A program made the translations under genes and the position numbers. Below are positions 1 to 54,092 of a DNA stretch of 54,092 bases, piece by piece. How positions within the stretch are numbered: the first letter of the stretch is position 1; each line of letters starts with the position of its first letter. Source of the stretch: an uncultured Anaerolineaceae bacterium (GTDB taxonomy: Bacteria > Chloroflexota > Anaerolineae > Anaerolineales > E44-bin32); contig CAYGXU010000009.1 of the NCBI GenBank assembly GCA_964353875.1, positions 1 to 54,092 of the forward strand, in the 5' to 3' direction. The notes beneath the pieces were generated by a model. It made no database searches. It had not been told where the DNA came from and saw only the letters and a program-made list of their open reading frames with translations.

Positions 1-37
1 GATGCAACTCACGATCAGTTTCTGGAGAAGACTCCAT
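1..37 (-). CDS. 5' end (partial, runs off the window) of a small hypothetical protein, paralog of the 965..1300 gene
   Basis: The reverse strand reads GGAG-N5-ATG GAG TCT TCT CCA GAA ACT GAT CGT (MESSPETDRELH...). This aligns with MEPLETDRDIYL at the start of ORF 965..1315. Nucleotide similarity continues through the 5' UTR and promoter. Confidence 0.45.
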   Translation of the reverse strand, partial: MESSPETDRELH

Positions 38-53
38 TTTCGCTCCATTCAAA

Positions 54-94
54 ATTCAATTGTTGAATTATAACCCCGAGCCGACACATGTCAA
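54..94 (-). promoter_or_regulatory. Sigma70-type promoter (TTGACA-N16-TATAAT) with an overlapping palindromic operator ATTCAA-CAA-TTGAAT
   Basis: On the minus strand the -35 TTGACA lies at 94..89 and the -10 TATAAT at 72..67, with a 16-nt spacer. The perfect palindrome at 68..54 overlaps the last 2 nt of the -10 and the expected start site. A 22/25 identical block sits upstream of gmd at 8726..8750. Confidence 0.55.
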
Positions 95-128
95 CCCGCC
101 ACGTAGAGTAAAATTTTCATCGCCCTGA

Positions 129-950
129 TCATTTCGGTCCAGCGGCTCGAACCAGGATCTTGGCTGCCGCGTCACGATCCTCCTCACCGCTTTGAAACGG
201 GCTGTAAATGCGTGACCGGACTTGATGGAACGCCTCCAAGGCTGACTCGATGATTTCAAACTCACATCGTTCAAAGATTTCCCTGAAGATCGCTTCATAG
301 TCCCAGATTCTAAGCCGGTTTAAATTGCTAGCTGGATTTAGATAACGACGCCAGGTCTTCTCCGAGTAACAAAGCATCGCAAATGGATATCTGAAGAGGT
401 GATCGCGCAGATCGATGAAATGCACATGCGCGCCCGAGAATTTCGTGAGCGCAGCGAGGGATTTTGTAACCTGTCGTGGATTTTCAAGATGTTCGTAGAC
501 GGAGGAAGACAATACCAGATCCAATGCTTCGGCGCATCTATTTTGATATGCCTCTGCCGTATCATGCACAAGTGTAATGCGTGCCGGATTAGGACTAACT
601 TCACCATTCTTTATGAAGATGTATGGTTCAGCTTCTTTCGCGAGGACGAGATTGTCCTGCCGATTCGTCAAAGCGTAGGGATCTAAGAGCACTACATGTT
701 GTGCACCGCGTTTGAGTAGCTCGACTGCAGAACCGAAGTAGCCACCGTATCCAAGAATCAACACCCTTGCTCCCTGTATTCCTAGCCCCCACGCCGCCAA
801 CGCATCCGTATAACGATTGACTGCCGCTTGCGCGTCGCGCGTCTCGAGACCTGACTGCACTCCTATGTTGTGCCCCATCATCCAATGCATGATGGGTGTA
901 GGAGTGAAACGGCGTGCCAAACGTAATGCAAGATACTCTAACGACGGCAC
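129..950 (-). CDS. Class I SAM-dependent methyltransferase
   Basis: 273-aa ORF. It has a glycine-rich motif I (VLILGYGGYFGSAVELL) followed by an acidic post-I residue (VVLLDPY) and a later LVLSSSVYEHL motif, typical of the Methyltransf_11/23 fold. It starts 14 nt after the upstream small gene. Confidence 0.7.
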   Translation of the reverse strand: MPSLEYLALRLARRFTPTPIMHWMMGHNIGVQSGLETRDAQAAVNRYTDALAAWGLGIQGARVLILGYGGYFGSAVELLKRGAQHVVLLDPYALTNRQDNLVLAKEAEPYIFIKNGEVSPNPARITLVHDTAEAYQNRCAEALDLVLSSSVYEHLENPRQVTKSLAALTKFSGAHVHFIDLRDHLFRYPFAMLCYSEKTWRRYLNPASNLNRLRIWDYEAIFREIFERCEFEIIESALEAFHQVRSRIYSPFQSGEEDRDAAAKILVRAAGPK

Positions 951-964
951 CTCACGATCTCCTT

Positions 965-1300
965 TTATGCAAATTCACCTGAAGCGTCTGATTTTGTATT
1001 CTTGAGAAATGGAGAGGTCTTTCCGGGCCTCTCTCGAAAAAGCCAAATCGGATTCTCCATAGAAGCAATGATCAGGCGCGCCCGCAAAGCAATCCCCGAA
1101 GGTTTAATGACGTAACGCAACTTAGGAAGCTCAGCGCTTTTAGCTCTGATAAAAAGGTTCTCGATGAAGCGCCTGAGATACCAATTTTCCGTGCCCACAA
1201 CCACGCCGGTCCTTGCTGTCATACTAACCTGGGGTGTGTCTTGACCGTTATCAATTGAATCAAGCAGATAGATATCACGATCGGTTTCTAGAGGCTCCAT
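965..1300 (-). CDS. Small hypothetical protein (111 aa from the ATG; the ORF track extends it to a TTG at 1315)
   Basis: Open frame with no recognisable family. Its N-terminus, 5' UTR and upstream region are paralogous to window positions 1..128. Confidence 0.5.
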   Translation of the reverse strand: MEPLETDRDIYLLDSIDNGQDTPQVSMTARTGVVVGTENWYLRRFIENLFIRAKSAELPKLRYVIKPSGIALRARLIIASMENPIWLFRERPGKTSPFLKNTKSDASGEFA

Positions 1301-1431
1301 CTTCGTACCATTCAAATCTCAATTGGTGAATTTTTGCCCTACCAAGACATGGGACAGGGCCGGTTATTCCCCAAGATCATCGCCATCCTTTAGAAAGCTT
1401 TGAAATGAGAAATGCAGTTGGTCATTATTGG

Positions 1432-3405
1432 TCACCGTTTTACAAAATCCCTCTTCGGAGCAAGCAACCACACAGAGACCTTATCAGCTCTCAGCACCGG
1501 CTGATAATACTCCAGGATGGGTACACTGACATGTTTGACCCAGGCATCGTTCTCCTCACCAAAAGGCTCTTCAGATCCCTGAAATACAATATAGAGGGGA
1601 TCACTGACGATCAATTGAAAACGGTGACGGGAAAGATCTCTATACAATTGAGCAAAATACGTTTGATTATTTCCCATCGCCTGGTTCATCATATCCTTGA
1701 GCTCATAATCCATTACCAGAGGAACCTCGGTGATCTCGCCAAAAGTAAGAAGCTGACGCTGGTCAATAAATAGCACTTCCCCTTTCTCTGCTGCTTCCAT
1801 GGTTAGATAACGGATGGATGCAAGCGCCTCGCGGACATCTTTATTGTCAGGCAAATCCAGGTGTTCTCCAACTCGGACGAGATTCCAAATTGGAACAAAG
1901 ATCACAGCCAGAAGCAAAACCCAGGCAAAGCTTGGCATCGATCGTAACACACTCTCCTTGGTGATTAAATAGCCCGTAAAAAGGACGAGAGTCACCAAGA
2001 ACATATCAAGATTGTGGAGATTACTCCCCCCACCGATTTTTACACTGGCGACAAGACCAGCTCCAAGGAATCCGAGAAAGGCGACCAGGGTTACAAGCCC
2101 CTGTAACCAATCTAACTTCACTCTACGGCTGAGAATCACCCATGCAAGCCATAATAGGAGAGGTCCAACACTATAGATCAACCCTGGGATCACGCCAGTC
2201 GGATTGGTAGCACTTGGCCAAAGTCGATACCAAAGGAGGGGCTGACTCAGGGAGGTGGAATAAATAGGTCCAGTGCTTGGGAAAGCGAGATCCATATAGA
2301 TTTGCGAAATAATCGCGCCGATAATCCCTGAAAAGCCCAATATGAAAGGACGTCGCAGCCTTCGCCAGAATGTCTGCGCCGGCTCTTCATCCAAAATTGC
2401 CCACACTATAGCCCAAATAGCAGGGGACAGCATCCATGTCCAACGACTGATTCCGGCATAAAAAGAAGCGACAGCTATGATCAAAGCTGGTTGCCAAAGC
2501 CAATTACGCCGATATCCCAGCACAAAGATGATTGCACTTATAATAAGGGGAGCGTAAATCGGTCCTTGAGAGAGAAATAGAAATGCCCAGAGAGCGAAAG
2601 GCCATGGTCCCAAATGGAGATGATCAGAACGTCGCGCCCCGATAACCACCCAACCCAAGACCATATGAGGCAAGATCCAAAGCAAAGCGTCCCATAAACG
2701 CATGTGCTCGATCGAGAGCCGACTAAAAAACAAGAAAGGCAAGCCCCACAATCCATGACGCCCCGGCGTTAGGTAGGAAGGATAGGAGAACTCTCCAACA
2801 ATATCGTATCGATCATGACTAAAGTAGAGGGAGTAATCCCAAAGCCGATTGCCTTCCGACCAACCAAGTGCGAAAGGATAATCCGTCACCTGAAATAAAC
2901 GCTGCACCACCAATACAATGCAACTGGAGAGGAGCAACGCTGTCATCCCTCTCACGACCCAATGTCCCAATTTCCTGGGAAAGAAAAGACCTGCAATTAG
3001 TGAAAAAATAACCACCAGCAGGATACGAAAATTCGGGAAATCGAATCGCCAGCCCCATGGTCCAAAAAGGAGGAAAGAAGGAAATGCCAAGCTTATCAGG
3101 GCGATAGGCCATCGGAGGGATCGTATCCGATCGAGCTGTGTCTCTATCTGAGGAATCCATTTTGATTCAACTTCCCCTGGTTTAAAAACCCCGTAGACAA
3201 CAACAAACATCACTCCCCATGCCAGGAGGCCATAACCGATCAGCCCCACGCCCCATTTGACTGAGAAATGCCCGAGGAACTCCCCATTGCCTGTACCCAT
3301 GCCGCGCAAGAAGAGATCGCGTGAGCCTGAGACAACCAAGATCCCTAATAGAAGCCATCCGATCCGTAGCCAAAATGTCGCGCTTCGAAAGATCGATTTC
3401 ATCAT
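1432..3405 (-). CDS. Large polytopic membrane protein with a C-terminal soluble domain, candidate GT-C-type glycosyltransferase
   Basis: 657 aa with more than 12 hydrophobic segments, then a ~150-aa hydrophilic C-terminal domain. It has a 4-nt start/stop overlap with the upstream flippase-like gene and sits in a glycan locus beside a polyprenyl-phosphate GT2. Confidence 0.55.
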   Translation of the reverse strand: MMKSIFRSATFWLRIGWLLLGILVVSGSRDLFLRGMGTGNGEFLGHFSVKWGVGLIGYGLLAWGVMFVVVYGVFKPGEVESKWIPQIETQLDRIRSLRWPIALISLAFPSFLLFGPWGWRFDFPNFRILLVVIFSLIAGLFFPRKLGHWVVRGMTALLLSSCIVLVVQRLFQVTDYPFALGWSEGNRLWDYSLYFSHDRYDIVGEFSYPSYLTPGRHGLWGLPFLFFSRLSIEHMRLWDALLWILPHMVLGWVVIGARRSDHLHLGPWPFALWAFLFLSQGPIYAPLIISAIIFVLGYRRNWLWQPALIIAVASFYAGISRWTWMLSPAIWAIVWAILDEEPAQTFWRRLRRPFILGFSGIIGAIISQIYMDLAFPSTGPIYSTSLSQPLLWYRLWPSATNPTGVIPGLIYSVGPLLLWLAWVILSRRVKLDWLQGLVTLVAFLGFLGAGLVASVKIGGGSNLHNLDMFLVTLVLFTGYLITKESVLRSMPSFAWVLLLAVIFVPIWNLVRVGEHLDLPDNKDVREALASIRYLTMEAAEKGEVLFIDQRQLLTFGEITEVPLVMDYELKDMMNQAMGNNQTYFAQLYRDLSRHRFQLIVSDPLYIVFQGSEEPFGEENDAWVKHVSVPILEYYQPVLRADKVSVWLLAPKRDFVKR

Positions 3406-4334
3406 TCCTCAGGCCTCTTAGTTTTGATCCGTACCTCCTCCGGCACAACTTTCCCTACCCAAAGCGCACCTGGAAGGCTGACGAATAAGTAAAAGAAACG
3501 TGTAATCAATGCCAGGGCGGTCGCCTGTTCCGTTGAAGCTCCAAAATGGGTATAAAAGGCTACTATCGCTAATTCACGGATTCCGTATCCATTGATGGAT
3601 AAGGGAATCAAAGTCAAAAAATAGACAAGACTGGAAGCCCCGGCGACATCTTTCAAACTTACAGGGATATTAAGACCAATGGCGATGAGAAAAACTGCAC
3701 AAAACCATACCAGAACACCACAACAAGAGGCCAACAGTGAAAGTAATAGCCAGATTGGCCTCTTTAGCCAATGCTGAAGAGCCCCCATAAAATGATCAAA
3801 AGCCTCTCGCATACTGCCTGATATTTTTCTTTTATCCATCGCAATGGGGCCCGCAAATAGCAGACCGGTTCTAACTACAGATTGGAGCAGAGGGATACCG
3901 AAGGGCAGAAAGAATAGCATCCCAATGAAACCAACCAAACGATCGACCACAACCGAGGCTGCTGCTTCCATGCGTTTCTCTGATTCCTGCACGATCCCTG
4001 CAATTCGCACGACATCTCCGCCTACCATACTCGGTAAAAAATTAGAAGCGAAAAGGCCAGAGAAAACAAACATAAGGGTACGAAAGAACGGAAGGAAAAT
4101 ACCCTGAGCACGCAACAGAAGAAACCAACGGATGGTGTTCCAGGTATGTCTCAATAAAAGTAAAAGAATGCTGAGGATAAGCAGATAAAGAGGCAATGAT
4201 TTGATCGCCTCAAGTATCATCCGCCAATCTTGTTGTGAGAGAAGCCAAAGGAGCAAACCCAACGACAGGATCGTGCCAATCAGTCTTAATCTCCAGGATA
4301 TCCCCTTCTTATGGACTTTATCCACATAGGACAT
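3402..4334 (-). CDS. Flippase-like / lysylphosphatidylglycerol-synthase TM-region family membrane protein (UPF0104)
   Basis: 310 aa and multi-pass. It has the characteristic SNFLPSMVGGDVVRI motif and an RW..LL N-terminal segment. Confidence 0.7.
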   Translation of the reverse strand: MSYVDKVHKKGISWRLRLIGTILSLGLLLWLLSQQDWRMILEAIKSLPLYLLILSILLLLLRHTWNTIRWFLLLRAQGIFLPFFRTLMFVFSGLFASNFLPSMVGGDVVRIAGIVQESEKRMEAAASVVVDRLVGFIGMLFFLPFGIPLLQSVVRTGLLFAGPIAMDKRKISGSMREAFDHFMGALQHWLKRPIWLLLSLLASCCGVLVWFCAVFLIAIGLNIPVSLKDVAGASSLVYFLTLIPLSINGYGIRELAIVAFYTHFGASTEQATALALITRFFYLFVSLPGALWVGKVVPEEVRIKTKRPEE

Positions 4335-4341
4335 TGTTTTG

Positions 4342-5397
4342 TCAATCCATTACCGCAAGATATAAAGGTTCAAGTAATCTTAATAACTCATCCCCCAAAT
4401 CAGCTGGCGCTTTATTTCGGTAAGGCACTCCCATCCAATACACTGGGGTCTCTGCGAGGCGCTCAATGAGTAATTCTTGCTCCCGGGCTTTCCAGGCTGT
4501 GATCCTATCGGTGGCTTGAGGTATCCCGAGGTTCTTCTCCAGAAGCCTACAGAAATGACGCGCCTCAAAGAAATTCATATTGAGTACTTCCCCGACGGGG
4601 ATATCCGTTGGCGAAATCCGTTCGATGGATGGATGACTCCTTTCCGTACGTTTTAACAGGATGATCGCCGCTATATACGCTTCAGCAGCAATTTCATGTT
4701 TTGGCCACAGACGTTGAGCGCCCAATCGTATTGGCCACTTCACCCCCTCCCTTGAGATCATACGCAGCCGTCCGTAGAACTCCAGTTTCATTCGTTCTCC
4801 CAAGCTAAGCCTGGAACGAAGCTGTGGAATCCAGCGCAAGAGGTCAAGATATAGATGCGAACGTGTCAGATAGGGCAATGATTTCCGTCCCGGCAGAAGA
4901 AAAACATAATCATCTGCATGCAATCGGTATTTCGCTCCTCCACGTTCCAAAATAAGCGAACTAACCGTAGTCTTTCCAGTGCCGCCCATTCCTGTAAAGA
5001 TCAGACTTCGATCACCATAAACGACTGCCGCTCCATGCAGCATGAGGGCAGATTGAGTCGAGCTTAGAAAACGCAAGCTCGGATGGACAAGCATATGATG
5101 AACCATGGGAACGGCAATCCCGTTCCCTACAGCATCTATTTCGATCCGGCTTTCCCCCAAGTTTACTCTATAAGCCCATTGTGCCAGGAGTTTGTGGGAG
5201 TGAAAGCTGTATCCAGAGCTTCTTTGCCCGAGGGCATTTCCTCTTCTCCAATGTAGACGAAAAACGGGGATACCTGGCGAGAATTTCCCTGCCGAAAATC
5301 GGAATTCCTCCTCGATGAAATCAAGAGCATAGATATCCCGGCTCTCAAGTTCAAAACCTACCAGGTCATGAAAGTTATAACTCCGCGTCTCGCTCAT
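4342..5397 (-). CDS. HPr-kinase-like (HprK C-terminal domain-like) P-loop protein
   Basis: The segment LHGAAVVYGDRSLIFTGMGGTGKTTVSSLILERG...LHADDYVFL resembles the HprK/P catalytic core (lHG..v...g.g.li.G.sG.GKS...L...G..l..DD). It has a 4-nt overlap with the upstream GT4 gene. Confidence 0.6.
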   Translation of the reverse strand: MSETRSYNFHDLVGFELESRDIYALDFIEEEFRFSAGKFSPGIPVFRLHWRRGNALGQRSSGYSFHSHKLLAQWAYRVNLGESRIEIDAVGNGIAVPMVHHMLVHPSLRFLSSTQSALMLHGAAVVYGDRSLIFTGMGGTGKTTVSSLILERGGAKYRLHADDYVFLLPGRKSLPYLTRSHLYLDLLRWIPQLRSRLSLGERMKLEFYGRLRMISREGVKWPIRLGAQRLWPKHEIAAEAYIAAIILLKRTERSHPSIERISPTDIPVGEVLNMNFFEARHFCRLLEKNLGIPQATDRITAWKAREQELLIERLAETPVYWMGVPYRNKAPADLGDELLRLLEPLYLAVMD

Positions 5398-6530
5398 CCG
5401 CCAATCGCTTTCTTGAAAACTTTCTCATAGTCATCGGCAACATGGCGGATATCGAAAAGAGCTGCCTTGGAACGACTGGCGATTTTCATCTTACGCAACC
5501 GCTCTGAATTCTGCAGGCAATAGCGCAAGCCATCTTCGAAGCATTGGCGATCATTGATCGCACAAAGGCGTCCGTTAACACCATCTTCGACCAGATCGAT
5601 AAGACCACCCGCCCTATTGGCTACGATCACCAACCCCTGAGCGAGAGCATGTACACCCACTACAGGCAGTCCTTCCGAAAGAGAGGGCATGACGAGAATG
5701 TCACTCTCTCCTAATTGCCGCCAGACTTCATCGGTACTGACCCAGCCACCCAGATGAATGCGGTCTTCCAGGTGAGTCTTTTTGATCGCTGTTTCGATCG
5801 CTTCACGTTGGGGGCCATCACCCAATAATATACATGTCCACTTTAGATCCTTTAACCCTGAGAGAGACTCCACCAGGAAGACAAGATTCTTCTGAGGCTG
5901 AAATCGACCGGCAAAAATCAGCCGAGGCGTGTCCCCGACAGTCAGATTCCTATCTATTTCGGAATCTTCGGGCAGCTTCACACCGTTGGGGATGACGCTC
6001 ATCGCTACCGGGTAATGTTTTTGCGCCAATTCCATCGTATAACCGCTTACGGTAACGACCGCCCGAGCACCTTTCCAAATCGGGGGAGTGAAGGGATAAA
6101 TGAAACGGAACCAACGATCGGTCTTCTCTGGAACCCCCCCAGGCACATCCCCCAAATGAGCAGTAAGCACATAGGGGATACCACTCAGACGAGACAGCAC
6201 ATAACCGAGGACGCCAGTAGGAACAGCAAAATGTACATGGATCAGATCGGGTTTCCAACGTCGCAAATGCGATAAGGCAGGAAAAAAAGCTCCAAGAAGA
6301 TATCCCAACATCACACGCAATGAGGCTTGGGTCAGAACTCGCCGACCAGATGGGACACGCAAAACGCGATAACCATCAATCATTTCATCGCGAGGTAGCC
6401 CTTGTGCGTGGGAGGTGATCAAGCGAAGCTCATGACCACAATAGGCAAGCGCCTGACAAAGATCTGCACAGGCGCGTCCACCTCCCCCGCCAACAGGCGG
6501 ATATTCATAATTCAGCACCAGTATCTTCAC
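5394..6530 (-). CDS. Glycosyltransferase family 4 (GT-B fold)
   Basis: VKILVLNYEYPPVGGGGG N-terminus and a C-terminal E..G....EA-type motif (MPSLSEGLPVVGVHALAQGLVIVANRAGG). I chose the GTG at 6530. The ORF-track start at 6662 would overlap the upstream GT2 gene by 113 nt. Confidence 0.85.
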   Translation of the reverse strand: MKILVLNYEYPPVGGGGGRACADLCQALAYCGHELRLITSHAQGLPRDEMIDGYRVLRVPSGRRVLTQASLRVMLGYLLGAFFPALSHLRRWKPDLIHVHFAVPTGVLGYVLSRLSGIPYVLTAHLGDVPGGVPEKTDRWFRFIYPFTPPIWKGARAVVTVSGYTMELAQKHYPVAMSVIPNGVKLPEDSEIDRNLTVGDTPRLIFAGRFQPQKNLVFLVESLSGLKDLKWTCILLGDGPQREAIETAIKKTHLEDRIHLGGWVSTDEVWRQLGESDILVMPSLSEGLPVVGVHALAQGLVIVANRAGGLIDLVEDGVNGRLCAINDRQCFEDGLRYCLQNSERLRKMKIASRSKAALFDIRHVADDYEKVFKKAIGG

Positions 6531-6549
6531 TCGAGACTCAGCGGCCGAC

Positions 6550-7572
6550 TCAAGCCTGATCCTCCCCTTCACTCTCGTCCGTCCATCCATTATGAATCGA
6601 ACGAACTGAATAGGTGGGTTTCGCTTGAGATTCATGATATGTACGGACCAGTAACTCGGCAATTAAGCCCATCAGAATGGATTGGAATCCGAGGATAAAC
6701 AACATCGTGGTCATCAGAAGCAAGGGGGAGCGAATCATGTGTTCATCCAAGATAATTCGACGCCCGACCAATATTCCTAGCATGACGACACTCAATGCAA
6801 TTAAAAAAATGCCAGTCCCACCAAAGAGGTATATGGGTTTATTCGCATAGCTGATCAGGAATTTTACAGTGAACAAATCCAGGATGACCTTCAACGTTCG
6901 TTCCAAGCCGTATTTCGCTTTTCCGTGCCTGCGAGGGTGATGGCGTACTGGAATCTCGATTATCTTCGCGCCAACCCAACCGGCATATGCTGGGATAAAG
7001 CGATGCATCTCTCCATAAAGCCGAAAGCCCTGCAGGACTTCGCGACGATAAGCCTTTAAAGTACAGCCATAATCATGTAGACCGACGCCGGTGACTTTCG
7101 AGATGAGCCAATTCGCAATTTGAGAGGGGATTCTCCTGGTAAAGAGCTTATCCTGGCGATGAACACGCCAGCCCGAAACCAGATCGTAACCTTCCTTGAT
7201 TTTTTCCACCAGGAGGGGGATATCGGCCGGATCATTCTGCAGATCAGCGTCAATTGTAACAATCACATCCCCATGGGCGTGGTCGATCCCGGCCGCAATG
7301 GCCGCTGTTTGCCCAAAGTTACGACGTAATTCAACCACATGGGTATGTTTTGCATCTCTCTTGGCAATCTCTCCCAATACTTCCCGGCTCCCATCGATGG
7401 AGCCATCGTCAACAAAAACCAATTCATACGAATGGGCACTGAGCGCTGAAGTTAGTTCCTGATGAAGCGGTTTGAGGTTCTCCTCTTCATTGAAGACCGG
7501 GATGACAATAGAGAGATCCACTTTCTTCACTTGCCCAACCTCTAGATCAAATTGATAAGACGAATGGGGCAA
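6550..7572 (-). CDS. GT2 polyprenyl-phosphate glycosyltransferase (GtrB/ArnC/DPM1-like)
   Basis: LSIVIPVFNEEENL, VFVDDGSIDGS, TIDADLQNDP (DXD) and two C-terminal TM helices. This is the classic GtrB/ArnC architecture. Confidence 0.85.
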   Translation of the reverse strand: MPHSSYQFDLEVGQVKKVDLSIVIPVFNEEENLKPLHQELTSALSAHSYELVFVDDGSIDGSREVLGEIAKRDAKHTHVVELRRNFGQTAAIAAGIDHAHGDVIVTIDADLQNDPADIPLLVEKIKEGYDLVSGWRVHRQDKLFTRRIPSQIANWLISKVTGVGLHDYGCTLKAYRREVLQGFRLYGEMHRFIPAYAGWVGAKIIEIPVRHHPRRHGKAKYGLERTLKVILDLFTVKFLISYANKPIYLFGGTGIFLIALSVVMLGILVGRRIILDEHMIRSPLLLMTTMLFILGFQSILMGLIAELLVRTYHESQAKPTYSVRSIHNGWTDESEGEDQA

Positions 7573-7608
7573 TATGCTGCCAGGGCTTAATCTTCGTCAT
7601 AAAGGCTC

Positions 7609-8694
7609 TTATTCAAGCTCATTTGCCTGGCTATTCAATACAGCCGTTACTCCGGTATCCCAACGGTGCCAATCACCGAAACATTCTTTAAGGATGCGCA
7701 GGCCTTCACCAATGGGTTTCTGACCAATCGCTTCCATGTCTGCATCCACCATGATACGGGCTAATTGCTTATATGTAATTTTCGGTTCCCATTCAAGCCA
7801 TTTACGTGCTTTGGATGCATCAGCCAGCAGAAAATCTACTTCCGTAGGTCGGAAATATCGAGCGTCAATCTCGACATACTTTTCCCAATCCAATCCAGCG
7901 TATTCGAAGGTCTCGATGACGAATTCTCGCATACTTGGGGCTACACCCGTGCCGACAACATAGTCATCCGGATGATCCTGCTGCATCATTTGCCACATGG
8001 CTTCAACATATTCTGGAGCATACCCGTAATCCCTGCGCGCGTCCAGGTTTCCCAGATAAACCTTCTTTTGTGTTCCAGCTAAGATGCGCGCCACCGCTCG
8101 TGTGACTTTGCGAGAGAGGAAAGTGGGCCCACGGCGAGGGCTCTCATGGTTAAAGAGGATTCCATTGGAAGCAAACATATTGTATGCCTGACGATAATTC
8201 ACCGTCATCCAAAAACCATATAACTTCGCGATCGCATAAGGGCTACGTGGTTGAAAAGGGGTGGCTTCATTTTGAGGAGGTGGCGCGCTTCCAAAAATTT
8301 CACTGGAAGAGGCCTGATAGAAACGAGCAGCAATCCCGCTGCGTCGGATCGCCTCTAAGATGCGTGTCGTCCCGAGACCGGTCACCGATCCAGTATACTC
8401 AGGCATCTCAAAGCTTACCTTCACATGAGACTGTGCTCCCAGGTGATAAATCTCATCCGGTCGAACATTGTAGATTAGATTGGTTAATTGTTCAGCGTTC
8501 GACAAATCGCCATAATGTAAATATAAACGGGCTGAAGGGTCATGGGGGTCCTGGTAAATGTGATCGATCCTTTCGGTGTTGAAGGTGCTCGCTTTGCGGA
8601 TCATTCCATGGACTTCATAACCTTTGCTAAAAAGGAATTCAGCCAGATAGGACCCATCCTGGCCAGTGATTCCGGTGATTAAAGCCTTCAACAT
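7609..8694 (-). CDS. gmd: GDP-mannose 4,6-dehydratase
   Basis: [44 protein letters not shown]..., YAIAKLY catalytic motif, 361 aa. There is an AGGAG Shine-Dalgarno sequence 6 nt upstream. Confidence 0.95.
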
Positions 8695-8731
8695 GGGACA
8701 CTCCTGTAATTATCGGGCATTAGTTTTCAAT

Positions 8732-8772
8732 ATTCAGTTGCTGAATTATACCCGGATCATGTCAACGGTCAA
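8732..8772 (-). promoter_or_regulatory. Sigma70-type promoter (TTGACC-N16-TATAAT) with palindromic operator ATTCAG-CAA-CTGAAT upstream of gmd
   Basis: The -10 lies at 8750..8745 and the -35 at 8772..8767, with a second TTGACA at 8765..8760. The perfect palindrome is at 8746..8732. Relative to the copy at 54..68, both arms carry a complementary substitution, so the palindrome is preserved. Confidence 0.55.
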
Positions 8773-10355
8773 GCCTTACGGCGTCTTGCGCTAAACCGAT
8801 CGAAAGTCAAGATACATGTCAAATAGAGGAGGATTATACTTATACTTACCCCAAGGGTCTTCCAAAAACTTAACCGTGGAGTTTGATAATATCTTCCCAT
8901 TTCCCAATGAAGAAAGGTTATGGTTGGGATTACTACTACGACTCCAATCCGCAGTAGCCAGGGATCATGTTCCTCCCGAGCGGTAATCCAGGCCCAACCA
9001 GCCATTGCTGCCTGAAGGCAAAGGAATATCGCCCTCCAGCGAGGATTATCCCACAGGCGACCTGCATCCCGATAGGAAACCAGCAACGCTGCAACCCAAA
9101 GTAATATTCCCAGATACGTTTCCAGGCTGCGCCATCCCTTATAGCGGATCGCTGCCAGGGGAGCGTAGATCAAAAAAGGTAGAAGGAAGAACCAGCCTAA
9201 TGCCCGAAAGGCAACGATTGCACGGATGAGGGGCGCACTCGTGTTATCCATCACCGCTGCAGGAAAGAAAGGTTGTACCAGGCCATAGAGTGTCGCCAAG
9301 GGCAATCGCCCCCAATCCGGTACCATTCCAAAGATGGTTTGAACCCAGCCTGAGGATTGTTCAAGAAGATGAAGTTGATAACCAGCCCCACTTTGTATCC
9401 ACCAACGCACCAAATCAATCAAATTGCCATCAGGTGCCCCCTCGATCATTGCCCAAGCGCGGATTGTCAAGGCGAAGACCACGAAACAGAATAGAAGCAA
9501 AGCGCCCAACGTAATCACGATATGTTTGGCATCGCCCCGCTTCTCCCAAAGCCATGCGAAGATAAGAATGCCCAGGATGATCAGGGCATAAGGGGGCGAG
9601 ATAAGAAGCGCGAGTATGAGGCCACACAACCAATAAAGTAAGCCTTGCTTTAGTCTCGTTGAACGAGAATGGGTGTATCCTTCAAGCCCAAGCGCCAATG
9701 CTGTCATGAGAAAGGGTTCCCGCATTTGAGAAGAACCTAGGAGCACTGCCTCCGGGTAGAAGGCGACTAGCCAGGCTGCAAACATCGCTGCCCGATTCCC
9801 AAACAGCTTATGGGTGAATGACCAGGTAAACAATACACACAGGGAGCCAAGTGTTGACGCCACAAGGATGATGAGGATGGGACGATGAACATCAGAGGAC
9901 ACCGTCCGGTAGAGGAATGCACTCAAAAAAAGCAGTCCTCCATATTGGTCACTAGAATAATCACCTTCCCAAGCACTGATGAGGGACTTATCGGATTCTG
10001 CCAGTCGCCATGCATCGGTGTCACGATGATAGGCATCTTTAAAGATGTAACCAGCCTGATGGGGAGCAGAATCGCTATAGCCATATTGGGGAAGGCCATA
10101 CGTCAAGATCACCCCAAGACCCAATCTCAGTGCAAGCGCCAAGAGGGCAGCAAGGAGCAGCCATCGAGGTCGATCCAACCCAGCCAAGGTACGCCATGAA
10201 AACCAGAAGAGTAGCGCGCAAATAAGGCTGACAACGAGGTATGCCAGAAAATTCGCTAGTGTCCTACCACCCGAATCCAGCAAGGTTATCAGCACACTCA
10301 CAACGAGAGGAAAAACGAACCATAGAGACCCATCTCGTACAGCCTTCAATTTCAT
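8769..10355 (-). CDS. Polytopic membrane protein, candidate glycan polymerase or GT-C-type transferase
   Basis: About 528 aa from ATG 10355 (GAGAGAAGG upstream), with 12 or more hydrophobic segments and large loops, inside the glycan locus. No family motif recognised with certainty. Confidence 0.55.
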   Translation of the reverse strand: MKLKAVRDGSLWFVFPLVVSVLITLLDSGGRTLANFLAYLVVSLICALLFWFSWRTLAGLDRPRWLLLAALLALALRLGLGVILTYGLPQYGYSDSAPHQAGYIFKDAYHRDTDAWRLAESDKSLISAWEGDYSSDQYGGLLFLSAFLYRTVSSDVHRPILIILVASTLGSLCVLFTWSFTHKLFGNRAAMFAAWLVAFYPEAVLLGSSQMREPFLMTALALGLEGYTHSRSTRLKQGLLYWLCGLILALLISPPYALIILGILIFAWLWEKRGDAKHIVITLGALLLFCFVVFALTIRAWAMIEGAPDGNLIDLVRWWIQSGAGYQLHLLEQSSGWVQTIFGMVPDWGRLPLATLYGLVQPFFPAAVMDNTSAPLIRAIVAFRALGWFFLLPFLIYAPLAAIRYKGWRSLETYLGILLWVAALLVSYRDAGRLWDNPRWRAIFLCLQAAMAGWAWITAREEHDPWLLRIGVVVVIPTITFLHWEMGRYYQTPRLSFWKTLGVSISIILLYLTCILTFDRFSARRRKA

Positions 10356-10650
10356 CCTTCTCTCACATCCTTTATTCAATCAACCCTGCCTGATCTGAAG
10401 ACCTGATTGCCTATCCCAGCACACGAAACTATGAAGAAAATTTGGTAGTCTCTATACAACCGGAAGCCTTCAAAAGCGACTGACTTGGAAGGCCAGGATT
10501 ATCTTGCATAGAAGTCGATAGCTTTTTGCTTCCAAAATCATACGACAAGTAGAAGAGCTTCCTTCGGTTATAGAATCTCCGCATTATCCGGCAATTCGTC
10601 GTAAATTCTTCTAGAACATATGCTTCCATGCATCATCTTGCTCAAGGCAA

Positions 10651-11775
10651 TCATAAACCCTCAATGGAACGATTGGCTCGTTCTTTCCATGAATATTTCG
10701 ACGCGTCTTCTCGGGCTTGATTCGCAAGCGATTGCCAATGGCCAGGTTCCACGAAGATCCTCTTCATCATCTGATCCCAGGCTTCGAGATTCTCAGAAGA
10801 TAATAAAATGGCATTGGATGGGTTCAGAATCTCTCGCAGAACTGGCAAATCACTCGAAAGGATCAGCCTCCCTGTTGCCATATACTCGAACACCTTCATC
10901 GGACTGGCGTACGCTGCCGTATCCCCCCCACTGCTGATCGAGATCTTCTGTTCGTAAGGCATCAAGAGCACGTCGCATGCTGCCTGATAGAGTGGGAGAT
11001 CTATGTTCTCAACAAAACCAATCACATGGATGTTCTCCACATTGGCAGAAGCAACTGCCTTCCTCCAATGTTGGACAGCGGCCGCTTCACCGCCTACCCA
11101 GAGAAATTGGACTTCAGGATTCCTTTGCGCCAACTGAAAGAGTAATTCGATCCCCCTTCCAGAATAGAGATGCCCCGTATAGCCCGCAGTAAAACGGTCT
11201 CTGATTCCAATGCGTTTCCTTGCTTCCTTTGCCAAAGGAATTTGCTCGTAGCGCTCAAGATCCACTCCCATGGGTGAAACCAATGCGAAGGGCGCTTCAA
11301 GGTAGGTATTAAAAGCCAATGACAAACTGTCATTTAAAGCCGTTGTGATCGACAGCAGCCTTCTGGCACCGCCTCCTTTTAGAAAGGCGCGGAAGAGGTG
11401 AGGTCCAAATCGTCCATGTGGACGATCGTGCATTTCCAAAATCGTAGGCAAGTTGAGTAATGAGGCAATTGCGGCCGCTTGCAAAGGCCAAATGTAATAA
11501 CAATCCGCCTCCCAACGCCGTCCTGCCAGTACAGCTCTGAAAGCAAAATCATAGCGCTTCAAAAGCTGAAAAGACTTCAACCAACAAATCGGGAAAATCT
11601 CTCTAATGCCATATTGGGATTGAAGCTGATTCCAATCCACCTGTAGCTGATTGCCCGGCAACCAAAGCTTTAACTCATGCCCTAATTGTATGAAGGCCTG
11701 ACAGACCTTCATCACTTGCATCGAATTGGCAGTTCTTGATGGGATCCGGGAAGTTGAGATCATAGCGATGCGCAT
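10651..11775 (-). CDS. Glycosyltransferase family 4 (GT-B fold)
   Basis: MRIAMISTSRIPSRTANSMQVMKVCQAF N-terminus and a C-terminal ..SPMKVFEYMATGRLILSSDLP.. (EX7E-like) motif. Confidence 0.85.
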   Translation of the reverse strand: MRIAMISTSRIPSRTANSMQVMKVCQAFIQLGHELKLWLPGNQLQVDWNQLQSQYGIREIFPICWLKSFQLLKRYDFAFRAVLAGRRWEADCYYIWPLQAAAIASLLNLPTILEMHDRPHGRFGPHLFRAFLKGGGARRLLSITTALNDSLSLAFNTYLEAPFALVSPMGVDLERYEQIPLAKEARKRIGIRDRFTAGYTGHLYSGRGIELLFQLAQRNPEVQFLWVGGEAAAVQHWRKAVASANVENIHVIGFVENIDLPLYQAACDVLLMPYEQKISISSGGDTAAYASPMKVFEYMATGRLILSSDLPVLREILNPSNAILLSSENLEAWDQMMKRIFVEPGHWQSLANQAREDASKYSWKERANRSIEGL

Positions 11776-11781
11776 GTTACC

Positions 11782-13167
11782 TCAACCTTCCACTACTTCT
11801 TGAGGTGGCATCCCTTCCGCTCGTTTGATTTCCCCTATCGTTTTCCATAGCAATGTGATGGCATTGATGAGAAAGAACACGCTCATCATCACCGCCATAC
11901 CTGAAGCGCCCCAGCTTGGGACGAGAAGGAGCATGCCAGCGATCTGAACCCCCACTGCGACAAAACCGACTTTCGTAGGATAATCGGGTAATCCGAGCGG
12001 AAGCAGCACGCTCCTACCCCAGTAGATAATATTCACTGCCATAACGCCGATCAGCAAGATGAGCAGAATCGGGTAGGCCGGAAGAAACTCCTCGCCATAC
12101 AACATCACCAACCACCGACCGAAAAATATCAATCCCAGGCTGGAGGGGATTGTCCAGATTGCAGAAAGAAGACTCCCGCTACGCAGCAAATAGCGCACAT
12201 TCGTCCAGCGTTTTCCAGCGACTTCCCTGGCCACTTCACGATATGTCGTGCTGATTAATGGGGTAATAGGGACAAGGAGTATATTCATAAATGCCTTGGC
12301 AACCTTGTAATATCCTCCCTGTAATGGGCTGCTCAATGCATTAATCCACAGGATATCGCTATCGCGTGTGACCAGATTGAGAGTGCCACTTAAGTTCGTG
12401 CTAATCGCAAATCGGATTAAATCTTTGCGCCGATCGGCGATGGTCATTAGGGGGATTTTCCACCACCCAATGCCCCACTCCACTCGAGCAACTCTCAAGG
12501 CCATGGCAGAGATTAACCCGGCCCATATAAACTTGCCGATTAAATACGCAATCATCACTTCCTGCAGGTGCCCTTTCATGAGGAAAGTCGCCAGGATTAA
12601 CAATAATGTAACCACACCTTGGATGACGGTAATCACTGCAATTGCTTTAAATCGATCGTAGATGTGAAGCAAGCCAGTTGAGCTTTCTGCTATCAGATTC
12701 GCCAGTACCGACAAACCGTAGACGACGAAGATGCCTGTCATGGTCGGATCCTTCGCCAGATAGCGTGCGCCAATCGGGGCTAACGCCACAACCAGTGCAT
12801 AAGCGACAAGCGCGCTCATCATTTCAACCAAGGCTGCAGCTTTGAACAAAGCCGCTGATCGTTGATGTTCTCCTCTTTCATTGAACTCGCCGATATAACT
12901 TACAACAAGCTCACTCATTCGAAAGGAAGTTAGTCGATTGATGACACTTGCATACTGCGTTACTGCCCCCAACATTCCAAATGCTTCAACGCCTAACAGA
13001 CGACCCGCAAGCACACTCTGAGCCATACTCAAAACCGCCGATAGCGAGGTGGCGCTGAAAACATAACTCGAATTGCGGATCATCCGCTGGGTGAGAGGAT
13101 TCTGTCCTAAGCGTTCAAAGGTCTTTCGAATGAAATTTTGCGGAGGAGTCGGCATGTGCTGCCTCAT
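11782..13167 (-). CDS. Oligosaccharide/polysaccharide flippase (Wzx-like, MOP superfamily)
   Basis: 461 aa with about 12-14 TM segments and polysaccharide-biosynthesis-protein-like N- and C-terminal regions. It has an ATGA overlap with the upstream epimerase gene. Confidence 0.8.
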   Translation of the reverse strand: MRQHMPTPPQNFIRKTFERLGQNPLTQRMIRNSSYVFSATSLSAVLSMAQSVLAGRLLGVEAFGMLGAVTQYASVINRLTSFRMSELVVSYIGEFNERGEHQRSAALFKAAALVEMMSALVAYALVVALAPIGARYLAKDPTMTGIFVVYGLSVLANLIAESSTGLLHIYDRFKAIAVITVIQGVVTLLLILATFLMKGHLQEVMIAYLIGKFIWAGLISAMALRVARVEWGIGWWKIPLMTIADRRKDLIRFAISTNLSGTLNLVTRDSDILWINALSSPLQGGYYKVAKAFMNILLVPITPLISTTYREVAREVAGKRWTNVRYLLRSGSLLSAIWTIPSSLGLIFFGRWLVMLYGEEFLPAYPILLILLIGVMAVNIIYWGRSVLLPLGLPDYPTKVGFVAVGVQIAGMLLLVPSWGASGMAVMMSVFFLINAITLLWKTIGEIKRAEGMPPQEVVEG

Positions 13168-14144
13168 TCACCCGAGGTGGTCACTTGCTTTGCCCACTTA
13201 CGTTCTTGCTGATACCATAACACGCAGGCGGCTAAACCATCGTCGAGGCTCATTTGTGGCTCCCATCCAAGTAGCTTCCCCGCTTTTTCGATGTGCGCCC
13301 AGGTTGTAGGGACATCTGCTGGCGAAGGATCGTGCCATTCAATCTTGGCATCGCGTTGCAAGAGCCTTTCAATCTTGTGCAGTACATCCAGCATCTGAAC
13401 CGGGTGGTCACCCCCTAAATTTACCACTTCAAAACCTACTGGGCGTAACGCTGAAATAGTCCCGCGTACGATGTCATCGACAAAAGTAAAATCGCGCTCC
13501 TGATGCCCGTCTCCATAGATCCTTACTGGATAACCCTCTGCAACCCATTGAATGAACCGGAAAATGCTCATGTCGGGACGGCCAGCGGGACCGTAGACGG
13601 TGAAATAGCGCAGGACACTCACATCCAAGCCATAGAGATGGTGGTAGCTATGGCAAAGCAGTTCGGAGGCTCCTTTGGAGGCAGCATAGGGAGATAACGG
13701 CCGGCTGATGTCCGCATCCTCCCGAAATGGGCGTGGGGTATTAAGACCATAGAGGCTGGAGGTGGAAGCCTGGACAAACTTCGAAACGCGACGATCACGG
13801 CATGCATTCAGCAAGTGTAACGTGCCGAGCACATTGGTTTGATAATAAACCAAGGGATCACGCACGCTCTGTCGGACGCCCGCACGTGCGGCCAAGTTGA
13901 TCACGGCGTCGAAGGATTGGTCGCCCCATACGCTCATAAGGGATGGATCATCACTGATATCCGCCTGAAAAAAGGTGAAATTTTTAAATTTCGTCAAACG
14001 CTCGAGGCGCCAAGTCTTCAAACGGACATCATAGGCATCATTCATATTATCGACGGCAACCACCTCATGCGATTCTTCCAACAGATGCCTGGCGACAGTC
14101 GATCCAATGAAACCTGCCGCTCCTGTGAGCAAATAGCACGCCAT
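13164..14144 (-). CDS. NAD-dependent nucleotide-sugar 4-epimerase (extended SDR; UDP-glucuronate / UDP-GlcNAcA 4-epimerase-like)
   Basis: LLTGAAGFIGS Rossmann motif, the YAASK catalytic YxxxK motif, 326 aa. It lies directly downstream of a sugar 6-dehydrogenase. Confidence 0.85.
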   Translation of the reverse strand: MACYLLTGAAGFIGSTVARHLLEESHEVVAVDNMNDAYDVRLKTWRLERLTKFKNFTFFQADISDDPSLMSVWGDQSFDAVINLAARAGVRQSVRDPLVYYQTNVLGTLHLLNACRDRRVSKFVQASTSSLYGLNTPRPFREDADISRPLSPYAASKGASELLCHSYHHLYGLDVSVLRYFTVYGPAGRPDMSIFRFIQWVAEGYPVRIYGDGHQERDFTFVDDIVRGTISALRPVGFEVVNLGGDHPVQMLDVLHKIERLLQRDAKIEWHDPSPADVPTTWAHIEKAGKLLGWEPQMSLDDGLAACVLWYQQERKWAKQVTTSGE

Positions 14145-15493
14145 TATAGCCTCACGATATGCTCGCCGTGGATCCCCCTGGCGCCCATGACATTGCGTGT
14201 ATCGAAGATCAGTTTTGCAGCTCTCGCCACTCCAGCATAGTCGATCACCTCATGATCCGTCACGATAACGACGCAATCGGATTCCTGGGTAGCACCGATT
14301 AAATCGGTTGCGGATTCAACTCCCCAATCTTCATGCTCTATCGAAGGTACATAAGGGTCATAATACTCGACTTCTGCTCCCTTGCTCCTCAGTAGACCGA
14401 TGACATCCAAAGCTGGTGATTCACGCAGATCGGAGATATTGGCCTTGTAGGCCACCCCTAACACCAGTATGCGCGATCCCTTGAGAGACTTCTGCTGATG
14501 ATTGAGCGTATCCTGTACTCGCTGAACCACATAGCGTGGCATCCCAGTATTGATCTCACTGGCCAATTCGATAATCCGGGCATTATATTTCAGGCTCTTT
14601 AACTTCCACGAAAGGTAGAGCGGATCGATGGGGATGCAATGACCACCGAGGCCAGGCCCTGGCGTAAACTTCATAAATCCAAAAGGCTTTGTAGCTGCTG
14701 CCTCAATCACCTCCCAGACATCGATTCCCAGACGATCGCACATGAGCGCCATTTCATTGACCATGGCAATATTGACCGCACGGAAAGTGTTTTCCAATAA
14801 TTTTGCCATCTCGGCTACTTCTGTTGATGAGACACGTACTATGGTCTCCATAGCCGGAGCATACATCGCCGCCGCCACTTCTGTGCAATAGGGAGTGATC
14901 CCCCCAATGACTTTGGGTGTATTGATTGTGGTCCAATCCTTACGCCCTGGATCGACACGTTCCGGGGAAAAGGCAAGGAATAAATCCTCGCCAACTTCAA
15001 ACCCGGCATCTTGGAACTCTGGCAGCATCATCTCACGAGTCGTGCCAGGATAAGTAGTCGATTCAAGGATGACCACCATCCCCGGATGAAGGACGGGTTT
15101 TAATGATTTCACTGCGGAAATAATAAAAGATAAATCTGGATCGCCCGTTTTCCGCAATGGAGTAGGGACACATATGCTGACGCCATCGACATCTTGTAGG
15201 GCATCGAAACAATTAGAAGCCACCAGCCGTCCCTGCGTTACCAGTTGAGAGATCTGCTCGGAGGGGATATCTTCGATATAACTCTCTCCTTGATTGATCT
15301 GTTCGATCTTTTCCGAGTTGTTGTCTATTCCAATCACACGATAACCAGCCTCTGCCAGGATGACAGCGAGAGGGAGCCCGACATAACCAAGCCCGATTAT
15401 GCCTACCTTGGCTTCCCTCTTTGAAAAGCGTTCCAAAAGTGCTATTCCGATAGGCGATAAAGATCGATTACTTTCTCTGTGTGACATGATCAA
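14144..15493 (-). CDS. Nucleotide-sugar 6-dehydrogenase (UDP-GlcNAc/ManNAc dehydrogenase-like, TviB/WbpA/WecC group)
   Basis: VGIIGLGYVGLPLAVILAEAG N-terminal Rossmann motif, catalytic GGHCIPIDP, 449 aa. Confidence 0.9.
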   Translation of the reverse strand: MIMSHRESNRSLSPIGIALLERFSKREAKVGIIGLGYVGLPLAVILAEAGYRVIGIDNNSEKIEQINQGESYIEDIPSEQISQLVTQGRLVASNCFDALQDVDGVSICVPTPLRKTGDPDLSFIISAVKSLKPVLHPGMVVILESTTYPGTTREMMLPEFQDAGFEVGEDLFLAFSPERVDPGRKDWTTINTPKVIGGITPYCTEVAAAMYAPAMETIVRVSSTEVAEMAKLLENTFRAVNIAMVNEMALMCDRLGIDVWEVIEAAATKPFGFMKFTPGPGLGGHCIPIDPLYLSWKLKSLKYNARIIELASEINTGMPRYVVQRVQDTLNHQQKSLKGSRILVLGVAYKANISDLRESPALDVIGLLRSKGAEVEYYDPYVPSIEHEDWGVESATDLIGATQESDCVVIVTDHEVIDYAGVARAAKLIFDTRNVMGARGIHGEHIVRL

Positions 15494-15516
15494 TATAACT
15501 CCAAAGCTTGCGAAGG

Positions 15517-16134
15517 CTAAAATAGACTCAGTTGTTCTGGTTCGTCAGATGAATCCTCTTGCACATAGGAATATTTCTGAGCTTGTTCAATATACTCAGG
15601 CAAACGTAAAAAATCGAGCTCGACTTGCTTTTTTAATGAAGGCTGATGCAAGGCGGCAGCCGGGTGATACATGGTCACAACCAACCTGCCTAGAATCCAT
15701 TTCGCTTGACCGTGGAAGTTGCTAATGCGCGCCTTTGGAAAGAAGCGGGCCATGGAAAAACGCCCGAGGGTGGCGACCAATTTGGGATTAATGACTTGGA
15801 TTTGGCGATCCAAGAAACTAGAGCAGGCATCGATTTCATCTACCTGAGGGTCACGATTCCCTGGCGGTCGGCATTTGATGACATTTCCGATGAACACCTG
15901 ATTGCGGGTGCGACCAATGCTGGCAAGCAATTCCTCCAAGAATCGACCTGCTGCGCCCACGAAAGGTCTTCCCTGTTCGTTTTCATGAAAGCCGGGGCCT
16001 TCGCCAATAAACATGATATCACAATTGACTGGACCCTCCCCAGGAACAGGATTTTTCCGACTCAAATGCAGTCGGCAAGCGGTACAACTTCGTATCTCAT
16101 TAGCAATCTGCTGCAAGGCCTCTTGCGGCTCCAC
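15517..16134 (-). CDS. Uracil-DNA glycosylase, family 4
   Basis: CTACRL...PVPGEGP....IMFIGEGPGFHENEQGRPFVGAAGRFL and HPAA motifs. Confidence 0.9.
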   Translation of the reverse strand: MEPQEALQQIANEIRSCTACRLHLSRKNPVPGEGPVNCDIMFIGEGPGFHENEQGRPFVGAAGRFLEELLASIGRTRNQVFIGNVIKCRPPGNRDPQVDEIDACSSFLDRQIQVINPKLVATLGRFSMARFFPKARISNFHGQAKWILGRLVVTMYHPAAALHQPSLKKQVELDFLRLPEYIEQAQKYSYVQEDSSDEPEQLSLF

Positions 16135-16148
16135 TTTCCACCTCCACC

Positions 16149-16640
16149 CTAATGTACCAATCCCTCTTGCAAGTAATAACGGGCCATTAGATAAGCATCC
16201 TCATTGTTGTCTCGATAGTATCTTGGCCGGTTGCCAACCACCTCAAAACCGTATTTGTAATAAAGGTTTAAAGCTGCTTGATTGGAGACCCGAACTTCCA
16301 GTGTAACTGTCGTCGCTTCTTTGTTTAACGCGTATTCTAGAGCGCGTTGCAAAAGTCTCTCACCCAATCCATGCCCACGATAATTGGGATGGACCGCGAT
16401 GGTACTGATATGGGCTTCATCTACGATGAACCATATGCCAACATATCCGACTACTTTAAATACACCGTTGTTAGGAGCCTCGGCCACATAAAGACATGCA
16501 GCCTGGTTCTCCTCAAGTTCGAATCGATAAGTACGCTCTGACCAAGGGAGTGGAAATGACAAGCGGTCGATCTCCAATACGACTGGTAAATCAGCCAGGG
16601 TCATCTCGCGAATGACTGGAGCGATTACCTTGCTGGTCAT
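16149..16640 (-). CDS. rimI: Ribosomal-protein-alanine N-acetyltransferase (GNAT)
   Basis: GNAT motif A (VHPNYRGHGLGERLL), 163 aa, in the conserved tsaE-tsaB-rimI arrangement. Confidence 0.85.
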   Translation of the reverse strand: MTSKVIAPVIREMTLADLPVVLEIDRLSFPLPWSERTYRFELEENQAACLYVAEAPNNGVFKVVGYVGIWFIVDEAHISTIAVHPNYRGHGLGERLLQRALEYALNKEATTVTLEVRVSNQAALNLYYKYGFEVVGNRPRYYRDNNEDAYLMARYYLQEGLVH

Positions 16641-17302
16641 GATCTCCCCAATCCCTCAGTTGGTAAATAGATAGGGATCAACCTCTCCGGATTATCTACC
16701 TGCCCTGCCCTGAGTCTCTCCCAAGCGATTTCAGCCAAAAATCCTGGTCGCCGGAGACAGAACGCTGGTGGTGCAAGTATCACCATCGGTTCATTACGTA
16801 AAGCCTCTCGAGCAGGACCATCAATCTCGCCACAAATATAAGTTATCGACTTAATAACTTCCATCATCCCATCCAAAGACAGAACCTCTGGCACTCCACT
16901 CGCTTTCCATCGATCAGAACTCCATTTGTACCACAATCCGGCGACTCTTCCCCTCCCTGCATGGACAACTGCCAACATGGATTCCGAGCGTTTTGGTTGA
17001 CTGTACGCCAGAATATCAAGTGTAGGAACGCCGATCATTGGCAGGTTATGTGCAAGCGCCATCCCTTTCGCCATGGCCATCCCGATTCGCAACCCAGTAT
17101 ACGAGCCAGGGCCCTGAGCAACGGCTATCGCGGACAGCGAGGATACCTTACAGCCTGCATGTCGCAACATTAATGCCGTCTCTGGAGCCAGTTGCACAGT
17201 ATGAAAGCTTTGTATAATCCAATGGTGTTCTGCAATTAACTTGGCACCATCGTGGAGGGCAATACCTATGGCCTGGGTTGCTGTGTCAATAGCAAGAATC
17301 AC
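16637..17302 (-). CDS. tsaB: tRNA threonylcarbamoyladenosine (t6A) biosynthesis protein TsaB
   Basis: ILAIDTAT N-terminus, GPGSYTGLRIG motif, 221 aa. Confidence 0.9.
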   Translation of the reverse strand: MILAIDTATQAIGIALHDGAKLIAEHHWIIQSFHTVQLAPETALMLRHAGCKVSSLSAIAVAQGPGSYTGLRIGMAMAKGMALAHNLPMIGVPTLDILAYSQPKRSESMLAVVHAGRGRVAGLWYKWSSDRWKASGVPEVLSLDGMMEVIKSITYICGEIDGPAREALRNEPMVILAPPAFCLRRPGFLAEIAWERLRAGQVDNPERLIPIYLPTEGLGRS

Positions 17303-17304
17303 AA

Positions 17305-17802
17305 CTAGCCTCCAAAGACTGCCTTACGATATCCCCTGAGAAGGCGCTCGTAGCGGAGCCCATTCGCATTAAAATGCATCGCCCTACGTAGTTCATCAAC
17401 CCAACGAAGTTGGATCCATAATCTTTCAACAGGGAGGATCTCAGCAACGCGCTCAGGCCATTCAACCATGATCGGTCCGCCATTCTCAAATAATTCGAGT
17501 AAACCAATTGCAATCGCCTCAGTGGGATTACTCAGACGAAAGGCATCAAAATGGTATAGACAAGTTGTATCTGCGCGTCTGTATTCGTTAAGCAATACAA
17601 AGGTTGGGCTGGTGGCAGTATCCAACGCACCCCAGCCGCGTGCAATCCCTTGAGCCAGGGTCGTCTTTCCACTGCCCAAATCACCTGCCATGCAGATGAC
17701 ATGGCCTGGCTGCAATAACTCTCCCAGCCTTACTCCAAGGCGAATGGTTTGCTCCGGGCTATGGCTGAGGAACTCGAGACTTGTCTCACTCAAGATGGGC
17801 AT
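17305..17802 (-). CDS. tsaE: tRNA t6A biosynthesis ATPase TsaE
   Basis: GDLGSGKTTLAQGIARG P-loop, SPTF and HFDAYRL-like (HFDAFRL) motifs. Confidence 0.9.
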   Translation of the reverse strand: MPILSETSLEFLSHSPEQTIRLGVRLGELLQPGHVICMAGDLGSGKTTLAQGIARGWGALDTATSPTFVLLNEYRRADTTCLYHFDAFRLSNPTEAIAIGLLELFENGGPIMVEWPERVAEILPVERLWIQLRWVDELRRAMHFNANGLRYERLLRGYRKAVFGG

Positions 17803-17881
17803 AAGTTGGTTGGATTATACGCCAGGCATTTAACGGTCACAAGCTCTTCCATTCCTTCCGCCTCCATGCTACTATGCATGC

Positions 17882-18610
17882 ATGCGCGTTTTGGTCATCT
17901 CCGATATCCATGCGAATCTAACCGCGCTTGAAGCCGTATTGGAGGATGCCGGCAAATTCGACACGGTTTGGTGTTTAGGCGATCTCATCGGTTATGGTCC
18001 TGACCCAAACGAATGTATTGAGCGGATCCGGGACCTACCAGAATTATGCTGCCTGGCTGGAAATCATGACCATGCTGTCTTGGGATTAATGCCATTGTCC
18101 AGATTCAACTATGAAGCCCAGGCCGCAGTAAATTGGACACAGGAAATCTTGTCTGAAGAACACCGCCAGTATCTGTCCTCCCTGCCTTTGACACTGATGC
18201 AAGATCCCTTTCTGCTGGCGCACGGAAGTCCGCGCGAGCCTTTGTGGGAATACATTCTCGATGAGCACATAGCCCAGCGTAACTTCGAGTACTTCCAGGC
18301 GGATTACTGCCTGATCGGTCATTCCCACATCCCTCTCTTATTCTTTAAGCCCCTCGACGAAGACAATGTGCTTTCGTTGGCCATGCCGGAGAGCGAACCT
18401 TTCTCCCTCCAACCGCGCATGATCCTCAATCCAGGCTCGGTAGGTCAACCGAGAGATCTTGATCCTAGAGCCTCCTATGCCCTGCTAGATTTACAGGCAG
18501 ATACGTGGGAATTGCGGCGTGTCGCTTACGATATCACTGATGTACAATTACGCATCCTTGAAGTGGGTCTTCCCGAGCGACATGCAACCCGGCTCGTGGC
18601 TGGTTGGTAA
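17882..18610 (+). CDS. Metallophosphoesterase family protein
   Basis: MRVLVISDIHAN, GDLIGYGP, GNHD and GHSH motifs. Confidence 0.8.
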   Translation: MRVLVISDIHANLTALEAVLEDAGKFDTVWCLGDLIGYGPDPNECIERIRDLPELCCLAGNHDHAVLGLMPLSRFNYEAQAAVNWTQEILSEEHRQYLSSLPLTLMQDPFLLAHGSPREPLWEYILDEHIAQRNFEYFQADYCLIGHSHIPLLFFKPLDEDNVLSLAMPESEPFSLQPRMILNPGSVGQPRDLDPRASYALLDLQADTWELRRVAYDITDVQLRILEVGLPERHATRLVAGW

Positions 18611-18684
18611 ATTGGAACCTTTAAGTTATTACAGGCGTCTTAGAAAATAGTCTAGTTGAGAGGTCTATTTAAGGAGGATCAGAG

Positions 18685-19623
18685 ATGAACAAGAAACAGG
18701 TCCTAGGGATATTTATGATCGCAGCGCTATTTGCGGCAGGATGTGCAGCCGGAAGCGCTCCGCAAATGGTTGATGAGAGATTATGGGATGCATCTGCACC
18801 TATGGAGGCAGAGGTCCAGTATGATGCTGCGAGCACTGGGTACATGGGCGAAACGGAAGAGGGATATGCCCAAGACACAACCATAACCCAATCCCTCGTG
18901 ATTCGTAATGCATACCTCACGATCATTTTAAAAGATCCAGCAAAATCGTCGGCTACCATCCAAAGCCTTGCAGAAGAAATGGGAGGTTTCGTCGTCAGTT
19001 CGAATGTCTACCAGACCACCTATGGAATCTCTGACGCCAAGACCGTTAGCGCTTCTCTGACTATCCGCGTCCCGGCTGATCGGTTTCTCGAAGCATTGGA
19101 GCGAATCGAGCAGGAGGCCATTGAGGTAACCAGCAAGCAGGTCACCGGTGAAGACGTTACGAAGGAATACACTGACCTTGCATCAAAGCTGCGAAACCTT
19201 GAAGCCAGCGAAGAAAAACTAAGAGAATTCATGGATTCAGCCACGAAAACCGAGGATGTTCTCACTATTTATAGGGAATTACGCGCTATTCGGGAGGAGA
19301 TTGAGATCATCAAGGGTCAAATGCAATATTACGAAGATTCAGCCCGCTTATCGCTGATCAGCATCGACCTCGTCCCAGATGTCCTCAGTCAGCCTATGCA
19401 AATAGGAGGCTGGCATCCTGAGGGCACAGCCAGGGATGCATTGGAGGCATTAATTGCAACGCTGCAATTTATCGGCAAAGCAGCCATCTGGCTCGGGATC
19501 TGTGTTCTCCCCATCCTGCTTATCTTTGGCGTGCCAGCCTATTTCGTGATCCGAGCGATCGTCCGAAAACAACGTCAAAAGAAAGCTGAGAAAGTAGAAA
19601 TAAAACAGAAGCAAGAAGAATAG
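18685..19623 (+). CDS. DUF4349-like lipoprotein with a C-terminal TM anchor
   Basis: Lipobox (LFAAGC), a central coiled-coil segment (VTKEYTDLASKLRNLEASEEKLREFM) and a C-terminal TM followed by a basic tail. There is an AAGGAGG Shine-Dalgarno sequence upstream. Confidence 0.65.
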   Translation: MNKKQVLGIFMIAALFAAGCAAGSAPQMVDERLWDASAPMEAEVQYDAASTGYMGETEEGYAQDTTITQSLVIRNAYLTIILKDPAKSSATIQSLAEEMGGFVVSSNVYQTTYGISDAKTVSASLTIRVPADRFLEALERIEQEAIEVTSKQVTGEDVTKEYTDLASKLRNLEASEEKLREFMDSATKTEDVLTIYRELRAIREEIEIIKGQMQYYEDSARLSLISIDLVPDVLSQPMQIGGWHPEGTARDALEALIATLQFIGKAAIWLGICVLPILLIFGVPAYFVIRAIVRKQRQKKAEKVEIKQKQEE

Positions 19624-19640
19624 AGAAACGCTAAATTACA

Positions 19641-19669
19641 GGGGTACCGAAAAGGGTACCCCTTTTTAT
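19641..19669 (+). terminator. Rho-independent terminator
   Basis: GGGGTACC-gaaaag-GGTACCCC stem followed by TTTTTAT, 18 nt after the stop codon of 18685..19623. Confidence 0.8.
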
Positions 19670-20020
19670 CTCTCGCTTTCCTGTCAAAATCCATGGTGGA
19701 ATTGGCTAATGGAGCGACCACCTTGGATAATTTGCACTCACGCTTTCGTCGACCGTTGGTGATAGGCAAGCATATAGAAATCGCTAGCTATTCAGGCAAA
19801 GACCCGAAAAGTCCGTTTTACGGTCTGAACTTTCCTTTCGAATGCAAATATCCAATAGTTTCAACTAATCGTTTTGTCAGAAAGACCTTTAGGGTCTGCG
19901 TATGCATACAAGGTTGAGCCGCTGTAATAATTCACAATAAGCCGGGGTGGTCCTCATGCCAAAATTCGAACTTGTTCGTCCAATTTCCGGGGCTCATTCG
20001 CTAATTGAGGAATTATTACG

Positions 20021-20785
20021 TTATCCCTCGATGGCATTTCGCACTTGATTTGCATATTCGCCAAATTGCTGTGTATGTGCCATGCTTAGTTCACGCGGTC
20101 GAGGGAGCGTATTACGTAGGTCTAACCTCACGGTTCCCGGACGTGGGCTTAGCACCAAGATCCGGTCCGACAATAATACCGCCTCCGTGATCGAGTGCGT
20201 CACCATGGCAACCGTCACTCGACGCTTGCTCCAAATCTGTATCAACTCACTTCCCATCCGTTCACGCGTGAGGGCGTCCAATGCCCCAAAAGGCTCGTCA
20301 AGGAGCAGGATTTCCGGATCATGGATCAAGGCGCGCGCGATGGCCACGCGTTGCGCCATACCGCCAGAAAGGTCATGTGGATAATTTTTTTCGAATCCGT
20401 TGAGTCCAACGAGATCGATGAGAGATTGCGCTCGCTCTCGGATATCAGCCCGTGGCAATCCGTGCAACTCCAAGGGTAAGGCGACGTTCTCCAATACCGT
20501 GCGCCATGGCATGAGATTCGCTTGTTGGAAAACGAAACCGATCCGTTTCCTAGGTCGTAAAAGGGGTTCCCCTTCAAAATAGACATTCCCTTCGCTTGGA
20601 AGCATTAATCCGGCAAGTAATTTCAGCAACGTCGTCTTTCCACAACCCGAAGGTCCGACAACACAGAGAAATTCCTGCGGGAATAAGGAAAAACAGATAT
20701 CCTGCAAAGCGACCAAAGCCGAATTGCCATTTGGAAAGGTCTTCCCAAGATCAAGAGCAACTAAAATCGGTTCAGGACAGTTCAT
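20021..20785 (-). CDS. ABC transporter ATP-binding protein (nitrate/sulfonate/taurine NitT/TauT family type)
   Basis: Walker A GPSGCGKTT, signature LSGGMAQRV, Walker B LLLDEPFGALD, 254 aa. Confidence 0.9.
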   Translation of the reverse strand: MNCPEPILVALDLGKTFPNGNSALVALQDICFSLFPQEFLCVVGPSGCGKTTLLKLLAGLMLPSEGNVYFEGEPLLRPRKRIGFVFQQANLMPWRTVLENVALPLELHGLPRADIRERAQSLIDLVGLNGFEKNYPHDLSGGMAQRVAIARALIHDPEILLLDEPFGALDALTRERMGSELIQIWSKRRVTVAMVTHSITEAVLLSDRILVLSPRPGTVRLDLRNTLPRPRELSMAHTQQFGEYANQVRNAIEG

Positions 20786-21765
20786 GGCTCAGGAAGGTAA
20801 TCATTCGTATATGCCTTCGCAACATCTAAAACGCTCTCAAGAAGTCCCATTTCGAGAAGAATGGCGTGCATGTTCTCCCATGCCTCCGGTTTCGAAGTCC
20901 CCAATTGTTGAATTTCCCAAAAAGGGATACTTGCTTTCAGAACCTTTAACAAGACCTCTTGATTCGCCTGTTCGAGGCCTTCTACATATTGCTTACATAT
21001 TTCGAAAGCACCCTCGGGATCCGCAATCGTGTCATTAATCCCCTTCAAACTTGCAGCAATCATCGAGCGGACCAATTCCGGATTTTCCGCAAGGACCTTC
21101 TCGCTGGTGATCAATCCATTCGATGCCAGCGGCACATAATCAGCCACTTTAAAGACCCGCATCGGCATCCCTTGCGCTTCCAATTGGATGGGTTCGTTGT
21201 TGGCATAAATGACAATCGCATCTTCCTGACCGGCTAACATCGCCTCCACCTGGTTATAACCAATCGAGTCTAATGTGACCGCTCCTTCAGCAACACCTAC
21301 TGCTCCGATCAAGGCCCGAAAGCCGATATAGGAAGCCCCGTATAGCCCGGGAATGCCAATTTTCTTGCCCATCAAATCCTCAGGAGCTCGAATGTCACTC
21401 TCCTCCGGAACAGCGACGGCGACAGGATAATCCTGCCACCAGGCCATCACATAGACAACCGGTATTCCCTGAGCTCTTGCCAGGAGGACTTGCTCCCCCG
21501 AAACCACCGCGAATGGGACCTCCCCTGCTCCAACCAGGGTGACCGCCTCGTTTTCAGGGAGGTGTTCATATTGAACATCCAAACCTACATTGGTAAAGTA
21601 CCCCTTTTCAATCGAGACATAGAAAGGTGCAAATTGCACATCCGGCCGAAAAGGCAATGCTAATCTCACTGCTTCTAAATCCTGGCCCCCAAATATCCCA
21701 TTCCCAGTGCAACTTGTGATGACAAAGCAAAGAAGGATGAAGGGGATTAGAGTGGATGTTTTCAT
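20782..21765 (-). CDS. ABC transporter substrate-binding lipoprotein, NMT1/THI5-like
   Basis: From ATG 21765 the protein starts MKTSTLIPFILLCFVITSC (lipobox). The body resembles SsuA/ThiY/NMT1-type binding proteins (FAPFYVSIEKGYF). The longer ORF-track start would overlap the permease gene. Confidence 0.85.
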   Translation of the reverse strand: MKTSTLIPFILLCFVITSCTGNGIFGGQDLEAVRLALPFRPDVQFAPFYVSIEKGYFTNVGLDVQYEHLPENEAVTLVGAGEVPFAVVSGEQVLLARAQGIPVVYVMAWWQDYPVAVAVPEESDIRAPEDLMGKKIGIPGLYGASYIGFRALIGAVGVAEGAVTLDSIGYNQVEAMLAGQEDAIVIYANNEPIQLEAQGMPMRVFKVADYVPLASNGLITSEKVLAENPELVRSMIAASLKGINDTIADPEGAFEICKQYVEGLEQANQEVLLKVLKASIPFWEIQQLGTSKPEAWENMHAILLEMGLLESVLDVAKAYTNDYLPEP

Positions 21766-21775
21766 GAGTCCTCCA

Positions 21776-22600
21776 TTATTTCTTGGTGGCATCTCGTCGC
21801 CACCCAAGGAATCTAAGCTCAAAAAGGGTTACAACACTGTAAAGAATAAGCGCCATCGCCACCAACGCAAACACGGCCACAAAAACCATGGGAATATCAT
21901 ACATGCCACGGGCGAGATTGATGATGAATCCCAAACCCTCATCCGCCGCCACGAACTCACCAACAACTGCTCCGATAACCGACAATGTCGCCCCAACCTT
22001 CAAGCCACCGAGAAGTACCGGCATTGCCGCCGGCGCTTCAAGCTTGAAAAATACTTGCCAACGTTTCGCCTGAAGGGAGCGCATCAGATCATGCAAATCT
22101 TCAGGCACAGAACGAACGGCGACAACGGTGTTGACGAGTACAGGAAAGAAGACAATCAGGGCAGAAATGAGCACCTTGGAAAGACGCCCTGATCCAAACC
22201 AGATGATGAGAAGAGGCGCAATCGCAACGATCGGTATGGACTGCGAAGCAACGATGTAGGGTGATAATAGTTTTTCAGCGACACGTGACTTGGCGAGTAG
22301 ATACCCCAGCAATAGGGCGATGGAAATCCCCATTGCCAGGCCACCCAACACCTCCTCCAGGGTCACCAGGCTATGACGAATGATGCTCCCATCCTCGATT
22401 GCAGCAAGGAAGCGTTGCCATACCATCTCCGGTGATGGAAGAATAAAGGCAGATATCCCCGTCCAATGGCTAATGCCGTACCAGACTAAGAAGAAAAATA
22501 GGATTGTGACAAACAAAATCGCAGCATTAGACCAACTCGAATCGATCCGCAATGTGAGCTTCTCTCGTCGATTATTTTTCTTATTTGGAAGCAGATCCAT
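21776..22600 (-). CDS. ABC transporter permease (SsuC/TauC-like)
   Basis: 274 aa with 6 TM segments and an EAA-like loop (DLMRSLQAKRWQVFFKLEAPAAMP). Confidence 0.9.
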   Translation of the reverse strand: MDLLPNKKNNRREKLTLRIDSSWSNAAILFVTILFFFLVWYGISHWTGISAFILPSPEMVWQRFLAAIEDGSIIRHSLVTLEEVLGGLAMGISIALLLGYLLAKSRVAEKLLSPYIVASQSIPIVAIAPLLIIWFGSGRLSKVLISALIVFFPVLVNTVVAVRSVPEDLHDLMRSLQAKRWQVFFKLEAPAAMPVLLGGLKVGATLSVIGAVVGEFVAADEGLGFIINLARGMYDIPMVFVAVFALVAMALILYSVVTLFELRFLGWRRDATKK

Positions 22601-22610
22601 TCCGCCCTCA

Positions 22611-22636
22611 TAAAAAACGGAGGTAAATCACCTCCG
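22611..22636 (-). terminator. Second leader hairpin with a U6 tract, immediately upstream of the Shine-Dalgarno sequence and ATG (attenuator or terminator)
   Basis: Minus strand: CGGAGGU-gauuu-ACCUCCG followed by UUUUUU, then AUGAGGGCGGA-AUG. Confidence 0.5.
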
Positions 22637-22667
22637 GGGCAAACGCGGTAAGCTGTATCCCAAACTG

Positions 22668-22698
22668 GAATAAAAATCCCGAAGACAGAAGTCTTCGG
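22668..22698 (-). terminator. Intrinsic terminator inside the 5' leader (expression platform)
   Basis: Minus strand: CCCGAAGAC-uucu-GUCUUCGGG followed by AUUUUUAUU. Its 5' arm overlaps the 3' strand of a long-range helix. Confidence 0.6.
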
Positions 22699-22859
22699 GG
22701 CAAGCCGTACGCGTGAACGACAAGATGTCGTTTGGACTAACCTTCTTCCATCCGGACTATACCGTCGGCTCCGGAATTAAACCGGATCATGCATTTTCAT
22801 GCTCGCGGGCTTTACCGCCGGTCGGGAGTTGGACTGATAATCCTCACCCTGCCCCGAAG
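22692..22859 (-). promoter_or_regulatory. Structured 5' leader element (riboswitch-like aptamer candidate, class not recognised)
   Basis: A perfect 10-bp long-range helix pairs CUUCGGGGCA (22858..22849) with UGCCCCGAAG (22701..22692). It encloses several local hairpins: GCAU-GAAA-AUGC, UCCGG-uuuaauu-CCGGA, AACGACA-ucu-UGUCGUU, and ACCGGCGG/CCGACGGU. Confidence 0.5.
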
Positions 22860-22892
22860 GTCGAATTATTCAATTGTTCACATATTGCACGA

Positions 22893-22920
22893 AATTCTAC
22901 CACACCTTTGTTTTCTTGTA
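22893..22920 (-). promoter_or_regulatory. Promoter of the ABC-transporter leader (TTACAA-N16-TGg-TAGAAT)
   Basis: The -35 lies at 22920..22915 and the extended -10 TGGTAGAAT at 22901..22893. This predicts a 5' UTR of about 285 nt. Confidence 0.5.
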
Positions 22921-23235
22921 ACCATCTCTGTTTTATTTCTGACACCAACTCGAGCTATTCTTTGTAGAGTCAATTCTTCAATATTGCATTTATCCGCTAA
23001 TACGAAGGGGTGAGGAAATTCTCTACAGCAGCAAACACCATAATAAGCCTAAGATTTCTCCAGCACATCACACCTGAATGAAATAATCCGTAATATTGAA
23101 GAACAGAGCATAATTTGCCTATACCAGTTCAGGATATTCAGGCACAAATTTGTTCCTAAAGGTTATATTCTCCAGTACCACACCACGATTTTGGCTGATC
23201 CACTTCTAGAAAAAATCATCCAAACCAAAGCTGCC

Positions 23236-23928
23236 TTAATTTACACTCCCAAATCCCGGTTCTTTTATGTTCAGTTCTTTGACCGCTCCTGTTGACACGA
23301 ATACCACCCGCTCAGCGATGTTCGTTACGCGATCACCGATCCTCTCGAGATTATGCGCACACCATAACAAATACGTGGCTCGTTGAACGCTTTCAGGTTT
23401 ATGTGCCATGATATCGACCAATTCATCAAAAATAGTCTGATAGAGATGGTCCATTGTGTCATCGCGTGCAGCGATTTCCTTGGCGCGCGTCACGTCAATA
23501 TCATGCAGAGCTTCGATGATTTCGCGCAGCATGCCCCGAGCGAGTTCCACCATCTTCGGAATATCAATCAGTGGTTTGAGCAAGGGCTCATCCCCCATCC
23601 GCAGCACCGTCTTTGAAATGCCAGCTGCATGATCGCCAATTCGCTCCATATCCACAACCACATTCATAATCGCCACAACTCTGCGCAAATCGCTTGCAGT
23701 CGGCTGCTGTGTGGCGATCAATGCCAAACAGGCCTCCTCAATCCGAAATCGTAATTTGTTGACAAGTTCATCGTTATTGATCACCTGCTGGGCAAGATCA
23801 CGATCCCGATGGGCCAGGGATTGCAGAGACTCGCTCAAGGCGTGGTCGATTAATTCACGCATGCGTAGAAGATCTTCTTCGATCTCTAGCAGACCTTGGT
23901 CGAATGCCGCTCGTAAACCTGAACTCAT
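23236..23928 (-). CDS. phoU: Phosphate signaling complex protein PhoU
   Basis: Two PhoU repeats (E..IN..E, ERIGDHA / ERIGDRVTNIAE). I chose ATG 23928, which is preceded by AGGAGGAGAGGAGC. Confidence 0.9.
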   Translation of the reverse strand: MSSGLRAAFDQGLLEIEEDLLRMRELIDHALSESLQSLAHRDRDLAQQVINNDELVNKLRFRIEEACLALIATQQPTASDLRRVVAIMNVVVDMERIGDHAAGISKTVLRMGDEPLLKPLIDIPKMVELARGMLREIIEALHDIDVTRAKEIAARDDTMDHLYQTIFDELVDIMAHKPESVQRATYLLWCAHNLERIGDRVTNIAERVVFVSTGAVKELNIKEPGFGSVN

Positions 23929-23952
23929 GCTCCTCTCCTCCTTGATCAACAA

Positions 23953-24723
23953 TTATCCCATGCGACCGGTAATATATTCCTCTGTCCTTTGTTGTGAAGG
24001 TCGCGTGAAAATTGTGTCGGTCGAATCGAACTCAACCAGCTCGCCCAGCCAAAACAGACCGGTTCGGTTGGAAACACGTGCCGCTTGCTGCATGTTATGG
24101 GTGACAATGACAATCGTATAAGCTTGTTTCAACTCCCTCATCAGCTCTTCGATGCGTAATGTTGCGATTGGATCCAATGCTGAACATGGTTCATCCATAA
24201 GGATGATCTCCGGTTGCACAGCAAGTACACGTGCCAAACACAATCGTTGCTGTTCGCCCAAAGAGAGTTCAAGCGCATTTTTATGCAAAGAATCTTTTAC
24301 CTCCTCCCATAATGCAACCGATCGAAGTGATTCCTCAACCAGGAACTCGATTTCACCTCGACGAACTAAATTTAATACCCGAGGACCGAAGGCGACATTA
24401 TCGAAAATCGATTTAGGGAACGGATTAGGTCTCTGAAAGACCATACCTACTTTCTGGCGAAGATTGGCTAAATCCAGATCATCTCTATAAATATTCTCGC
24501 CGTCGATACATACCTCGCCTTCGATACGGATATCAGGGATCGTATCATTCATGCGGTTTAAACAACGCAAGAAAGTCGATTTTCCACACCCGGAAGGCCC
24601 AATTAAAGCTGTAATCTCTCGAGCACGAATATCAATACAGATCTCCTTCAAAGCCCGGAAGGAACCATAATAAAAATCCAAGTGATGGACTTCAATTTTC
24701 ATCGCTTCTTTATTCGAACTCAT
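23953..24723 (-). CDS. pstB: Phosphate ABC transporter ATP-binding protein PstB
   Basis: [68 protein letters not shown]. Confidence 0.95.
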
Positions 24724-24730
24724 ATTTTTG

Positions 24731-24785
24731 ATTGTACACCATTATGCCGTTTTGTCTTGAAACGCTTTGACGAGTCCAATATAAT
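24731..24785. promoter_or_regulatory. Back-to-back divergent pst promoters (candidate)
   Basis: Minus strand: TACAAT (24736..24731) sits exactly 7 nt upstream of the pstB ATG. Plus strand: TTGAAA (24757..24762)-N17-TATAAT (24780..24785) sits exactly 7 nt upstream of ATG 24793. Confidence 0.35.
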
Positions 24786-25686
24786 GACTATCATGTGGTT
24801 TCCTCATCTCCCATCCCGGATCAGTTTTAGTATTCTATTAGGTGGACTATTCCTTTTCTCGTGTCGCCCCGCCCATCAATCGAGCCTAAATAATGTCCCC
24901 AGTACTGCCATAGAAAATAAGGGCTCCGATACGATGGTGAATCTGGCGCTCGCTTGGGCGGAAGCTTACCAAAAAATCCACCCGCAGATTCGTATCTCGG
25001 TTACTGGTGGAGGGAGTGGTACAGGGATCGCTTCCCTTATCAACGGCACCGTGGATATCGCCAACGCCTCCCGACAAATTAAACCCGAAGAAGAACAAGA
25101 GGCGCAAGCCAATGGCATCATCCCAGTTGAGTTTGTTGTCGCTCGGGATGCCATCGCCATTATCGTCCATCCTGATAATTCTATCGATCGATTAACGATC
25201 GATCAGATTTCTGCCATTTACGCTGGTGAAGTGAATAATTGGCGTGAGGTTGGGGGTGATGATCGACCCATCGTCCGTCTTTCACGAGAAACGAACTCCG
25301 GCACACATGTTTATTTTTTAGATAATGTTTTACGAAAAGGAGAGAAGGATAATAAGACATTATTTACACCTTATACTTTACTCCTCCCTTCATCAGAGGG
25401 GATCGGTGCAGAAATTCGTCAAAATCCAAATGCGATTGGATATGATGGTTTAGGGTATGTCACCGAAGGGATGAAACTCGTCGCTGTGGCGCAGAATGCT
25501 TCGGGTCCATTTGTCCTCCCTTCAGCAAAAACGGTGAATGATCAAAGTTATCCAATTGCCAGAGACCTATATCTCTATACCGCTGGTAAAGCCGAAGGTG
25601 AGATTCTAAACTACATTACCTGGATCTTCACTCCTGAGGCGCAGGAGATCGTGACGGAACTGGGTTTTGTACCGATTACTCCATGA
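24784..25686 (+). CDS. pstS: Phosphate ABC transporter substrate-binding lipoprotein PstS
   Basis: GSDTMVNLA, TGGGSGTGIASLINGTVDIANASR and a lipobox (LFLFSC). The start is uncertain (24784 or 24793). The ORF-track start at 24682 overlaps pstB. Confidence 0.9.
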   Translation: MTIMWFPHLPSRISFSILLGGLFLFSCRPAHQSSLNNVPSTAIENKGSDTMVNLALAWAEAYQKIHPQIRISVTGGGSGTGIASLINGTVDIANASRQIKPEEEQEAQANGIIPVEFVVARDAIAIIVHPDNSIDRLTIDQISAIYAGEVNNWREVGGDDRPIVRLSRETNSGTHVYFLDNVLRKGEKDNKTLFTPYTLLLPSSEGIGAEIRQNPNAIGYDGLGYVTEGMKLVAVAQNASGPFVLPSAKTVNDQSYPIARDLYLYTAGKAEGEILNYITWIFTPEAQEIVTELGFVPITP

Positions 25687-25693
25687 GGTGAAT

Positions 25694-26587
25694 ATGCGCG
25701 AGACAAGTTGGACTGAATTTATCGTCACACGATTGATCAAAGCCTCTGGCTATTCAGCCATCCTGATTGTCTCCATGATCTTCATCTTTCTCCTGGGAGA
25801 GGGCTATCCCTCCCTGTTTGAAATTCCCCTCTCAACGATCTTCAGTCAGCGCTGGTACCCCATTGAGGGTTACTTTGGCATCCTGCCCTTGATCGGTAGT
25901 TCTATCCTTGTCACACTCGGGGCTGCGTTAATTGCAGTACCGTTGGGTGTATCAACAGCCATTTATATCCGCGAAATCGCCCCTCATTGGACGCGAGAGA
26001 TCCTCAAACCCTTGGTTGAGGTCTTAGCAGGCCTTCCCTCGGTGCTGCTCGGCTTTCTCGGTATCTTGGTCCTTACCCCCTTTATCCGTCAACTTCTCCA
26101 TCTCCCTACCGGGCTTACAGCATTTGCAGGAGCCATCTTGCTTGGTGCAATTTCCATCCCCACCATTGTCAGCGTGGCGGAGGATGCGCTCGATGCCGTC
26201 CCCAAGACTTATCGCGACGCAGCTCTCGCCCTGGGCGCTACGGAATGGCAGACCATCTGGAGGGTGACTCTCCCAGCTGCACGTTCAGGAGTCCTCACCG
26301 CCATCATGTTAGGAATCGGTCGGGCAATCGGAGAGACCATGACGGTCATGATGGTCACAGGAAATGCCCCCATCTTGCCCACAGGCTTGATGGCATTGTT
26401 TCAACCTACACGAACAATGACTGCAACAATCGCTGCTGAAATGGGAGAGGTGGCCAATGGTAGTGTCCATTATCACTCTTTATTTTTGATCGGAATTGTG
26501 CTTTTTATGATTTCTTTGTTTGTTAATTTGGTTGCTGCAAGTATGGTCTTCCGTCAAAGGAAACGGTCGGAACGCATTCTATCGTAA
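25694..26587 (+). CDS. pstC: Phosphate ABC transporter permease PstC
   Basis: EAA loop (EDALDAVPKTYRDAALALGATEWQTIWRVTLPAARSG) and 6 TM segments. There is a GAGGTG Shine-Dalgarno sequence before ATG 25694. Confidence 0.9.
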   Translation: MRETSWTEFIVTRLIKASGYSAILIVSMIFIFLLGEGYPSLFEIPLSTIFSQRWYPIEGYFGILPLIGSSILVTLGAALIAVPLGVSTAIYIREIAPHWTREILKPLVEVLAGLPSVLLGFLGILVLTPFIRQLLHLPTGLTAFAGAILLGAISIPTIVSVAEDALDAVPKTYRDAALALGATEWQTIWRVTLPAARSGVLTAIMLGIGRAIGETMTVMMVTGNAPILPTGLMALFQPTRTMTATIAAEMGEVANGSVHYHSLFLIGIVLFMISLFVNLVAASMVFRQRKRSERILS

Positions 26588-26711
26588 TGTCATGCTTGAG
26601 AGATTTTTCTCCTGCCTCGAGTATCGTACGATCCAATGAGATAGCAGGAGGCAGGTAAATATGGCGTCTCGTACAAAAAACAGGCAGAATCGGACTTAAG
26701 GCTTCAAGTGA

Positions 26712-27611
26712 GTGAGCATAATGGATGACATAATCATGAATCAAGAGAGACGCCATATTCAGAGCAACTTACGCAAGATTTCGCAACGCCTTGGCTTCGC
26801 CGTCATGACGCTTGCTGCATTGTTCACCGTCGTCCCAATCGTCCTTGTTGTAGGCTTCGTTGCCTGGAAAGGTGCCCCGGCCATATCCTGGGAATTTTTA
26901 TCACAAATGCCACGCGATGGCATGCGTGCTGGCGGAATCCTTCCCGCCATCATCGGTACATTCTGGCTTACGGTTGGGACCGCCATCATTTCTGTACCTC
27001 TCGGCATAGGGGCAGCCATCTATCTTGCCGAATATGCTCCAGAAAGTCGTTGGACGCGCACCATCCGTATTGCGATCATCAATCTCGCCGGGATCCCCTC
27101 GGTAGTCTTCGGCCTTTTTGGACTGGGGCTGTTTGTCCTTTTCCTTCGCTTTGGGACAAGTATCCTGGCCGGTTCGTTGACCCTTGCAATCATGACCTTG
27201 CCGGTGATCATCAGCACAGCGGAGGAAGCCCTGCGCGCGGTCCCCAATAATTTTCGGGTTGTGAGCATCTCCCTGGGAGGGACGAAATGGCAGACGATTC
27301 GGCGCATCGTACTTCCGCAGGCTTTACCCGGGATCCTCACTGGGATCATCCTTGGCCTGGAACGGGCTGCAGGTGAGACAGCGCCAATCCTCTTCACCGT
27401 TGCAGCTTTTTTCCTACCCCGTCTACCTACCTCCATCTTGGATGCCAGCATGGCCTTGCCTTATCATCTTTTCGTCATCTCCACCCAGGTTCCAGGAATG
27501 CCCATTCAAATTCAATATGGCACTGCCATCGTCTTACTGACCTTCGTGCTCGGGATGAACATTATTGCCACAGTCATCCGTTCGAGAGCAAGGGTAAAAA
27601 GACAATGGTAA
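26712..27611 (+). CDS. pstA: Phosphate ABC transporter permease PstA
   Basis: EEALRAVPNNFRVVSISLGGTKWQTIRRIVLPQALPGILTG with a PstA-type TM layout. Confidence 0.9.
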   Translation: MSIMDDIIMNQERRHIQSNLRKISQRLGFAVMTLAALFTVVPIVLVVGFVAWKGAPAISWEFLSQMPRDGMRAGGILPAIIGTFWLTVGTAIISVPLGIGAAIYLAEYAPESRWTRTIRIAIINLAGIPSVVFGLFGLGLFVLFLRFGTSILAGSLTLAIMTLPVIISTAEEALRAVPNNFRVVSISLGGTKWQTIRRIVLPQALPGILTGIILGLERAAGETAPILFTVAAFFLPRLPTSILDASMALPYHLFVISTQVPGMPIQIQYGTAIVLLTFVLGMNIIATVIRSRARVKRQW

Positions 27612-28447
27612 ATAACTCGACAATAATACATGAAATATCTTCTCGGAAGAATGATGAAATTCCATCGATTTCTCAGGAAGGGAACAATTCAAAGCCCAAA
27701 ATCATCATCGAATCTCTAAGCATAGCTTATTCGGACGGGACCGAATCGCTTAAAAACATCAACCTTAATATTCCTGAAAATGCAATTTCCGTCCTTTTCG
27801 GTCCTGCTGGCGGGGGAAAGTCTACGCTCCTGCGCACATTGAACCGACTCAATGATCTCGCTGATGTCCAACAACTGTCCGGACATGTCTGGATCGATGG
27901 GACTGACATCCTTGATCCAAATATCGATACCAACGCCCTAAGGAGAAAAGTGGGGATTGTTTTCGCCCAGCCCGTTGTCTTGCCCATGGCTATACGAGCG
28001 AACTTGATTTATGGGCTCGAATTGGCCGGAAATAAGAACCGCTCTAAGTTTGCGGAAGCTGTCGAGCGAAGCTTAAAGGCGGCTGCGTTGTGGGAAGAGG
28101 TCCATGACCGCCTGGATGATCCTGCAGTATCCCTCTCCGGAGGACAGCAACAACGACTCTGCCTGGCGCGTGTCCTGGCGCTGGAACCAGAAGTGATCTT
28201 GCTCGACGAACCCACTTCCGGACTCGATCCCATTTCGACGGGAAAGGTTGAAGCGACACTTAGAGAACTCTCGAAGAGTTACACGATTGTTCTCGTCCCA
28301 CACTCCATCCAGCAAGGGGCGCGCGTGTCCGACTACGCGGCTTTCTTCCTTAATGGTGAATTGATTGAATTCGCCCCTGGAAAGCAAATCTTCATGAATC
28401 CACGGGATAAACGTACAGAAGATTATGTTGAGGGTCGTTTTGGTTAA
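27605..28447 (+). CDS. pstB: Second PstB-type phosphate ABC ATP-binding protein (paralog with a ~30-aa N-terminal extension)
   Basis: [62 protein letters not shown]. Confidence 0.9.
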   Translation: MVNNSTIIHEISSRKNDEIPSISQEGNNSKPKIIIESLSIAYSDGTESLKNINLNIPENAISVLFGPAGGGKSTLLRTLNRLNDLADVQQLSGHVWIDGTDILDPNIDTNALRRKVGIVFAQPVVLPMAIRANLIYGLELAGNKNRSKFAEAVERSLKAAALWEEVHDRLDDPAVSLSGGQQQRLCLARVLALEPEVILLDEPTSGLDPISTGKVEATLRELSKSYTIVLVPHSIQQGARVSDYAAFFLNGELIEFAPGKQIFMNPRDKRTEDYVEGRFG

Positions 28448-28771
28448 CCGAGTTTTGATCCTACTCTCACTGCCTCCATTAAAATTGCCAGAAGTTAGAA
28501 GAAGGAACGAAACACCTATAAACTGAGGCTCCATCTCTTCATCTTCAATAAAGCAAAACAGTGCCATAGCGCCGGTTGAGTGAAGCCAATCAATCTGGCC
28601 TTTATTTAGAGAAGCGTTTAGATCACTCACAGAAATATAGATTATTAAGTAAGATGTAGATTTAGATCAATAAGAGGAAGAACTATTCCACGGGTAGACT
28701 GTGTTCTGCTGCTTGAATGGAATCCTTGACGCTCAGCGCTATTCTGCATAAACTATGTTTAACAGGCGCTC

Positions 28772-28815
28772 CCGCCGTTCTGTGGTTTTTTTTCTACAGG
28801 TCGGCGGTTTTTCTT
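28772..28815 (+). terminator. Strong intrinsic terminator hairpin in the pstB/tsaC convergent spacer
   Basis: CCGCCGUUCUGUGG-U8-CUACAGGUCGGCGG forms about 14 bp with one mismatch, followed by UUUUUCUUU. It lies about 330 nt after the pstB stop codon. Confidence 0.6.
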
Positions 28816-29023
28816 TAAGATTACAAGAATGTTTGATACCTATCGCTGCTCAATCTTCTTTGCATTCCTTACTCATGCTGCTGGAGTGAATCCTGGCCGA
28901 GAAGATCAGTCACTTGCAAGGCGGCTCTCGTTCCACTACTGAGCCGGTCGTGAGATAACCCCACCTCTTATGGATCATTCGTTTTTCCCCTCATGGAGAA
29001 GGGTCACTTTTCAGAAAAGGAAC

Positions 29024-29641
29024 TCAAGATAATACAGCCAGGATTTGATCTAATCCAATTGGACCTGCGCGTAGAAGGATGGGGGTTTCTGTAATGCAAT
29101 CAACCACAGTTGAGGGTATTTGGCCAGGAGTGAGGCCTCCATCGATCACCAATTCGATTTTTCCCCCCAGCTGCTGAAGTACTTCATCAGCGTTGCGAGA
29201 ATTGGGATGATCTGAACGGTTGGCGGATGTAACCGCCATAGGACCTGTGCGTGAAAGGAGTTCGCAAGCAAAGGTATGAGCAGGAATCCTTACACCAACT
29301 GTTCCCGAACTGCTGATCTCAGCGGGTAAATCGGGATGGCTTTCTACAACGATCGTCAAAGGACCCGGCCAGAATTGATCTGCCAGGATCTGTGCTGCCT
29401 TCTTTAGCCTAACCGTAATGCGACTTAGCTGGTTCTGACTTGAAATTAGGACCGGCAACGGTCGTTCCCGATCTCGCTGCTTTACGCTATAGAGGCGCTC
29501 GATAGAAGCGCGATTGAAAGCCAGGGCACCGAGCCCATAAACCGTATCGGTAGGGAAGGCAACCAATCCTCCAGAATGCAAAACTTGCATCGCGCGATCA
29601 AAGCAATCCCCATGGTCGGTTGACAATACTTCGGTTTTCAT
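29024..29641 (-). CDS. tsaC: L-threonylcarbamoyladenylate synthase (Sua5/YrdC/YwlC family)
   Basis: VAFPTDTVYGLGA, LTIV, VRIPAH and TSANRS motifs, 205 aa. Confidence 0.85.
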   Translation of the reverse strand: MKTEVLSTDHGDCFDRAMQVLHSGGLVAFPTDTVYGLGALAFNRASIERLYSVKQRDRERPLPVLISSQNQLSRITVRLKKAAQILADQFWPGPLTIVVESHPDLPAEISSSGTVGVRIPAHTFACELLSRTGPMAVTSANRSDHPNSRNADEVLQQLGGKIELVIDGGLTPGQIPSTVVDCITETPILLRAGPIGLDQILAVLS

Positions 29642-29651
29642 CCACCCTTCC

Positions 29652-30500
29652 TTACAGGTCGATCACTAGCACGCGCTCCCATCCCGCCAGATCGTAAAGA
29701 AGTTGCAGCTTTGCGCTAGGAAATGCTCGTTGTGCAAGCTCACATGCGCGCTGTCCTTGTGAAGCTTCGAGTTCAATTAAAACCCGCCCGCCTGGATTCA
29801 CTTTTCCTGGCAGGTCTGTAAGCATTTCGCTGATCAAATCCAAACCGTCCTCCCCACCATCGAGCGCCAACCAGGGTTCTCTCTTGCTGACTGCTAATCG
29901 CGCCAATTTCGTTCTGGGGATATAAGGCAAGTTGGCGCACACCAAATCAAATCCCTTCTTCAGAGCGGCGATTAGATCGGCCTGAATCAAAAAGAGACGC
30001 CCGGCTACATGATGGTCCTCCGCATTCCTTCTTGCGATATCCAAAACCTGGAGGGAGAGATCAGTCGCTATAACCTGTAAATCTTGGACCTCCGCCAGCA
30101 AAGTTACAGCAATACAGCCCGATCCTGTCCCGACATCCAGCGCCCAGCCCTTCTCCGGATTCTCGAGCAAGAATTGGCGCGCGGCATCAATCAGGTGCTC
30201 TGTTTCAGGGCGTGGGATAAGAACATCTTCGCTGAGTTGAAAACGCCTTCCATAAAACTCCCACCACCCCAGGACATAGGGCAATGGTTCGCCAGATATA
30301 TACGTTTGGAACCTTTTACAATATTGGCCTGTCTGAGTTTCATTTAATTGAAATTCGGGATGAGCCAATACCCAAGTTCGGTCTTTCTGAAGAATATCCG
30401 CCAGGAGCAACTGCAAGTCTGATGCTGGGGACTCATGGATATCGGCTGACGCCCGGCGCCCCTCTTCTAAGGCTTTACGGATAGTCAATGAAGATTTCAA
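29652..30500 (-). CDS. prmC: Peptide chain release factor N5-glutamine methyltransferase
   Basis: LDVGTGSGCIA SAM motif and NLPYI (NPPY-type) motif. It lies downstream of prfA with a 4-nt overlap. Confidence 0.9.
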   Translation of the reverse strand: MKSSLTIRKALEEGRRASADIHESPASDLQLLLADILQKDRTWVLAHPEFQLNETQTGQYCKRFQTYISGEPLPYVLGWWEFYGRRFQLSEDVLIPRPETEHLIDAARQFLLENPEKGWALDVGTGSGCIAVTLLAEVQDLQVIATDLSLQVLDIARRNAEDHHVAGRLFLIQADLIAALKKGFDLVCANLPYIPRTKLARLAVSKREPWLALDGGEDGLDLISEMLTDLPGKVNPGGRVLIELEASQGQRACELAQRAFPSAKLQLLYDLAGWERVLVIDL

Positions 30501-31579
30501 GCTTCCTCGCCTATCGCCTGAAGGCGCTCCGCTTCATCGCGAGTCGCGAGTTCATCAATAAAGGTATCCAAATCACCATCAAGAATCGTGGGGAGATTAT
30601 AGGCGGAAAGCCCAATGCGATGATCTGTCACGCGCGATTGCGGGAAGTTGTAGGTCCTGATTTTTTCAGAACGCTCTCCAGTCCCAACTTGTGCGCGTCG
30701 GGTCGCATCCACTTCCTCTTGCTGTTCGCGTAAGGCGATCTCATAGAGTCGAGCTCGAAGGATGTGCATCGCTCGAAGGCGATTCTGCAATTGCGATCGT
30801 TCATCTTGACATTGCACAACCATTCCTGTCGGCAGATGCGTTAGACGGACCGCGGTGGCATTCTTCTGGACGTTTTGCCCTCCAGCACCCGTCGATCGGT
30901 AGACATCCATGTGAATGTCTTTCTCAGGAATTGCTATCTCCACCTCATCTACTTCAGCCAAAACTGCAACTGTGGCCGTCGATGTATGGATCCGACCTTG
31001 CGCCTCGGTAACAGGCACACGCTGCACACGGTGGACACCCGATTCATATTTGAGACGTGAATAGGCCCCTCGCCCCCTAACTTCAAATATGATCTCTTTA
31101 AATCCCCCCACGCCTGTGTCATGTTGAGAGAGGATTTCAGTCCCCCAGCCACGACTCTCTGCATGACGGCTATACATACGGAATAGGTCAGCCGCGAACA
31201 ATCCCGCCTCATCACCACCTGTTCCCGCTCGAATCTCCATGATCACATTGCGTGCATCACGGGGATCACGCGGCAGGAGCAGCTTGCGCAATTGTTCTTC
31301 TAGAGCCTCAAGCTTCGGACCAATCTGTGCAACCTCAGACTCTGCTAGAAGTTGCATCTCCTCATCATCCGCCTCGAGCAGGGCATGTGCACCTTCGAAG
31401 TCTTTGGAGAGTGCTTTATACTCTCGGAAAGTATTGACAATAGGCTCGAGAGTAGCTCGCTCCCTCGCCAACTCGGCGACCAGCTGATAATCCCCGGCCG
31501 CATGTGCCATTTGCTCTTCGAGGATCTGGAAATGGGTTTCGATCCCAGATATTTTTTCTAAGAATTCCATCATACACAC
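30497..31579 (-). CDS. prfA: Peptide chain release factor 1
   Basis: GGQ motif (GAGGQNVQKNATAVRLTHLPTG) and an RF1-type P-x-T tripeptide (PVT). Confidence 0.95.
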   Translation of the reverse strand: MCMMEFLEKISGIETHFQILEEQMAHAAGDYQLVAELARERATLEPIVNTFREYKALSKDFEGAHALLEADDEEMQLLAESEVAQIGPKLEALEEQLRKLLLPRDPRDARNVIMEIRAGTGGDEAGLFAADLFRMYSRHAESRGWGTEILSQHDTGVGGFKEIIFEVRGRGAYSRLKYESGVHRVQRVPVTEAQGRIHTSTATVAVLAEVDEVEIAIPEKDIHMDVYRSTGAGGQNVQKNATAVRLTHLPTGMVVQCQDERSQLQNRLRAMHILRARLYEIALREQQEEVDATRRAQVGTGERSEKIRTYNFPQSRVTDHRIGLSAYNLPTILDGDLDTFIDELATRDEAERLQAIGEEA

Positions 31580-32031
31580 AATAAACTCCCACGTAATTTG
31601 TGGGAGGGTTGATTTATTATACCATGCGCGTAATTTACCTTACCACATACAGATTGGGTGCATTTCCATGAAAGGGGGCGAAACTCCCTTAAGTTCCTGC
31701 GGATATTGGCTTATCACTCATAAACCCATTACATCACAGCAACCTTCAAAGCTTTTCCCAAAGCTGCAGTCAACAATATCCTCTGTTTTCTCTATTAAAA
31801 ATCGCATTCGGGTCTGAGGGCGAGGCTTCTCCAGATTCTCATCCTGACAAGGCTTTCTTGAGCCACGTCTGCCCTCCTCAAGGCTCGGAGCATGTGTGGG
31901 GATTTCAAATAGCTTGCTGGAATATTATTAATAGATATGCTATGAGAATGGATCAGTTTTTTGCCGGGGAACCTATGATGGACTTTAAACGTCTACTTAA
32001 GTAGATATATTACCAAGGATGGAGGTACGCC

Positions 32032-34374
32032 ATGAAACGAGTAAAAATCATCATCCTGAGTTTGCTACTTCTTCCCGCCCTTCTCTTCTCGACCACACCC
32101 GCCCGGGCGGATGGAATCATCATCCCTGAACCACCCATCTGTGACCCGGGACCTTGCCCAAGACCCATCCCCATAGCCCAGTTGGCGATCAAATATCACC
32201 GTGTTCAAGTTACTATCGAAGATCAAGTGGCGACGACCCATGTCGATCAGGTCTTCCGCAACGATAACGATTGGCAAATCGAGGGTACCTATATCTTCCC
32301 TATCCCTACTGGGGCGAGCATCAGCCAATTCACCATGTGGGTGGATGGCGAGGCGGTTGAAGGGAAAATCCTTACCAAGGAAGAAGCGCGTAGGACCTAT
32401 GAAGACATTGTTCGCAACTTGCGAGATCCCGCCTTGCTCGAATACATCGATCGAGGCGCAGTCCAGGCCTCTATCTTCCCCATCCCCCCCGGTGGCGAAC
32501 GACGGATCGAACTGGAATATAGCGAGGTGCTCATAGCCGATCAAGGATTGATCCACTATCGCTATCCGCTGAACACAGAGAAATTTTCAACATTACCCTT
32601 AGAGGAGGTGGCCGTATCCATCCGAGTAGAATCATCCGTCCCGGTTCGGGCGGTCTATTCCCCCTCGCATGAAGTATCGATCGAACGCGATAGCGAGTAT
32701 CAGTTTGTAGTCGGTTATGAAAAATACGATGTCACGCCCGACAAAGACTTTGATCTCTTCTACTCGGTTGCCGAGGAGGATTTCGGCTTGAACTTGATTT
32801 CTTTCCGAGATTCCCAAAGCGAAGATGAGGATGGTTTCTTCCTGCTGATCGCCGCTCCCAGTGTCAAGATCGATCCAGACAAGGCCATCGTCAAAGATGT
32901 GATCCTTGTCCTCGATCGGTCCGGTAGCATGGAAGGGGAGAAGTTCCAACAGGCACAAGAAGCGCTTCACTTTGTCTTAGATCATATCAATCCTGAAGAT
33001 CGTTTCAACATCATCGCATTCAGCACGGGACTCCAATCCTACGCCACCTCCCTTCGACCCAACTCCGAGGTGGATGAAGCCAAGCGTTGGGTGGACTCGC
33101 TCTCCGCCAACGGTTCGACCGATATCAACCGGGCTTTGTTAGAGGCGCTTGCCCTGATAGGTCGACAACGCCCGACCATGCTGATCTTCCTTACCGATGG
33201 CCTGCCTACGGAAGGCGTCACAGATACGCAACAAATCATCGCCAATATTGCTGACAATGCCCCTGAAAATGTGCGCCTTTTCGCCTTTGGCGTTGGTTAC
33301 GATGTCGACACATTCTTGTTGGATACGCTCACCCAGGAGAACCATGGGACGACCACCTACGTGACGCCCGACCAGGCCATCGATGAAACCGTTTCCGGTT
33401 TCTACGCCAAAATCAACGACCCGGTCCTCACCGATGTGGAGCTTAATTTTGGCGATATCGTGGTCTATGACCTCTACCCTGAACCATTGCCGGATTTATT
33501 CGCCGGAACCCAACTGATCGCGGTTGGGCGCTACAAGGCTTCTGGAACCGAGACTGTACAGCTATCCGGCGAGGTGAACGATGAGGCAGTTTCTTTCGAC
33601 TACATGGAGCAACGATTCCGATCGGCTGGTGGACCGGACTTTCTGCCACGCTTATGGGCAACCCGCAAGATCGGCGCTTTGCTTAATCAAATTCGATTGA
33701 AGGGTGCAGAAGAAGAACTGGTTGACCAAATAGTGCAACTCAGCATTCGCTATGGGATCATCACTCCCTATACTTCTTTCCTGGTAACTGAGCCGGCTGT
33801 CCTGGGCGCCGAGGCGCAAGACGCGATCTCCTCCGACGCTTATGAGAATTATTTGGCAGCTCCATCCGCCGTTGCAGGGGAAGCGGCGGTGGAAAGAGCG
33901 GCTGAATGGGGCAAGATCATGGGCGCCGATGTGCCTAGTGGTCCCGGAGCAGATGTGGCTGACCTGGTTCGCATCGCGGGAGCGAATACCTTCCGCTATG
34001 TCGACGGCATCTGGATCGATACGCGCTTTGACCCCGATAAGATGGAGACCCAAAAGGTGCCCTTTCTTTCGGAGGATTACTTCGAGCTTGCCAGCGCCAG
34101 TGTTGATATCGCCGCTGCTTTCGCTCTGGGCGAGCGCGTGATCATTATCGTGGGCGAGGACGCCTACGAAGTTGTCGGGGTCGAGGACGAGGGCGATGAG
34201 ATCTCCATCCCACCCGCGTCAACGGAGGATGCTTCTCAGGAAACAACTGAAATTGACGAGCCTATTCAAGACAATCCAACCAAACCGAAGGGTACATTGC
34301 CGTTATGCTCGAGTGCTCTCATCGCACTTGGGTTGATGATTCTTCCGATTAGCTTACGTACGCGGCGATCATAG
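32032..34374 (+). CDS. Secreted VIT + von Willebrand factor A domain protein with a C-terminal hydrophobic anchor
   Basis: Signal peptide (…TPARA/DG), an N-terminal VIT-like region, a vWA MIDAS motif (VLDRSGSMEG), and a C-terminal ALIALGLMILPISL segment followed by RTRRS. There is a GGAGG Shine-Dalgarno sequence 7 nt upstream. Confidence 0.85.
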   Translation: MKRVKIIILSLLLLPALLFSTTPARADGIIIPEPPICDPGPCPRPIPIAQLAIKYHRVQVTIEDQVATTHVDQVFRNDNDWQIEGTYIFPIPTGASISQFTMWVDGEAVEGKILTKEEARRTYEDIVRNLRDPALLEYIDRGAVQASIFPIPPGGERRIELEYSEVLIADQGLIHYRYPLNTEKFSTLPLEEVAVSIRVESSVPVRAVYSPSHEVSIERDSEYQFVVGYEKYDVTPDKDFDLFYSVAEEDFGLNLISFRDSQSEDEDGFFLLIAAPSVKIDPDKAIVKDVILVLDRSGSMEGEKFQQAQEALHFVLDHINPEDRFNIIAFSTGLQSYATSLRPNSEVDEAKRWVDSLSANGSTDINRALLEALALIGRQRPTMLIFLTDGLPTEGVTDTQQIIANIADNAPENVRLFAFGVGYDVDTFLLDTLTQENHGTTTYVTPDQAIDETVSGFYAKINDPVLTDVELNFGDIVVYDLYPEPLPDLFAGTQLIAVGRYKASGTETVQLSGEVNDEAVSFDYMEQRFRSAGGPDFLPRLWATRKIGALLNQIRLKGAEEELVDQIVQLSIRYGIITPYTSFLVTEPAVLGAEAQDAISSDAYENYLAAPSAVAGEAAVERAAEWGKIMGADVPSGPGADVADLVRIAGANTFRYVDGIWIDTRFDPDKMETQKVPFLSEDYFELASASVDIAAAFALGERVIIIVGEDAYEVVGVEDEGDEISIPPASTEDASQETTEIDEPIQDNPTKPKGTLPLCSSALIALGLMILPISLRTRRS

Positions 34375-34390
34375 AGGCGTATTGAAATAC

Positions 34391-34528
34391 GGAGGGCGGG
34401 TTTCCATACACGCCGCCACATCCCATCCGTGGCACCGGTTTCTACTCCCGCCGTTACATCTTGCGGGCTTTCAAGCTTGCCCCTACATTTCCGCCGATCC
34501 CCGTAGGGTGGGTTTCTATACCCGCCCG
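34391..34528. repeat. Cluster of four degenerate REP-like GC-rich palindromic units (GGGYGGGTTTCYAyACCCGCCC type)
   Basis: Units lie at about 34391-34417, 34431-34453, 34460-34486 and 34501-34528. The last one folds as GGGTGGGT-ttcta-TACCCGCCC. Confidence 0.6.
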
Positions 34529-34554
34529 TTCATCTCAATTTAGAGATTTCGTCC

Positions 34555-34585
34555 CCGAAAACAAGGCGAGATCAGAATCTCGCCC
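34555..34585 (-). terminator. Intrinsic terminator for the 34695..35732 gene
   Basis: Minus strand: GGCGAGAU-ucug-AUCUCGCC followed by UUGUUUUC. Confidence 0.6.
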
Positions 34586-34694
34586 TATATCATGCGCAAA
34601 ATGAAGTTGGGATCTTCATAACTATCCGTTCATGCACATTGATTTACCCCATTCCTGGTTTCTTATGGCCCCATGAAGGAATATCAAGATTCTA

Positions 34695-35732
34695 TTAATT
34701 CCCCCCCTGACAGCCCGTGTTTACGAATTCACCTGTGAAATCAGAAAACTTCGCTGCATTATCCCGTACTATGACTTTGATCTTGATTTGCGAATCGGGC
34801 TGCACGCCAGGAATTGTCGTTGCCCCTCGATATGTGCCATTCCAGGTACCATAAGGGGTGTAGCTTTGACTAACGGCATCCAGACCCTTGCCACAGATAT
34901 CCGATTCTGAGGGCAGGATACTACACCAGAGACTGACATATCCACCACCATCCCCCAGTCCGGATGAAGGCCCAATTCCGTAAGAGACTGCCTGATCCTT
35001 TACATTGGCAATCTGGACATCAATATGGCAATTTTCGCCATCTCGGTTGAGGACGACGACAAGCTGAAGCAATTCTGGCTTCTGGCTATCCGCTGGTGTC
35101 GGCGTTGGAGTAATGGTCGGCGTGTTTGTAATTGTTGGCGTAGGCGTTATTGAAGGCGTCGGCGTATTCGACGGTGTGGGTGTGTTCGACGCTGTGGGTG
35201 TATTCGACGGTGTGGGCGTGTCCGATGGTGTGGGGGTAATCGACGGCGGTAATGTCGGAGGTGGGCGGCGGGTGCGAGTGGGTGTTGGCGGGATGGGCGT
35301 TCGGCTGGGTGTGGGCGTCTTTGATGGCGTTGAAGTATTGGTTGCCGTCCTGGTGAGCGAAGGCGACGGGGTCACCGTGGCGGTCAGGGTCGCCGTCGCA
35401 CTGGGCGTGATGGTCGGCGTATCCGTCGGAACCAATACCGTCACGGTTGGAGAGGGCTCTTTCTCCTCAGCTAATTCGTCCCCATCAACTTTGATTGATT
35501 GGTCGCGCAGGAGCTCTTCAATAATCGATAGCCTCAGAGCGCCTAACGAACCCAGCAGGTCCTCCGCGCCGTAATCTGCGCCCAGACGGGATTGCAGGCT
35601 GACCGATAAAGGTAATAAACGCGGCCAATTCAGGACCATGCTTGTGATGGCAGCAATTAATAGAATCGTCAACAAAAAGATCAGCAGAGCTTCTAACGGA
35701 AACTGATCCCTGCGGGAGGTTTCATCTTCCAT
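34695..35732 (-). CDS. Membrane-anchored surface protein with a Thr/Pro-rich linker and a Cys-containing C-terminal domain (paralog A)
   Basis: N-terminal TM (LEALLIFLLTILLIAAI), the juxtamembrane motif ADYGAEDLLGSLGALRLSIIEELL, about 130 aa of TP/SP repeats, and a ~120-aa C-terminal domain shared with 35879..37105. Confidence 0.7.
   Translation of the reverse strand: MEDETSRRDQFPLEALLIFLLTILLIAAITSMVLNWPRLLPLSVSLQSRLGADYGAEDLLGSLGALRLSIIEELLRDQSIKVDGDELAEEKEPSPTVTVLVPTDTPTITPSATATLTATVTPSPSLTRTATNTSTPSKTPTPSRTPIPPTPTRTRRPPPTLPPSITPTPSDTPTPSNTPTASNTPTPSNTPTPSITPTPTITNTPTITPTPTPADSQKPELLQLVVVLNRDGENCHIDVQIANVKDQAVSYGIGPSSGLGDGGGYVSLWCSILPSESDICGKGLDAVSQSYTPYGTWNGTYRGATTIPGVQPDSQIKIKVIVRDNAAKFSDFTGEFVNTGCQGGN
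35155..35244. repeat. Five tandem 18-bp repeats encoding S-(N/D/I)-T-P-T-(P/A) hexapeptides
   Basis: Units start at 35155, 35173, 35191, 35209 and 35227 (GGTGTGGGTGTRTTCGAC-like). They lie inside the linker of 34695..35732. Confidence 0.85.
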
Positions 35733-35878
35733 AATCCCGGCCCCCCTTTCATTGATTTACTTACCGCTTGGATGAATGGCTAGATCATAACAAGTATAAC
35801 CCCAAATTGGAGGAGTCGAGGCATTGAAATTGAGAAACGGGGTGGTGGGTTTATTCCATGATGGAAGAATAGGAACAA

Positions 35879-37105
35879 TTATTGGGGCTTTCCACATTCG
35901 GCCGGCATAGTGTACTCTCCAAGAAAATGGCATGTTTCGTGACCAGCCTGATCACGGGCTTTTGAGTAGAGCGCAATATGGAATCGATCCGGAGCTGGGG
36001 ACGCCCAAGATGGATCGATTTCAATCTGAATTGAACCATCGTAACAGCCATCCCATCCACCCTCTTGTGTCGGACCGCCACTACAGAGGGTCAGAGGATT
36101 GGAGAAAATCCAGTCTGTTACGCCGCCATTAACTGGTTCAACCTTATATTTCAGTTTAACCCATTCGATCCCACTTGATGGCGCAGGATCTACCACTCGT
36201 AAGTCCGTGACTGTTACTGTGATTGTACAGACATTCAAATTCCCAGGCGCAGGATCAAGGATGCCCCCGGATATTTGTGGTGGCTGTGTATCGTTCGGCT
36301 TGGGAGTCTCAACTGGCTGGCTTTGAATGATGCATCGCAAAGACTTGCTAGAAGCGGTGGCCTCCTTTCCGTTCAGATGCCAGAATAGCGAGTCGCCATT
36401 AAAAATATTACTGAAACTAGCACTGGGGTATTCCGGAGAGCGTCCGGGGAGGAAGCTTGTAGGCTGACCTCGATCCTTCGGTTCTGGGGAAAAGTAATTA
36501 GCAGAACCAATGGGGATCTCCACCGTCTGATCGTTGGGATTCTGATATCCCCAATAAGCGGTATAAGAATGATCCTCATTTTCTGTGATGCACTCCAGAA
36601 GCGGGATGACTTCTGAAATCCCGGGAGTTGCAGTCGGGACAGAGTTAGTCTTCGTTGCTGTCGGAGTCACAATGGGCGTCATCGTCATTGTGGCTATGGG
36701 TTTGGTCGTCGCGAGAGGTAATGGAGTTGCAGCCGTTTCAGTTGTCGTTGGAGGGATGATCACTGTCTCGGTGGGGAATGTTGGCTGAGAAACGATAGCC
36801 GCCTGCCCAGTGGCCGTTGGAACCAGCCCCCATAAATCTTGTTCTAATTTAGTCCTGGTTTCGGATGATAATTCTGCATCTCCAAAGATCTCATCCAGGA
36901 TGGCCAGTTGCAGGGTTTTCAGCGTGCCGCCAAAGATATCCGGACCATAATCCGCAAGCAGGTTAGATCGTAAGTGGAGATAGAATGAAGATCTAATCTC
37001 AGGGGAAAATCCCATCCAGAGGATAAGTAGGATCCATAGGAATAATACAGGCAAAAAAACCCCTAAAGCTTCGATCAACCAGGAGCTTTCTGATCGCCTG
37101 TCCAA
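35879..37105 (-). CDS. Membrane-anchored surface protein with a Thr/Pro-rich linker and two extracellular domains (paralog B)
   Basis: N-terminal TM (WLIEALGVFLPVLFLWILLILW), the motif ADYGPDIFGGTLKTLQLAILDEIF paralogous to protein A, a T/P-rich linker, a middle domain (YTAYWGYQNPN...GQPTSFLPG) and a C-terminal Cys-containing domain. It overlaps the upstream gene by 31 nt. Confidence 0.7.
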   Translation of the reverse strand: MDRRSESSWLIEALGVFLPVLFLWILLILWMGFSPEIRSSFYLHLRSNLLADYGPDIFGGTLKTLQLAILDEIFGDAELSSETRTKLEQDLWGLVPTATGQAAIVSQPTFPTETVIIPPTTTETAATPLPLATTKPIATMTMTPIVTPTATKTNSVPTATPGISEVIPLLECITENEDHSYTAYWGYQNPNDQTVEIPIGSANYFSPEPKDRGQPTSFLPGRSPEYPSASFSNIFNGDSLFWHLNGKEATASSKSLRCIIQSQPVETPKPNDTQPPQISGGILDPAPGNLNVCTITVTVTDLRVVDPAPSSGIEWVKLKYKVEPVNGGVTDWIFSNPLTLCSGGPTQEGGWDGCYDGSIQIEIDPSWASPAPDRFHIALYSKARDQAGHETCHFLGEYTMPAECGKPQ

Positions 37106-38982
37106 TTCTGATCCAACCCTCCCGCGCCACTCGTGTAACGCACCCTACGAGCTTGAACTTCGTAGACATTAACAGTCTGCCCAGAATGACGCAAACGCGC
37201 CCGACCATAACGTCCGAATTTAAATTGCTGACGAGCATCCGACAGGCATTCATATGTTGACTGAGAGATCAGGATAGCTCCGCCTCCCAATTCTCGACAT
37301 ATCTCCTGTACGCTGCGCGCTTCTAGTACAATATCGCCAATTACGATTGATTTCAACTGGGACAAATTTCCTACTCCCCCAGCCACGATCTCTCCAGTCG
37401 CAAGCCCCAGCCACAATTCCATGGCAGGCAATCCCTTGCTGGAACGATTTTTATTCCAGCGTTCGATCAAGCCCACAATTTCTAAACTAGCTTGAATTCC
37501 CCGAATCGCTCCATCTTGAGCAGTGAGTTGCTGTGGCAGAATTCCAAAGGCTGCCATCATAGTCCCCCCATCAAAAGTACTGATTTGACCGCCATATCGG
37601 GATAGGACTGGCTCCATGGCACGATACAATTCATCCATAGTTCGAATAAGCGCTTCAGGATCGTCACTACCCATCACAGCGAGAAAATTGATCATGTCGG
37701 CAACCAGAATGGTCGCATCAGAGCAGATCCCTCGCCTCGCTCCCGGCATTGTCTCTGCTTGGTCTAATTGAGAAAAGCGATTCATAGGTGGGGCCTGGAA
37801 AGCACTGGCATAAGAGCCGCTCTCCCGTAAACCCGTGACCAGGGTGTTAAACGAATCAGCTAATAAACCGATCTCATCGTTGCTACGCGTCTTTACCTGG
37901 GTATCGAGATCCCCTGCCGCAACTTGGGCAGAAGCCGCGGCGATTTCAATGAGTGGGCGTGTGATCGTATGAGAGATCAGCAGCCCAATAGTCACTACAA
38001 GTACCAATGCTGCTGCACCATAACGAGCCACCAGAAGCACATTTTCAAAAAATGCGCCCTGCAATTGGATATCCTGCTTGGCAATCCCCAAGAAGCCCAA
38101 ATCGACAGTTTTATTCCTTGCCTCGAATTGGGTTAACACCTCTCGAAAAGAATCCCCGGCTACACTCACATTTCTTACTATACTTTGCTCGGCGCTTTTT
38201 GTAACGATTTCGGAAATGAGCGAGCTCTCGAGCGTGAGTCGATCTTTGGGTTCAAGTTGAAATGATGATCCCCGGAGAGCGCCAGTTGTGAGATCATAGA
38301 CGCTGATGTTCACCCCGATCTCATCTTGAAGCTGTAAAAGCATATTCTCCAAGTAATTCCCTACTAGAACAGCCCCAATAATGGCTCCCTGGTTGTCCCT
38401 TAAAGGCGCGCCTAAAACAAAGACACTGATTTCATTTTGATCCATTTGTAACGCTTCCAGGCCAACCCACTTATCTCCCTGAGCGTCGTCTTCCCCAGAT
38501 AGGATCTGATTGATAAAGGTCCAATCTCTGTATAGGGTCTCACCGCGAAGAATCTCATAATCGCCAGCTGAGCCTTGAGGATGATGGCGTATCGTCAGTA
38601 AGCTGATGGCTTCTCCATCCAACACAACGGCTACGTCCACGCCAGCATTAATAACCAGGGGCAGCACCCTGGCGCGCAAATCCTCCGCGCTCTGCATTGC
38701 AACTCCCTGAGGGACACCCTCGGTATTCGCAATCAAACGTTCCAACTCGAGCATATCCCGCTCAACGCGGACAATGGCATCTGTGACCCGCTTCCCTCGA
38801 TCTGCAAGGTCCTCTAAAAAGTGAAACTCATCCATCTGACTCATCACTTGGTTTACAAGAAAAGCTGCCCCTAGCCCAAGCAACAGTGCCAGAAAGATGA
38901 ACGGCAGTGTAATTTTCCAACGTAAACTAAATCGAACGCGTGCCCGAGAACCTTTTCTCACACTCATCGTCAGCCTTAACAT
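37075..38982 (-). CDS. Membrane sensor protein: extracytoplasmic Cache-like domain, HAMP domain, and a class III nucleotidyl cyclase-like (apparently degenerate) domain
   Basis: Two TM segments flank a ~290-aa loop. HAMP segment: RPLIEIAAASAQVAAGDLDTQVKTRSNDEIGLLADSFNTLV. Cyclase-like segments: ILVADMINF..., GGTMMAAFG, LGLATGEIVAGGVG, IGDIVLEARS. Confidence 0.75.
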   Translation of the reverse strand: MLRLTMSVRKGSRARVRFSLRWKITLPFIFLALLLGLGAAFLVNQVMSQMDEFHFLEDLADRGKRVTDAIVRVERDMLELERLIANTEGVPQGVAMQSAEDLRARVLPLVINAGVDVAVVLDGEAISLLTIRHHPQGSAGDYEILRGETLYRDWTFINQILSGEDDAQGDKWVGLEALQMDQNEISVFVLGAPLRDNQGAIIGAVLVGNYLENMLLQLQDEIGVNISVYDLTTGALRGSSFQLEPKDRLTLESSLISEIVTKSAEQSIVRNVSVAGDSFREVLTQFEARNKTVDLGFLGIAKQDIQLQGAFFENVLLVARYGAAALVLVVTIGLLISHTITRPLIEIAAASAQVAAGDLDTQVKTRSNDEIGLLADSFNTLVTGLRESGSYASAFQAPPMNRFSQLDQAETMPGARRGICSDATILVADMINFLAVMGSDDPEALIRTMDELYRAMEPVLSRYGGQISTFDGGTMMAAFGILPQQLTAQDGAIRGIQASLEIVGLIERWNKNRSSKGLPAMELWLGLATGEIVAGGVGNLSQLKSIVIGDIVLEARSVQEICRELGGGAILISQSTYECLSDARQQFKFGRYGRARLRHSGQTVNVYEVQARRVRYTSGAGGLDQNWTGDQKAPG

Positions 38983-38998
38983 CCATTTCTTGACTCGA

Positions 38999-39223
38999 TT
39001 AGCGCAAGAAAAATGATAGAAGGATTAAAATAACTACAAAGCTACCGGCGATCACGCCAATTCTTCGAAGATCCCTTTTCACGTAACTATAGTCCGGCTG
39101 AAAATCCCTCTGCCCTCCAATCCCTCGCGCTTGTCCGGAGGAGGCTACATTAGATAAAGTTGCATCAGATACGATGGGTACTGATGGTCGGCGGATTTTC
39201 TTTTTCTTTTCCTTTTTGCTCAT
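38999..39223 (-). CDS. Small basic protein with a C-terminal TM helix
   Basis: 74 aa with a Lys-rich N-terminus and IGVIAGSFVVILILLSFFL at the C-terminus. It sits between the sortase and sensor genes with short gaps. Confidence 0.5.
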   Translation of the reverse strand: MSKKEKKKKIRRPSVPIVSDATLSNVASSGQARGIGGQRDFQPDYSYVKRDLRRIGVIAGSFVVILILLSFFLR

Positions 39224-39250
39224 AGAGTTTCTCTCCTAGGGTATGAATAT

Positions 39251-40165
39251 CTACTGTACTTGTAGTTCGCCGAAGACCACAATTCGTTGCGTATCGACGA
39301 GGTAGGGGTAACAAGAGATGAGAGTGATAGTCGGCGTTTCAGTTGCCTCCATCACACTCACCTCCGTTGAAACCACAATACGTAAACCAGTGACTAAGTA
39401 GACATACTCGCGCGTGGCAGTCATGATACGGATCTCATCCCCTGGTTTAAGCTGATCGAGATTGCGGAAGAGTTCCCCAAAAATGTCATTATGAGCGGAT
39501 AAAATCAAATTACCTGACTGTCCTGGGTCTGCGCTGCTAATATGCTGACCAACCCCTTTCTTTAATTGCTCCCATCCATCCCCTTGCACAATCGGCTGGG
39601 GATTCGCCCACAAAGATTCAATGAGAATCTGCCGAGCTTGCTCAGGGCCGGGCGTGGGAATGGGGAACTGAGGCAAAGATTGTACCAAGGGACGTAAATT
39701 TGCGGGGATCTCAGCGTCATTTGGCCTTGCTCCCCCAGGGGAAGTCGGTGGCATGTGCCCCGAAGGCAGCACAACCGCCGTGATCAAGGGAGTGGTTGTG
39801 GATGTGGGCAATGTCATCGCCTCTTCCGCCTCTCGGTTGAGCACTTGCAATAGGCCAAATCCTTTTAAGAATAGGAAAGCCATTCCGAAAACTGCCAAAA
39901 TTTCAACCCATAATAGCATTCGATTGAAGACAGCACGAAACATATTCGTAAAGTTGATTCGAGGTTTCTCATCGCCATCGTTCTCCCCCTTCCCCTGCTC
40001 AAATTGACTTTCTTCATCGACTTCGGTGACTGGGAGTGCCCTGCCAGTCTTACGAAAACGTTGCAATCGCGTGGCATGCGCCTCACGCTTCTTGCGCGCC
40101 AGGACTGCCTCCAATTCCTCAATGGAATAGTCCCCGATCGAATGTCTTTCCCTGCCCATGCTCAC
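39251..40165 (-). CDS. Sortase family transpeptidase (class E-like) with an N-terminal cytoplasmic extension and a TM anchor
   Basis: GNLILSAHND (catalytic His), TLISCYPY (TLxTC Cys motif) and QRIVVFG (Arg). Confidence 0.85.
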   Translation of the reverse strand: MSMGRERHSIGDYSIEELEAVLARKKREAHATRLQRFRKTGRALPVTEVDEESQFEQGKGENDGDEKPRINFTNMFRAVFNRMLLWVEILAVFGMAFLFLKGFGLLQVLNREAEEAMTLPTSTTTPLITAVVLPSGHMPPTSPGGARPNDAEIPANLRPLVQSLPQFPIPTPGPEQARQILIESLWANPQPIVQGDGWEQLKKGVGQHISSADPGQSGNLILSAHNDIFGELFRNLDQLKPGDEIRIMTATREYVYLVTGLRIVVSTEVSVMEATETPTITLISCYPYLVDTQRIVVFGELQVQ

Positions 40166-40550
40166 AAGTCCAAGATATACAATTCAACACGATGTGTGCT
40201 CATCTCGCCGGCATGCCCCAACGAGGTGTTAATTCGTCATGAAGGACGAATCCCGTGCAGTGATTATACACGAACAATGGAACCGCGCTTGTGGGGGCAT
40301 AACCATAAAATCCGGCACTTTGCGATAGATAAGGATCTATAAACATCAGCAAGTTTGTGCCGAAACTTAACCCTGGTTGGTTTCAATGAAGGATCACCAA
40401 TACCAGGATGAATTTAATCGATTGCTTTATAATCCGGAACAAGATTATGGCGAATGGCTTTTTATCCCGATTCCTGTGGAAGAGGTTCTATTCCCGACAG
40501 GGGTTGAACACGATTGCGATCCATCCAATTTCAGATGAGGAGTGTCATTC

Positions 40551-41729
40551 ATGAGCTATAACTACGCAATCATCGGTTCTGGGCGACAAGGAACAGCAGC
40601 AGCATATGACCTGGCTCGCTTCTGTGATGCAAAGACTCTTTTGATGGCAGACATCGATGATAAACAGGCTGCCAGCGCAGCAAAACGTTTAAACGCGCTA
40701 CTCAGACAGTCCGTGGCACAACCAATCCGGCTCGACGCTGAAGATCCAAAAGCTGTACGAGCTTTCCTGCAAAAATACCAAGTCGACGCCTTAATCGGCG
40801 CAACTCCATTTTTCCTCAACCTCGGGCTTACACAGGCTGCTATCGATACAGGCGCTGGAATGACCGACTTCGGCGGGAATAGCGAAATCGTATTCAAACA
40901 AATTGATCTTTCTGAGCACGCTGCTGCTGCCGGAATATCGATCGTACCGGATTGTGGTCAGGTACCCGGGATGGGAACCACCCTTGTACTCTACGCAATG
41001 GAAGCATTGGATGAGCCTCGCGATGTTTTTATGTGGGATTGTGGTCTGCCAGTACATCCGGAACCCCCCTGGAATTATCACCTGACTTTTAGCATTGAGG
41101 GTCTGACAAATGAGTATTACGGCGACTGTCATTTCATCCGAGAGGGGCAGACAGTGCAGATCCCTGTCCTGGAAGAATACGAGACCCTTGAGTTCCCAGA
41201 ACCACTGGGTAGATTGGAGGCTTTTACAACTGCTGGCGGGCTCACAACCGCGGCTCACACTTTCGCCGGTAAATTACAGACTCTCCAAAACAAGACTCTC
41301 CGCTACCCGGGCCACTTCGCATATGTCAAAGTCATGCAGCAATTGGGGTTTCTCGAACTAGACCCGATCGATGTGGATGGCCAGAAGGTGATCCCGCGTC
41401 ATGTCCTCCATACTCTCTGGGATCCCCTAATCCGTGCCAATCCGGACACACACGATCTCATCTTCATTCACATCATCGCTCGAGGGCTAAAAAATAGCCG
41501 AGAGACTGAAGTACAAGTCGACCTATTGCACTTTTTCGACGAGACCACTGGCTTTACGGCGATGGAACAAGGTACCGGTTGGCACGCTGCCATCCTAACT
41601 GGTGCCATCACTCGAGGGGAGGTTTCCAAGGGGGTCATCCCGGTCGAGAAAGCGATGAGCGGATCTGACTTTGTCAGGCAGGCTGCAAGACGAGGCTTCC
41701 AGATCAAGCGGACTATTCGGCCAGGCTAA
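40551..41729 (+). CDS. Saccharopine dehydrogenase family oxidoreductase
   Basis: IIGSGRQGTAAAYDL Rossmann motif and a Sacchrp_dh-like C-terminal half. ATG 40551 is preceded by GAGGAG. Confidence 0.8.
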   Translation: MSYNYAIIGSGRQGTAAAYDLARFCDAKTLLMADIDDKQAASAAKRLNALLRQSVAQPIRLDAEDPKAVRAFLQKYQVDALIGATPFFLNLGLTQAAIDTGAGMTDFGGNSEIVFKQIDLSEHAAAAGISIVPDCGQVPGMGTTLVLYAMEALDEPRDVFMWDCGLPVHPEPPWNYHLTFSIEGLTNEYYGDCHFIREGQTVQIPVLEEYETLEFPEPLGRLEAFTTAGGLTTAAHTFAGKLQTLQNKTLRYPGHFAYVKVMQQLGFLELDPIDVDGQKVIPRHVLHTLWDPLIRANPDTHDLIFIHIIARGLKNSRETEVQVDLLHFFDETTGFTAMEQGTGWHAAILTGAITRGEVSKGVIPVEKAMSGSDFVRQAARRGFQIKRTIRPG

Positions 41730-41785
41730 TGAATGAAAATAGGGTAGAGAGATGGCCTGGCCTGTCAAAAATCAAAGCAGATCAC

Positions 41786-41815
41786 AAAGGCGACCCCTGT
41801 GGTCGCCTTTGGATT
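41786..41815. terminator. Hairpin terminator in a convergent spacer
   Basis: AAAGGCGACC-cctgt-GGTCGCCTTT. The short A/U flanks make it potentially bidirectional. Confidence 0.5.
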
Positions 41816-42181
41816 GAGCAGGCACATGCCCTACCATCCATCAATAATCCATTGAAATCCTCGTGATGACCCTTGAGATCACTTATGGCTTGATCCATCC
41901 GCGAACTTTAGACCTGGGCAAGGGTTCTTACCAATCATCTGAAGTATGGAAAAATCATCACCCACATCATGAGAGATCAATGCTATCCATTGACCTCCCC
42001 TGCCTCGGGGTATTCGGTCGATTAACAAGCCAGAGTCCCCCTGCCCCGAATGACTTGCCCTTGAGGAATTGTTGGGGAACTTATCATAGCGTTGGTAGAT
42101 TCGTAAGTGTGGAAAAAAATCAGATATTGACTGAAGTCCCTTCAAACCAGGTTGGGCTTGTGTTATGGAACCGATTGCACA

Positions 42182-42919
42182 TTAGAAAAGGTGAATCGTT
42201 AAACCGGCCAAAGTGCCTAGACCGATCGAACAGAGGGTTCCGATGAGGAAATACTCGGCAAAAGCTGGGTCTTTAAACTGAGGGTAACGCGCAGCAGCCT
42301 TGGCGGCAACAGCAAAACCCACTGCCGTCAAGCCTCCCGCCAGGATGAGCGCTAACGTAAACAAACGCTCCAGGATGCCAATCACCTCTCCAGCTCCAAG
42401 GTGGGGCTCGATTCGATCTGGGACACCTCCCGCCCGTACCAGTCCTATCACCCCAACTGTCACCATCGTAGCCCAGCAGAACATCGCCACCACCGCTAAA
42501 AGGACCATCAGAATTTGGGTTGGAAAATCAGGAGGGGCAACATTAGCAAGCGGGATTACGTCATTAAAGCCAAGTGCAGCACTCCCGGCAGGGAACAAGG
42601 CGAACAAGAAGGGGAGCAGGTGTGCCCAAGGCTTACCCAACTTATTGGGGCCCTTCCCCTCGCGCTTCACCAATCGACGAATCGTAAACCCGGCTGCCTC
42701 GCCTGAAATCACTGCGATCACAAAAAGAGCAAGCAGGACGAAAAAACGTCTTGTTTGAAGGAACCAGACGGTGAAAACCAAGCACCAGATGAGAATCCGC
42801 ATTAAAGTACGTTGCCATCTCCATCGAGATGTGAAACGCTCCAGAGCGGACTTGCGTGTTTGGAAACCATATTCCGTGATGAAAATATTCAGGAGAGCGA
42901 GGAGATAAAGATCGACCAT
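42182..42919 (-). CDS. DUF3307 (SatC-like) integral membrane protein
   Basis: 245 aa and multi-pass, with an N-terminal ..ITEYGFQT.. segment resembling the DUF3307 DF.lQ motif. It starts 6 nt after the stop codon of the SatD-family gene upstream of it. Confidence 0.55.
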   Translation of the reverse strand: MVDLYLLALLNIFITEYGFQTRKSALERFTSRWRWQRTLMRILIWCLVFTVWFLQTRRFFVLLALFVIAVISGEAAGFTIRRLVKREGKGPNKLGKPWAHLLPFLFALFPAGSAALGFNDVIPLANVAPPDFPTQILMVLLAVVAMFCWATMVTVGVIGLVRAGGVPDRIEPHLGAGEVIGILERLFTLALILAGGLTAVGFAVAAKAAARYPQFKDPAFAEYFLIGTLCSIGLGTLAGLTIHLF

Positions 42920-42925
42920 CTGAGG

Positions 42926-43570
42926 TTACCTCTGTGAATTAAAAGCACTCTGGAGGGCAAGGGTCCAAATATGGGTGGCTTCAAGAACCATTTCCGCCTC
43001 CGCTGCTCGAAGATGCTGGCTGACGGCGCTGGGTGTGATCCCTAGTTCAGCCGCGATCGATTTGCCGGACATGCCACCCATGGTGAGGTCCACAACCTGT
43101 TGTTGACGTTCGGTCCATCCATAGCGTAACCCCGCGTACAGCAAAGAATAAATCCCGAAACAGGCCTCTTCCGCTTCAGCCACTACTTCGATCTGCGTCG
43201 CTCGGCGCTCCGCCTGTTCAATTGCTGCTCTTGCCCGATGAAAACAGGGACCATCCATCCCCAAGGCGATGGGCTCTAAGGTCGTATCAAGCCGTCCAAC
43301 CCCCAAACCCATTCTCAGCTCCACGGGATGGACGATCGAGCGGAACAAGGCCATGAGTCGGTCGATCTCCTTCACCGAATGTAATAAGCCCTGGAACTCA
43401 TCGCCGATCGTGAGCACGAAATGGGAAGCGATCCCGGCTGAAAAACGCTCATTGACAAGATCGATTGCCTTCCGCAGCTGCCTTTGAAGCTCCTTCCGAT
43501 CCTGCACCCCTCTCGAACCAACCACATCCCCAATCACAGCCAGGAAAATTGATCGTCCCATTTCAAACAA
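42926..43570 (-). CDS. SatD family protein (cyclase-like fold with a C-terminal HTH)
   Basis: AVIGDVVGSR..., LTIGDEFQGLL, RMGLGVGRLDT...GMDGPCFHRARAAIE, and a C-terminal LuxR/sigma-R4-like helix-turn-helix (SGKSIAAELGITPSAVSQHL). Confidence 0.7.
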   Translation of the reverse strand: MFEMGRSIFLAVIGDVVGSRGVQDRKELQRQLRKAIDLVNERFSAGIASHFVLTIGDEFQGLLHSVKEIDRLMALFRSIVHPVELRMGLGVGRLDTTLEPIALGMDGPCFHRARAAIEQAERRATQIEVVAEAEEACFGIYSLLYAGLRYGWTERQQQVVDLTMGGMSGKSIAAELGITPSAVSQHLRAAEAEMVLEATHIWTLALQSAFNSQR

Positions 43571-43653
43571 AACCTCGGTTTTTCCTTGAAGTCACTGGCA
43601 TTCCCTATCTTCGGAGATAAGATTTGATTTTTATTCTGACCTTTTTGATCCAT

Positions 43654-43707
43654 TATTAAGCTATTATGCTTAATATGTTCTATATTTAGCGATAATGCTT
43701 AATAATG
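43654..43707. promoter_or_regulatory. Candidate operator array upstream of the SatD-family gene
   Basis: Palindrome TATTAAGC-N6-GCTTAATA (43654..43675) plus a direct repeat of ATGCTTAATA (43666..43675 and 43695..43704), 29 nt apart, in an AT-rich spacer. Confidence 0.4.
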
Positions 43708-43967
43708 ACCTATTTTAGCATATAGACTGAATATTGATCAAGGGCAAGTTGGGCATGATATCAGAGGATCCAAACAGCGGGATCGTCCTCTTCTGGATCG
43801 AAATTTCTTCATTGAAAAAACGGCTATCTGAGGGAAATATCCACAAGAAAGCCAGGGAAGTCAGCAATGAAAAAAACCATTGAATAACCAAGATCATACT
43901 TAACGAAAAACAGCCTTATCTGCAGATCCCTTAGATCAACAGGAATTCGATCTGGTTTGCCTCTGCT

Positions 43968-45029
43968 CTATTGGATCCAAACGGAACCCAAATCGACAGC
44001 AGGATCGTTGGTAAGATTGGTAAGCCCACTGCCATCGGTGTTGATCAGGAAAATATCGACATTGCCATCCCGTTCTGAGTGGAAGAGGATACTTTTTCCG
44101 TCGGGTGACCACGTGAAATCGCCTTCTGGGGCATCCTGCGCAGGGTGATTGGTTAAATTGACTTCATTTTCCCCATTGGCGTCAATGACATATACATCCG
44201 CATTTTCATCGCGGTAAGAGACAAATGCGATCTGCTTCCCATCAGGCGACCAAACAGGAAATCCATCGAAACCCTCACTGGTTGTAACACGGGTAACATT
44301 CTCTCCATTCGTATCCATCAAATAAATATCCACATTGCCGTCATGTTCCGAGGTAAATGCGATTTTCTTTCCATCCGGAGACCAATCAGCCAGTGCGCTG
44401 GAATATTCGATATCGGTTAGCCGAGTCGTTTGCGAACCATCCACTGGAGTCACATAAAGCGCTGGCCGGTCTTCGCGAGTGGAGGTAAAGAGCACAAATT
44501 TGCTATCGGGGGACCAATCCGAGAAACGATTGGCTGATAAGTCATTGGTCAGATTACGCACGTTGCCTGTCCTAATTTCCACCAGATAGATATCCGATTG
44601 ACCGGAAGCACCACTGTCAAAAGCCAGCCAATCACCATTCGGCGACCAAAATGGAGCGACGGGGATGATGGGCATATCTTCCGCCAAGGCGATTAACTTC
44701 TTTCCGCTCGCATCCATCCTGTAGAGCGAGAGCGTCTCTGTATCACGGGATGAAAGAAAGGCGATGGATCGCAGCTTTCGCGACCAACTTGGCATCCCAT
44801 CCTGTGCTTCGTTACCTGTCAGATTCACTAAATCAGACCCGTCTGGATTCATCACATACAATTCATAATTCCCTTCGCGATTGCTCATAAAAGCAATTTT
44901 TTCTGGGAGGAACCGATCTTTTATCAGCAGAAAAACAACGAATTGTAAAAGAAAGAGAGCAGCGACAAAAAACAGAGGGCGGAATTTTCTAAACTTATTC
45001 TTTGTTTCTTTTTGAGCTGTATCCAGCAT
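43968..45029 (-). CDS. PD40 (TolB-like WD40 beta-propeller repeat) protein with an N-terminal TM anchor
   Basis: Repeated WSPDGK.IAF.S.RDGN.DIY units, with an N-terminal FFVAALFLLQFVVFLL segment. Confidence 0.8.
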   Translation of the reverse strand: MLDTAQKETKNKFRKFRPLFFVAALFLLQFVVFLLIKDRFLPEKIAFMSNREGNYELYVMNPDGSDLVNLTGNEAQDGMPSWSRKLRSIAFLSSRDTETLSLYRMDASGKKLIALAEDMPIIPVAPFWSPNGDWLAFDSGASGQSDIYLVEIRTGNVRNLTNDLSANRFSDWSPDSKFVLFTSTREDRPALYVTPVDGSQTTRLTDIEYSSALADWSPDGKKIAFTSEHDGNVDIYLMDTNGENVTRVTTSEGFDGFPVWSPDGKQIAFVSYRDENADVYVIDANGENEVNLTNHPAQDAPEGDFTWSPDGKSILFHSERDGNVDIFLINTDGSGLTNLTNDPAVDLGSVWIQ

Positions 45030-45073
45030 GGTTCATCACCTTTCTGCAATCCAGCTGACACCCCCTCGGTACC

Positions 45074-45181
45074 GGGTGTATTCCATTTTGATGTTGCGTG
45101 CTACCTTTGGTGTTGAGGGAGGGGCAGTGACCCAACTCTCATCACGGGAGTACAAGATGCAACACTCTATGGAATACACCC
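45074..45181. repeat. Long imperfect inverted repeat / extended hairpin
   Basis: Perfect 13-nt arms GGGTGTATTCCAT (45074..45086) and ATGGAATACACCC (45169..45181). Further interior pairing includes TGTTGC/GCAACA and GTGtTGAG/CTCaTCAC. Confidence 0.5.
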
Positions 45182-45377
45182 CTGCATATACTTATTTTCT
45201 GGATGGAAACGTCATAAATTGTACAATAGATTCTTCATTCAGTTCGCTATTATGCAAACGATGCCCACACTGCAGATGAAGGAGCCATCTTTGAGGAAAT
45301 CCGCCTATTAATTCATACCCGAAGGTCACTGCAATTGCCCATCTAGTATACCAGCAGAGTCTGTCTCCATAGCAGGT

Positions 45378-46895
45378 CTAGAGTAACCGTCGGGGACGAT
45401 ATTGCAGCGCCTCAGCCAAATGGGTAGTTGAGATGCCCTCCTCACCACTTAGATCTGCGATCGTCCGAGCCAGTTTGAGGACGCGATGAAAGGCACGTGC
45501 AGTAAGCTGAAGTTGATTCATTGCCTGTCGAATCAGCGTCCTACTCTGGTCGTTTAAAGGGCAATACTTTCGGACTTCTCCCGGACCCATATCTGCATTG
45601 CAGGTGAAATCCGTCCCTGCAAAGCGCTCTCGCTGTCGTTCGCGAGCTGTTTCCACCCGTTTCCGGATCACGGCTGATGGCTCACCCAGGCGGTCATCGG
45701 TTAGTTTCTCGAAGTCCACTCTGGGCACTTCAACATGAATGTCAATCCGATCGAGTAGTGGCCCCGATATCCGTTTTTGGTAGCGCGTGACCATGGCCGA
45801 AGAACAGCTGCACTCTTTCACGGGATCGCCATAATAACCGCATGGACAAGGATTCATCGCTCCCACAAGCATGAAATTGGCTGGAAAGGAATGCGATCCG
45901 CGCGCGCGGCTGATGGTCACCACCTTATCTTCCAAAGGCTGACGTAATACTTCGAGCACACGCATGCCAAACTCGGGGAGTTCGTCCAGGAAAAGTACAC
46001 CGCGGTGTGCCAGCGAAATCTCCCCTGGTCTGGGCCATGAACCGCCCCCGACCAATCCGGCATGAGAGATGGTGTGATGAGGGCCGCGAAAGGGACGGTT
46101 TTGGAGCAAGGGTAAGCCCCCAGGCAGTTGATCGGCCACGGAATAGATTCGGGTCACATCCAGAGCCTCTTCGATCGTCATCTTCGGCATAATAGAAGGC
46201 AACCCTCTGGCAAGCAATGTCTTTCCTGCGCCCGGCGGGCCGACTAAGAGCACATTATGCCCCCCGGCTGCCGCCACCTCTAATGCCCGTTTCACATGTT
46301 CCTGACCCTTGATCTCACTGAAATCCGTGTGAATCATTTCCATCACTTCTTCTGATTTCTGACCTTTGAAGGGGGGGATGGGCACTACGTCGGAGAGGTG
46401 ATTGACCAAGGCTGTCAGAGATTCGACCGGAATCACTTCGATATTGGGGAGGAGTACCGCTTCGGCCGCATCCTCCTTTGGCACCAGGATTCGTCTGAAA
46501 CCTTCCTGACGCGCAAGGGCGGTCATCGGCAACACCCCACGCACATGCCTCAAAGAGCCATCTAGAGAGAGCTCTCCCACTGCCAATGAACCTTCCAGGC
46601 TCTCGGGGCGGACCTGTCCGGATGCTACCAATGCGCCTAACGCAATGGGAAGATCGTAGGCGGGGCCTTCCTTCCGTAAGGCGGCTGGCGCAAGGTTCAC
46701 CGTCACTCGTTGGCGCGGGAACACCAGGCCAGAATTTTTCACTGCCGCTTGCACGCGTTCTCGGCTTTCTTGAACCGCGATATCAGGAAGGCCAACAATC
46801 GTGAAGGAGGGAAGTCCACGCGAAGTATCGACTTCGACTTCGACAATCGCCCCCTCCATCCCGATAATGGCGCAAGAATGGACCTTCGCGAGCAT
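45378..46895 (-). CDS. comM: YifB/ComM family Mg-chelatase-like AAA+ ATPase
   Basis: N-terminal Lon-protease-like ChlI domain, Walker A GPPGAGKT, Walker B LFLDELPEF, and a Cys cluster (NPCPCGYYGDPVKECSC). Confidence 0.95.
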   Translation of the reverse strand: MLAKVHSCAIIGMEGAIVEVEVDTSRGLPSFTIVGLPDIAVQESRERVQAAVKNSGLVFPRQRVTVNLAPAALRKEGPAYDLPIALGALVASGQVRPESLEGSLAVGELSLDGSLRHVRGVLPMTALARQEGFRRILVPKEDAAEAVLLPNIEVIPVESLTALVNHLSDVVPIPPFKGQKSEEVMEMIHTDFSEIKGQEHVKRALEVAAAGGHNVLLVGPPGAGKTLLARGLPSIMPKMTIEEALDVTRIYSVADQLPGGLPLLQNRPFRGPHHTISHAGLVGGGSWPRPGEISLAHRGVLFLDELPEFGMRVLEVLRQPLEDKVVTISRARGSHSFPANFMLVGAMNPCPCGYYGDPVKECSCSSAMVTRYQKRISGPLLDRIDIHVEVPRVDFEKLTDDRLGEPSAVIRKRVETARERQRERFAGTDFTCNADMGPGEVRKYCPLNDQSRTLIRQAMNQLQLTARAFHRVLKLARTIADLSGEEGISTTHLAEALQYRPRRLL

Positions 46896-47130
46896 AAGAC
46901 CAGTCTAGATGAGAAGGTGTAGAAGGTCAAGGGAAACTCCGCATAACCAACGCATGTGCATAGTGATAACCAGGCGAGAGCAATGAATCTGATCTTATGC
47001 GGAATGCGATCAGCTCTTCAGGCCTATGGTGCAATATGTATAGAAGGGTATCGCCCTTCAACCATGGGTTTATCGATGACCTTCATGCCCTGCTAATCAA
47101 GGATAGAATCACACCTATGCCATGAACGAT

Positions 47131-48537
47131 CTAAGCGCCCTCGTCCTTACTCAGACGTGAGAGCGCGCTCCGACTAAACTGCCAGAGGAAAATGGTTTGT
47201 ACGATGGCTCCAATGCTAAAGGCCGACCACCCCAGATAGAGCCCTATCACCTCTCCCCTCATGACCCCCACCCATAGCACAACCCCTGCAACCAGGAGGA
47301 ATGCAGCAACCGATATCGTAATACTTCTCGTTTGGCGCAAGTACAACAGGATTCCCTGGAAAAGGCTTTGTACTGCATTTAAAGCCGGCAGGGGCAAAGC
47401 GAACCAAAGCGCAGTCGCTCCAAGGGAAGCCAATTTCGGGTTGAGTGCCGAAATCCAAACAAACCATACTTTTGAAAGTGGTGTGCAGCCAACCAATATC
47501 ATGAAGGACGTTGTGAGAAAAACCAAATAGAATGTAAAACGTTTCAGGCTCGGATACGATTTGGGCTTATCCAGCAACGCCACCACGACTTCGTTGTAAG
47601 CAACACCAAGGCTTCGTAATAGGAATACCAATCCGGAAAGGACTGGCCAAACTGCAAGGGAAGCCAAAGCCTCTGGCATCCTACTCAAGGCCGCGCTGCC
47701 CAATGGCTGGATCATCATGGTCAGCAAAGAAGTCATGACCAAGGGGAAATAATAATCAAGAAAGGAACGCACCGTCACCCCATCTGGCACTGGCGTTGCC
47801 AGTTTCACCTGGTTATCCAGGACAGGTCGTACTCGCAAACCCGCATATAGCGCTTCACTCAGCACACCGCAGGAAACGGCCACACCCGCTACCGCAATCC
47901 CAGGAATGGTCCCAATCCAATATCCAAGAGCCAAGACCAATCCGTCTGTGATGAGTCGAACGAGCGTCCCCCAGCCAACGACTTTGGTATGTCCAAAACG
48001 GATCAGGACACCTTGATTGAAACGACGGTAAGCAATCGACCATGTCCAGGGAAGCATCAGCCGCAAACCGATTCGCGCGGGTTCTACAATCTCCGCTGGT
48101 GGATTAATTAAACCGACGACAATCAGGTCAAAAAGGGGCGTGAAAGAGATCAAGAAATGCAGCAATGTGAGAGAGCCTCCCATGACCATCATGAAACGTC
48201 TTAACTGCTGATAGGAACCCCAATCTTTGCTTAATGCCGTTGAAACTGCCAAAAGCATGATGATTGGAGCTTCGATCAGCATGGATACCGGAAAGACGAC
48301 CCCGCCCCAGGCTGCAAGGTTTATTTCAGGAGAGGGCAGACGCGCGACAACTGCGCTCAATGCAGGCAATTCAAATGCCATTAGAATCCAACTGGCGGCC
48401 AAAGGCCACCAGGTACGGAAGACATTTGACAATGGCAGAATCGGATCTTGGCACTCATCGTCGGTCTTAGAATTTCTCCTCTTGAACCAATCCTTGAGGC
48501 CAGATCCCCTGCTGTTTGGGATGTGCTCTGAACGCAT
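47131..48537 (-). CDS. Multi-pass membrane protein, MATE/MOP-superfamily exporter-like
   Basis: 468 aa with about 12 TM segments in two halves. The family call rests on overall architecture only. Confidence 0.5.
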   Translation of the reverse strand: MRSEHIPNSRGSGLKDWFKRRNSKTDDECQDPILPLSNVFRTWWPLAASWILMAFELPALSAVVARLPSPEINLAAWGGVVFPVSMLIEAPIIMLLAVSTALSKDWGSYQQLRRFMMVMGGSLTLLHFLISFTPLFDLIVVGLINPPAEIVEPARIGLRLMLPWTWSIAYRRFNQGVLIRFGHTKVVGWGTLVRLITDGLVLALGYWIGTIPGIAVAGVAVSCGVLSEALYAGLRVRPVLDNQVKLATPVPDGVTVRSFLDYYFPLVMTSLLTMMIQPLGSAALSRMPEALASLAVWPVLSGLVFLLRSLGVAYNEVVVALLDKPKSYPSLKRFTFYLVFLTTSFMILVGCTPLSKVWFVWISALNPKLASLGATALWFALPLPALNAVQSLFQGILLYLRQTRSITISVAAFLLVAGVVLWVGVMRGEVIGLYLGWSAFSIGAIVQTIFLWQFSRSALSRLSKDEGA

Positions 48538-49094
48538 TACTTTTGATAAATTTCTCTTTTTAACTCGGCAATATAAGGAAGTGTTCGATACGTGTCAGCA
48601 TAATCGAGGCCATATCCAACTACCCATACATTGGGGATTTCGAATCCAATGTATTCTATGGGGACATCGACTGCATTACGATATTTGCGCAATAGCACAC
48701 AAGTCTTCAACGAGGCTGGCTGACGCCCTCGGAGCAGACGATGCAGATAATGCAATGTAGATCCGGTATCAACGATGTCCTCTATAATCATTACATGCTC
48801 GCCTTCGATGGGGCGTCTTAAATCCATCAAAATCCGCACTTCACCTGTACTCTCGGCTGAACCACCATAACTTGAAAGCGCCATAAAATCTACTCGATGG
48901 GGGATGGTGAGATGCCGCGCCAGATCTGCTAGAAAAATAAAGGCGCCTTTCAAGATTCCTATCAGATTCAGACATTCGATGTCCGCATAATCCTGCGAGA
49001 TCTGCTGGGCGAGTTTTTGTACTCTTTCTTCGATCTCTTCTTTGGATATTAAAATTCGCTCAAGATCATCCTCTGGGTATGCCACCTGCTTCAC
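48537..49094 (-). CDS. hpt: Hypoxanthine phosphoribosyltransferase
   Basis: PRPP-binding motif VMIIEDIVDTGSTL, GYGLDY, 185 aa. Confidence 0.95.
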   Translation of the reverse strand: MKQVAYPEDDLERILISKEEIEERVQKLAQQISQDYADIECLNLIGILKGAFIFLADLARHLTIPHRVDFMALSSYGGSAESTGEVRILMDLRRPIEGEHVMIIEDIVDTGSTLHYLHRLLRGRQPASLKTCVLLRKYRNAVDVPIEYIGFEIPNVWVVGYGLDYADTYRTLPYIAELKREIYQK

Positions 49095-49670
49095 TCCTCA
49101 ATAAAATAATCGTTTCCTCCGCGATTGGATCGTGCGATCCTCAGGATGCTTTCTCATCCTGCCCAATAGCACTCAAAGGATTTTACTCCATTTCCCGAGA
49201 GAAGCCTTCGCTTAATGTCAGATGTCCGGATAGTTTCTTGGCTTTTATCACAACTACTTATCGCGGCGCATTCTTAATACAGGGAAGTGGAATATAAAAA
49301 CGCCGTGCTGAAAATTGCCTATCAATTACGCTATGAAAATCTTTCACACTCACGTATGGATCTGCAACTTTCATACACCCTCTCCCGGTTTTTGATCTCA
49401 CACCTTCTATCGTTCTTTTTTCCGCAATACTGATTGACTTCGACGAATGATCATTGCCGGATTTGACCGAGGATCTCATCAGCCCGCTGCATCTCTTTAG
49501 ATGTTAGAGAGCCGAAATCGATCGCAGCCATGCCGACTTTTGCTTGCTCGACTGTTTTGATTGCGTGGATAGGAATTTCTCTCCGACAACTGCTCATCAC
49601 TCCAGATGGATATGAATCAACTCTTCCACACGCGTCAGAAATCCATTCGACATAAACTATGACATCACGA

Positions 49671-50756
49671 TCAAACCGAAACGGGATACCAAATGCAATC
49701 TTGCTCTAACGCCCAATCAGGAAAACCTTCTTTCCTCAGAAAATAACTGCAATAGAGATCTGCTAATTGGAGATAACGTTCACCTCCATGCTCAGCCAAT
49801 GCCACCAGCAAAGCAACCTGAGCGACGTCCGCCAGGGTGGCCAGCGTTTCTTTCCCACGCCATTGTGCCCTTTCCAATGGTAAAGTCGAAACCTGATCGA
49901 TTGTCTTCTCCAGAATCTCACGGGCAAATTGAATCTGGGGCGATTTGACCGCTATCAAGATGGGAAGCATGTCATCCAGAAAGGCCTCATGAGCCCCTTT
50001 CTTCGCCATGACTTCCAGCAGTTCTAGCGCCTGGATATTGCTCGTACCTTCCCAAATGGGTGTGATCAGCGCTTCTCGATGCAAGCGTGCAACCGCATAT
50101 TCATCCAGAAAGCCCAGCCCCCCGAATAATTCCATCGCCAATTGAGTAACCGTGGCAGCATGATCCGCAGTCCGGTTCTTGGCGAGGTGGGAGAGGAAAC
50201 GGGCGTAGTGATATTGAGGGCTATAAGGAGGGCGATCGTGCCAGGCTTTTTGGAAAGCATCCACGGCGTGGAAGACCAGCGCCAACCCACCTGCTGTGCG
50301 TACCGCAATCTCTGTTAAATCGCGACGGATGAGGACATGTTGCAGCAGTTCCTTTCCGAAGGCGGATCGGGCTTTTACTCGCTGGAGTGTCTCCAGATGG
50401 GCCTTGCGTGACAGCCCCATGGCACCGATAGCATTGGCAAGCCGTGAGACGGTGAGGGTCTCCATCGTATAATAAATCCCCTCCTCTGCCTTGCCAATTA
50501 AATAAGCTTCACTCCCTTGTAGTTCAACTTCTCCCGTAGGAACTGCACGTGTGGCGCTCTTGCGTTTGAATCGTCGGACGCGGTAATTCAGATTCCCTTC
50601 TCGATCGAGTCGAGGGACGAGGAACATCGCCATGCTGTTCCCACTCCGGCCAGTAACGTCCCAGGATAAATTAAAGATCAGGTTCGAGCTGCCAATGGTT
50701 CTTCCCATAGATGTAGGACTGATATTGCATCGTTCTTGCCTCCCCTTTTTAGACAA
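49671..50756 (-). pseudogene. Acyl-CoA dehydrogenase family (AidB-like) gene lacking the N-terminal domain, probably a truncated remnant
   Basis: The middle and C-terminal ACAD regions are recognisable (MFLVPR..., FGK.L..H..IR, LFGGLGFLDEY..ARLHREALITPIWEGTSNI). The roughly 200 N-terminal residues expected upstream are absent, and only 180 nt separate the ORF from the next gene. Confidence 0.55.
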
Positions 50757-50936
50757 TAGCCATTTCAGATAGAATGGAAGAGAGGAAACGAGGCATGGTT
50801 TCCTGGATAGATGGGGCTCAATTCTCTTCCCTCTGCCATCCGGATACAGGAATCCTTAGCTCTAATCCTCTCCTCACCATTAACTTCAGAGATTGTCCAA
50901 AGGAACTTATCCCCCCCGAGAAATTTATCAGATTGC

Positions 50937-51341
50937 TTATGGATGCGGGAAACGTTTATCTAAAATCCCAAGCAATTCCGCGACCCGTTTCAAAATTGGT
51001 CGAAATGTCGCTTGCACAAGAACATCGGGTGGAAGACCGATCGATAGATAACGATCCTGCTTGATCATGACCATTAAGTATTGACGAGTAGAACCAGCGA
51101 TATTCACATAGCGCAATTGTCCTCCCATCACTTCATCTAATACGCGCTCAGCGACCATCACCGCCGCAGCTGTAATCCCTGCAATCCCATCCGGATTTAC
51201 ATCGGGTTTGGCAGGGACACAGCCCATCACCAAGCCATTTTGCTCCACTAAAGCAATCCATTGGGTATGGGGAATATCGCGCGCAAGCAACGCGAGCACA
51301 CGTAGAAGTTCCTCTTCGCGGGTGATAGATTCAGGGTGCAT
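50937..51341 (-). CDS. Roadblock/LC7 (MglB-like) domain protein
   Basis: 134 aa with the Robl_LC7-like pattern (..WIALVEQNGLVMG....AGITAAAVMVAERV...Y..IAGSTRQYLMV). Confidence 0.7.
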   Translation of the reverse strand: MHPESITREEELLRVLALLARDIPHTQWIALVEQNGLVMGCVPAKPDVNPDGIAGITAAAVMVAERVLDEVMGGQLRYVNIAGSTRQYLMVMIKQDRYLSIGLPPDVLVQATFRPILKRVAELLGILDKRFPHP

Positions 51342-51891
51342 GGCTCATCTTCGCTCCATTAACTATTCACCCCTTAGATTATCCTTTCTGTCCCCTGAAA
51401 GCAAGTCATCACACGCCTTCGTTTCCAGCTCTACAATCAAATAAAGCACCTCGGATACAATCGGTACAGGATATTTCTTGTGCATCCCTAACAACCACCC
51501 AAGCCCAAGGAAGATTGGCTGATGCTCGCCTTTAGGTTAAAATCACTCTAGTATGGATACCCTCACCTTTGGCTACTGCAGAGGATTCTGCGGCTTGTTC
51601 AGACTCGCAATCTGGATGGCGTTTCCTTATCCTATCGAGGGTTATAGGCTGGGAAGCGCTTCCCATGAAAGCCTTCCTTTCGCAACCATGGACCGGGCTG
51701 TATCAATCTTTTTTTCTGTATTCATCCAACAAGGCATCCTTTCTTGTCAGTTATGGAATAAAATGAAAAGAGTATTTCCGCAAGTGAGAGTATGTTTCCA
51801 TCCCTTCGCGGAACACTTCTGGATTTTCGAGTTCATCCCTCAATTTAAAAAGATCAGTTAAAATTGAACCGTTCAGCGCGAGAACAAAATA

Positions 51892-52830
51892 ATGAAATCA
51901 CCCAGTGAAGGACCCATTCTCGTCATCGGATCTTCAGGAGTGGATATCGTTGGACGTGCCTGTCAGGAGCTCAAACTGAGCACATCCAACCCAGCTCACT
52001 TGCGCGCCTCTCATGGGGGTGTAGCCCGAAATGTGGCCGAGAACCTTGCCCGTCTGGGGATGGATGTCCAGTTGATTACTGCCGTCGGGGACGACGATGC
52101 AGGTCATCGTCTACTTGACCAAGCTATTCAAGCCGGCATCGAAATTGAACACTCGTTAGTCTCCCCTGACATGCCAACTGGGACATACCTTGCAATTTTG
52201 GATGATCGTGGCAATTTACATGTGGGCCTTGACGATATGCGTGTTATTCAGGTCATCACACCTGAATATTTACGGCAACGGAAGGAGCTCTTCGCGGAAG
52301 CCCAGGCAGTTTTTGTTGATGGTAACCTACAACCTAAAACCCTTTCTCAAGCCATTCGTCTGGCAAGACAGGTCAAGGTCCCAATCGCGGCCGATCCTAC
52401 AACCATGAACCTGGCTCCTCTCTTCTGTAGGCATTTGAAAGATCTGTGGCTTCTAACGCCCAATGAGAACGAAGCAGAAGTACTTTGCCCTGTTTCCATT
52501 CCACATGCCGATACAGCCCGTGCAATCGAAGCAGCAAAGCACCTGGTCTCCGAAGGGGTGGAGATTGCCATCATCACGATGGCTGAGTTTGGTCTCGGCT
52601 ACGCCACCGCTTCCGCGAGCGGACATGTGCCTGCAATTCAGACTGAAATCCTTGATCCTACCGGGGCGGGCGACGCGCTCAGTGCGGCAGTGATTTTTGC
52701 GCTATTAAACGGAGTTCCCCTCGATGAAGCCGTGCGTCTGGGATTGTCAGCTGCCTCTCTTACATTAAAAACTGAAGGGACCGTCGTGCCTGATCTCTCC
52801 CTTGAACTCCTTTATGATCAATTTCTGTAG
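51892..52830 (+). CDS. psuK: PfkB-family carbohydrate kinase, probable pseudouridine kinase
   Basis: VIGSSGVDIVG...NP....SHGGVARNVAENLARLG resembles YeiC. It has the PfkB signature DPTGAGDA and lies directly upstream of psuG. Confidence 0.8.
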   Translation: MKSPSEGPILVIGSSGVDIVGRACQELKLSTSNPAHLRASHGGVARNVAENLARLGMDVQLITAVGDDDAGHRLLDQAIQAGIEIEHSLVSPDMPTGTYLAILDDRGNLHVGLDDMRVIQVITPEYLRQRKELFAEAQAVFVDGNLQPKTLSQAIRLARQVKVPIAADPTTMNLAPLFCRHLKDLWLLTPNENEAEVLCPVSIPHADTARAIEAAKHLVSEGVEIAIITMAEFGLGYATASASGHVPAIQTEILDPTGAGDALSAAVIFALLNGVPLDEAVRLGLSAASLTLKTEGTVVPDLSLELLYDQFL

Positions 52831-52923
52831 GCGCGATGTTGACCACCCTAAATAATATGAAAACGAAAACCGACCGACGCGCCCAACCGAACAGAAAACC
52901 AATCCTTAAATAATGAGGTCAAC

Positions 52924-53832
52924 ATGACTTTCTCGCATCCTTCCTGGTTGCAGCTTTCGCCACCCGTTTATAATGCCCTGCAAGCTCATCAGCCTATCCT
53001 TGCGCTCGAATCGAGCGCCATCACCCATGGATTACCAAAACCTGTCAACTTGGAACTCAGCGCGAAGCTGCTCCATGTCATCCACTCGGTCGGTGTAGAG
53101 CCTGCGATGGCAGCTGTGCTACGCGGACGGATATGTCTGGGCCTTCTTCCGGAAGAATTGGAGCAATTGGCTTTGGCTATGGATGTGTACAAGATCAGTC
53201 GACGCGATTTTGGCGTGGCGAGGGCGAACCGTAGAACCGGAGGGACCACAGTCTCCGGGACGATGGTCATCGCCCATGCAGCCGGAATTCAGATATTTGC
53301 GACGGGCGGAATCGGAGGAGTCCATCGTGGGGAAAGCGGAGACATATCCAGTGACTTGATGGAACTGGCACAAACTCCAATCGCAGTCATCTGCTCAGGA
53401 GCGAAGTCGATTCTCGACTTGCCGCGGACATTGGAATATTTAGAGACGGTTTCTGTCCCGGTCCTGGGGTGGCAAACGGAGGAGTTCCCGGCTTTCTTTT
53501 CGCGTAGCAGCGATTTACCCGTCAATGCACGCGTGGACAGTGTAACGGATGTGGCCAATATCCTGCACGCCCACTGGGAGATGGGATTAAACGGCCTCTT
53601 GATCTGTGTTCCCTGTCCGGAAGAGGTCGCCCTCCCGGCAGATGTTGTTGAGCAGGCTCTGAGCCAAGCAGAATCTGAAGCCGAGGCCCAAGGAATCAAG
53701 GGCAATGATTTGACACCGTTTCTCCTCAACCGCCTGGCCGAGATCACCGATGGAGCGACTCTGCGCGCCAATCTTGCCCTTTTACGCAACAACGCATTGA
53801 TCGGCGCCCAAATCGCCAAGGCGATGATCTGA
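52924..53832 (+). CDS. psuG: Pseudouridine-5'-phosphate glycosidase
   Basis: ALESSAITHGLPKP, GGTTVSGTM, FATGGIGGVHRG and CSGAKSILD motifs typical of the YeiN/IndA family. Confidence 0.9.
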   Translation: MTFSHPSWLQLSPPVYNALQAHQPILALESSAITHGLPKPVNLELSAKLLHVIHSVGVEPAMAAVLRGRICLGLLPEELEQLALAMDVYKISRRDFGVARANRRTGGTTVSGTMVIAHAAGIQIFATGGIGGVHRGESGDISSDLMELAQTPIAVICSGAKSILDLPRTLEYLETVSVPVLGWQTEEFPAFFSRSSDLPVNARVDSVTDVANILHAHWEMGLNGLLICVPCPEEVALPADVVEQALSQAESEAEAQGIKGNDLTPFLLNRLAEITDGATLRANLALLRNNALIGAQIAKAMI

Positions 53833-54092
53833 CGCGTTTAAAAAGTCTTTTTCTACCTATCGTTTGAACGTAATTGCTAATAACGGTTTTGTGTTTTGCG
53901 GTACCCGCCCCCTGTGTTAATAGACCTGCATCATTGGCAACCCACCGCTAATAAATATGAAATCCCATACCCATTGCGGTGAGGGATTAATCCTCCTGGT
54001 ACCGGTCGAAGATCAGAAACGATCAGAAAGCGTCTTATGGTTCGGGATTGATTCTCAAACGCACATCAAGGGCAAATGCCCCTCCCTTCCCT

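What the first reader, a model, noticed from the sequence alone, without database searches (positions are those of the whole stretch)
4342..5397. HPr-kinase-like P-loop protein translationally coupled inside a glycan biosynthesis operon
The 351-aa protein has the HprK/P-type catalytic core arrangement (LHGAAV..G..LIFTGMGGTGKTT....G......ADD) but lacks the HprK N-terminal domain. Its start overlaps the GT4 stop codon by 4 nt, and its own stop codon lies 7 nt from the start of the flippase-like gene.

HprK-related kinases outside carbon catabolite control are known from exosortase-type and lasso-peptide contexts, where they phosphorylate peptides (established knowledge). A copy wedged between a glycosyltransferase and a lipid-linked-sugar flippase-like protein suggests a different role. 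It could phosphorylate a glycan, a lipid carrier or a neighbouring protein. No PqqD-like or nucleotidyltransferase partner is evident.
Basis: partly seen in the sequence, partly recalled or inferred. Interest (0 to 1): 0.6.

Follow-up and report, generated by a model that had tools for sequence, protein, structure and literature searches.

The report
Kinase-like enzyme paired with lipid flippase
This is a real, well-conserved gene for a soluble ATP-binding enzyme built like PEP carboxykinase and HPr kinase; in Anaerolineae bacteria it almost always sits just before a lipid-flippase gene inside a surface-glycan operon, so it probably adds phosphate to a membrane-anchored sugar-lipid, a job no enzyme of this fold is known to do.

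Summary
Window 4342-5397, on the minus strand, encodes a 351-aa cytoplasmic protein. It overlaps the GT4 stop by 4 nt (ATGA) and ends 7 nt before a PF03706 flippase-like gene.

The AlphaFold model (pLDDT 95.5) has the PEPCK/HprK fold:
- PEPCK matches over the whole length (Z 17.4).
- The HprK/P C-domain matches residues 116-351 (Z 11-12).
- Unrelated P-loop proteins reach only Z about 5.

His121, the Walker A motif (136-144) and Asp162-Asp163 are invariant in the core family. The protein fails every curated family threshold (HprK_rel_A/B, Hpr_kinase_C, PEPCK_ATP). The genome shows no HPr.

The family is a distinct accessory family found almost only in Anaerolineae. In 44 of 48 loci with room, the flippase gene follows directly. 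In 46 of 53 loci a GT4 lies within 8 kb. Cluster versions lacking this gene exist, and cultured Ornatilinea apprima has the kinase-flippase pair alone.

My best reading (about 0.45) is a tailoring kinase in a synthase-modifier-flippase lipid cassette. This resembles gpgSDF with a kinase in place of the deacetylase, and it feeds GT-C glycosyltransferases. No substrate is shown.

The scan has noted related HprK/PEPCK-fold proteins in glycan loci of other genomes before.

The parts
4342..5397 (-). 351-aa soluble PEPCK/HprK-fold P-loop protein ('X'), the finding itself
   Evidence: ORF and translation. 194 homologues. AF2 model with pLDDT 95.5. Fold matches to PEPCK (Z 17.4) and HprK/P (Z 11-12).
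4966..4992 (-). Walker A / P-loop codons, residues 136-144 (GMGGTGKTT)
   Evidence: G136, G139, G141 and K142 are invariant in both alignments of the core family. T143 and T144 are invariant in one alignment and at least 90% conserved in the other. G141 and K142 stay invariant when distant relatives are added.
5035..5037 (-). His121 codon (LHG motif), which aligns with His of 'mHG' in HprK/P and of 'MHAS' in PEPCK
   Evidence: HMMER alignments to 1jb1 and 1j3b. Invariant in the core family and at least 90% conserved in the wider clade.
4909..4914 (-). Asp162-Asp163 codons (HADD), the counterpart of the HprK 'ADD' and PEPCK 'GDD' kinase-2 motifs
   Evidence: Alignment to 1jb1. Invariant in the core family. 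D162 is at least 90% conserved in the wider clade.
5394..6662 (-). GT4 (GT-B) glycosyltransferase; its stop overlaps the X start (ATGA). The true start is probably downstream of the listed TTG.
   Evidence: Pfam Glycos_transf_1 at 102.6 bits and Glyco_transf_4 at 88.8 bits. Junction sequence. A GT4 lies within 8 kb of X in 46 of 53 loci.
3402..4334 (-). PplT / UPF0104 / LPG_synthase_TM flippase-like membrane protein, 7 nt downstream of X
   Evidence: PF03706 at 125.4 bits and TIGR00374 at 79.5 bits. Seven hydrophobic segments. It directly follows X in 44 of 48 loci with room.
1432..3405 (-). 657-aa polytopic GT-C-fold glycosyltransferase candidate with no Pfam family
   Evidence: No Pfam or NCBIfam hit. 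About 13 hydrophobic segments. AF2 model with pLDDT 88. The top 31 Foldseek hits are all GT-C enzymes (AftA, STT3/AglB, ArnT, PimE; best E 5e-5). ArnT scores Z 11.6 over 410 residues.
6550..7572 (-). ArnC/GtrB/PgfS-like GT2 (polyprenyl-phosphate sugar synthase type) with 2 C-terminal TM segments
   Evidence: PF00535 at 116 bits. NF007986 (ArnC) at 229 bits, below its cut-off. PgfS at 168 bits.
7609..8694 (-). GDP-mannose 4,6-dehydratase
   Evidence: TIGR01472 at 492.8 bits, above the 415 cut-off.
8769..10379 (-). 536-aa polytopic protein, a weak PMT_2 (GT-C) match; part of the conserved cluster
   Evidence: PF13231 at E 3.8e-3. About 13 hydrophobic segments. Conserved upstream of GMD-GT2 in most loci.

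Best explanation
X is a catalytically competent, cytoplasmic nucleotide-dependent (possibly PPi-dependent) phosphotransferase of the PEPCK/HprK fold. I read it as the 'modifier' in a synthase-modifier-flippase lipid cassette.

The proposed sequence of events is:
1. GT4 puts a sugar on a membrane-anchored acceptor (a phospholipid, glycolipid or lipid carrier) at the inner leaflet.
2. X phosphorylates that lipid-anchored head group.
3. The PplT/UPF0104 protein encoded immediately downstream translocates the product.
4. Outside the membrane, GT-C enzymes (the 657-aa and 536-aa proteins) extend or use it, with polyprenyl-phosphate sugars made by the ArnC-like GT2.

What is shown: the fold, the conserved catalytic residues, cytoplasmic location, gene order, conservation of the X-PplT pair, the optional nature of X, and the GT-C fold of the 657-aa protein.

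What is inferred: that X is a kinase, that its substrate is lipid-anchored, and that GT4's product is that substrate.
For: Fold and catalytic residues
- AF2 model with pLDDT 95.5. PEPCK Z 17.4 over residues 1-351; HprK/P Z 10.7-11.9 over 116-351; next unrelated P-loop Z 5.3. Foldseek PEPCK E 9e-9.
- H121, K142 and D162-D163 are invariant in the core family, with T143 invariant in one alignment and at least 90% conserved in the other. They align with the catalytic His, P-loop and Asp-Asp of HprK/P and PEPCK.
- In the wider clade K142 is invariant, and H121 and D162 are at least 90% conserved.
- No TM segments.

Gene context
- PplT follows X directly in 44 of 48 loci with room. ATGA overlaps at GT4/X and X/PplT recur.
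- In cultured Ornatilinea apprima the X-PplT pair stands alone between argGH and unrelated genes, so X-PplT is the minimal unit.
- A GT4 lies within 8 kb in 46 of 53 loci.
- Relatives carry X-less versions of the same cluster: GT2-PplT-GT-C, GT2-GT4-PplT-GT-C and GT2-PplT-GT-C-GT4. X is therefore an optional tailoring add-on.
- One in-frame GT4-X fusion fragment exists, P0119.

Wider clade
- The same full-length fold (TM 0.77) occurs fused to GT2, and to GT2 plus GtrA_DPMS_TM, in Actinomycetota clusters.
- All five informative contexts of distant relatives lie in glycan clusters.

Precedents
- gpgSDF is GT4, then a cytoplasmic modifier, then a UPF0104 flippase, in the same order (PMC12713373).
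- PF03706 is often fused to GT-B enzymes in Chloroflexi (10.1101/2022.03.11.483950).
Against: - No biochemical datum exists for any member of the family.
- All characterised HprK-type enzymes act on proteins or peptides, not lipids or glycans (PMC8498205).
- Three loci have X without an adjacent PplT: L020 (next to a PMT_2 protein), L052 (next to a sortase) and L053.
- O. apprima has no GT4 beside the pair, so GT4's product need not be the substrate.
- I could not inspect residue-level geometry of the active site.
- The P-loop resembles the deviant GKGGxGKT Walker A of ArsA/MinD ATPases at sequence level, although the fold does not.
Confidence: 0.45

Rival explanations
1. X is a Ser/Thr protein or peptide kinase, like HprK/P and the lasso-peptide kinases. 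It would phosphorylate a neighbouring protein (GT4, the flippase or a GT-C loop) or a secreted or anchored protein. The phosphorylation would either regulate the pathway or create a phosphate that is then glycosylated (phosphoglycosylation).
For: - The only characterised relatives phosphorylate HPr Ser46 or the C-terminal Ser of lasso precursors.
- In pseudomycoidin that phosphate is then hexosylated (PMC8498205).
- Language-model features place X nearest to clusters named 'HPr kinase'.
- In L052 X sits beside a sortase, and in L020 it sits near an LCP ligase.
Against: - There is no conserved small ORF, PqqD/RRE or nucleotidyltransferase in the tight operon.
- No HPr was found in the genome.
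- The two-domain, PEPCK-like architecture has N-domain residues (K69, W74) conserved across the clade. I infer that this suggests a closed small-substrate cleft.
- Scores against HprK_rel_A/B are 10-fold below their cut-offs.
Confidence: 0.17
2. X is a kinase for a soluble precursor (a sugar, sugar acid, cyclitol or nucleotide-sugar intermediate) that GT4 then uses as donor or acceptor. It would not act on a lipid-anchored substrate.
For: - PEPCK itself and FomB-like phosphonate kinases act on small soluble molecules. One relative hits the FomB model weakly.
- The distant relative P0172 follows six epimerase/dehydratase genes.
- A NUDIX fusion cluster shares the fold.
- The window's GT4 aligns over its full length with BshA, which uses a soluble acceptor: E 6e-27, though below the cut-off.
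Against: - X is strictly adjacent to a lipid translocator, including the stand-alone X-PplT pair in O. apprima.
- The fold is fused to GT2 plus a GtrA membrane module.
Confidence: 0.18
3. X is not a transferase. It would be an NTPase subunit that energises or gates the PplT translocator, or a nucleotide-sensing regulator of it.
For: - The X-PplT gene pair is invariant and translationally coupled.
- The Walker A sequence resembles ArsA/Get3-type transport ATPases.
Against: - The fold is PEPCK/HprK, not ArsA/MinD (Z 17 and 11 against about 5).
- Many PplT genes work without X. The genome has 9 PF03706 genes and one X.
- Orthologous clusters keep PplT without X.
- The invariant His and Asp-Asp, plus the N-domain residues, fit a phosphotransfer site.
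Confidence: 0.1

Closest known systems
HPr kinase/phosphorylase HprK/P (TIGR00679; Pfam PF07475 C-domain plus PF02603 N-domain)
   Same: - The P-loop domain fold matches: Z 10.7-11.9, rmsd 2.7-3.7 A, covering essentially the whole HprK C-domain.
- The order of catalytic elements is the same: His (LHG), Walker A GxxGxGK[ST], then ADD.
   Different: - No PF07475 hit at E 0.01 or better for this protein, and no HprK N-domain.
- It has a PEPCK-like N-domain instead.
- No HPr substrate gene was found in the genome.
- It sits in a glycan/lipid operon, not with PTS or catabolite-control genes.
ATP-dependent PEP carboxykinase (PF01293; e.g. 1ii2, 1k3c, 1j3b)
   Same: - It is the best whole-length structural match: Z 17.4 with 297 residues aligned over model residues 1-351; Foldseek E 9e-9.
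- The helix, His and P-loop segment align at sequence level.
- Both have a two-domain architecture.
   Different: - 351 aa against about 530 aa, with 12-15% identity.
- PF01293 scores 15.9 bits against a cut-off of 26.5.
- By ungapped extension of the alignment, the PEPCK-specific Lys-Lys motif positions are occupied by His100/His101/Met102 (inference).
- Nothing in the gene context points to oxaloacetate/PEP metabolism.
HprK-related kinases A/B (TIGR04352, TIGR04355), ScmC (TIGR04249/PF27840) and lasso-peptide kinases (PadeK, ThcoK, PsmK)
   Same: - They belong to the same superfamily and have similar lengths (280-350 aa).
- Profile hits are weak: HprK_rel_A at E 1.5e-4.
- Most homologues carry a 'weak' precomputed PF27840 hit.
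- In pseudomycoidin, phosphorylation is coupled to glycosylation.
   Different: - Scores are 21 and 15.5 bits against cut-offs of 200.
- There is no PqqD/RRE, precursor peptide, radical SAM or nucleotidyltransferase partner.
- The conserved partner here is a lipid flippase.
gpgSDF of Pseudomonas aeruginosa (and hexSDF of C. difficile): GT4 synthase, cytoplasmic modifier, UPF0104 flippase (PMC12713373)
   Same: - The gene order and logic match: GT4, then a soluble cytoplasmic tailoring enzyme, then a UPF0104/PF03706 membrane protein.
- The window's GT4 hits the GlcN_PG_synth model weakly, E 2.3e-11.
   Different: - The modifier here is a P-loop kinase-like protein, not a deacetylase.
- The GT4 is not an orthologue: 43 bits against a cut-off of 480.
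- The cassette here is embedded in a GT2 / GT-C / Wzx glycan cluster.
- No lipid product is known.
MprF (aminoacyl-PG synthase fused to a PplT flippase domain)
   Same: - A cytoplasmic lipid-modifying enzyme coupled to a PF03706 translocator.
- The two parts also function as separate proteins (10.1101/2022.03.11.483950).
   Different: - The catalytic partner has a different fold and chemistry: tRNA-dependent aminoacylation against presumed phosphorylation.
- Here the two parts are separate genes.

Membership tests
HPr kinase/phosphorylase (HprK/P) | Hpr_kinase_C domain (PF07475) at or above the gathering score (33.3 bits) / TIGR00679 | tested here: not met
   No PF07475 or TIGR00679 hit for P0001 at E 0.01 or better. 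Only 12 of 46 homologues give weak hits, the best at E 1e-3.
HPr kinase/phosphorylase (HprK/P) | N-terminal HprK domain (PF02603) | tested here: not met
   No hit. Residues 1-115 align structurally with the PEPCK N-domain region instead.
HPr kinase/phosphorylase (HprK/P) | Catalytic His, Walker A and Asp-Asp in HprK order, with the fold of the C-domain | tested here: met
   Alignment to 1jb1. Z 10.7-11.9 to four HprK/P structures. The residues are invariant in the core family.
HPr kinase/phosphorylase (HprK/P) | HPr substrate encoded in the genome | tested here: not met
   PF00381 was not found in G000, which is 91.6% complete; the control genomes gave hits.
HprK-related kinase A (TIGR04352) | Model score at or above 200 bits, and a PqqD-like partner | tested here: not met
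   21 bits, E 1.5e-4. No PqqD-like gene among the operon neighbours.
HprK-related kinase B (TIGR04355) | Model score at or above 200 bits | tested here: not met
   15.5 bits, E 7e-3.
ScmC (TIGR04249 / Pfam PF27840) | Model hit above threshold, and SynChlorMet radical SAM/SPASM neighbours | tested here: inconclusive
   TIGR04249 gives no hit for P0001 at E 0.01 or better. PF27840 is not in the local library. Most homologues carry a precomputed PF27840 hit flagged mostly 'weak'. No radical SAM gene lies in the operon.
PEP carboxykinase (PF01293) | Pfam score at or above 26.5 bits, and the PEPCK-specific Lys-Lys / oxaloacetate-binding motifs | tested here: not met
   15.9 bits, covering only the His/P-loop segment. 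By ungapped extension of the alignment, the Lys-Lys positions hold His/His/Met (inference). The protein is 351 aa against about 530 aa.
PEP carboxykinase-like fold superfamily (PEPCK plus the HprK C-domain) | Shared three-dimensional fold of the nucleotide-binding domain, well separated from other P-loop folds | tested here: met
   Z 17.4 (PEPCK), 13.8, 11.9-10.7 (HprK/P) and 9.4 (PPi-PEPCK), against 5.3 for the next hit. 125 Foldseek hits at E 1e-3 or better, all 50 listed being PEPCKs.
Synthase-modifier-flippase lipid cassettes (gpgSDF/hexSDF type) | GT4, then a soluble modifier, then a UPF0104 flippase in one operon | tested here: met
   Gene order in the window and in 40+ related loci. Compared with PMC12713373.
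Synthase-modifier-flippase lipid cassettes (gpgSDF/hexSDF type) | A modified membrane lipid as the product | not testable with these tools
   This needs lipidomics.
Three-component polyprenyl-phosphate glycosylation systems (GtrB/ArnC, flippase, GT-C) | ArnC/GtrB-type GT2, a flippase and a GT-C-fold transferase encoded together | tested here: met
   GT2 scores 229 bits to the ArnC model, below its equivalog cut-off. PF03706 protein. The 657-aa protein has the GT-C fold. The flippase is PplT-type, not GtrA/ArnEF.

The most novel reading that the evidence does not exclude
The X-PplT pair is a split, MprF-like 'make-and-flip' unit. In it, a PEPCK/HprK-fold enzyme phosphorylates a membrane (glyco)lipid, and the dedicated UPF0104 translocator exports the product as the anchor or primer of a GT-C-built lipoglycan in Anaerolineae.

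This would be the first lipid- or glycan-directed kinase of this fold. It would also be the founding member of a large unnamed clade (about 2,000 cluster representatives at E 1e-3 or better) that accompanies glycosyltransferases across many phyla, including as GT2 and GtrA fusions in Actinomycetota.
Probability: 0.3. Interest if true: 0.72.

Novelty: new variant of a known kind. Interest (0 to 1): 0.55.

Why it matters
Enzymes of the HprK/PEPCK fold are known for only three jobs: carbon-catabolite signalling, gluconeogenesis and lasso-peptide tailoring. If this family phosphorylates a lipid-anchored sugar, that would add a new substrate class to an old fold.

It would also give a function to a broad, unnamed clade that rides with glycosyltransferases and flippases in many phyla.

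It would assign a concrete cargo to one of the many uncharacterised UPF0104/PplT 'flippases'; this genome alone has nine.

Finally, it would open a view of the cell envelope of Anaerolineae, abundant but poorly cultured bacteria whose surface glycoconjugates are essentially unknown. A cultured carrier, Ornatilinea apprima P3M-1, makes the question testable.

Tried and rejected
- **Complex prediction.** Complex prediction of X with the downstream PplT protein, using alignments A2 and A3, gave no verdict (score 0.00). I do not use it either way.
- **Search for longer fused forms.** The search among proteins of 616-2000 aa found nothing. This is weak evidence only.
- **The 670-aa 'GT4-X fusion' P0138.** I rejected it. 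The DNA shows the true GT4 C-terminus and its TGA in another frame, overlapping the X ATG. The linker is out-of-frame Arg/Gly-rich sequence, in a long-read MAG that has other split genes. Only the fragment P0119 remains as a plausible real fusion.
- **ArsA/Get3/MinD hits.** The PDB profile search put these on top (E 3e-3), but they cover only the 16-25 residues of the Walker A motif. The fold search contradicts them.
- **Single-sequence PDB search.** It gave nothing significant.
- **PF27840.** It could not be tested because it is not in the local Pfam copy.
- **Literature.** 'SynChlorMet' gave no papers. The HprK-like/related terms returned only lasso/RiPP and PTS papers.
- **Fixed 'GT4 always upstream' rule.** I considered and dropped it. 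There are two layouts (GT4-X-PplT and X-PplT-GT4), and O. apprima has no GT4 nearby.
Full report
**1. The observation**

The ORF lies on the minus strand at 4342..5397. It starts with ATG, ends with TGA and gives 351 aa (P0001).

The start overlaps the stop of the upstream GT4 ORF (5394..6662) in the tetranucleotide ATGA. Seven nucleotides separate its TGA from the ATG of the next gene, 3402..4334.

Pfam and NCBIfam name the neighbours:
- GT4 (Glycos_transf_1 at 102.6 bits).
- A PF03706 / TIGR00374 'flippase-like' membrane protein (125 bits).
- A 657-aa protein with no family.
- An ArnC/PgfS-like GT2.
- GDP-mannose 4,6-dehydratase.
- A 536-aa polytopic protein (weak PMT_2).
- Another GT1-type transferase.
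- A Wzx-type flippase.

Further upstream come an epimerase and a UDP-glucose dehydrogenase, and then housekeeping genes.

**2. What the protein is**

Curated models barely see it:
- PEPCK_ATP: 15.9 bits (cut-off 26.5).
- HprK_rel_A: 21 bits (cut-off 200).
- HprK_rel_B: 15.5 bits (cut-off 200).

The word-based protein search gives 194 homologues, reaching E 1e-108 at 40-50% identity. Most carry a precomputed, mostly 'weak' hit to the new Pfam PF27840 (ScmC). An alignment of 46 homologues has 37 invariant columns.

AlphaFold2 on that alignment gives pLDDT 95.5 and pTM 0.93.

Fold searches gave these results:

| Search | Match | Score |
|---|---|---|
| Foldseek, PDB | ATP-PEPCKs first | E 9e-9 |
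| VIA-align, 48,161 chains | T. cruzi PEPCK | Z 17.4, 297 residues, model 1-351 |
| VIA-align | another PEPCK | Z 13.8 |
| VIA-align | four HprK/P structures | Z 10.7-11.9, rmsd 2.7-3.7 A, model 116-351 |
| VIA-align | PPi-PEPCK | Z 9.4 |
| VIA-align | next hit, unrelated P-loop NTPases | Z 5.3 |

The protein therefore belongs to the PEPCK/HprK fold superfamily. Its P-loop domain equals the HprK C-domain. Its N-terminal ~115 residues correspond to part of the PEPCK N-domain, not to the HprK N-domain.

HMMER alignments place His121 on the catalytic His of HprK ('mHG') and PEPCK ('MHAS'). They place the 136-144 Walker A on the P-loops of both, and Asp162-Asp163 on HprK's 'ADD'. These residues are invariant in the core family. 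When 24 distant relatives are added, G141 and K142 stay invariant and H121 and D162 stay at least 90% conserved. The same holds for two N-domain residues: K69 at least 90% conserved and W74 invariant.

The sequence-level top hits to ArsA/Get3 cover only the Walker A motif, and the fold contradicts them.

The genome (91.6% complete) has no detectable HPr and no canonical HprK. X is therefore not an HPr kinase.

**3. Family and distribution**

An exhaustive profile search of 1.84 billion cluster representatives finds 2,071 proteins at E 1e-3 or better and 64 at 1e-30 or better. There is a compact core family, reaching about 1e-70. Below it, full-length distant relatives score 1e-36 to 1e-15. These relatives give weak hits to Hpr_kinase_C, HprK_rel_A/B, hpr-ser and ScmC, which provides a transitive sequence link to HprK.

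In GTDB species genomes, 54 loci were found. Almost all are Anaerolineales/Anaerolineae MAGs, plus cultured Ornatilinea apprima P3M-1.

The gene is accessory:
- 13 of 36 other genomes of the window's own family have it, with variation inside genera.
- 1 of 300 genomes sampled across the phylum has it, and that one is only a distant relative.

**4. Neighbourhood**

I called ORFs in all loci and classified them with phmmer and with profiles built from the window's neighbours. Two layouts dominate:

- Layout I (the window type): p536 - GMD - GT2 - GT4 - X - PplT - GT-C.
- Layout II: GT2 - PplT - GT-C - X - PplT - GT4 - GT-C.

PplT directly follows X in 44 of 48 loci with room. That count is 41 scored automatically plus L027, L043 and L054, where over-extended ORF calls hid the adjacency. 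ATGA overlaps at GT4/X and X/PplT are frequent. A GT4 lies within 8 kb in 46 of 53 loci.

The exceptions are informative:
- In O. apprima the X-PplT pair stands alone between argG/argH and unrelated genes.
- L020 has X next to a PMT_2 protein, near an LCP ligase.
- L052 has X next to a sortase.
- L053 has X alone.

The 657-aa GT-C family is more widespread than X: 39 against 15 of the same 61 genomes. X-less versions of the same cluster exist in three forms: GT2-PplT-GT-C; GT2-GT4-PplT-GT-C; and GT2-PplT-GT-C-GT4.

So the content is nested: core, then core plus GT4, then core plus GT4 plus X (with or without an extra PplT and GT-C). X behaves as an optional tailoring function whose minimal partner is the flippase.

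**5. The partners**

The 657-aa protein has about 13 hydrophobic segments and an AF2 model with pLDDT 88. Its top 31 Foldseek hits are all GT-C enzymes: AftA, STT3/AglB, ArnT, DPY19, PimE and ALG12 (best E 5e-5). ArnT gives Z 11.6 over 410 residues. It is therefore a GT-C-fold transferase candidate that would use polyprenyl-phosphate-linked donors, matching the ArnC-like GT2.

PF03706 is the MprF flippase domain ('PplT'). It is often fused to GT-B glycosyltransferases in Chloroflexi, among other phyla (10.1101/2022.03.11.483950).

The P. aeruginosa gpgSDF operon has the same order as GT4-X-PplT here. It comprises a GT4 that glycosylates phosphatidylglycerol, a cytoplasmic deacetylase and a UPF0104 flippase (PMC12713373).

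**6. The wider clade also rides with glycan genes**

All five informative contexts of distant relatives are polysaccharide loci:
- P0172 follows six epimerases.
- P0183 lies near GT4, Bac_transf, Wzz and Wzy.
- In G114, X is overlapped by a GT4, followed by DUF2206 and a GT2.
- P0194 lies between GT2/GT4/epimerase and a deacetylase/Wzx.
- P0200 lies before a Wzx-like gene.

A structure search of the ESM Atlas finds the same full-length fold (TM 0.77) in other arrangements: fused to GT2 (668 aa), fused to GT2 plus GtrA_DPMS_TM (852 aa) in Actinomycetota clusters, and fused to NUDIX.

One in-frame GT4-X fusion fragment exists (P0119). The 670-aa 'fusion' P0138 is a frameshift artefact.

**7. Mechanism**

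The best-supported reading (confidence about 0.45) is that X is a cytoplasmic phosphotransferase acting on a membrane-anchored intermediate, which the adjacent PplT then translocates. In most Anaerolineae that intermediate is made or extended by the GT4, and it is further elaborated outside by GT-C enzymes. This is a synthase-kinase-flippase version of the gpgSDF/MprF logic.

Shown:
- The fold.
- The conserved catalytic triad of elements.
- The soluble nature of the protein.
- The pairing with PplT.
- The optional, nested occurrence.
- The GT-C fold of the partner.

Inferred:
- Kinase activity.
- The lipid-anchored nature of the substrate.
- The role of GT4.

Rivals:
- A protein or peptide Ser kinase, as in HprK and the lasso kinases: 0.17.
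- A kinase for a soluble precursor: 0.18.
- A non-transferase NTPase partner of the flippase: 0.10.

The remaining probability is unassigned.

**8. Novelty**

No paper in the searchable library describes HprK/PEPCK-fold proteins in glycan or lipid-flippase contexts. Within this scan, related proteins in glycan loci of other genomes have been noted repeatedly. One of those notes supplied the gpgSDF lead, which I checked in the paper itself.

I rate this as a new variant of a known kind: a known fold and chemistry, with a new partner set and probably a new substrate class.

Noticed in passing
G000 whole genome; window 3402-4334: The genome carries nine PF03706 (PplT/UPF0104) genes, all above the Pfam cut-off and on nine contigs. 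The PplT preprint says most prokaryotes have one. Only the copy in this window is paired with X.
   Followed up: partly
window 1432-3405 (-): The 657-aa protein has no Pfam or NCBIfam family but a confident GT-C fold. It has invariant motifs such as W182-S-E184 and K456-x-GGG-x3-HN-x-D467. Its family occurs in 39 of 61 related genomes, often in 2-3 copies. It looks like an unnamed GT-C family.
   Followed up: partly
window 5394-6662 / 6550-7572 (-): The longest GT4 ORF (TTG at 6662) overlaps the end of the GT2 gene by 113 nt. The Pfam GT4 domains begin only at residue ~46-59. The true GT4 start is probably an internal codon.
   Followed up: no
L060 8001-10013 (= L058; long-read MAG contig of 2.09 Mb): The called 670-aa GT4-X 'fusion' (P0138) is a frameshift. 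The real GT4 C-terminus and its stop lie in another frame, overlapping the X start. The same locus has other split genes, including a 153-aa GT1 fragment and the GT-C in 244-aa and 410-aa pieces.
   Followed up: yes
L050 10019-11981 (Ornatilinea apprima P3M-1, NZ_LGCL01000034.1): This is the only cultured carrier. The X-PplT pair stands alone, flanked upstream by argG/argH and downstream by a weak ACPS-like (4'-phosphopantetheinyl transferase) ORF and an MCP. It is a tractable test organism.
   Followed up: partly
L057 10025-10850: Here X is in two pieces, followed by GT4 genes instead of PplT. It is either a pseudogene or an assembly error in a long-read MAG.
   Followed up: no
window 7609-8694 (-) and 13164-14144 (-): GDP-mannose 4,6-dehydratase (492.8 bits, above cut-off) has no obvious GDP-fucose synthase next to it. 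A second SDR epimerase/dehydratase and a UDP-glucose dehydrogenase lie at the head of the operon. The sugar made is unclear.
   Followed up: no
window 965-1315 (-) and 129-950 (-): A 116-aa ORF without any family, and a weak class I methyltransferase (E 3e-4), follow the GT-C gene on the same strand. A methyltransferase also follows the GT-C in several related loci.
   Followed up: no
fold search of X, rank 2: A subunit of Euglena gracilis respiratory complex I (8j9h chain E2) matches the X model at Z 14.2 over 245 residues. This would be a PEPCK-like fold in a mitochondrial complex I accessory subunit.
   Followed up: no

Follow-up and report, generated by a model that had tools for sequence, protein, structure and literature searches.

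The locus raises the question of whether a promoter-operator block found upstream of gmd, which encodes a GDP-mannose 4,6-dehydratase and heads a run of glycan genes, and again upstream of a small gene cut off by the contig edge, marks a single regulator acting on both, and, if so, which protein that regulator might be. The stretch analysed, here called the window, is the whole 54,092-nucleotide piece of DNA from an uncultured Anaerolineaceae bacterium of freshwater sediment. An earlier note, made from these letters alone, had proposed that one unidentified dimeric regulator coordinates the glycan genes and possibly an ABC transporter. As detailed below, the promoter-operator shared by gmd and the edge gene held up, the product of the edge gene itself emerged as the candidate regulator, and the transporter dropped out of the proposed regulon.

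On the minus strand, the composite TTGAC(A/C)-N16-TATAATTCA-R-NNN-Y-TGAAT-W-TTGA occurs at 49-94 (copy A) and 8727-8772 (copy B; Table 1). With three or fewer mismatches allowed, the 24-nt motif was recovered in the window only at 49-72 and 8727-8750, compared with an expectation of 0.02 sites, and the looser pattern ATTCAR-N3-YTGAAT occurs exactly twice (54-68 and 8732-8746; 0.04 expected). The 25-nt blocks at 48-72 (TTCAAAATTCAATTGTTGAATTATA) and 8726-8750 (TTCAATATTCAGTTGCTGAATTATA) are identical at 22 positions, as had been reported, and promoter and motif scans of the window confirmed the claim that each locus combines a TTGAC(A/C)-N16-TATAAT promoter with a palindrome. Among sigma-70-like promoters predicted in positions 1-11000, copy A (TTGACA-N16-TATAAT, 12/12) and copy B (TTGACC-N16-TATAAT, 11/12) ranked on top. 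The palindrome core of copy B carries one mismatch to AATTCA-N5-TGAATT. An ATG at position 36 lies 13 nt downstream of copy A and opens a reading frame that leaves the window, and the ATG of gmd lies 33 nt downstream of copy B. Both blocks had further been described as continuing into a shared 9-mer, CATGTCAAC (GTTGACATG on the gene strand); it is present at both promoters (85-93 and 8759-8767), but at different distances from the -10 box. At copy A this 9-mer is the -35, and at copy B it yields a second TTGACA just 9 nt from the -10, besides the functional-looking TTGACC.

Table 1. Positions of the promoter-operator copies, neighbouring genes and related elements in the window; promoter elements are predictions.
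Feature	Position	Strand	Description
Regulator N-terminus	1..36	-	First 12 codons (MESSPETDRELH...); gene continues past the window edge
Copy A, 24-nt composite	49..72	-	TATAATTCAACAATTGAATTTTGA; motif scan, three or fewer mismatches
Copy A, -10 box	67-72	-	Fused to perfect palindrome AATTCA-N5-TGAATT at 53-69
Copy A, -35 box (regulator promoter)	89..94	-	TTGACA; 16 nt 5' of the -10; 12/12 match
Regulator paralogue	965..1300	-	Truncated and diverged, 111 aa; winged-helix part only, C-terminal half missing
Copy C, decayed operator	1316..1332	-	Two mismatches to AATTCA-N5-TGAATT; poor promoter CTGTCC...AAAAAT
Genes after gmd	1432..7572	-	GT2, GT4, P-loop protein, LPG_synthase_TM-like protein, 657-aa membrane protein; tightly packed, co-directional
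GT2 gene	6550-7572	-	Homologues in L104 and L130 carry the motif directly
gmd	7609..8694	-	GDP-mannose 4,6-dehydratase; Pfam GDP_Man_Dehyd; first gene after copy B
Copy B, 24-nt composite	8727..8750	-	TATAATTCAGCAACTGAATATTGA; motif scan, three or fewer mismatches
Copy B, -10 box	8745-8750	-	Fused to palindrome with core (t)ATTCA-N5-TGAATT at 8731-8747
Copy B, -35 box (gmd promoter)	8767..8772	-	TTGACC; 16 nt 5' of the -10
FMN riboswitch	22736-22865	-	Rfam search
11-mer	22868..22878	+	ATTCAATTGTT; immediately 5' of the FMN riboswitch

The gmd product has Anaerolineales homologues that are 78-94% identical to it. Judged only from gene packing, the genes that follow it probably form one operon with gmd, driven from copy B.

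To follow the block through other genomes, gmd relatives were taken from metagenomes by protein similarity, a selection that carries no bias towards the motif. At all four loci whose GMD proteins are 75-80% identical to that of the window (L003, L004, L005 and L008), TTGAC-N16-TATAATTCA-R-NNN-Y-TGAATTTTGA lies upstream of gmd, and the promoter spacers, the three central bases and the 5'UTRs are mutually unrelated. The proposed palindrome is thus conserved at orthologous loci, its arms kept while the flanks diverge. At another gmd locus (L007) the palindrome is retained and the final TTGA lost, and among the relatives fetched the motif is absent upstream of the more distant gmd genes, of 73% identity or less. 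In a near-identical strain (L001), the 85 nt 5' of gmd carry three SNPs, located in the spacer, the palindrome centre and the UTR, with none in the arms; strain variants over copy A show zero differences at positions 1-190.

Across a 596-Gb collection in which each of about 186,000 prokaryote species is represented by a single genome, an exact scan with TATAATTCARNNNYTGAATWTTGA returned at least 119 stretches, compared with a chance expectation of about 2, calculated for uniform base composition. The matches listed come nearly all from Chloroflexota, mostly Anaerolineales, and include the cultured Anaerolinea thermolimosa IMO-1. When the gene lying no more than 500 nt downstream was classified for 120 sites among the matches listed, 58 sites were found to precede a gene for a small winged-helix protein (the regulator, described below) and 53 to precede gmd, together 111 of the 120. 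Of the nine remaining sites, one lies before a cut-off gmd, two before GT2 genes, one before a PMT/ArnT-like membrane glycosyltransferase gene and two before capsule-synthesis-like genes; the last three, in L132 (a Chitinophagales genome), L162 and L194, each lack a recognisable target gene and look like chance occurrences. The motif thus stands directly 5' of genes of the GT2 (GtrB/Dpm1-like), PMT/ArnT-like and capsule-synthesis-like types in L104 (1553-1576), L130 (minus strand), L142 (3809-3832), L128 (411-434) and L189, the GT2 genes of L104 and L130 being homologous to that of the window. This suggests a regulon slightly wider than gmd and the regulator. The matches in the collection were ascertained by the motif itself, so that the evidence for conservation of individual pattern positions comes from the smaller set ascertained by protein, together with three further variant sites. 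The number of copies and their near-exclusive placement before gmd or the regulator gene agree with the earlier view that the block is not a product of neutral drift, and with two copies in 54 kb it does not behave as the dispersed repeat that would have argued against a regulatory role.

The regulator family has some 160 residues and the signature ...LLEQIExDPDVNQ..LGVAVGTVNWHLKRL..KLRYIITPEG..., and comprises 7,168 non-redundant proteins at E <= 1e-5, whose source names are only generic. Orthologues match Pfam HTH_24 (E 3e-14) and MarR (E 1e-7). For the A. thermolimosa orthologue (L099), the top NCBIfam match is TIGR04176 (MarR_EPS) over residues 13-107; its score of 65.5 bits falls short of the 88-bit cut-off, which places it outside that family under the NCBI rule. 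The residues encoded at the window edge, MESSPETDRELH, fit the N-terminal pattern of regulators linked to the motif, for example MSLHSETDRDLVILE in L099 and MGSSPDHDRDLILLE in L146, and copy A would therefore be the regulator's own promoter; MESSPETDRELH was not found as an N-terminus in the best 120 of the 7,168 family members. An AlphaFold2 model (pLDDT 86.5, monomer) predicts a winged-helix domain (residues 1-66), a long helix (68-105) and a small alpha/beta domain (110-153), with the MarR proteins HcaR, FabT and MepR (TM 0.38-0.46) and also Sso10a-2 as the best fold matches in the PDB. Among 59 members, the recognition-helix residues G37, T38, N40, W41, H42, K44 and R45 are invariant, as are G115, G117, A120 and C123 of the C-terminal domain, where C127 is nearly so. 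The invariant signature at residues 115-127 of the L099 protein, G-x-G-D-x-A...C-R-L-T-C, looks like one half of a dinucleotide-binding motif with a CxxxC pair added, which makes it a candidate effector or redox site. The protein that binds the site is most likely the winged-helix, MarR-like regulator encoded right behind copy A.

Genes for the regulator and gmd are frequently adjacent. In seven loci (L006, L007, L017, L083, L088, L118 and L140) the regulator gene directly follows gmd; the motif upstream of gmd was individually confirmed for one of the seven, L007, and there the sole palindrome found sits upstream of gmd. In L131 and in the window, the two genes have separate promoters on the same strand, 3-9 kb apart, and in four further assemblies both sites lie on one contig or within one assembly. 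Many regulator genes start 2-10 nt past the motif with no Shine-Dalgarno sequence (e.g. L093 1126-1160, and L126), and such leaders extend only about 12-20 nt from the predicted +1, leaving an mRNA that would be nearly leaderless.

Alignment of 129 unique sites, numbered with the first T of TATAAT as 0, resolved the block into TATAAT (0-5), a left arm AATTCA (3-8) that has four bases in common with TATAAT, a centre R-Y-N-R-Y (9-13), a right arm TGAAT(T) (14-19) and a final T-T-G-A. The dyad centre falls on position 11, and positions 1, 3 and 4-8 are mirrored by 21, 19 and 18-14. What had been taken for extra TTGAAT-like half-sites following each copy is really the outer part of the right arm, whose left mirror is constrained by the -10 box. 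The arms are invariant across the 129 sites, in part through ascertainment by the motif, and the loci ascertained by protein retain them as well; TTGAC is over-represented at -22 to -18, giving a 16-nt spacer. At the position 9/13 pair we counted G-C in 68 sites, A-T in 25, A-C in 20 and G-T in 16. Symmetric pairs are over-represented (chi-square 18, a statistic that ignores phylogeny), and 28% of sites are asymmetric, which reduces the "compensatory" A-to-G and T-to-C exchange between the two window copies from a rule to a statistical tendency. Asymmetric pairs are depleted about equally (G-T to 0.60 and A-C to 0.65 of expectation), which fits the dyad symmetry of a DNA site and not RNA pairing with G-U tolerated. 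Copies A and B themselves differ at this pair, which is thus not a specificity determinant.

Two variations on this architecture were observed. Six regulator promoters of one clade (L093, L094, L107, L126, L181 and L192) carry a second palindrome, ATTCA-N5-TGAAT, located over the -35, 25-26 bp upstream of the first, and L094 has a third, weaker one at -46. A clade of gmd promoters (L091, L092, L098, L109, L111, L133, L195 and L200) shows no TTGAC at 16-17 nt; what its members conserve instead is (G/T)TGACCG, some 24 nt upstream, together with an ATAGTG that abuts TATAAT on its 5' side. In this clade the actual -10 and start site may differ, or a second factor may act; its TATAAT may accordingly not be the -10, and repression by occlusion is less certain there.

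Transcript evidence was sought in public RNA data. No RNA runs containing the organism of the window were found, nor any for L112, considered for start-site mapping at a gmd promoter. For the regulator promoter of L099, with TATAAT at 5347-5352 and a predicted +1 near 5359, adaptor-joined fragments from anaerobic-digester metatranscriptomes start at 5374 (X21), 5368 (X23), 5373 (X27) and 5374 (X34), a cluster 8-15 nt past the predicted +1. In X21 and X23 the depth is zero 5' of these starts and 18-22x 3' of them. Other fragment starts are scattered within the gene (5432, 5509 and 5593), and in X24, X25 and X33 low-depth contigs cross the promoter, indicating read-through or contaminating DNA. 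The cluster is what would be expected from libraries that lose the extreme 5' end, and it supports, imprecisely, a start in or just before the right arm. At the gmd promoter of L098, where a single short unitig spans the -10, the contig ends at 4351/4352 coincide with a point of divergence between strains and were rejected as assembly breaks.

Taken together, we consider it likely that a dimeric winged-helix repressor, released by a signal, binds over -12 to +12 both at the gmd promoter and at the promoter of its own gene. In the mechanism proposed, a sigma-70-type promoter (TTGACn-N16-TATAAT) has its -10 fused to an inverted repeat of about 23 bp, spanning approximately -12 to +12, with the core AATTCA-RYNRY-TGAATT and an outer right arm TTGA. 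The regulator dimer would cover the -10 and the start site at both promoters and, when bound, would block RNA polymerase, resulting in negative autoregulation and in repression of the gmd-led glycan operon, until a signal sensed via the small C-terminal domain released it. The palindrome over -10/+1, the second palindrome over the -35 and the gmd-regulator operons all point to a self-repressing regulator that would also shut off the gmd operon. Furthermore, the residues of the recognition helix are invariant and are matched by invariant half-sites, which argues for the regulator as the binder.

The block could also be a genuine operator or promoter element used by another protein, either an unlinked global regulator or a positive factor, with the winged-helix protein binding elsewhere. 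The site data leave the identity of the binder to be inferred, and the gmd promoters that lack a canonical -35 may hint at a need for activation. Set against this are the 58 of the 120 listed sites that fall at the promoter of the winged-helix gene itself, the operon that this gene often shares with gmd and the joint invariance of recognition helix and half-sites, and a placement over -10/+1 is not the geometry of an activator; we regard another binder as unlikely. Less probable still would be that the block is nothing regulatory, only two strong promoters plus a duplicated 5' region, a dispersed repeat or chance. The -10 consensus does account for six of the shared bases, and copies A and C do stem from a gene duplication. 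Yet gmd and the regulator gene are unrelated and have the block in common, its conservation reaches 18 nt past the -10 in more than 100 genomes while the flanks diverge, and there are merely two copies in 54 kb, which makes this the least credible of the readings, and one we give almost no weight.

An element acting at the RNA level, as a 5'UTR hairpin or as single-stranded UGAAUUUUGA by the start codon with an effect on translation or stability, was likewise weighed and is, in our estimate, very improbable. For such an element, the change from A-U to G-C would be true structural covariation between arms able to pair, consistent with the excess of symmetric pairs; motif and start codon are separated by 2-30 nt, and the whole palindrome might be transcribed in the clade that lacks the -35. 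However, taking TATAAT as the -10 puts the left arm 5' of +1, and the L099 RNA fragments start at or past the right arm. Non-pairing A-C occupies 20 of the 129 sites, with G-U not favoured over A-C. Hairpins of the whole leaders are weak (-2.4 and -6.1 kcal/mol, z about -0.6 against shuffles), no Rfam match was found at either copy A or copy B, and the second palindromes over the -35 lie in non-transcribed DNA. On the position of the left arm relative to the predicted +1 and the L099 fragment starts, the roughly equal depletion of A-C and G-T, the z value and the Rfam result, a cis-regulatory RNA hairpin was rejected.

Other repeats in the window bear on the extent of the proposed regulon. A degenerate third copy had been placed at 1316-1335; it exists (copy C, Table 1), but as a decayed site ahead of a truncated paralogue, and it was not recovered by the 24-nt motif scan at three or fewer mismatches. 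The paralogue shares 44% identity over 85 aa with the L099 regulator (E 8e-27), matches TIGR04176 weakly (19.8 bits) and has the recognition helix GTENWYLRRF compared with GTVNWHLKRL in the regulator. From this arrangement, copy C appears to be the remains of an ancestral site ahead of a diverged or decaying regulator paralogue. The paralogue could be a pseudogene-like relic or a regulator of changed specificity.

An 11-mer of the block had also been reported to recur just past the predicted promoter of the transporter leader, at 22867-22877, flanked by a TTGAAT-A-ATTCGA palindrome. The recurrence is real, one base further on (22868), but a place in the regulon is not borne out: the 11-mer sits at about +9 to +19 from the leader's own promoter and has no left arm at N5 spacing, and its local TTGAAT-A-ATTCGA repeat has an arrangement opposite to that of the motif. 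With its wrong geometry, its place at an FMN-riboswitch leader and its failure to match the motif at three mismatches, it was rejected as a member, which leaves the inclusion of the ABC transporter unsupported. For a given 11-mer about 0.02 second copies are expected, and there are an estimated 30 or so overlapping 11-mers to pick from, so that one recurrence is unremarkable; the site is best read as chance. A repeat copy at 51346-51382 and an inverted match at 19688 were likewise rejected, sharing only a Shine-Dalgarno/start region (AATGGAGCGAAGATG) attributable to chance plus ribosome-binding-site similarity. Elsewhere in the window we observed an AT-rich inverted repeat at 43651-43707, with 26-nt arms (CATTATTAAGCTATTATGCTTAATAT / ATATTTAGCGATAATGCTTAATAATG) that are 77% complementary across a 5-nt gap, and direct repeats of 18-nt period at 35098-35420 (GTCGGCGTnnnnGTAnTG-like) that presumably encode a repetitive part of a surface protein.

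Autorepressors of the MarR family with palindromic operators over their own -10/-35 include E. coli MarR at marO, S. aureus MepR, S. pneumoniae FabT and Acinetobacter HcaR. As in these systems, a small winged-helix protein is accompanied by a dyad operator that overlaps its own core promoter and that of a neighbouring target operon, with tandem operators at some loci; by analogy, release by a ligand would be expected. Three features of a MarR-type autorepressor, namely a dyad operator, its overlap with the regulator's own predicted core promoter and an adjacent winged-helix MarR-family gene, are found here. In the regulator model, a monomer, the canonical MarR dimerisation bundle of N- and C-terminal helices is not seen, and its TM scores to MarR structures are modest; the operator is fused base-for-base to TATAAT, and the targets, known from sequence alone, are nucleotide-sugar and glycan genes in place of efflux or aromatic catabolism. 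The regulator also shares with TIGR04176 ('MarR family EPS-associated transcriptional regulator') its association with polysaccharide loci and a match spanning nearly the whole 105-position model, whereas the Anaerolineae proteins are about 60 residues longer at the C-terminus; we know of no operator described for that family. Sso10a-type proteins (PDB 4hw0) have the same succession of a winged helix and a long (coiled-coil) helix (target-normalised TM 0.69-0.73), but are archaeal and chromatin-like, lack the C-terminal alpha/beta domain and are only about 20% identical in sequence, and we are not aware of any comparable sequence-specific operator among them. Full-text literature on EPS-associated MarR regulators and on Chloroflexi regulon reconstructions yielded nothing on the motif or the regulator. 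The putative regulon is thus undescribed, and its predicted mechanism, in which a winged-helix protein represses its own gene from a palindrome over the -10, is an ordinary, textbook one.

Sediments, digesters and wastewater plants harbour abundant Anaerolineae. To our knowledge almost no regulators have been characterised in Chloroflexota, and gene regulation in Anaerolineae is essentially uncharted. Here, a putative regulator-operator pair is conserved across an order with cultured representatives, Anaerolinea thermolimosa and A. thermophila, and is tied to the supply of GDP-deoxyhexoses for cell-surface glycans. The motif also provides a clean annotation rule for gmd and regulator promoters. 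More speculatively, and with considerable doubt, the regulator might serve as an Anaerolineales-wide feedback sensor of an envelope glycan, its C-terminal domain reading either a nucleotide sugar, be it GDP-mannose or a GDP-deoxyhexose, or else NADP(H) or the redox state, and thereby tuning gmd and its own level; if so, that domain would represent a new and compact type of effector domain carried by a winged-helix scaffold.

Follow-up and report, generated by a model that had tools for sequence, protein, structure and literature searches.

A canonical FMN riboswitch with two candidate ligand-gated terminators ahead of a predicted riboflavin importer operon in uncultured Anaerolineae

The minus-strand leader of an ABC importer operon in an uncultured Anaerolineaceae bacterium is an FMN riboswitch in every feature tested. 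The window referred to throughout is the whole stretch of DNA that was analysed, 54,092 nucleotides in length. The leader is of an already known kind and does not represent a new class; judged from its sequence it is an FMN riboswitch controlling ribXYZ, with FMN as its predicted ligand, and very probably it acts in the canonical manner, repressing the ribXYZ riboflavin ABC importer operon by premature transcription termination. More tentatively, and with somewhat less than even confidence, we propose that the ribXYZ leaders of Anaerolineae have in common a conserved platform in which one aptamer gates two terminators, T1 and T2, with the aptamer 5' strand serving T1 kinetically and then T2 near equilibrium. 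The start site, the termination sites and the binding of FMN at this locus are all features that we infer.

The aptamer and the strand that closes it are located as follows.

22736 to 22865, minus strand: FMN riboswitch aptamer (RFN element, RF00050), full length, from the covariance model
22739 to 22745, minus strand: 3' strand of the closing helix P1, GAAGGUU, the anti-antiterminator, from the Rfam structure, folding and the ortholog alignment

RF00050, the FMN riboswitch, is the sole Rfam match in the whole 54 kb window (cmscan, Rfam 15, gathering thresholds), with a score of 100.8 bits (gathering threshold 66.2) and an E-value of 2.8e-22, and it spans model positions 1-138 of 138 without truncation. 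The initial annotation of this DNA had recognized a riboswitch, a reading upheld by the RF00050 match, by covariation of the fold in 25 orthologs and by conservation of the leaders. It had also proposed an unclassified or new class, and here the Rfam scan, which it had itself named beforehand as the refuting test, returned RF00050 at the score given above. At the gathering threshold the 54 kb window contains no match to the TPP (RF00059), cobalamin (RF00174) or guanidine-I (RF00442) families, and no tRNAs were found in the window; the stretches that had been likened to TPP and cobalamin elements (UGAUCCGGUUUAAUUCCGG, GCGGUAAAG and AGUCCGGA) turn out to be conserved segments of the FMN aptamer.

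The upper-case consensus positions of RF00050 are all matched bar one loop base. Junctions J1/2 (GGGGC), J2/3 (ACCGGCGG), J3/4 (GCGA), J4/5 (UGAU), J5/6 (CCGACGG) and J6/1 (GGAUGG.AGAAG) conform to the consensus, and the sole deviation is found in the P5 loop at 22780, where a highly conserved G is replaced by U, a change that is unique among 25 aligned orthologs. The aptamer junction positions presumably correspond to 3F2Q residue numbers in the way that we have assigned them. The real closing helix P1 is formed by GACCUUC (22862-22856) and GAAGGUU (22745-22739), and its pairs covary among orthologs, from CG to UA and from GC to AU. When 25 orthologous aptamers are analysed with RNAalifold the six-helix fold is recovered, that is P1 plus five inner hairpins or helices, with compensatory changes at 15 of 33 aptamer base pairs, P1 pairs included; P3 and P5 also show compensatory changes between the window and the ortholog L001. 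Four local stems had been listed in the leader previously. Three of these are present, GCAU-GAAA-AUGC with its GAAA loop, UCCGG/CCGGA and AACGACA/UGUCGUU, and the fourth, ACCGGCGG/CCGACGGU, falls outside the real fold, with just 2 bp of it used in the Rfam structure.

Because RF00050 also takes in variants, a high score would by itself be compatible with an FMN-like aptamer of altered specificity, for riboflavin, lumichrome or another flavin, that resembles the rare subtypes 1 and 2 and controls a non-riboflavin transporter (PMC6298564), and the one unusual base in the P5 loop, at 22780, would be in keeping with such a variant. In the variant FMN subtypes, however, junction guanosines at the phosphate and ribityl contacts are changed to adenosines, with loss of FMN binding, and these subtypes are tied to efflux pumps or COG3601, the tested members of subtype 2 being ON switches (PMC6298564). 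In the present leader the junction guanosines are retained and all conserved junction positions are those of the FMN consensus, the platform is of the OFF type and what lies downstream is an importer gene of the RibXY type known from the literature. We consider a variant specificity to be highly improbable and retain the assignment to the FMN riboswitch proper.

Three co-directional genes follow the leader, encoding a permease, a binding protein and an ATPase.

21776 to 22600, minus strand: ribX, ABC permease (BPD_transp_1), 274 aa (PF00528, E 7.6e-34)
20782 to 21765, minus strand: ribY, NMT1/ThiY-like substrate-binding lipoprotein, 327 aa (PF09084, E 3.6e-49)
20021 to 20785, minus strand: ribZ, ABC ATPase, 254 aa (PF00005, E 8.5e-35)

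The three Pfam domains agree with the NMT1/THI5-type ABC importer that had been suggested downstream of the leader, and a COG0600-type permease adjoins a COG0715/NMT1-type binding protein. The likely Shine-Dalgarno sequence of ribX is GAGGG at 22609-22605. For ribY the mechanical ORF begins at TTG 21822, but the start is most likely ATG 21765, in view of homologs of 327 aa and of the lipobox in the RibY N-terminus MKTSTLIPFILLCFVITSC.

RibXY has been described as a ThiXYZ-like riboflavin transporter that is preceded by FMN riboswitches in all Chloroflexi analysed and, in that 2013 description, has no ATPase (Sun et al. 2013, PMC3766115). An E. coli strain auxotrophic for riboflavin is rescued by ribXY of C. 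aurantiacus (Gutierrez-Preciado et al. 2015, PMC4418817), and flavin binding by RibY is cited in the same paper from its reference 48. There the criterion for RibXY orthologs is an upstream FMN riboswitch, in Chloroflexi, Actinobacteria or Thermobaculum, with a cut-off to C. aurantiacus RibY (Caur_0816-0817) of >38 % identity and at least 80 % coverage; an associated ATPase gene, ribZ, is reported in few Chloroflexi only, and NMT1-family transporters are noted to carry other substrates under other riboswitches (PMC4418817). The small molecule had initially been considered unknown, and FMN-controlled RibXY(Z) riboflavin importers of Chloroflexi are already in the literature (PMC3766115, PMC4418817). 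The operon fits the description of RibXYZ, and from its aptamer and gene types we predict that it encodes a riboflavin importer.

A genome scan with the binding protein as query provided 65 related loci, all but two of which come, by their labels, from Anaerolineae/Chloroflexota metagenome bins or from unclassified uncultured bacteria. Binding-protein identities range from 48 to 68 % across the loci, with the exception of L065, a distant partial match at 37 %. An FMN aptamer was detected in 57 of the 65, in 35 by Rfam and in 22 by a profile built from those aptamers, and in the 35 loci with full aptamers detected by Rfam these are positioned ~1 kb upstream of the binding-protein gene. Six of the eight aptamer-less loci are cut by contig ends, a seventh is the distant partial match L065 and the last, L005, is the only locus truly without both permease and aptamer; no other riboswitch was found in these eight loci. 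In nearly all evaluable loci (55/56) the binding-protein gene is directly followed by an ATPase gene.

It is possible in principle that a genuine FMN riboswitch controls an NMT1-type ABC system that imports some other compound, flavin-related or unrelated, although we regard this as improbable. The NMT1/COG0715 family is versatile, including thiamine-precursor, methionine and guanidine-linked homologs, RibY reaches the cutoff of no NCBIfam equivalog, and its nearest solved structures are 4nmy and ThiY 3ix1, the PDB holding ThiY/THI5-type relatives only. The best 120 protein matches to RibY are all closer Anaerolineae relatives than C. aurantiacus. What argues for riboflavin all the same is that an FMN aptamer stands ahead of essentially all evaluable orthologs, and that RibXY was identified by the same criterion and subsequently borne out by complementation and by the flavin binding that PMC4418817 reports from another source.

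To describe the riboflavin importer leader beyond its aptamer, the minus strand of 22400 to 23100 was examined by promoter and terminator scans, an ORF listing and exact string searches, and the elements obtained, together with those from folding, are the following.

22894 to 22922, minus strand: putative sigma-70-type promoter GTTACA-17-TAGAAT with a TG extended -10, from a consensus scan
22850 to 22862, minus strand: switching strand, that is the P1 5' strand plus J1/2 (GACCUUCGGGGCA), from folding and duplex energies
22716 to 22732, minus strand: spacer hairpin AACGACA-ucu-UGUCGUU in the interval between aptamer and T1, -6.5 kcal/mol
22669 to 22702, minus strand: terminator T1, UG+CCCGAAGAC-uucu-GUCUUCGGG and then AUUUUUAUU, from the terminator scan and folding
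22612 to 22641, minus strand: terminator T2, CGGAGGUG-auu-UACCUCCG and then U6, from the terminator scan and folding

The promoter is situated ~287 nt ahead of the permease ATG at 22600, and the ORF listing contains no minus-strand ORF of at least 60 aa between the two, so that the earlier placement of a promoter ~285 nt upstream with no intervening ORF is confirmed. The designation GTTACA-17-TAGAAT is equivalent to TTACAA-16-TAGAAT. Transcription would start near 22887. The -10 box is conserved in L066 (JGI sample 3300060621), a relative with 90 % identity in which synteny, the aptamer, T1 and T2 are all retained. The spacer hairpin is kept in L001 via compensatory changes (AGCGA...UCGCU) and may serve as a timing or insulating element.

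Central to the expression platform is the switching strand, which has as alternative partners the P1 3' strand, the T1 5' arm and the T2 5' flank. A perfect 10-bp long-range helix had been taken in the initial annotation to close the aptamer. The complementarity is real, CUUCGGGGCA at 22859-22850 with UGCCCCGAAG at 22702-22693, although the coordinates had been 1 nt off, but the aptamer is closed by GACCUUC/GAAGGUU and the 10-bp helix is instead a long-range antiterminator. String search and folding bear out that one sequence serves both as the 3' strand of this helix and as the 5' arm of T1, and that the two structures compete: the T1 5' arm (22702-22693) doubles as the 3' strand of the antiterminator AT1, and the platform consists of a terminator that is mutually exclusive with an antiterminator using an aptamer strand. 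The T1 hairpin, CCCGAAGAC-uucu-GUCUUCGGG at 22699..22678, comprises 9 bp, 6 of them GC, and is followed by its U-tract, and the T2 hairpin at 22636..22618 comprises 8 bp, 5 of them GC. The second hairpin with its U6 and a preceding segment able to pair with the same 5' strand had likewise been noticed correctly, the segment being UGCCCCGGAG at 22641-22632, ahead of the T2 hairpin. The somewhat longer UGCCCCGGAGGU (22641-22630), which precedes and overlaps T2, is complementary to the aptamer 5' strand (AT2a), and the complementarity between the T2 5' flank and that strand extends over 11-14 bp. The motif TGCCCCGRAG occurs four times in the window, three of these within the leader, against 0.25 occurrences expected, and a count of 4 was reached by 0 of 100 shuffles; the repetition is therefore not due to chance. 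What results is a dual-terminator platform, with T1 and T2, a U-tract after each, behind one aptamer and ahead of the first gene.

Duplex energies of -9.7, -24.7 and -26.2 kcal/mol were calculated for P1, AT1 and AT2a, respectively, and hairpin energies of -15.8 and -11.1 kcal/mol for T1 and T2. As the transcript is allowed to grow, the minimum free energy (MFE) structure proceeds in the order P1, AT1, T1(+P1) and T1+AT2a. P1 enters the MFE structure upon completion of the aptamer and is displaced by AT1 on emergence of the T1 5' arm (transcript ends 22697-22685). Once the T1 3' arm is out, T1+P1 is slightly better than AT1 at equilibrium (-67.7 vs -66.6 kcal/mol), so that read-through at T1 depends on kinetics. 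After the T2 flank has emerged the ligand-free MFE structure pairs the aptamer 5' strand with UGCCCCGGAGGU and T2 never forms; with the aptamer constrained as bound, T1 and T2 both fold. All of these folding results are thermodynamic predictions, from which the kinetic steps are inferred. Two other roles for the T2 region were considered and rejected. A relay, in which the T1 3' arm, once released, binds the 5' arm of T2, involves a duplex of just -12.9 kcal/mol, and the constrained relay state reaches -84.1 kcal/mol; when the aptamer 5' strand captures the T2 flank directly the value is -99.6 kcal/mol, so that AT2a is preferred. Nor does T2 appear to be a Shine-Dalgarno sequestor, since the GAGGG of ribX is downstream of the T2 U-tract and outside the hairpin, and its sole predicted pairing is in a GU-rich helix in the ON state.

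According to the folding model the switch is OFF with ligand and the long-range helix is an antiterminator that forms without FMN. A transcriptional ON switch had been proposed at first, and its sign is inverted here, FMN being predicted to stabilise the separate P1 and to free the terminator arm. Such an OFF response to ligand is sensible logic for an importer. When FMN is scarce P1 would not be locked, the aptamer 5' strand would capture the T1 5' arm once it is transcribed (AT1) and polymerase would pass T1. In the two-terminator reading T1 would then refold behind the polymerase and the same strand would capture the T2 5' flank (AT2a), by far the most stable ligand-free state, and with AT2a formed T2 would also be read through and ribXYZ expressed. 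With FMN bound, CUUCGGGGCA would be held by P1 and the junction core, leaving the T1 arm free and allowing both terminators to form, and transcripts would stop near 22669, or near 22612 if they get past T1. Being nearly isoenergetic with its antiterminator T1 would be a kinetic checkpoint, and T2, whose antitermination is strong at equilibrium as long as the aptamer is not locked by ligand, would provide a second, more thermodynamic checkpoint that lowers leakiness.

Whether the second terminator belongs to the regulated platform can be judged from the orthologous leaders. In these the 5' arms of the terminators form 8-13 bp with the aptamer 5' strand, compared with 3-7 Watson-Crick pairs in the 3'-arm control. 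The antiterminator is kept by a compensatory change in the L023 group (CUUUGGGGCA:UGCCCCAA) and by a second, independent one in L054/L057 (UUCAGGGC:GCCCUGAA). Sites complementary to the aptamer 5' strand were counted regardless of a U-tract, using a length-matched stretch of the permease gene as control; the reverse complement of the leader is unusable for this purpose because its hairpins are self-complementary and yield many matches. At least two such sites, at about +35-40 and +95-105, are present in 42 of 55 leaders, as opposed to 1 of 55 coding controls, from which we conclude that the two-module platform is conserved in the clade and is not a peculiarity of the window. A stricter picture emerges with the terminator rule applied to orthologous leaders, which includes the U-tract: 45 of the 55 evaluable leaders have one or more qualifying hairpins, and 17 of the 55 have at least two. 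In some lineages the second site may not terminate.

These counts bear on an alternative arrangement in which T1 is the single ligand-controlled terminator. T2 would then terminate leakily without regulation, stabilise the mRNA as a 5' structure or have some part in translation, and its complementarity would be of no regulatory significance. We hold this to be unlikely. In its favour, just 17/55 leaders have two strict terminator hairpins, T2 is weak at -11.1 kcal/mol, and in Bc1, the only studied dual-terminator riboswitch, the second terminator is insensitive to ligand. A T2 outside ligand control would nevertheless have to be reconciled with a flank whose 11-14 bp of complementarity yields the most stable ligand-free fold, with a second site at a fixed distance of ~+95-105 in most leaders and in almost none of the controls, and with the conservation of T2 and its flank among the window, L066 and L001 while loop and spacer diverge. 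The two-site layout, found in 42/55 leaders, suggests rather that one aptamer gates two sequential terminators.

With the candidate new riboswitch class removed, the operon is called, on sequence grounds, an FMN-repressed riboflavin importer, ribXYZ, of uncultured Anaerolineae, a call that is useful for predictions of vitamin auxotrophy and cross-feeding in metagenomes. The conserved second terminator offers a natural, easily testable system for one aptamer gating two sequential termination decisions, and the two-terminator layout bears on whether leakiness is lowered or the dose response sharpened in this way without duplication of the aptamer. If the two-terminator reading is true, each transcript would have its one FMN aptamer read out two times, a compact alternative to duplication of the whole riboswitch.

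The operon and its leader can be compared with several known systems. With the RibXY(Z) systems of Chloroflexi it shares a COG0600-type permease and an NMT1/COG0715 binding protein homologous to ThiXYZ, an upstream FMN riboswitch and the phylum Chloroflexota, a likeness that is one of gene types. It differs in that an ATPase gene is part of this operon, and an ATPase is the rule in these Anaerolineae loci. The leader has in common with the FMN riboswitches of B. subtilis ribD and ypaA(ribU) and of F. nucleatum impX the six-helix aptamer with its conserved junctions, a predicted OFF switch via intrinsic termination and a gene for riboflavin supply. A long-range antiterminator with the P1 3' strand as anti-antiterminator is described for the FMN riboswitches of B. 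subtilis and L. lactis (PMC8966005), and the scheme in which the antiterminator is made from the aptamer 5' strand and the terminator 5' arm is the same here. What distinguishes the present leader from known FMN riboswitches is its uncultured Anaerolineae host, the one deviant base in the P5 loop and the succession of two terminators, both with a complement of the aptamer 5' strand in front of them.

For a dual terminator behind a single aptamer we found one described precedent in the literature, the Bc1 c-di-GMP-I riboswitch of the Bacillus cereus group, where two terminators in one expression platform are said to be "rarely seen" and where the second is folded whatever the ligand and masks the first (PMC11218506). 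Bc1 and the present leader each combine one aptamer with two rho-independent terminators a few tens of nt apart. Bc1 belongs to another riboswitch class, however, and here both terminators are complementary to the switching strand, so that, unlike in Bc1, both are predicted to be ligand-gated. Tandem riboswitches include 31 doublet and 4 triplet FMN riboswitches, and the table of the review in which they are compiled does not provide for two platforms behind one aptamer (PMC9481103). The tandem FMN riboswitches share with the ribXYZ leader two sequential termination decisions governed by the same ligand and an expectation of tighter repression or a sharper response, but they duplicate the aptamer together with its platform, whereas in the present leader the aptamer is single and the duplication is confined to the terminator module.

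The P5 loop of the FMN aptamer upstream of ribXYZ reads GGUUUAAU, with a G to U substitution at position 22780 of the minus strand. At this point the Rfam consensus carries a G after GGU/GUU (GGUGnAAn), as do all 24 further orthologs in the alignment, and the loop of the 90%-identity relative L066 is GGUGGAAU, so that the substitution is unique to the window among the aligned orthologs, at a loop base that is otherwise highly conserved. A tertiary contact may be weakened as a result; alternatively, the U may stem from sequencing or assembly. Three open reading frames have been called over the riboswitch, the first two mechanically and antisense to it, the third as a 'gene' on the public L066 contig:

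22713..22967, plus strand, 84 aa
22789..23013, plus strand, 74 aa
L066 3..101, minus strand, 33 aa

All three are probably spurious, most likely because the leader is structured and GC-rich.

Within the operon, the longest reading frame for the binding protein starts at a TTG (21822, minus strand) and shares 47 nt with the permease gene, while an ATG at 21765 lies 10 nt past the permease stop. Comparison with homologs, together with the lipoprotein signal MKTSTLIPFILLCFVITSC, points to the ATG as the true start. On the other side of the leader are phosphate-uptake genes (23236..28447), unusually split between the strands:

24723..23236, minus strand, pstB-like ATPase and phoU, directly upstream of the riboswitch promoter
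24682..28447, plus strand, PBP_like_2 binding protein, two permeases and a second ATPase, divergent from the former pair

The divergent reading frames overlap at 24682-24723 and therefore at least one start codon has been over-extended.

Features elsewhere in the window are as follows:

1432..3405, minus strand, large ORF, 657 aa
3402..15493, polysaccharide-biosynthesis cluster (glycosyltransferases, GDP-mannose dehydratase, flippase-like protein, UDP-glucose dehydrogenase)
8769..10379, minus strand, large ORF, 536 aa
32032..34374, plus strand, VIT + VWA domain protein, 780 aa
35164..35246, short tandem repeat with a period of 18/36 nt (4.6/2.3 copies), within minus-strand ORF 34695..35732
37075..38982, dCache/HAMP adenylate-cyclase-type sensor
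39251..40165, minus strand, sortase-domain protein
43654..43719, intergenic short tandem repeat, 29-nt AT-rich unit, 2.3 copies
47131..48537, minus strand, large ORF, 468 aa
51892..53832, plus strand, PfkB-family kinase, then Indigoidine_A-like protein

At E<=1e-5 the three large ORFs have no Pfam match; two of them, at 1432..3405 and 8769..10379, are embedded in the polysaccharide-biosynthesis cluster. No Pfam match was found for ORF 34695..35732 either. The AT-rich repeat sits just upstream of a SatD-family gene (42926..43570). Only a few kb, including the sensor gene, separate the VIT + VWA and sortase-domain genes; the copy of TGCCCCGAAG inside the latter (39756-39765) is an unrelated chance occurrence. 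A PfkB-family kinase gene next to an Indigoidine_A-like one, as at 51892..53832, is the pair typical of pseudouridine catabolism (psuK/psuG).

Among the related loci, the binding-protein homolog of L005 (the Anaerolineaceae bin52 chromosome CP070708.1, about 4001-5035, 55% identity) is the sole evaluable one with neither an adjacent permease nor an upstream FMN aptamer, and may be an orphan or differently regulated copy. L037, a 4.1-kb contig (JAIWHF010000201.1) assigned to a Methanosarcinales archaeon MAG, bears an Anaerolineales-type ribXYZ operon (57% identity) and a bacterial FMN riboswitch. Its leader is almost the same as those of L039 and L042, a similarity that suggests binning contamination. 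In two more distant loci, L054 (1949-2128) and L057 (2943-3120), the platform has neither spacer hairpin nor second site: one terminator starts only 9-10 nt past the aptamer, and its GCCCUGA arm matches CUUCAGGGC in the aptamer. This arrangement is a compact version of the platform in the window leader.

Follow-up and report, generated by a model that had tools for sequence, protein, structure and literature searches.

Stalked membrane-anchored proteins paired with a dCache_3-HAMP receptor beside a sortase and a VIT-vWA protein in an uncultured Anaerolineaceae bacterium

Gene content and conservation of the locus

Five minus-strand genes are clustered within the window, that is, the whole 54,092-nucleotide stretch of DNA from an uncultured Anaerolineaceae bacterium that was analyzed here, and open reading frames were found for all five exactly where a preliminary description of this DNA had placed them. 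From the sortase onwards they encode a membrane sortase of 304 aa (39251..40165), a 74-aa tail-anchored protein (38999..39223), a 635-aa receptor (37075..38982), and two proteins designated B (35879..37105, 408 aa, TTG start) and A (34695..35732, 345 aa). The spacings along the cluster obtained by ORF calling, namely gaps of 27 and 16 nt, a 31-nt overlap of gene B with the receptor gene, and a gap of 146 nt, reproduced those reported previously, and the Sortase, dCache_3, HAMP and Guanylate_cyc domains were confirmed with Pfam. A sixth gene on the plus strand (32032..34374), convergent with the cluster, encodes a 780-aa protein with Pfam VIT and VWA domains. This gene, a plausible source of a sortase substrate, lies just beyond the region covered by the preliminary description and was missed there.

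All five genes hold up as genuine and are conserved among uncultured Anaerolineae. A survey of the gene neighborhoods of homologues bore out that they form a conserved, tightly packed module; homologues of A and B keep their linkage, and none of the observations that the preliminary description had named as refuting was made. Genes of three different families occupy the position upstream of the sortase, the internal order of the module is fixed, and all six genes are contiguous in a fixed order across sortase group 1. Downstream of the module prfA was found in 13 loci, and genes for SatD and saccharopine dehydrogenase recur. Since much of this wider neighborhood (prfA-prmC-sua5) is also syntenic, part of the conservation is explained by inheritance alone. 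Promoter and terminator scans were uninformative.

The sortase and the 74-aa protein

The sortase matched PF04203 (90.9 bits, 6.6e-26; cutoff 26.6) and TIGR01076 (59.5 bits; cutoff 39.35) above their cutoffs and contains the catalytic His (LSAHND, aa 222-227), Cys (TLISC, aa 281-285) and Arg (QRIVVF, aa 293-298), with the three motifs kept across 29 sortase orthologues, and it is a member of the sortase family. It carries a conserved N-terminal cytoplasmic helix (aa 13-44), a transmembrane segment (aa 83-106) and, between the latter and the catalytic domain, a strongly conserved extracellular pre-catalytic segment. None of the NCBIfam sortase class models reached its cutoff; the top match was to the LPxTATN-specific class D model SrtD-LPxTATN (82.2 vs 140), followed by class E (80.4 vs 160), class D (76.4 vs 165), class C (59.7 vs 160) and TIGR03784 (44.3 bits vs 158.25). 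The nearest solved structure is 5GO5/5GO6, which we take to be a class E sortase. By these comparisons the enzyme is placed near classes D and E, yet unclassified. No second sorting enzyme is encoded within the window.

The 74-aa protein has a basic N-terminus and one C-terminal transmembrane helix, and no family match was found for it in Pfam or NCBIfam. In both sortase groups its gene follows the sortase gene in most loci, among them loci that lack a receptor gene, and it is missing from about one third of the genome-derived loci. The pair is thus also found where the receptor and A/B-type genes are both absent; it is an older and wider pair than the rest of the cluster.

The VIT-vWA protein and its candidate sorting signal

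The VIT-vWA protein has a Sec signal peptide (ARA|D), a VIT domain (6.6e-31) and a vWA domain (8.6e-18) with a DxSxS MIDAS motif at aa 295-299. It matched TIGR03788, "marine proteobacterial sortase target", with 293.6 bits (E 2.8e-87), below the cutoff of 551.65. Its C-terminal tail consists of TLPLCSS, a transmembrane helix and RTRRS (aa 755-780, nt 34294-34371), and is more divergent than the orthologue tails, which consist of LPC(P/A)G directly abutting the transmembrane helix, followed by basic residues. The orthologue motif is not LPXTG: Cys is its only nearly invariant residue, and Pro or Ala replaces Thr. No LPXTG, CTERM or other curated sorting-signal model matched the tail. A search of 1.25 Mb of related DNA for sorting-type signals, defined as a motif, a transmembrane helix and a basic tail, turned up convincing examples only in the VIT-vWA orthologues.

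The VIT-vWA gene is convergent with and adjacent to the module in 28 of the 35 loci with room for it (21/25 and 7/10), and is missing from four module loci. In about 20 sortase orthologue loci no VIT-vWA gene was found within 10 kb, and one locus (L078) contains the sortase, 74-aa and VIT-vWA genes with the receptor and A/B-type genes absent. The VIT-vWA protein is the likeliest, and a probable, substrate of the sortase, and the enzyme, itself near classes D and E, may recognize the LPC(P/A)G tail of these proteins as a sorting signal not described before.

The receptor and its degenerate cyclase domain

The receptor comprises TM1 (aa 22-43), dCache_3 (aa 56-289), TM2 (aa 315-336), HAMP (aa 335-387) and a class III cyclase-homology domain (aa 422-606; PF00211, 5.6e-10). 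Alignment to solved cyclases and to orthologues revealed that STFDGG replaces K-FDGD and that GDIVLEAR replaces GDTVN..R in the window copy, so that Lys is changed to Thr, the second metal-binding Asp to Gly and the transition-state Asn to Leu. Its earlier designation as a pseudo-cyclase is thus correct for the window copy, which, from these residues, would not qualify as an active class III nucleotidyl cyclase. In two sets of receptor orthologues, just some 13-14 of 34 members of one and 6 of 24 of the other retain all canonical residues, and about two thirds of the orthologues lack some metal-binding, substrate-binding or transition-state residues. Because these residues are lost in the window and in so many orthologues, catalysis is not the conserved function of the receptor, and the window copy cannot signal via cAMP; its output would pass through protein contacts or a partner.

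Proteins A and B

No Pfam family was detected for A or B at E <= 0.01. Protein B has a signal-anchor helix (aa 9-33), an N-terminal module with the motif LRSNLLADYG...LQLAILDEI (aa 45-76), VPTAT (aa 95-99, nt 36809-36823) followed by a Thr/Pro-rich stalk, a middle beta-sandwich (aa ~165-258, Cys172/Cys258) and a C-terminal beta-sandwich (aa ~270-405, Cys293/Cys404) bearing the motif WVKLKY. In protein A the signal-anchor helix (aa 13-34), the module motif (aa 46-77) and VPTDT (aa 101-105) precede a long Thr/Pro-rich stalk and a C-terminal beta-sandwich (aa ~215-345). The source annotation places the start of B 30 codons further on, which would delete the helix; the longer TTG start is backed by orthologues.

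The view that A and B are paralogues proved to be right. Their shared C-terminal domain requires profile comparison, because the similarity detected by BLASTP was confined to the N-terminal region (B aa 41-100, E 3e-4) and did not extend to the C-terminal domains, which hhalign aligned over 107 columns with a probability of 98.1% and E 6.5e-14, compared with 0.2-0.3% for controls against the middle domain of B. Orthologues of A follow those of B in five loci (L001, L002, L004, L039 and L041). In the AlphaFold2 model of B, pLDDT was >90 for both beta domains and the transmembrane helix; AlphaFold2 gave the juxtamembrane helices just 40-83. A fold search gave generic Ig-like matches only; the ectodomains are generic beta-sandwiches for which no unrelated role is known.

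The C-termini of A (...NTGCQGGN) and B (...AECGKPQ) have no transmembrane helix and no basic tail, in agreement with the earlier observation that neither carries an LPXTG-type signal, and neither is a conventional sortase substrate. The C-terminal domains of B-type and short-type proteins keep WVKLKY almost without change, and its Lys is missing from A-type domains (YVSLWC in the window A). Of 54 relatives without the middle domain, 42 have an A-x-A site after the N-terminal helix, which suggests that their signal peptide is cleavable; the site is absent from A, B and B-type orthologues.

The N-terminal module defines a family paired with dCache_3-HAMP receptors

The N-terminal module (N-module) shared by A and B opens with a hydrophobic helix, continues with a stretch of about 55 residues that makes up two short helices bearing the motifs L.S.L.A(D/N)Y..D and L.(L/I)SI..D, and ends in PVPT-x-T. 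It was found in 432 clusters, always at the N-terminus, and is followed by a Thr/Pro-rich stalk and a beta-sandwich ectodomain that is variable or absent. The module had no Pfam or NCBIfam match, and 34 N-modules had no Pfam match even at E <= 1. The conserved part of the family is the membrane-proximal module and not the ectodomain. Of 80 homologues, 71 have VPTAT, with constant spacing to the module, and PVPT(A/V/I)T persists in distant members as the remaining stalk drifts. With the family defined here by the helix, the two motifs, PVPT-x-T, the Thr/Pro stalk and a gene position directly after a dCache_3-HAMP receptor gene, B has all of the features and A has all with the motif VPTDT. By sequence comparison, A and B belong to an uncatalogued and undescribed protein family.

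When homologues of B or the motif VPTATAR[DN]F were used to collect loci, the N-module gene directly followed the receptor gene in 34 of the 35 non-redundant ones, and in the sortase-anchored metagenome loci such a gene follows 22 of 22 receptors with room downstream. All six distant family members (profile E ~1e-9 to 1e-12) likewise directly follow a receptor gene or a receptor-gene fragment, with overlaps of 4 or 8 nt in five of the six; the receptors are dCache_3-HAMP-HD-GYP, dCache_3-HAMP-cyclase or REC-dCache_3-HAMP-cyclase proteins, and the other members follow a C-terminal cyclase or HD-GYP fragment. No sortase or VIT-vWA gene was found on the three long contigs carrying distant members (L119, L121 and L123). 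Because the pairing holds across exchanges of the output domain and does not depend on the presence of a sortase, the receptor most likely has A and B as its extracytoplasmic partners. Family members with an A-x-A site may lose the N-terminal helix and hence meet the receptor in a different way.

Comparison with known systems

NlpE-CpxA and RcsF-IgaA are cases in which an accessory protein acts on a sensor. Extracytoplasmic accessory proteins of membrane sensors have also been described for WalK (YycH/YycI; PMC7355866, PMC5013275) and QseE (QseG; PMC12691602), and these resemble A and B in that one or two paralogues are encoded directly after the sensor gene and have an N-terminal membrane anchor, an extracytoplasmic body and a proposed role in sensor modulation. 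The likeness to YycH/YycI is one of gene order and topology only, with no sequence or fold relation and no Pfam match. The sensor here is a dCache_3-HAMP protein with a cyclase, pseudo-cyclase or HD-GYP output instead of a histidine kinase, and A and B, unlike YycH/YycI, have long Thr/Pro stalks and variable beta-sandwich heads, with an interaction that is predicted. The receptor itself shares the TM-dCache_3-TM-HAMP-cyclase-homology layout of membrane-bound class III adenylate cyclases, and about one third of its orthologues keep all catalytic residues, whereas catalytic residues are lost in the copy of the window and in roughly two of every three orthologues.

A dedicated sortase with an adjacent VIT-vWA target is known from marine proteobacteria (TIGR03784/TIGR03788; Haft & Varghese 2011, PMC3237569), and the window resembles that system in having a sortase-linked VIT and vWA protein with a signal peptide and a motif-TM-basic tail. 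However, the window sortase is not of the TIGR03784 type and the target falls under the TIGR03788 cutoff, the motif is TLPLCSS (LPC(P/A)G in orthologues) instead of LPXTG, two to four genes separate the sortase from the VIT-vWA gene, and orthologous sortases also occur without such a target. Gram-positive clusters for sortase-assembled pili likewise combine a sortase, a vWA/MIDAS adhesin-like protein and Ig-like-domain proteins, but A and B lack a C-terminal sorting signal or recognized pilin motif, the window sortase is not class C, and a signaling receptor lies inside the cluster. A and B were considered as sortase-assembled pilins and rejected on the sorting signal and the class C score.

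Interpretation of the locus

The preferred explanation, to which we give about an even chance, is that the locus is a composite of two units, the receptor with A and B, and the sortase with the 74-aa protein and the VIT-vWA protein. The two units lie side by side in one Anaerolineae clade and, judged from gene spacing, are probably co-transcribed. Gene order, conservation, domain content, the degenerate catalytic residues and the tail motif are observed; contact between the receptor and A/B, processing of the VIT-vWA protein by the sortase and any cross-talk between the units we infer. In the first unit, the N-module would dock on the membrane-proximal or transmembrane part of the receptor and the stalk would hold the ectodomain out within or beyond the wall, so that A and B would serve the receptor as outlying co-sensors or as modulators, much as YycH/YycI act on WalK and QseG on QseE. 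In the second, the sortase would cleave the LPXTG-like C-terminal signal of the MIDAS-containing, adhesin-like VIT-vWA protein and thereby fix it to the envelope. Several observations speak against this explanation, namely the modest pLDDT of the juxtamembrane helices, the A-x-A site of many family members, the departure of the VIT-vWA tail from LPXTG, the sortase and module loci that lack a VIT-vWA gene, and the synteny of the wider neighborhood. The association of sortase, receptor and A/B-type proteins seen in the preliminary description therefore stands as a conserved module, of which the invariant part is just the A/B-type protein with its dCache_3-HAMP receptor; a surface- or adhesion-related, signal-linked role is still reasonable, but a single sortase-centered system for the display of A and B is not the reading that fits best.

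A and B might instead be ordinary surface or adhesion proteins that share an operon or regulon with the receptor, with the sortase, receptor and VIT-vWA genes neighbors through inherited synteny by prfA. This seems rather unlikely: synteny does extend past the module, generic Ig-like ectodomains are typical of adhesins and S-layer proteins, and the promoter and terminator scans leave room for it, but the receptor pairing survives output-domain exchanges and unrelated neighborhoods, usually with overlapping stop and start codons, and it is the N-module rather than the ectodomain that the family conserves. Distant lineages, which pair N-module proteins and receptors without a sortase or VIT-vWA gene, argue against an integrated display machine, in which the sortase would join the VIT-vWA protein via LPC(P/A)G to an amine on A/B-type stalk proteins. 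The acceptor could be the Lys of the WVKLKY strand or the new N-terminus after signal-peptide cleavage, and the product would be a membrane-tethered integrin- or pilus-like adhesin whose state is monitored by the receptor. The fixed contiguity of the six genes in sortase group 1 and the near invariance of WVKLKY fit such a machine, as does the general knowledge that tip adhesins of sortase-built pili have vWA/MIDAS domains and their shafts Ig-like ones. Given that A-type domains lack the Lys, that four module loci lack the VIT-vWA gene and that neither A nor B has a pilin-type sorting signal, we regard it as quite improbable.

It is hardly probable at all that A and B are sortase substrates of reversed topology, cut at the N-proximal PVPT-x-T so that the ectodomain would be shed or the membrane stub transferred under receptor control. 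The constancy of the motif and the top NCBIfam match of the sortase, to the LPxTATN-specific class D model albeit below cutoff, point in that direction, but VPT-x-T departs from L-P-x-T-G/A in its fourth and fifth positions, PVPT-x-T is equally conserved in members without a sortase nearby, and the sortase would have to retain the stub and release the ectodomain, for which we know of no described system. A helix-stalk junction or a glycosylation start site is the simpler reading of the motif.

A slim chance is given to the idea of a single surface-sensing machine, of a type undescribed in bacteria, in which the receptor and the stalked A/B-type proteins would work together with the sortase and the VIT-vWA adhesin. 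The sortase-fixed MIDAS adhesin would then be coupled via stalked Ig-like co-receptors to the dCache_3-HAMP receptor, and the dead cyclase domain would signal through protein contacts, for example with the conserved cytoplasmic helix of the sortase or with the 74-aa protein. If true, adhesion state and envelope assembly would be mutually regulated, loosely as in integrin outside-in signaling.

Anaerolineae are abundant, mostly uncultured, filamentous bacteria whose envelope biology is little known. In the preferred two-unit explanation, the N-module marks an uncatalogued family with a strict dCache_3-HAMP partnership, and would offer a testable case of accessory-protein control outside the histidine kinases. 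The repeated loss of cyclase catalysis in receptors that are otherwise kept points to a non-enzymatic role of the cyclase-homology domain. These results do not overturn current ideas; they extend known themes to a new lineage.

Gene cluster and surrounding sequence

ORF analysis located five minus-strand genes, in agreement with the positions and spacings in the preliminary description: a sortase (39251-40165), a 74-aa protein (38999-39223), a 635-aa receptor with dCache_3, HAMP and Guanylate_cyc domains (37075-38982), and the stalked surface proteins B (35879-37105) and A (34695-35732), spaced in that order by 27 nt, 16 nt, a 31-nt overlap and 146 nt. Pfam and NCBIfam confirmed the domains of the sortase and the receptor; the 74-aa protein, A and B matched no family in either library. 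The gene call for B in the source (378 aa) begins at an internal ATG, which would remove the N-terminal helix; alignment of the orthologues supports the TTG start at 37105.

A scan for promoters and terminators gave counts no higher than the shuffle expectation, the Rfam search identified no element inside the gene cluster, and no tRNA genes were found in the window. The remainder of the window (a polysaccharide cluster, pst-phoU, prfA-prmC-sua5, SatD and ComM) is ordinary chromosome. It includes a SatD-family regulator (214 aa) paired with an adjoining 245-aa multi-pass membrane protein (42182-43570, minus strand), a pair also present near the module in the related locus L002, and an FMN riboswitch (22736-22865, minus strand; 100.8 bits) upstream of an ABC transporter set of permease (21776-22600), NMT1/THI5-like binding protein (20782-21822) and ATPase (20021-20785). 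The 320-nt convergent gap between A and the neighboring VIT-vWA gene contains two plus-strand copies (34395-34414 and 34507-34526) of the 20-nt element GG(C/T)GGGTTTC(C/T)ATAC(A/C)CGCC, for which 0.01 copies were expected by chance and which has no further copy in the window. A 153-aa Val/Gly-rich ORF (35113-35574, plus strand) lies antisense to the Thr/Pro stalk of A. It almost certainly arises from the repetitive ACN/CCN codons and is no gene; the same pattern was repeated in the related loci L001 and L011.

Domain structure of proteins A and B

BLASTP aligned A and B in the N-terminal region only (E 3e-4) and gave no match between their C-terminal domains, a result superseded by comparison of profiles made from the orthologues of each protein, in which the C-terminal domains were homologous (hhalign probability 98.1%, E 6.5e-14, 107 columns). 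The control comparison of the C-terminal profiles with the middle domain of B scored 0.2-0.3%. Both the paralogy of A and B and the single additional domain of B, as previously proposed, were thus borne out. Approximately 35 full-length homologues of B were found, 40-53% identical and all from Chloroflexota/Anaerolineae assemblies, along with many shorter relatives whose resemblance to it is confined to the N-terminal region and C-terminal domain. Word-indexed searches returned one near-identical fragment for the C-terminal domain of A and nine short fragments for the N-module alignment, and were uninformative because of the index.

In the structure prediction suggested earlier as a check, AlphaFold2 modeled the N-terminal helix and two all-beta domains of B with confidence and the Thr/Pro stalk as disordered, but neither the juxtamembrane module, which was of low confidence, nor the VPTAT segment was folded confidently. 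Foldseek searches with both models retrieved only weak, generic Ig-like sandwiches (E ~1e-4), including the PPAD Ig-like domain, RbmA, SrpA and an S-layer protein, and these matches offer no functional lead. An invariant pair of Cys residues in each beta domain of B is consistent with an extracytoplasmic location. The middle domain of B (36320-36625, minus strand; approximately 95 aa, Cys...FGY.N.N...DRGQP...Cys), which matches no Pfam family, also occurs in unrelated proteins, such as a Kelch-repeat protein (P0082) and a cadherin-like protein annotated as Vicinamibacteria (P0090).

The N-module, the N-terminal module shared by A, B and their relatives, consists of a hydrophobic helix followed by the motifs L.S.L.A(D/N)Y..D and L.(L/I)SI..D and, 15-25 residues further on, by VPTAT. 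Of 80 N-complete homologues, 71 carried this last motif and a further 8 had VPSAT or VSTAT instead; A has the variant VPTDT. When the N-module was used in an exhaustive profile search, 432 clusters at 50% identity were obtained, in which the module was always N-terminal, and even distant members retained its motifs and PVPT(A/V/I)T. The ectodomain is variable: members may carry Ig-like domains, a CLIPPER domain or no ectodomain at all, and what stays constant across the family is the membrane-proximal module together with its stalk. Comparison of 34 N-modules with Pfam at E <= 1 gave no recurring family. Many members, A and B not among them, carry an A-x-A site and may lose their N-terminal helix.

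Pairing of N-module genes with dCache_3-HAMP receptors

The survey of N-module gene neighborhoods that the preliminary description had called for was carried out, and linkage to the receptor was conserved in three independent censuses. The first, assembled through B homologues or the motif VPTATAR[DN]F with one genome per GTDB species, comprised 35 non-redundant loci, Chloroflexota throughout, and is skewed towards VPTATAR[DN]F-type members by the narrow alignment used in the genome scan, the broad N-module alignment having no stretch conserved enough. The gene order was sortase, (74-aa gene), receptor, and one or two N-module genes; the receptor was immediately upstream of the N-module gene in 34 of the 35 loci, and a sortase was present in all 32 that extended far enough.

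The second census, made through the sortase in metagenomes, separated two sortase groups. Among loci of group 1, whose sortases are approximately 56-66% identical to that of the window, all 22 of the 22 receptors with room downstream had an N-module gene after them. The other group (approximately 52-56% identity; about 20 loci with at least 3 kb downstream) had only the sortase and the 74-aa gene, often close to dnaA and dnaK, and no receptor, N-module or VIT-vWA gene within 10 kb.

For the third census, the loci of six distant members from the exhaustive profile search were looked up. All six were directly 3' of a receptor gene or a fragment of one, and five overlapped it by 4 or 8 nt. The receptors were dCache_3-HAMP-HD-GYP (L119), dCache_3-HAMP-cyclase (L121) and REC-dCache_3-HAMP-cyclase (L123), with cyclase or HD-GYP receptor fragments at contig ends in L120, L122 and L124; neither a sortase nor a VIT-vWA gene was seen on the long contigs. 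The pairing across the censuses indicates that the invariant partner of the N-module is the dCache_3-HAMP part of the receptor, whatever the output domain. The locus is real and conserved, but the earlier sortase-centred reading is supported only in part.

Several loci depart from the usual arrangement. On the 2.6-kb contig L035, and in no other locus, the N-module gene directly follows the sortase, without a receptor between them, which may be a true deletion or an assembly artefact. In L011 (7950-8670) and, judging by gene coordinates alone, in L012 (~7705-8684), a stretch of 0.7-1 kb separates the receptor from the first N-module gene; in L011 it contains no convincing ORF. It may be a regulatory region. 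In B-type loci the two genes overlap. In L004 (11804-14635), and also in L005, a 439-aa WXG100-domain protein and small genes after it, read as a toxin/immunity-like cassette, lie between the B and A orthologues, indicating that this junction tolerates insertions.

Degeneration of the cyclase domain

The proposal that the receptor is a pseudo-cyclase was confirmed by alignment with solved cyclases and orthologues: in the window protein the substrate Lys is replaced by Thr, the second metal-binding Asp by Gly, and the transition-state Asn by Leu. The window is not exceptional in this: of 34 genome-derived orthologues only about 13-14 keep the canonical residues, and of 24 metagenome-derived ones only 6. 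Loss of catalysis has recurred, with the receptor retained.

Sortase and its candidate substrate

The sortase scored above the cutoff of the general family model and below that of every class model, and is nearest classes D and E. Its cytoplasmic helix is unusually conserved, and the extracellular segment preceding the catalytic domain is conserved too. This segment (aa 125-162; 39680-39793, minus strand), TPLITAVVLPSGH.PPTSPGGARPN..EIP..LRPLVQS, hardly varies among orthologues and includes an LPSGH stretch that could be a candidate lid or pseudo-substrate. The 74-aa tail-anchored protein accompanies the sortase in both sortase groups. Our literature search on sortases in Anaerolineae or Chloroflexi, or on this gene combination, found nothing specific.

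Immediately beyond the coordinates of the preliminary description, and convergent with A, lies a gene for a 780-aa VIT-vWA protein (32032-34374). The protein carries a signal peptide, its DxSxS MIDAS motif is intact, and the 'marine proteobacterial sortase target' model matched it at 2.8e-87, with a score under the model cutoff. VIT/vWA homologues with alternative sorting signals at the C-terminus have been described; one of these signals is LPXTG, for which a dedicated sortase is encoded next to the target (Haft and Varghese, PMC3237569). The window protein ends in TLPLCSS, a TM helix and RTRRS; its orthologues, found as the last gene of the module in 21 of 25 and 7 of 10 sufficiently long loci, have the consensus (S/R)LPC(P/A)G, TM helix and basic tail, and were the only convincing tripartite signals in 1.25 Mb of related DNA. 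No curated sorting-signal model fits these tails; five VIT-vWA tails compared with the NCBIfam models gave sub-threshold matches to the TM part only. The motif deviates from LPXTG precisely at the usually invariant Thr and its only nearly invariant residue is Cys, so that another processing route is possible; no exosortase, rhombosortase or CPBP enzyme that might serve a Cys-containing tail is encoded in the window. Locus L078 (2020-5135) has the sortase and 74-aa gene, a 231-aa gene that we take to be Uma2-like, and a convergent VIT-vWA gene whose product ends in a TM helix and KKK with no LPC motif; receptor and N-module genes are absent.

A proposed composite locus

A reading in which the sortase joins the VIT-vWA protein to A or B in one adhesin assembly draws its appeal from the fixed gene order and from the WVKLKY strand, which is nearly invariant, but is weakened by family members without a sortase and by the missing Lys in A-type domains. 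PVPTAT is unlikely to be an internal sortase site, since it does not match LPXTG and is equally conserved in the absence of a sortase. Co-location without partnership is contradicted by the receptor/N-module pairing, which survives output-domain swaps and unrelated neighborhoods. Some of the conservation is plain synteny beside prfA.

The best-supported reading is that the locus is a composite of two units. In the first, A and B would be partners of the receptor: their N-modules would most likely contact its membrane-proximal region, and the stalks would hold the beta-sandwich heads outward, where these would serve as outlying co-sensors or modulators. YycH/YycI-WalK and QseG-QseE are comparable pairs of sensor and accessory protein, to which A and B are not homologous. 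The second unit would comprise the sortase, its small companion and the adhesin-like VIT-vWA protein as probable substrate. In the window's own clade the two units are always adjacent while the gene upstream of the sortase switches among three families, which favours co-expression and perhaps cross-talk, but in other lineages they can be separated.

The N-module family, its strict pairing with dCache_3-HAMP receptors, the widespread pseudo-cyclase state and the LPC(P/A)G tail seem to be undescribed in the libraries and literature that could be searched; the underlying themes, sensors paired with accessory proteins and sortases that have a VIT-vWA target, are already known.
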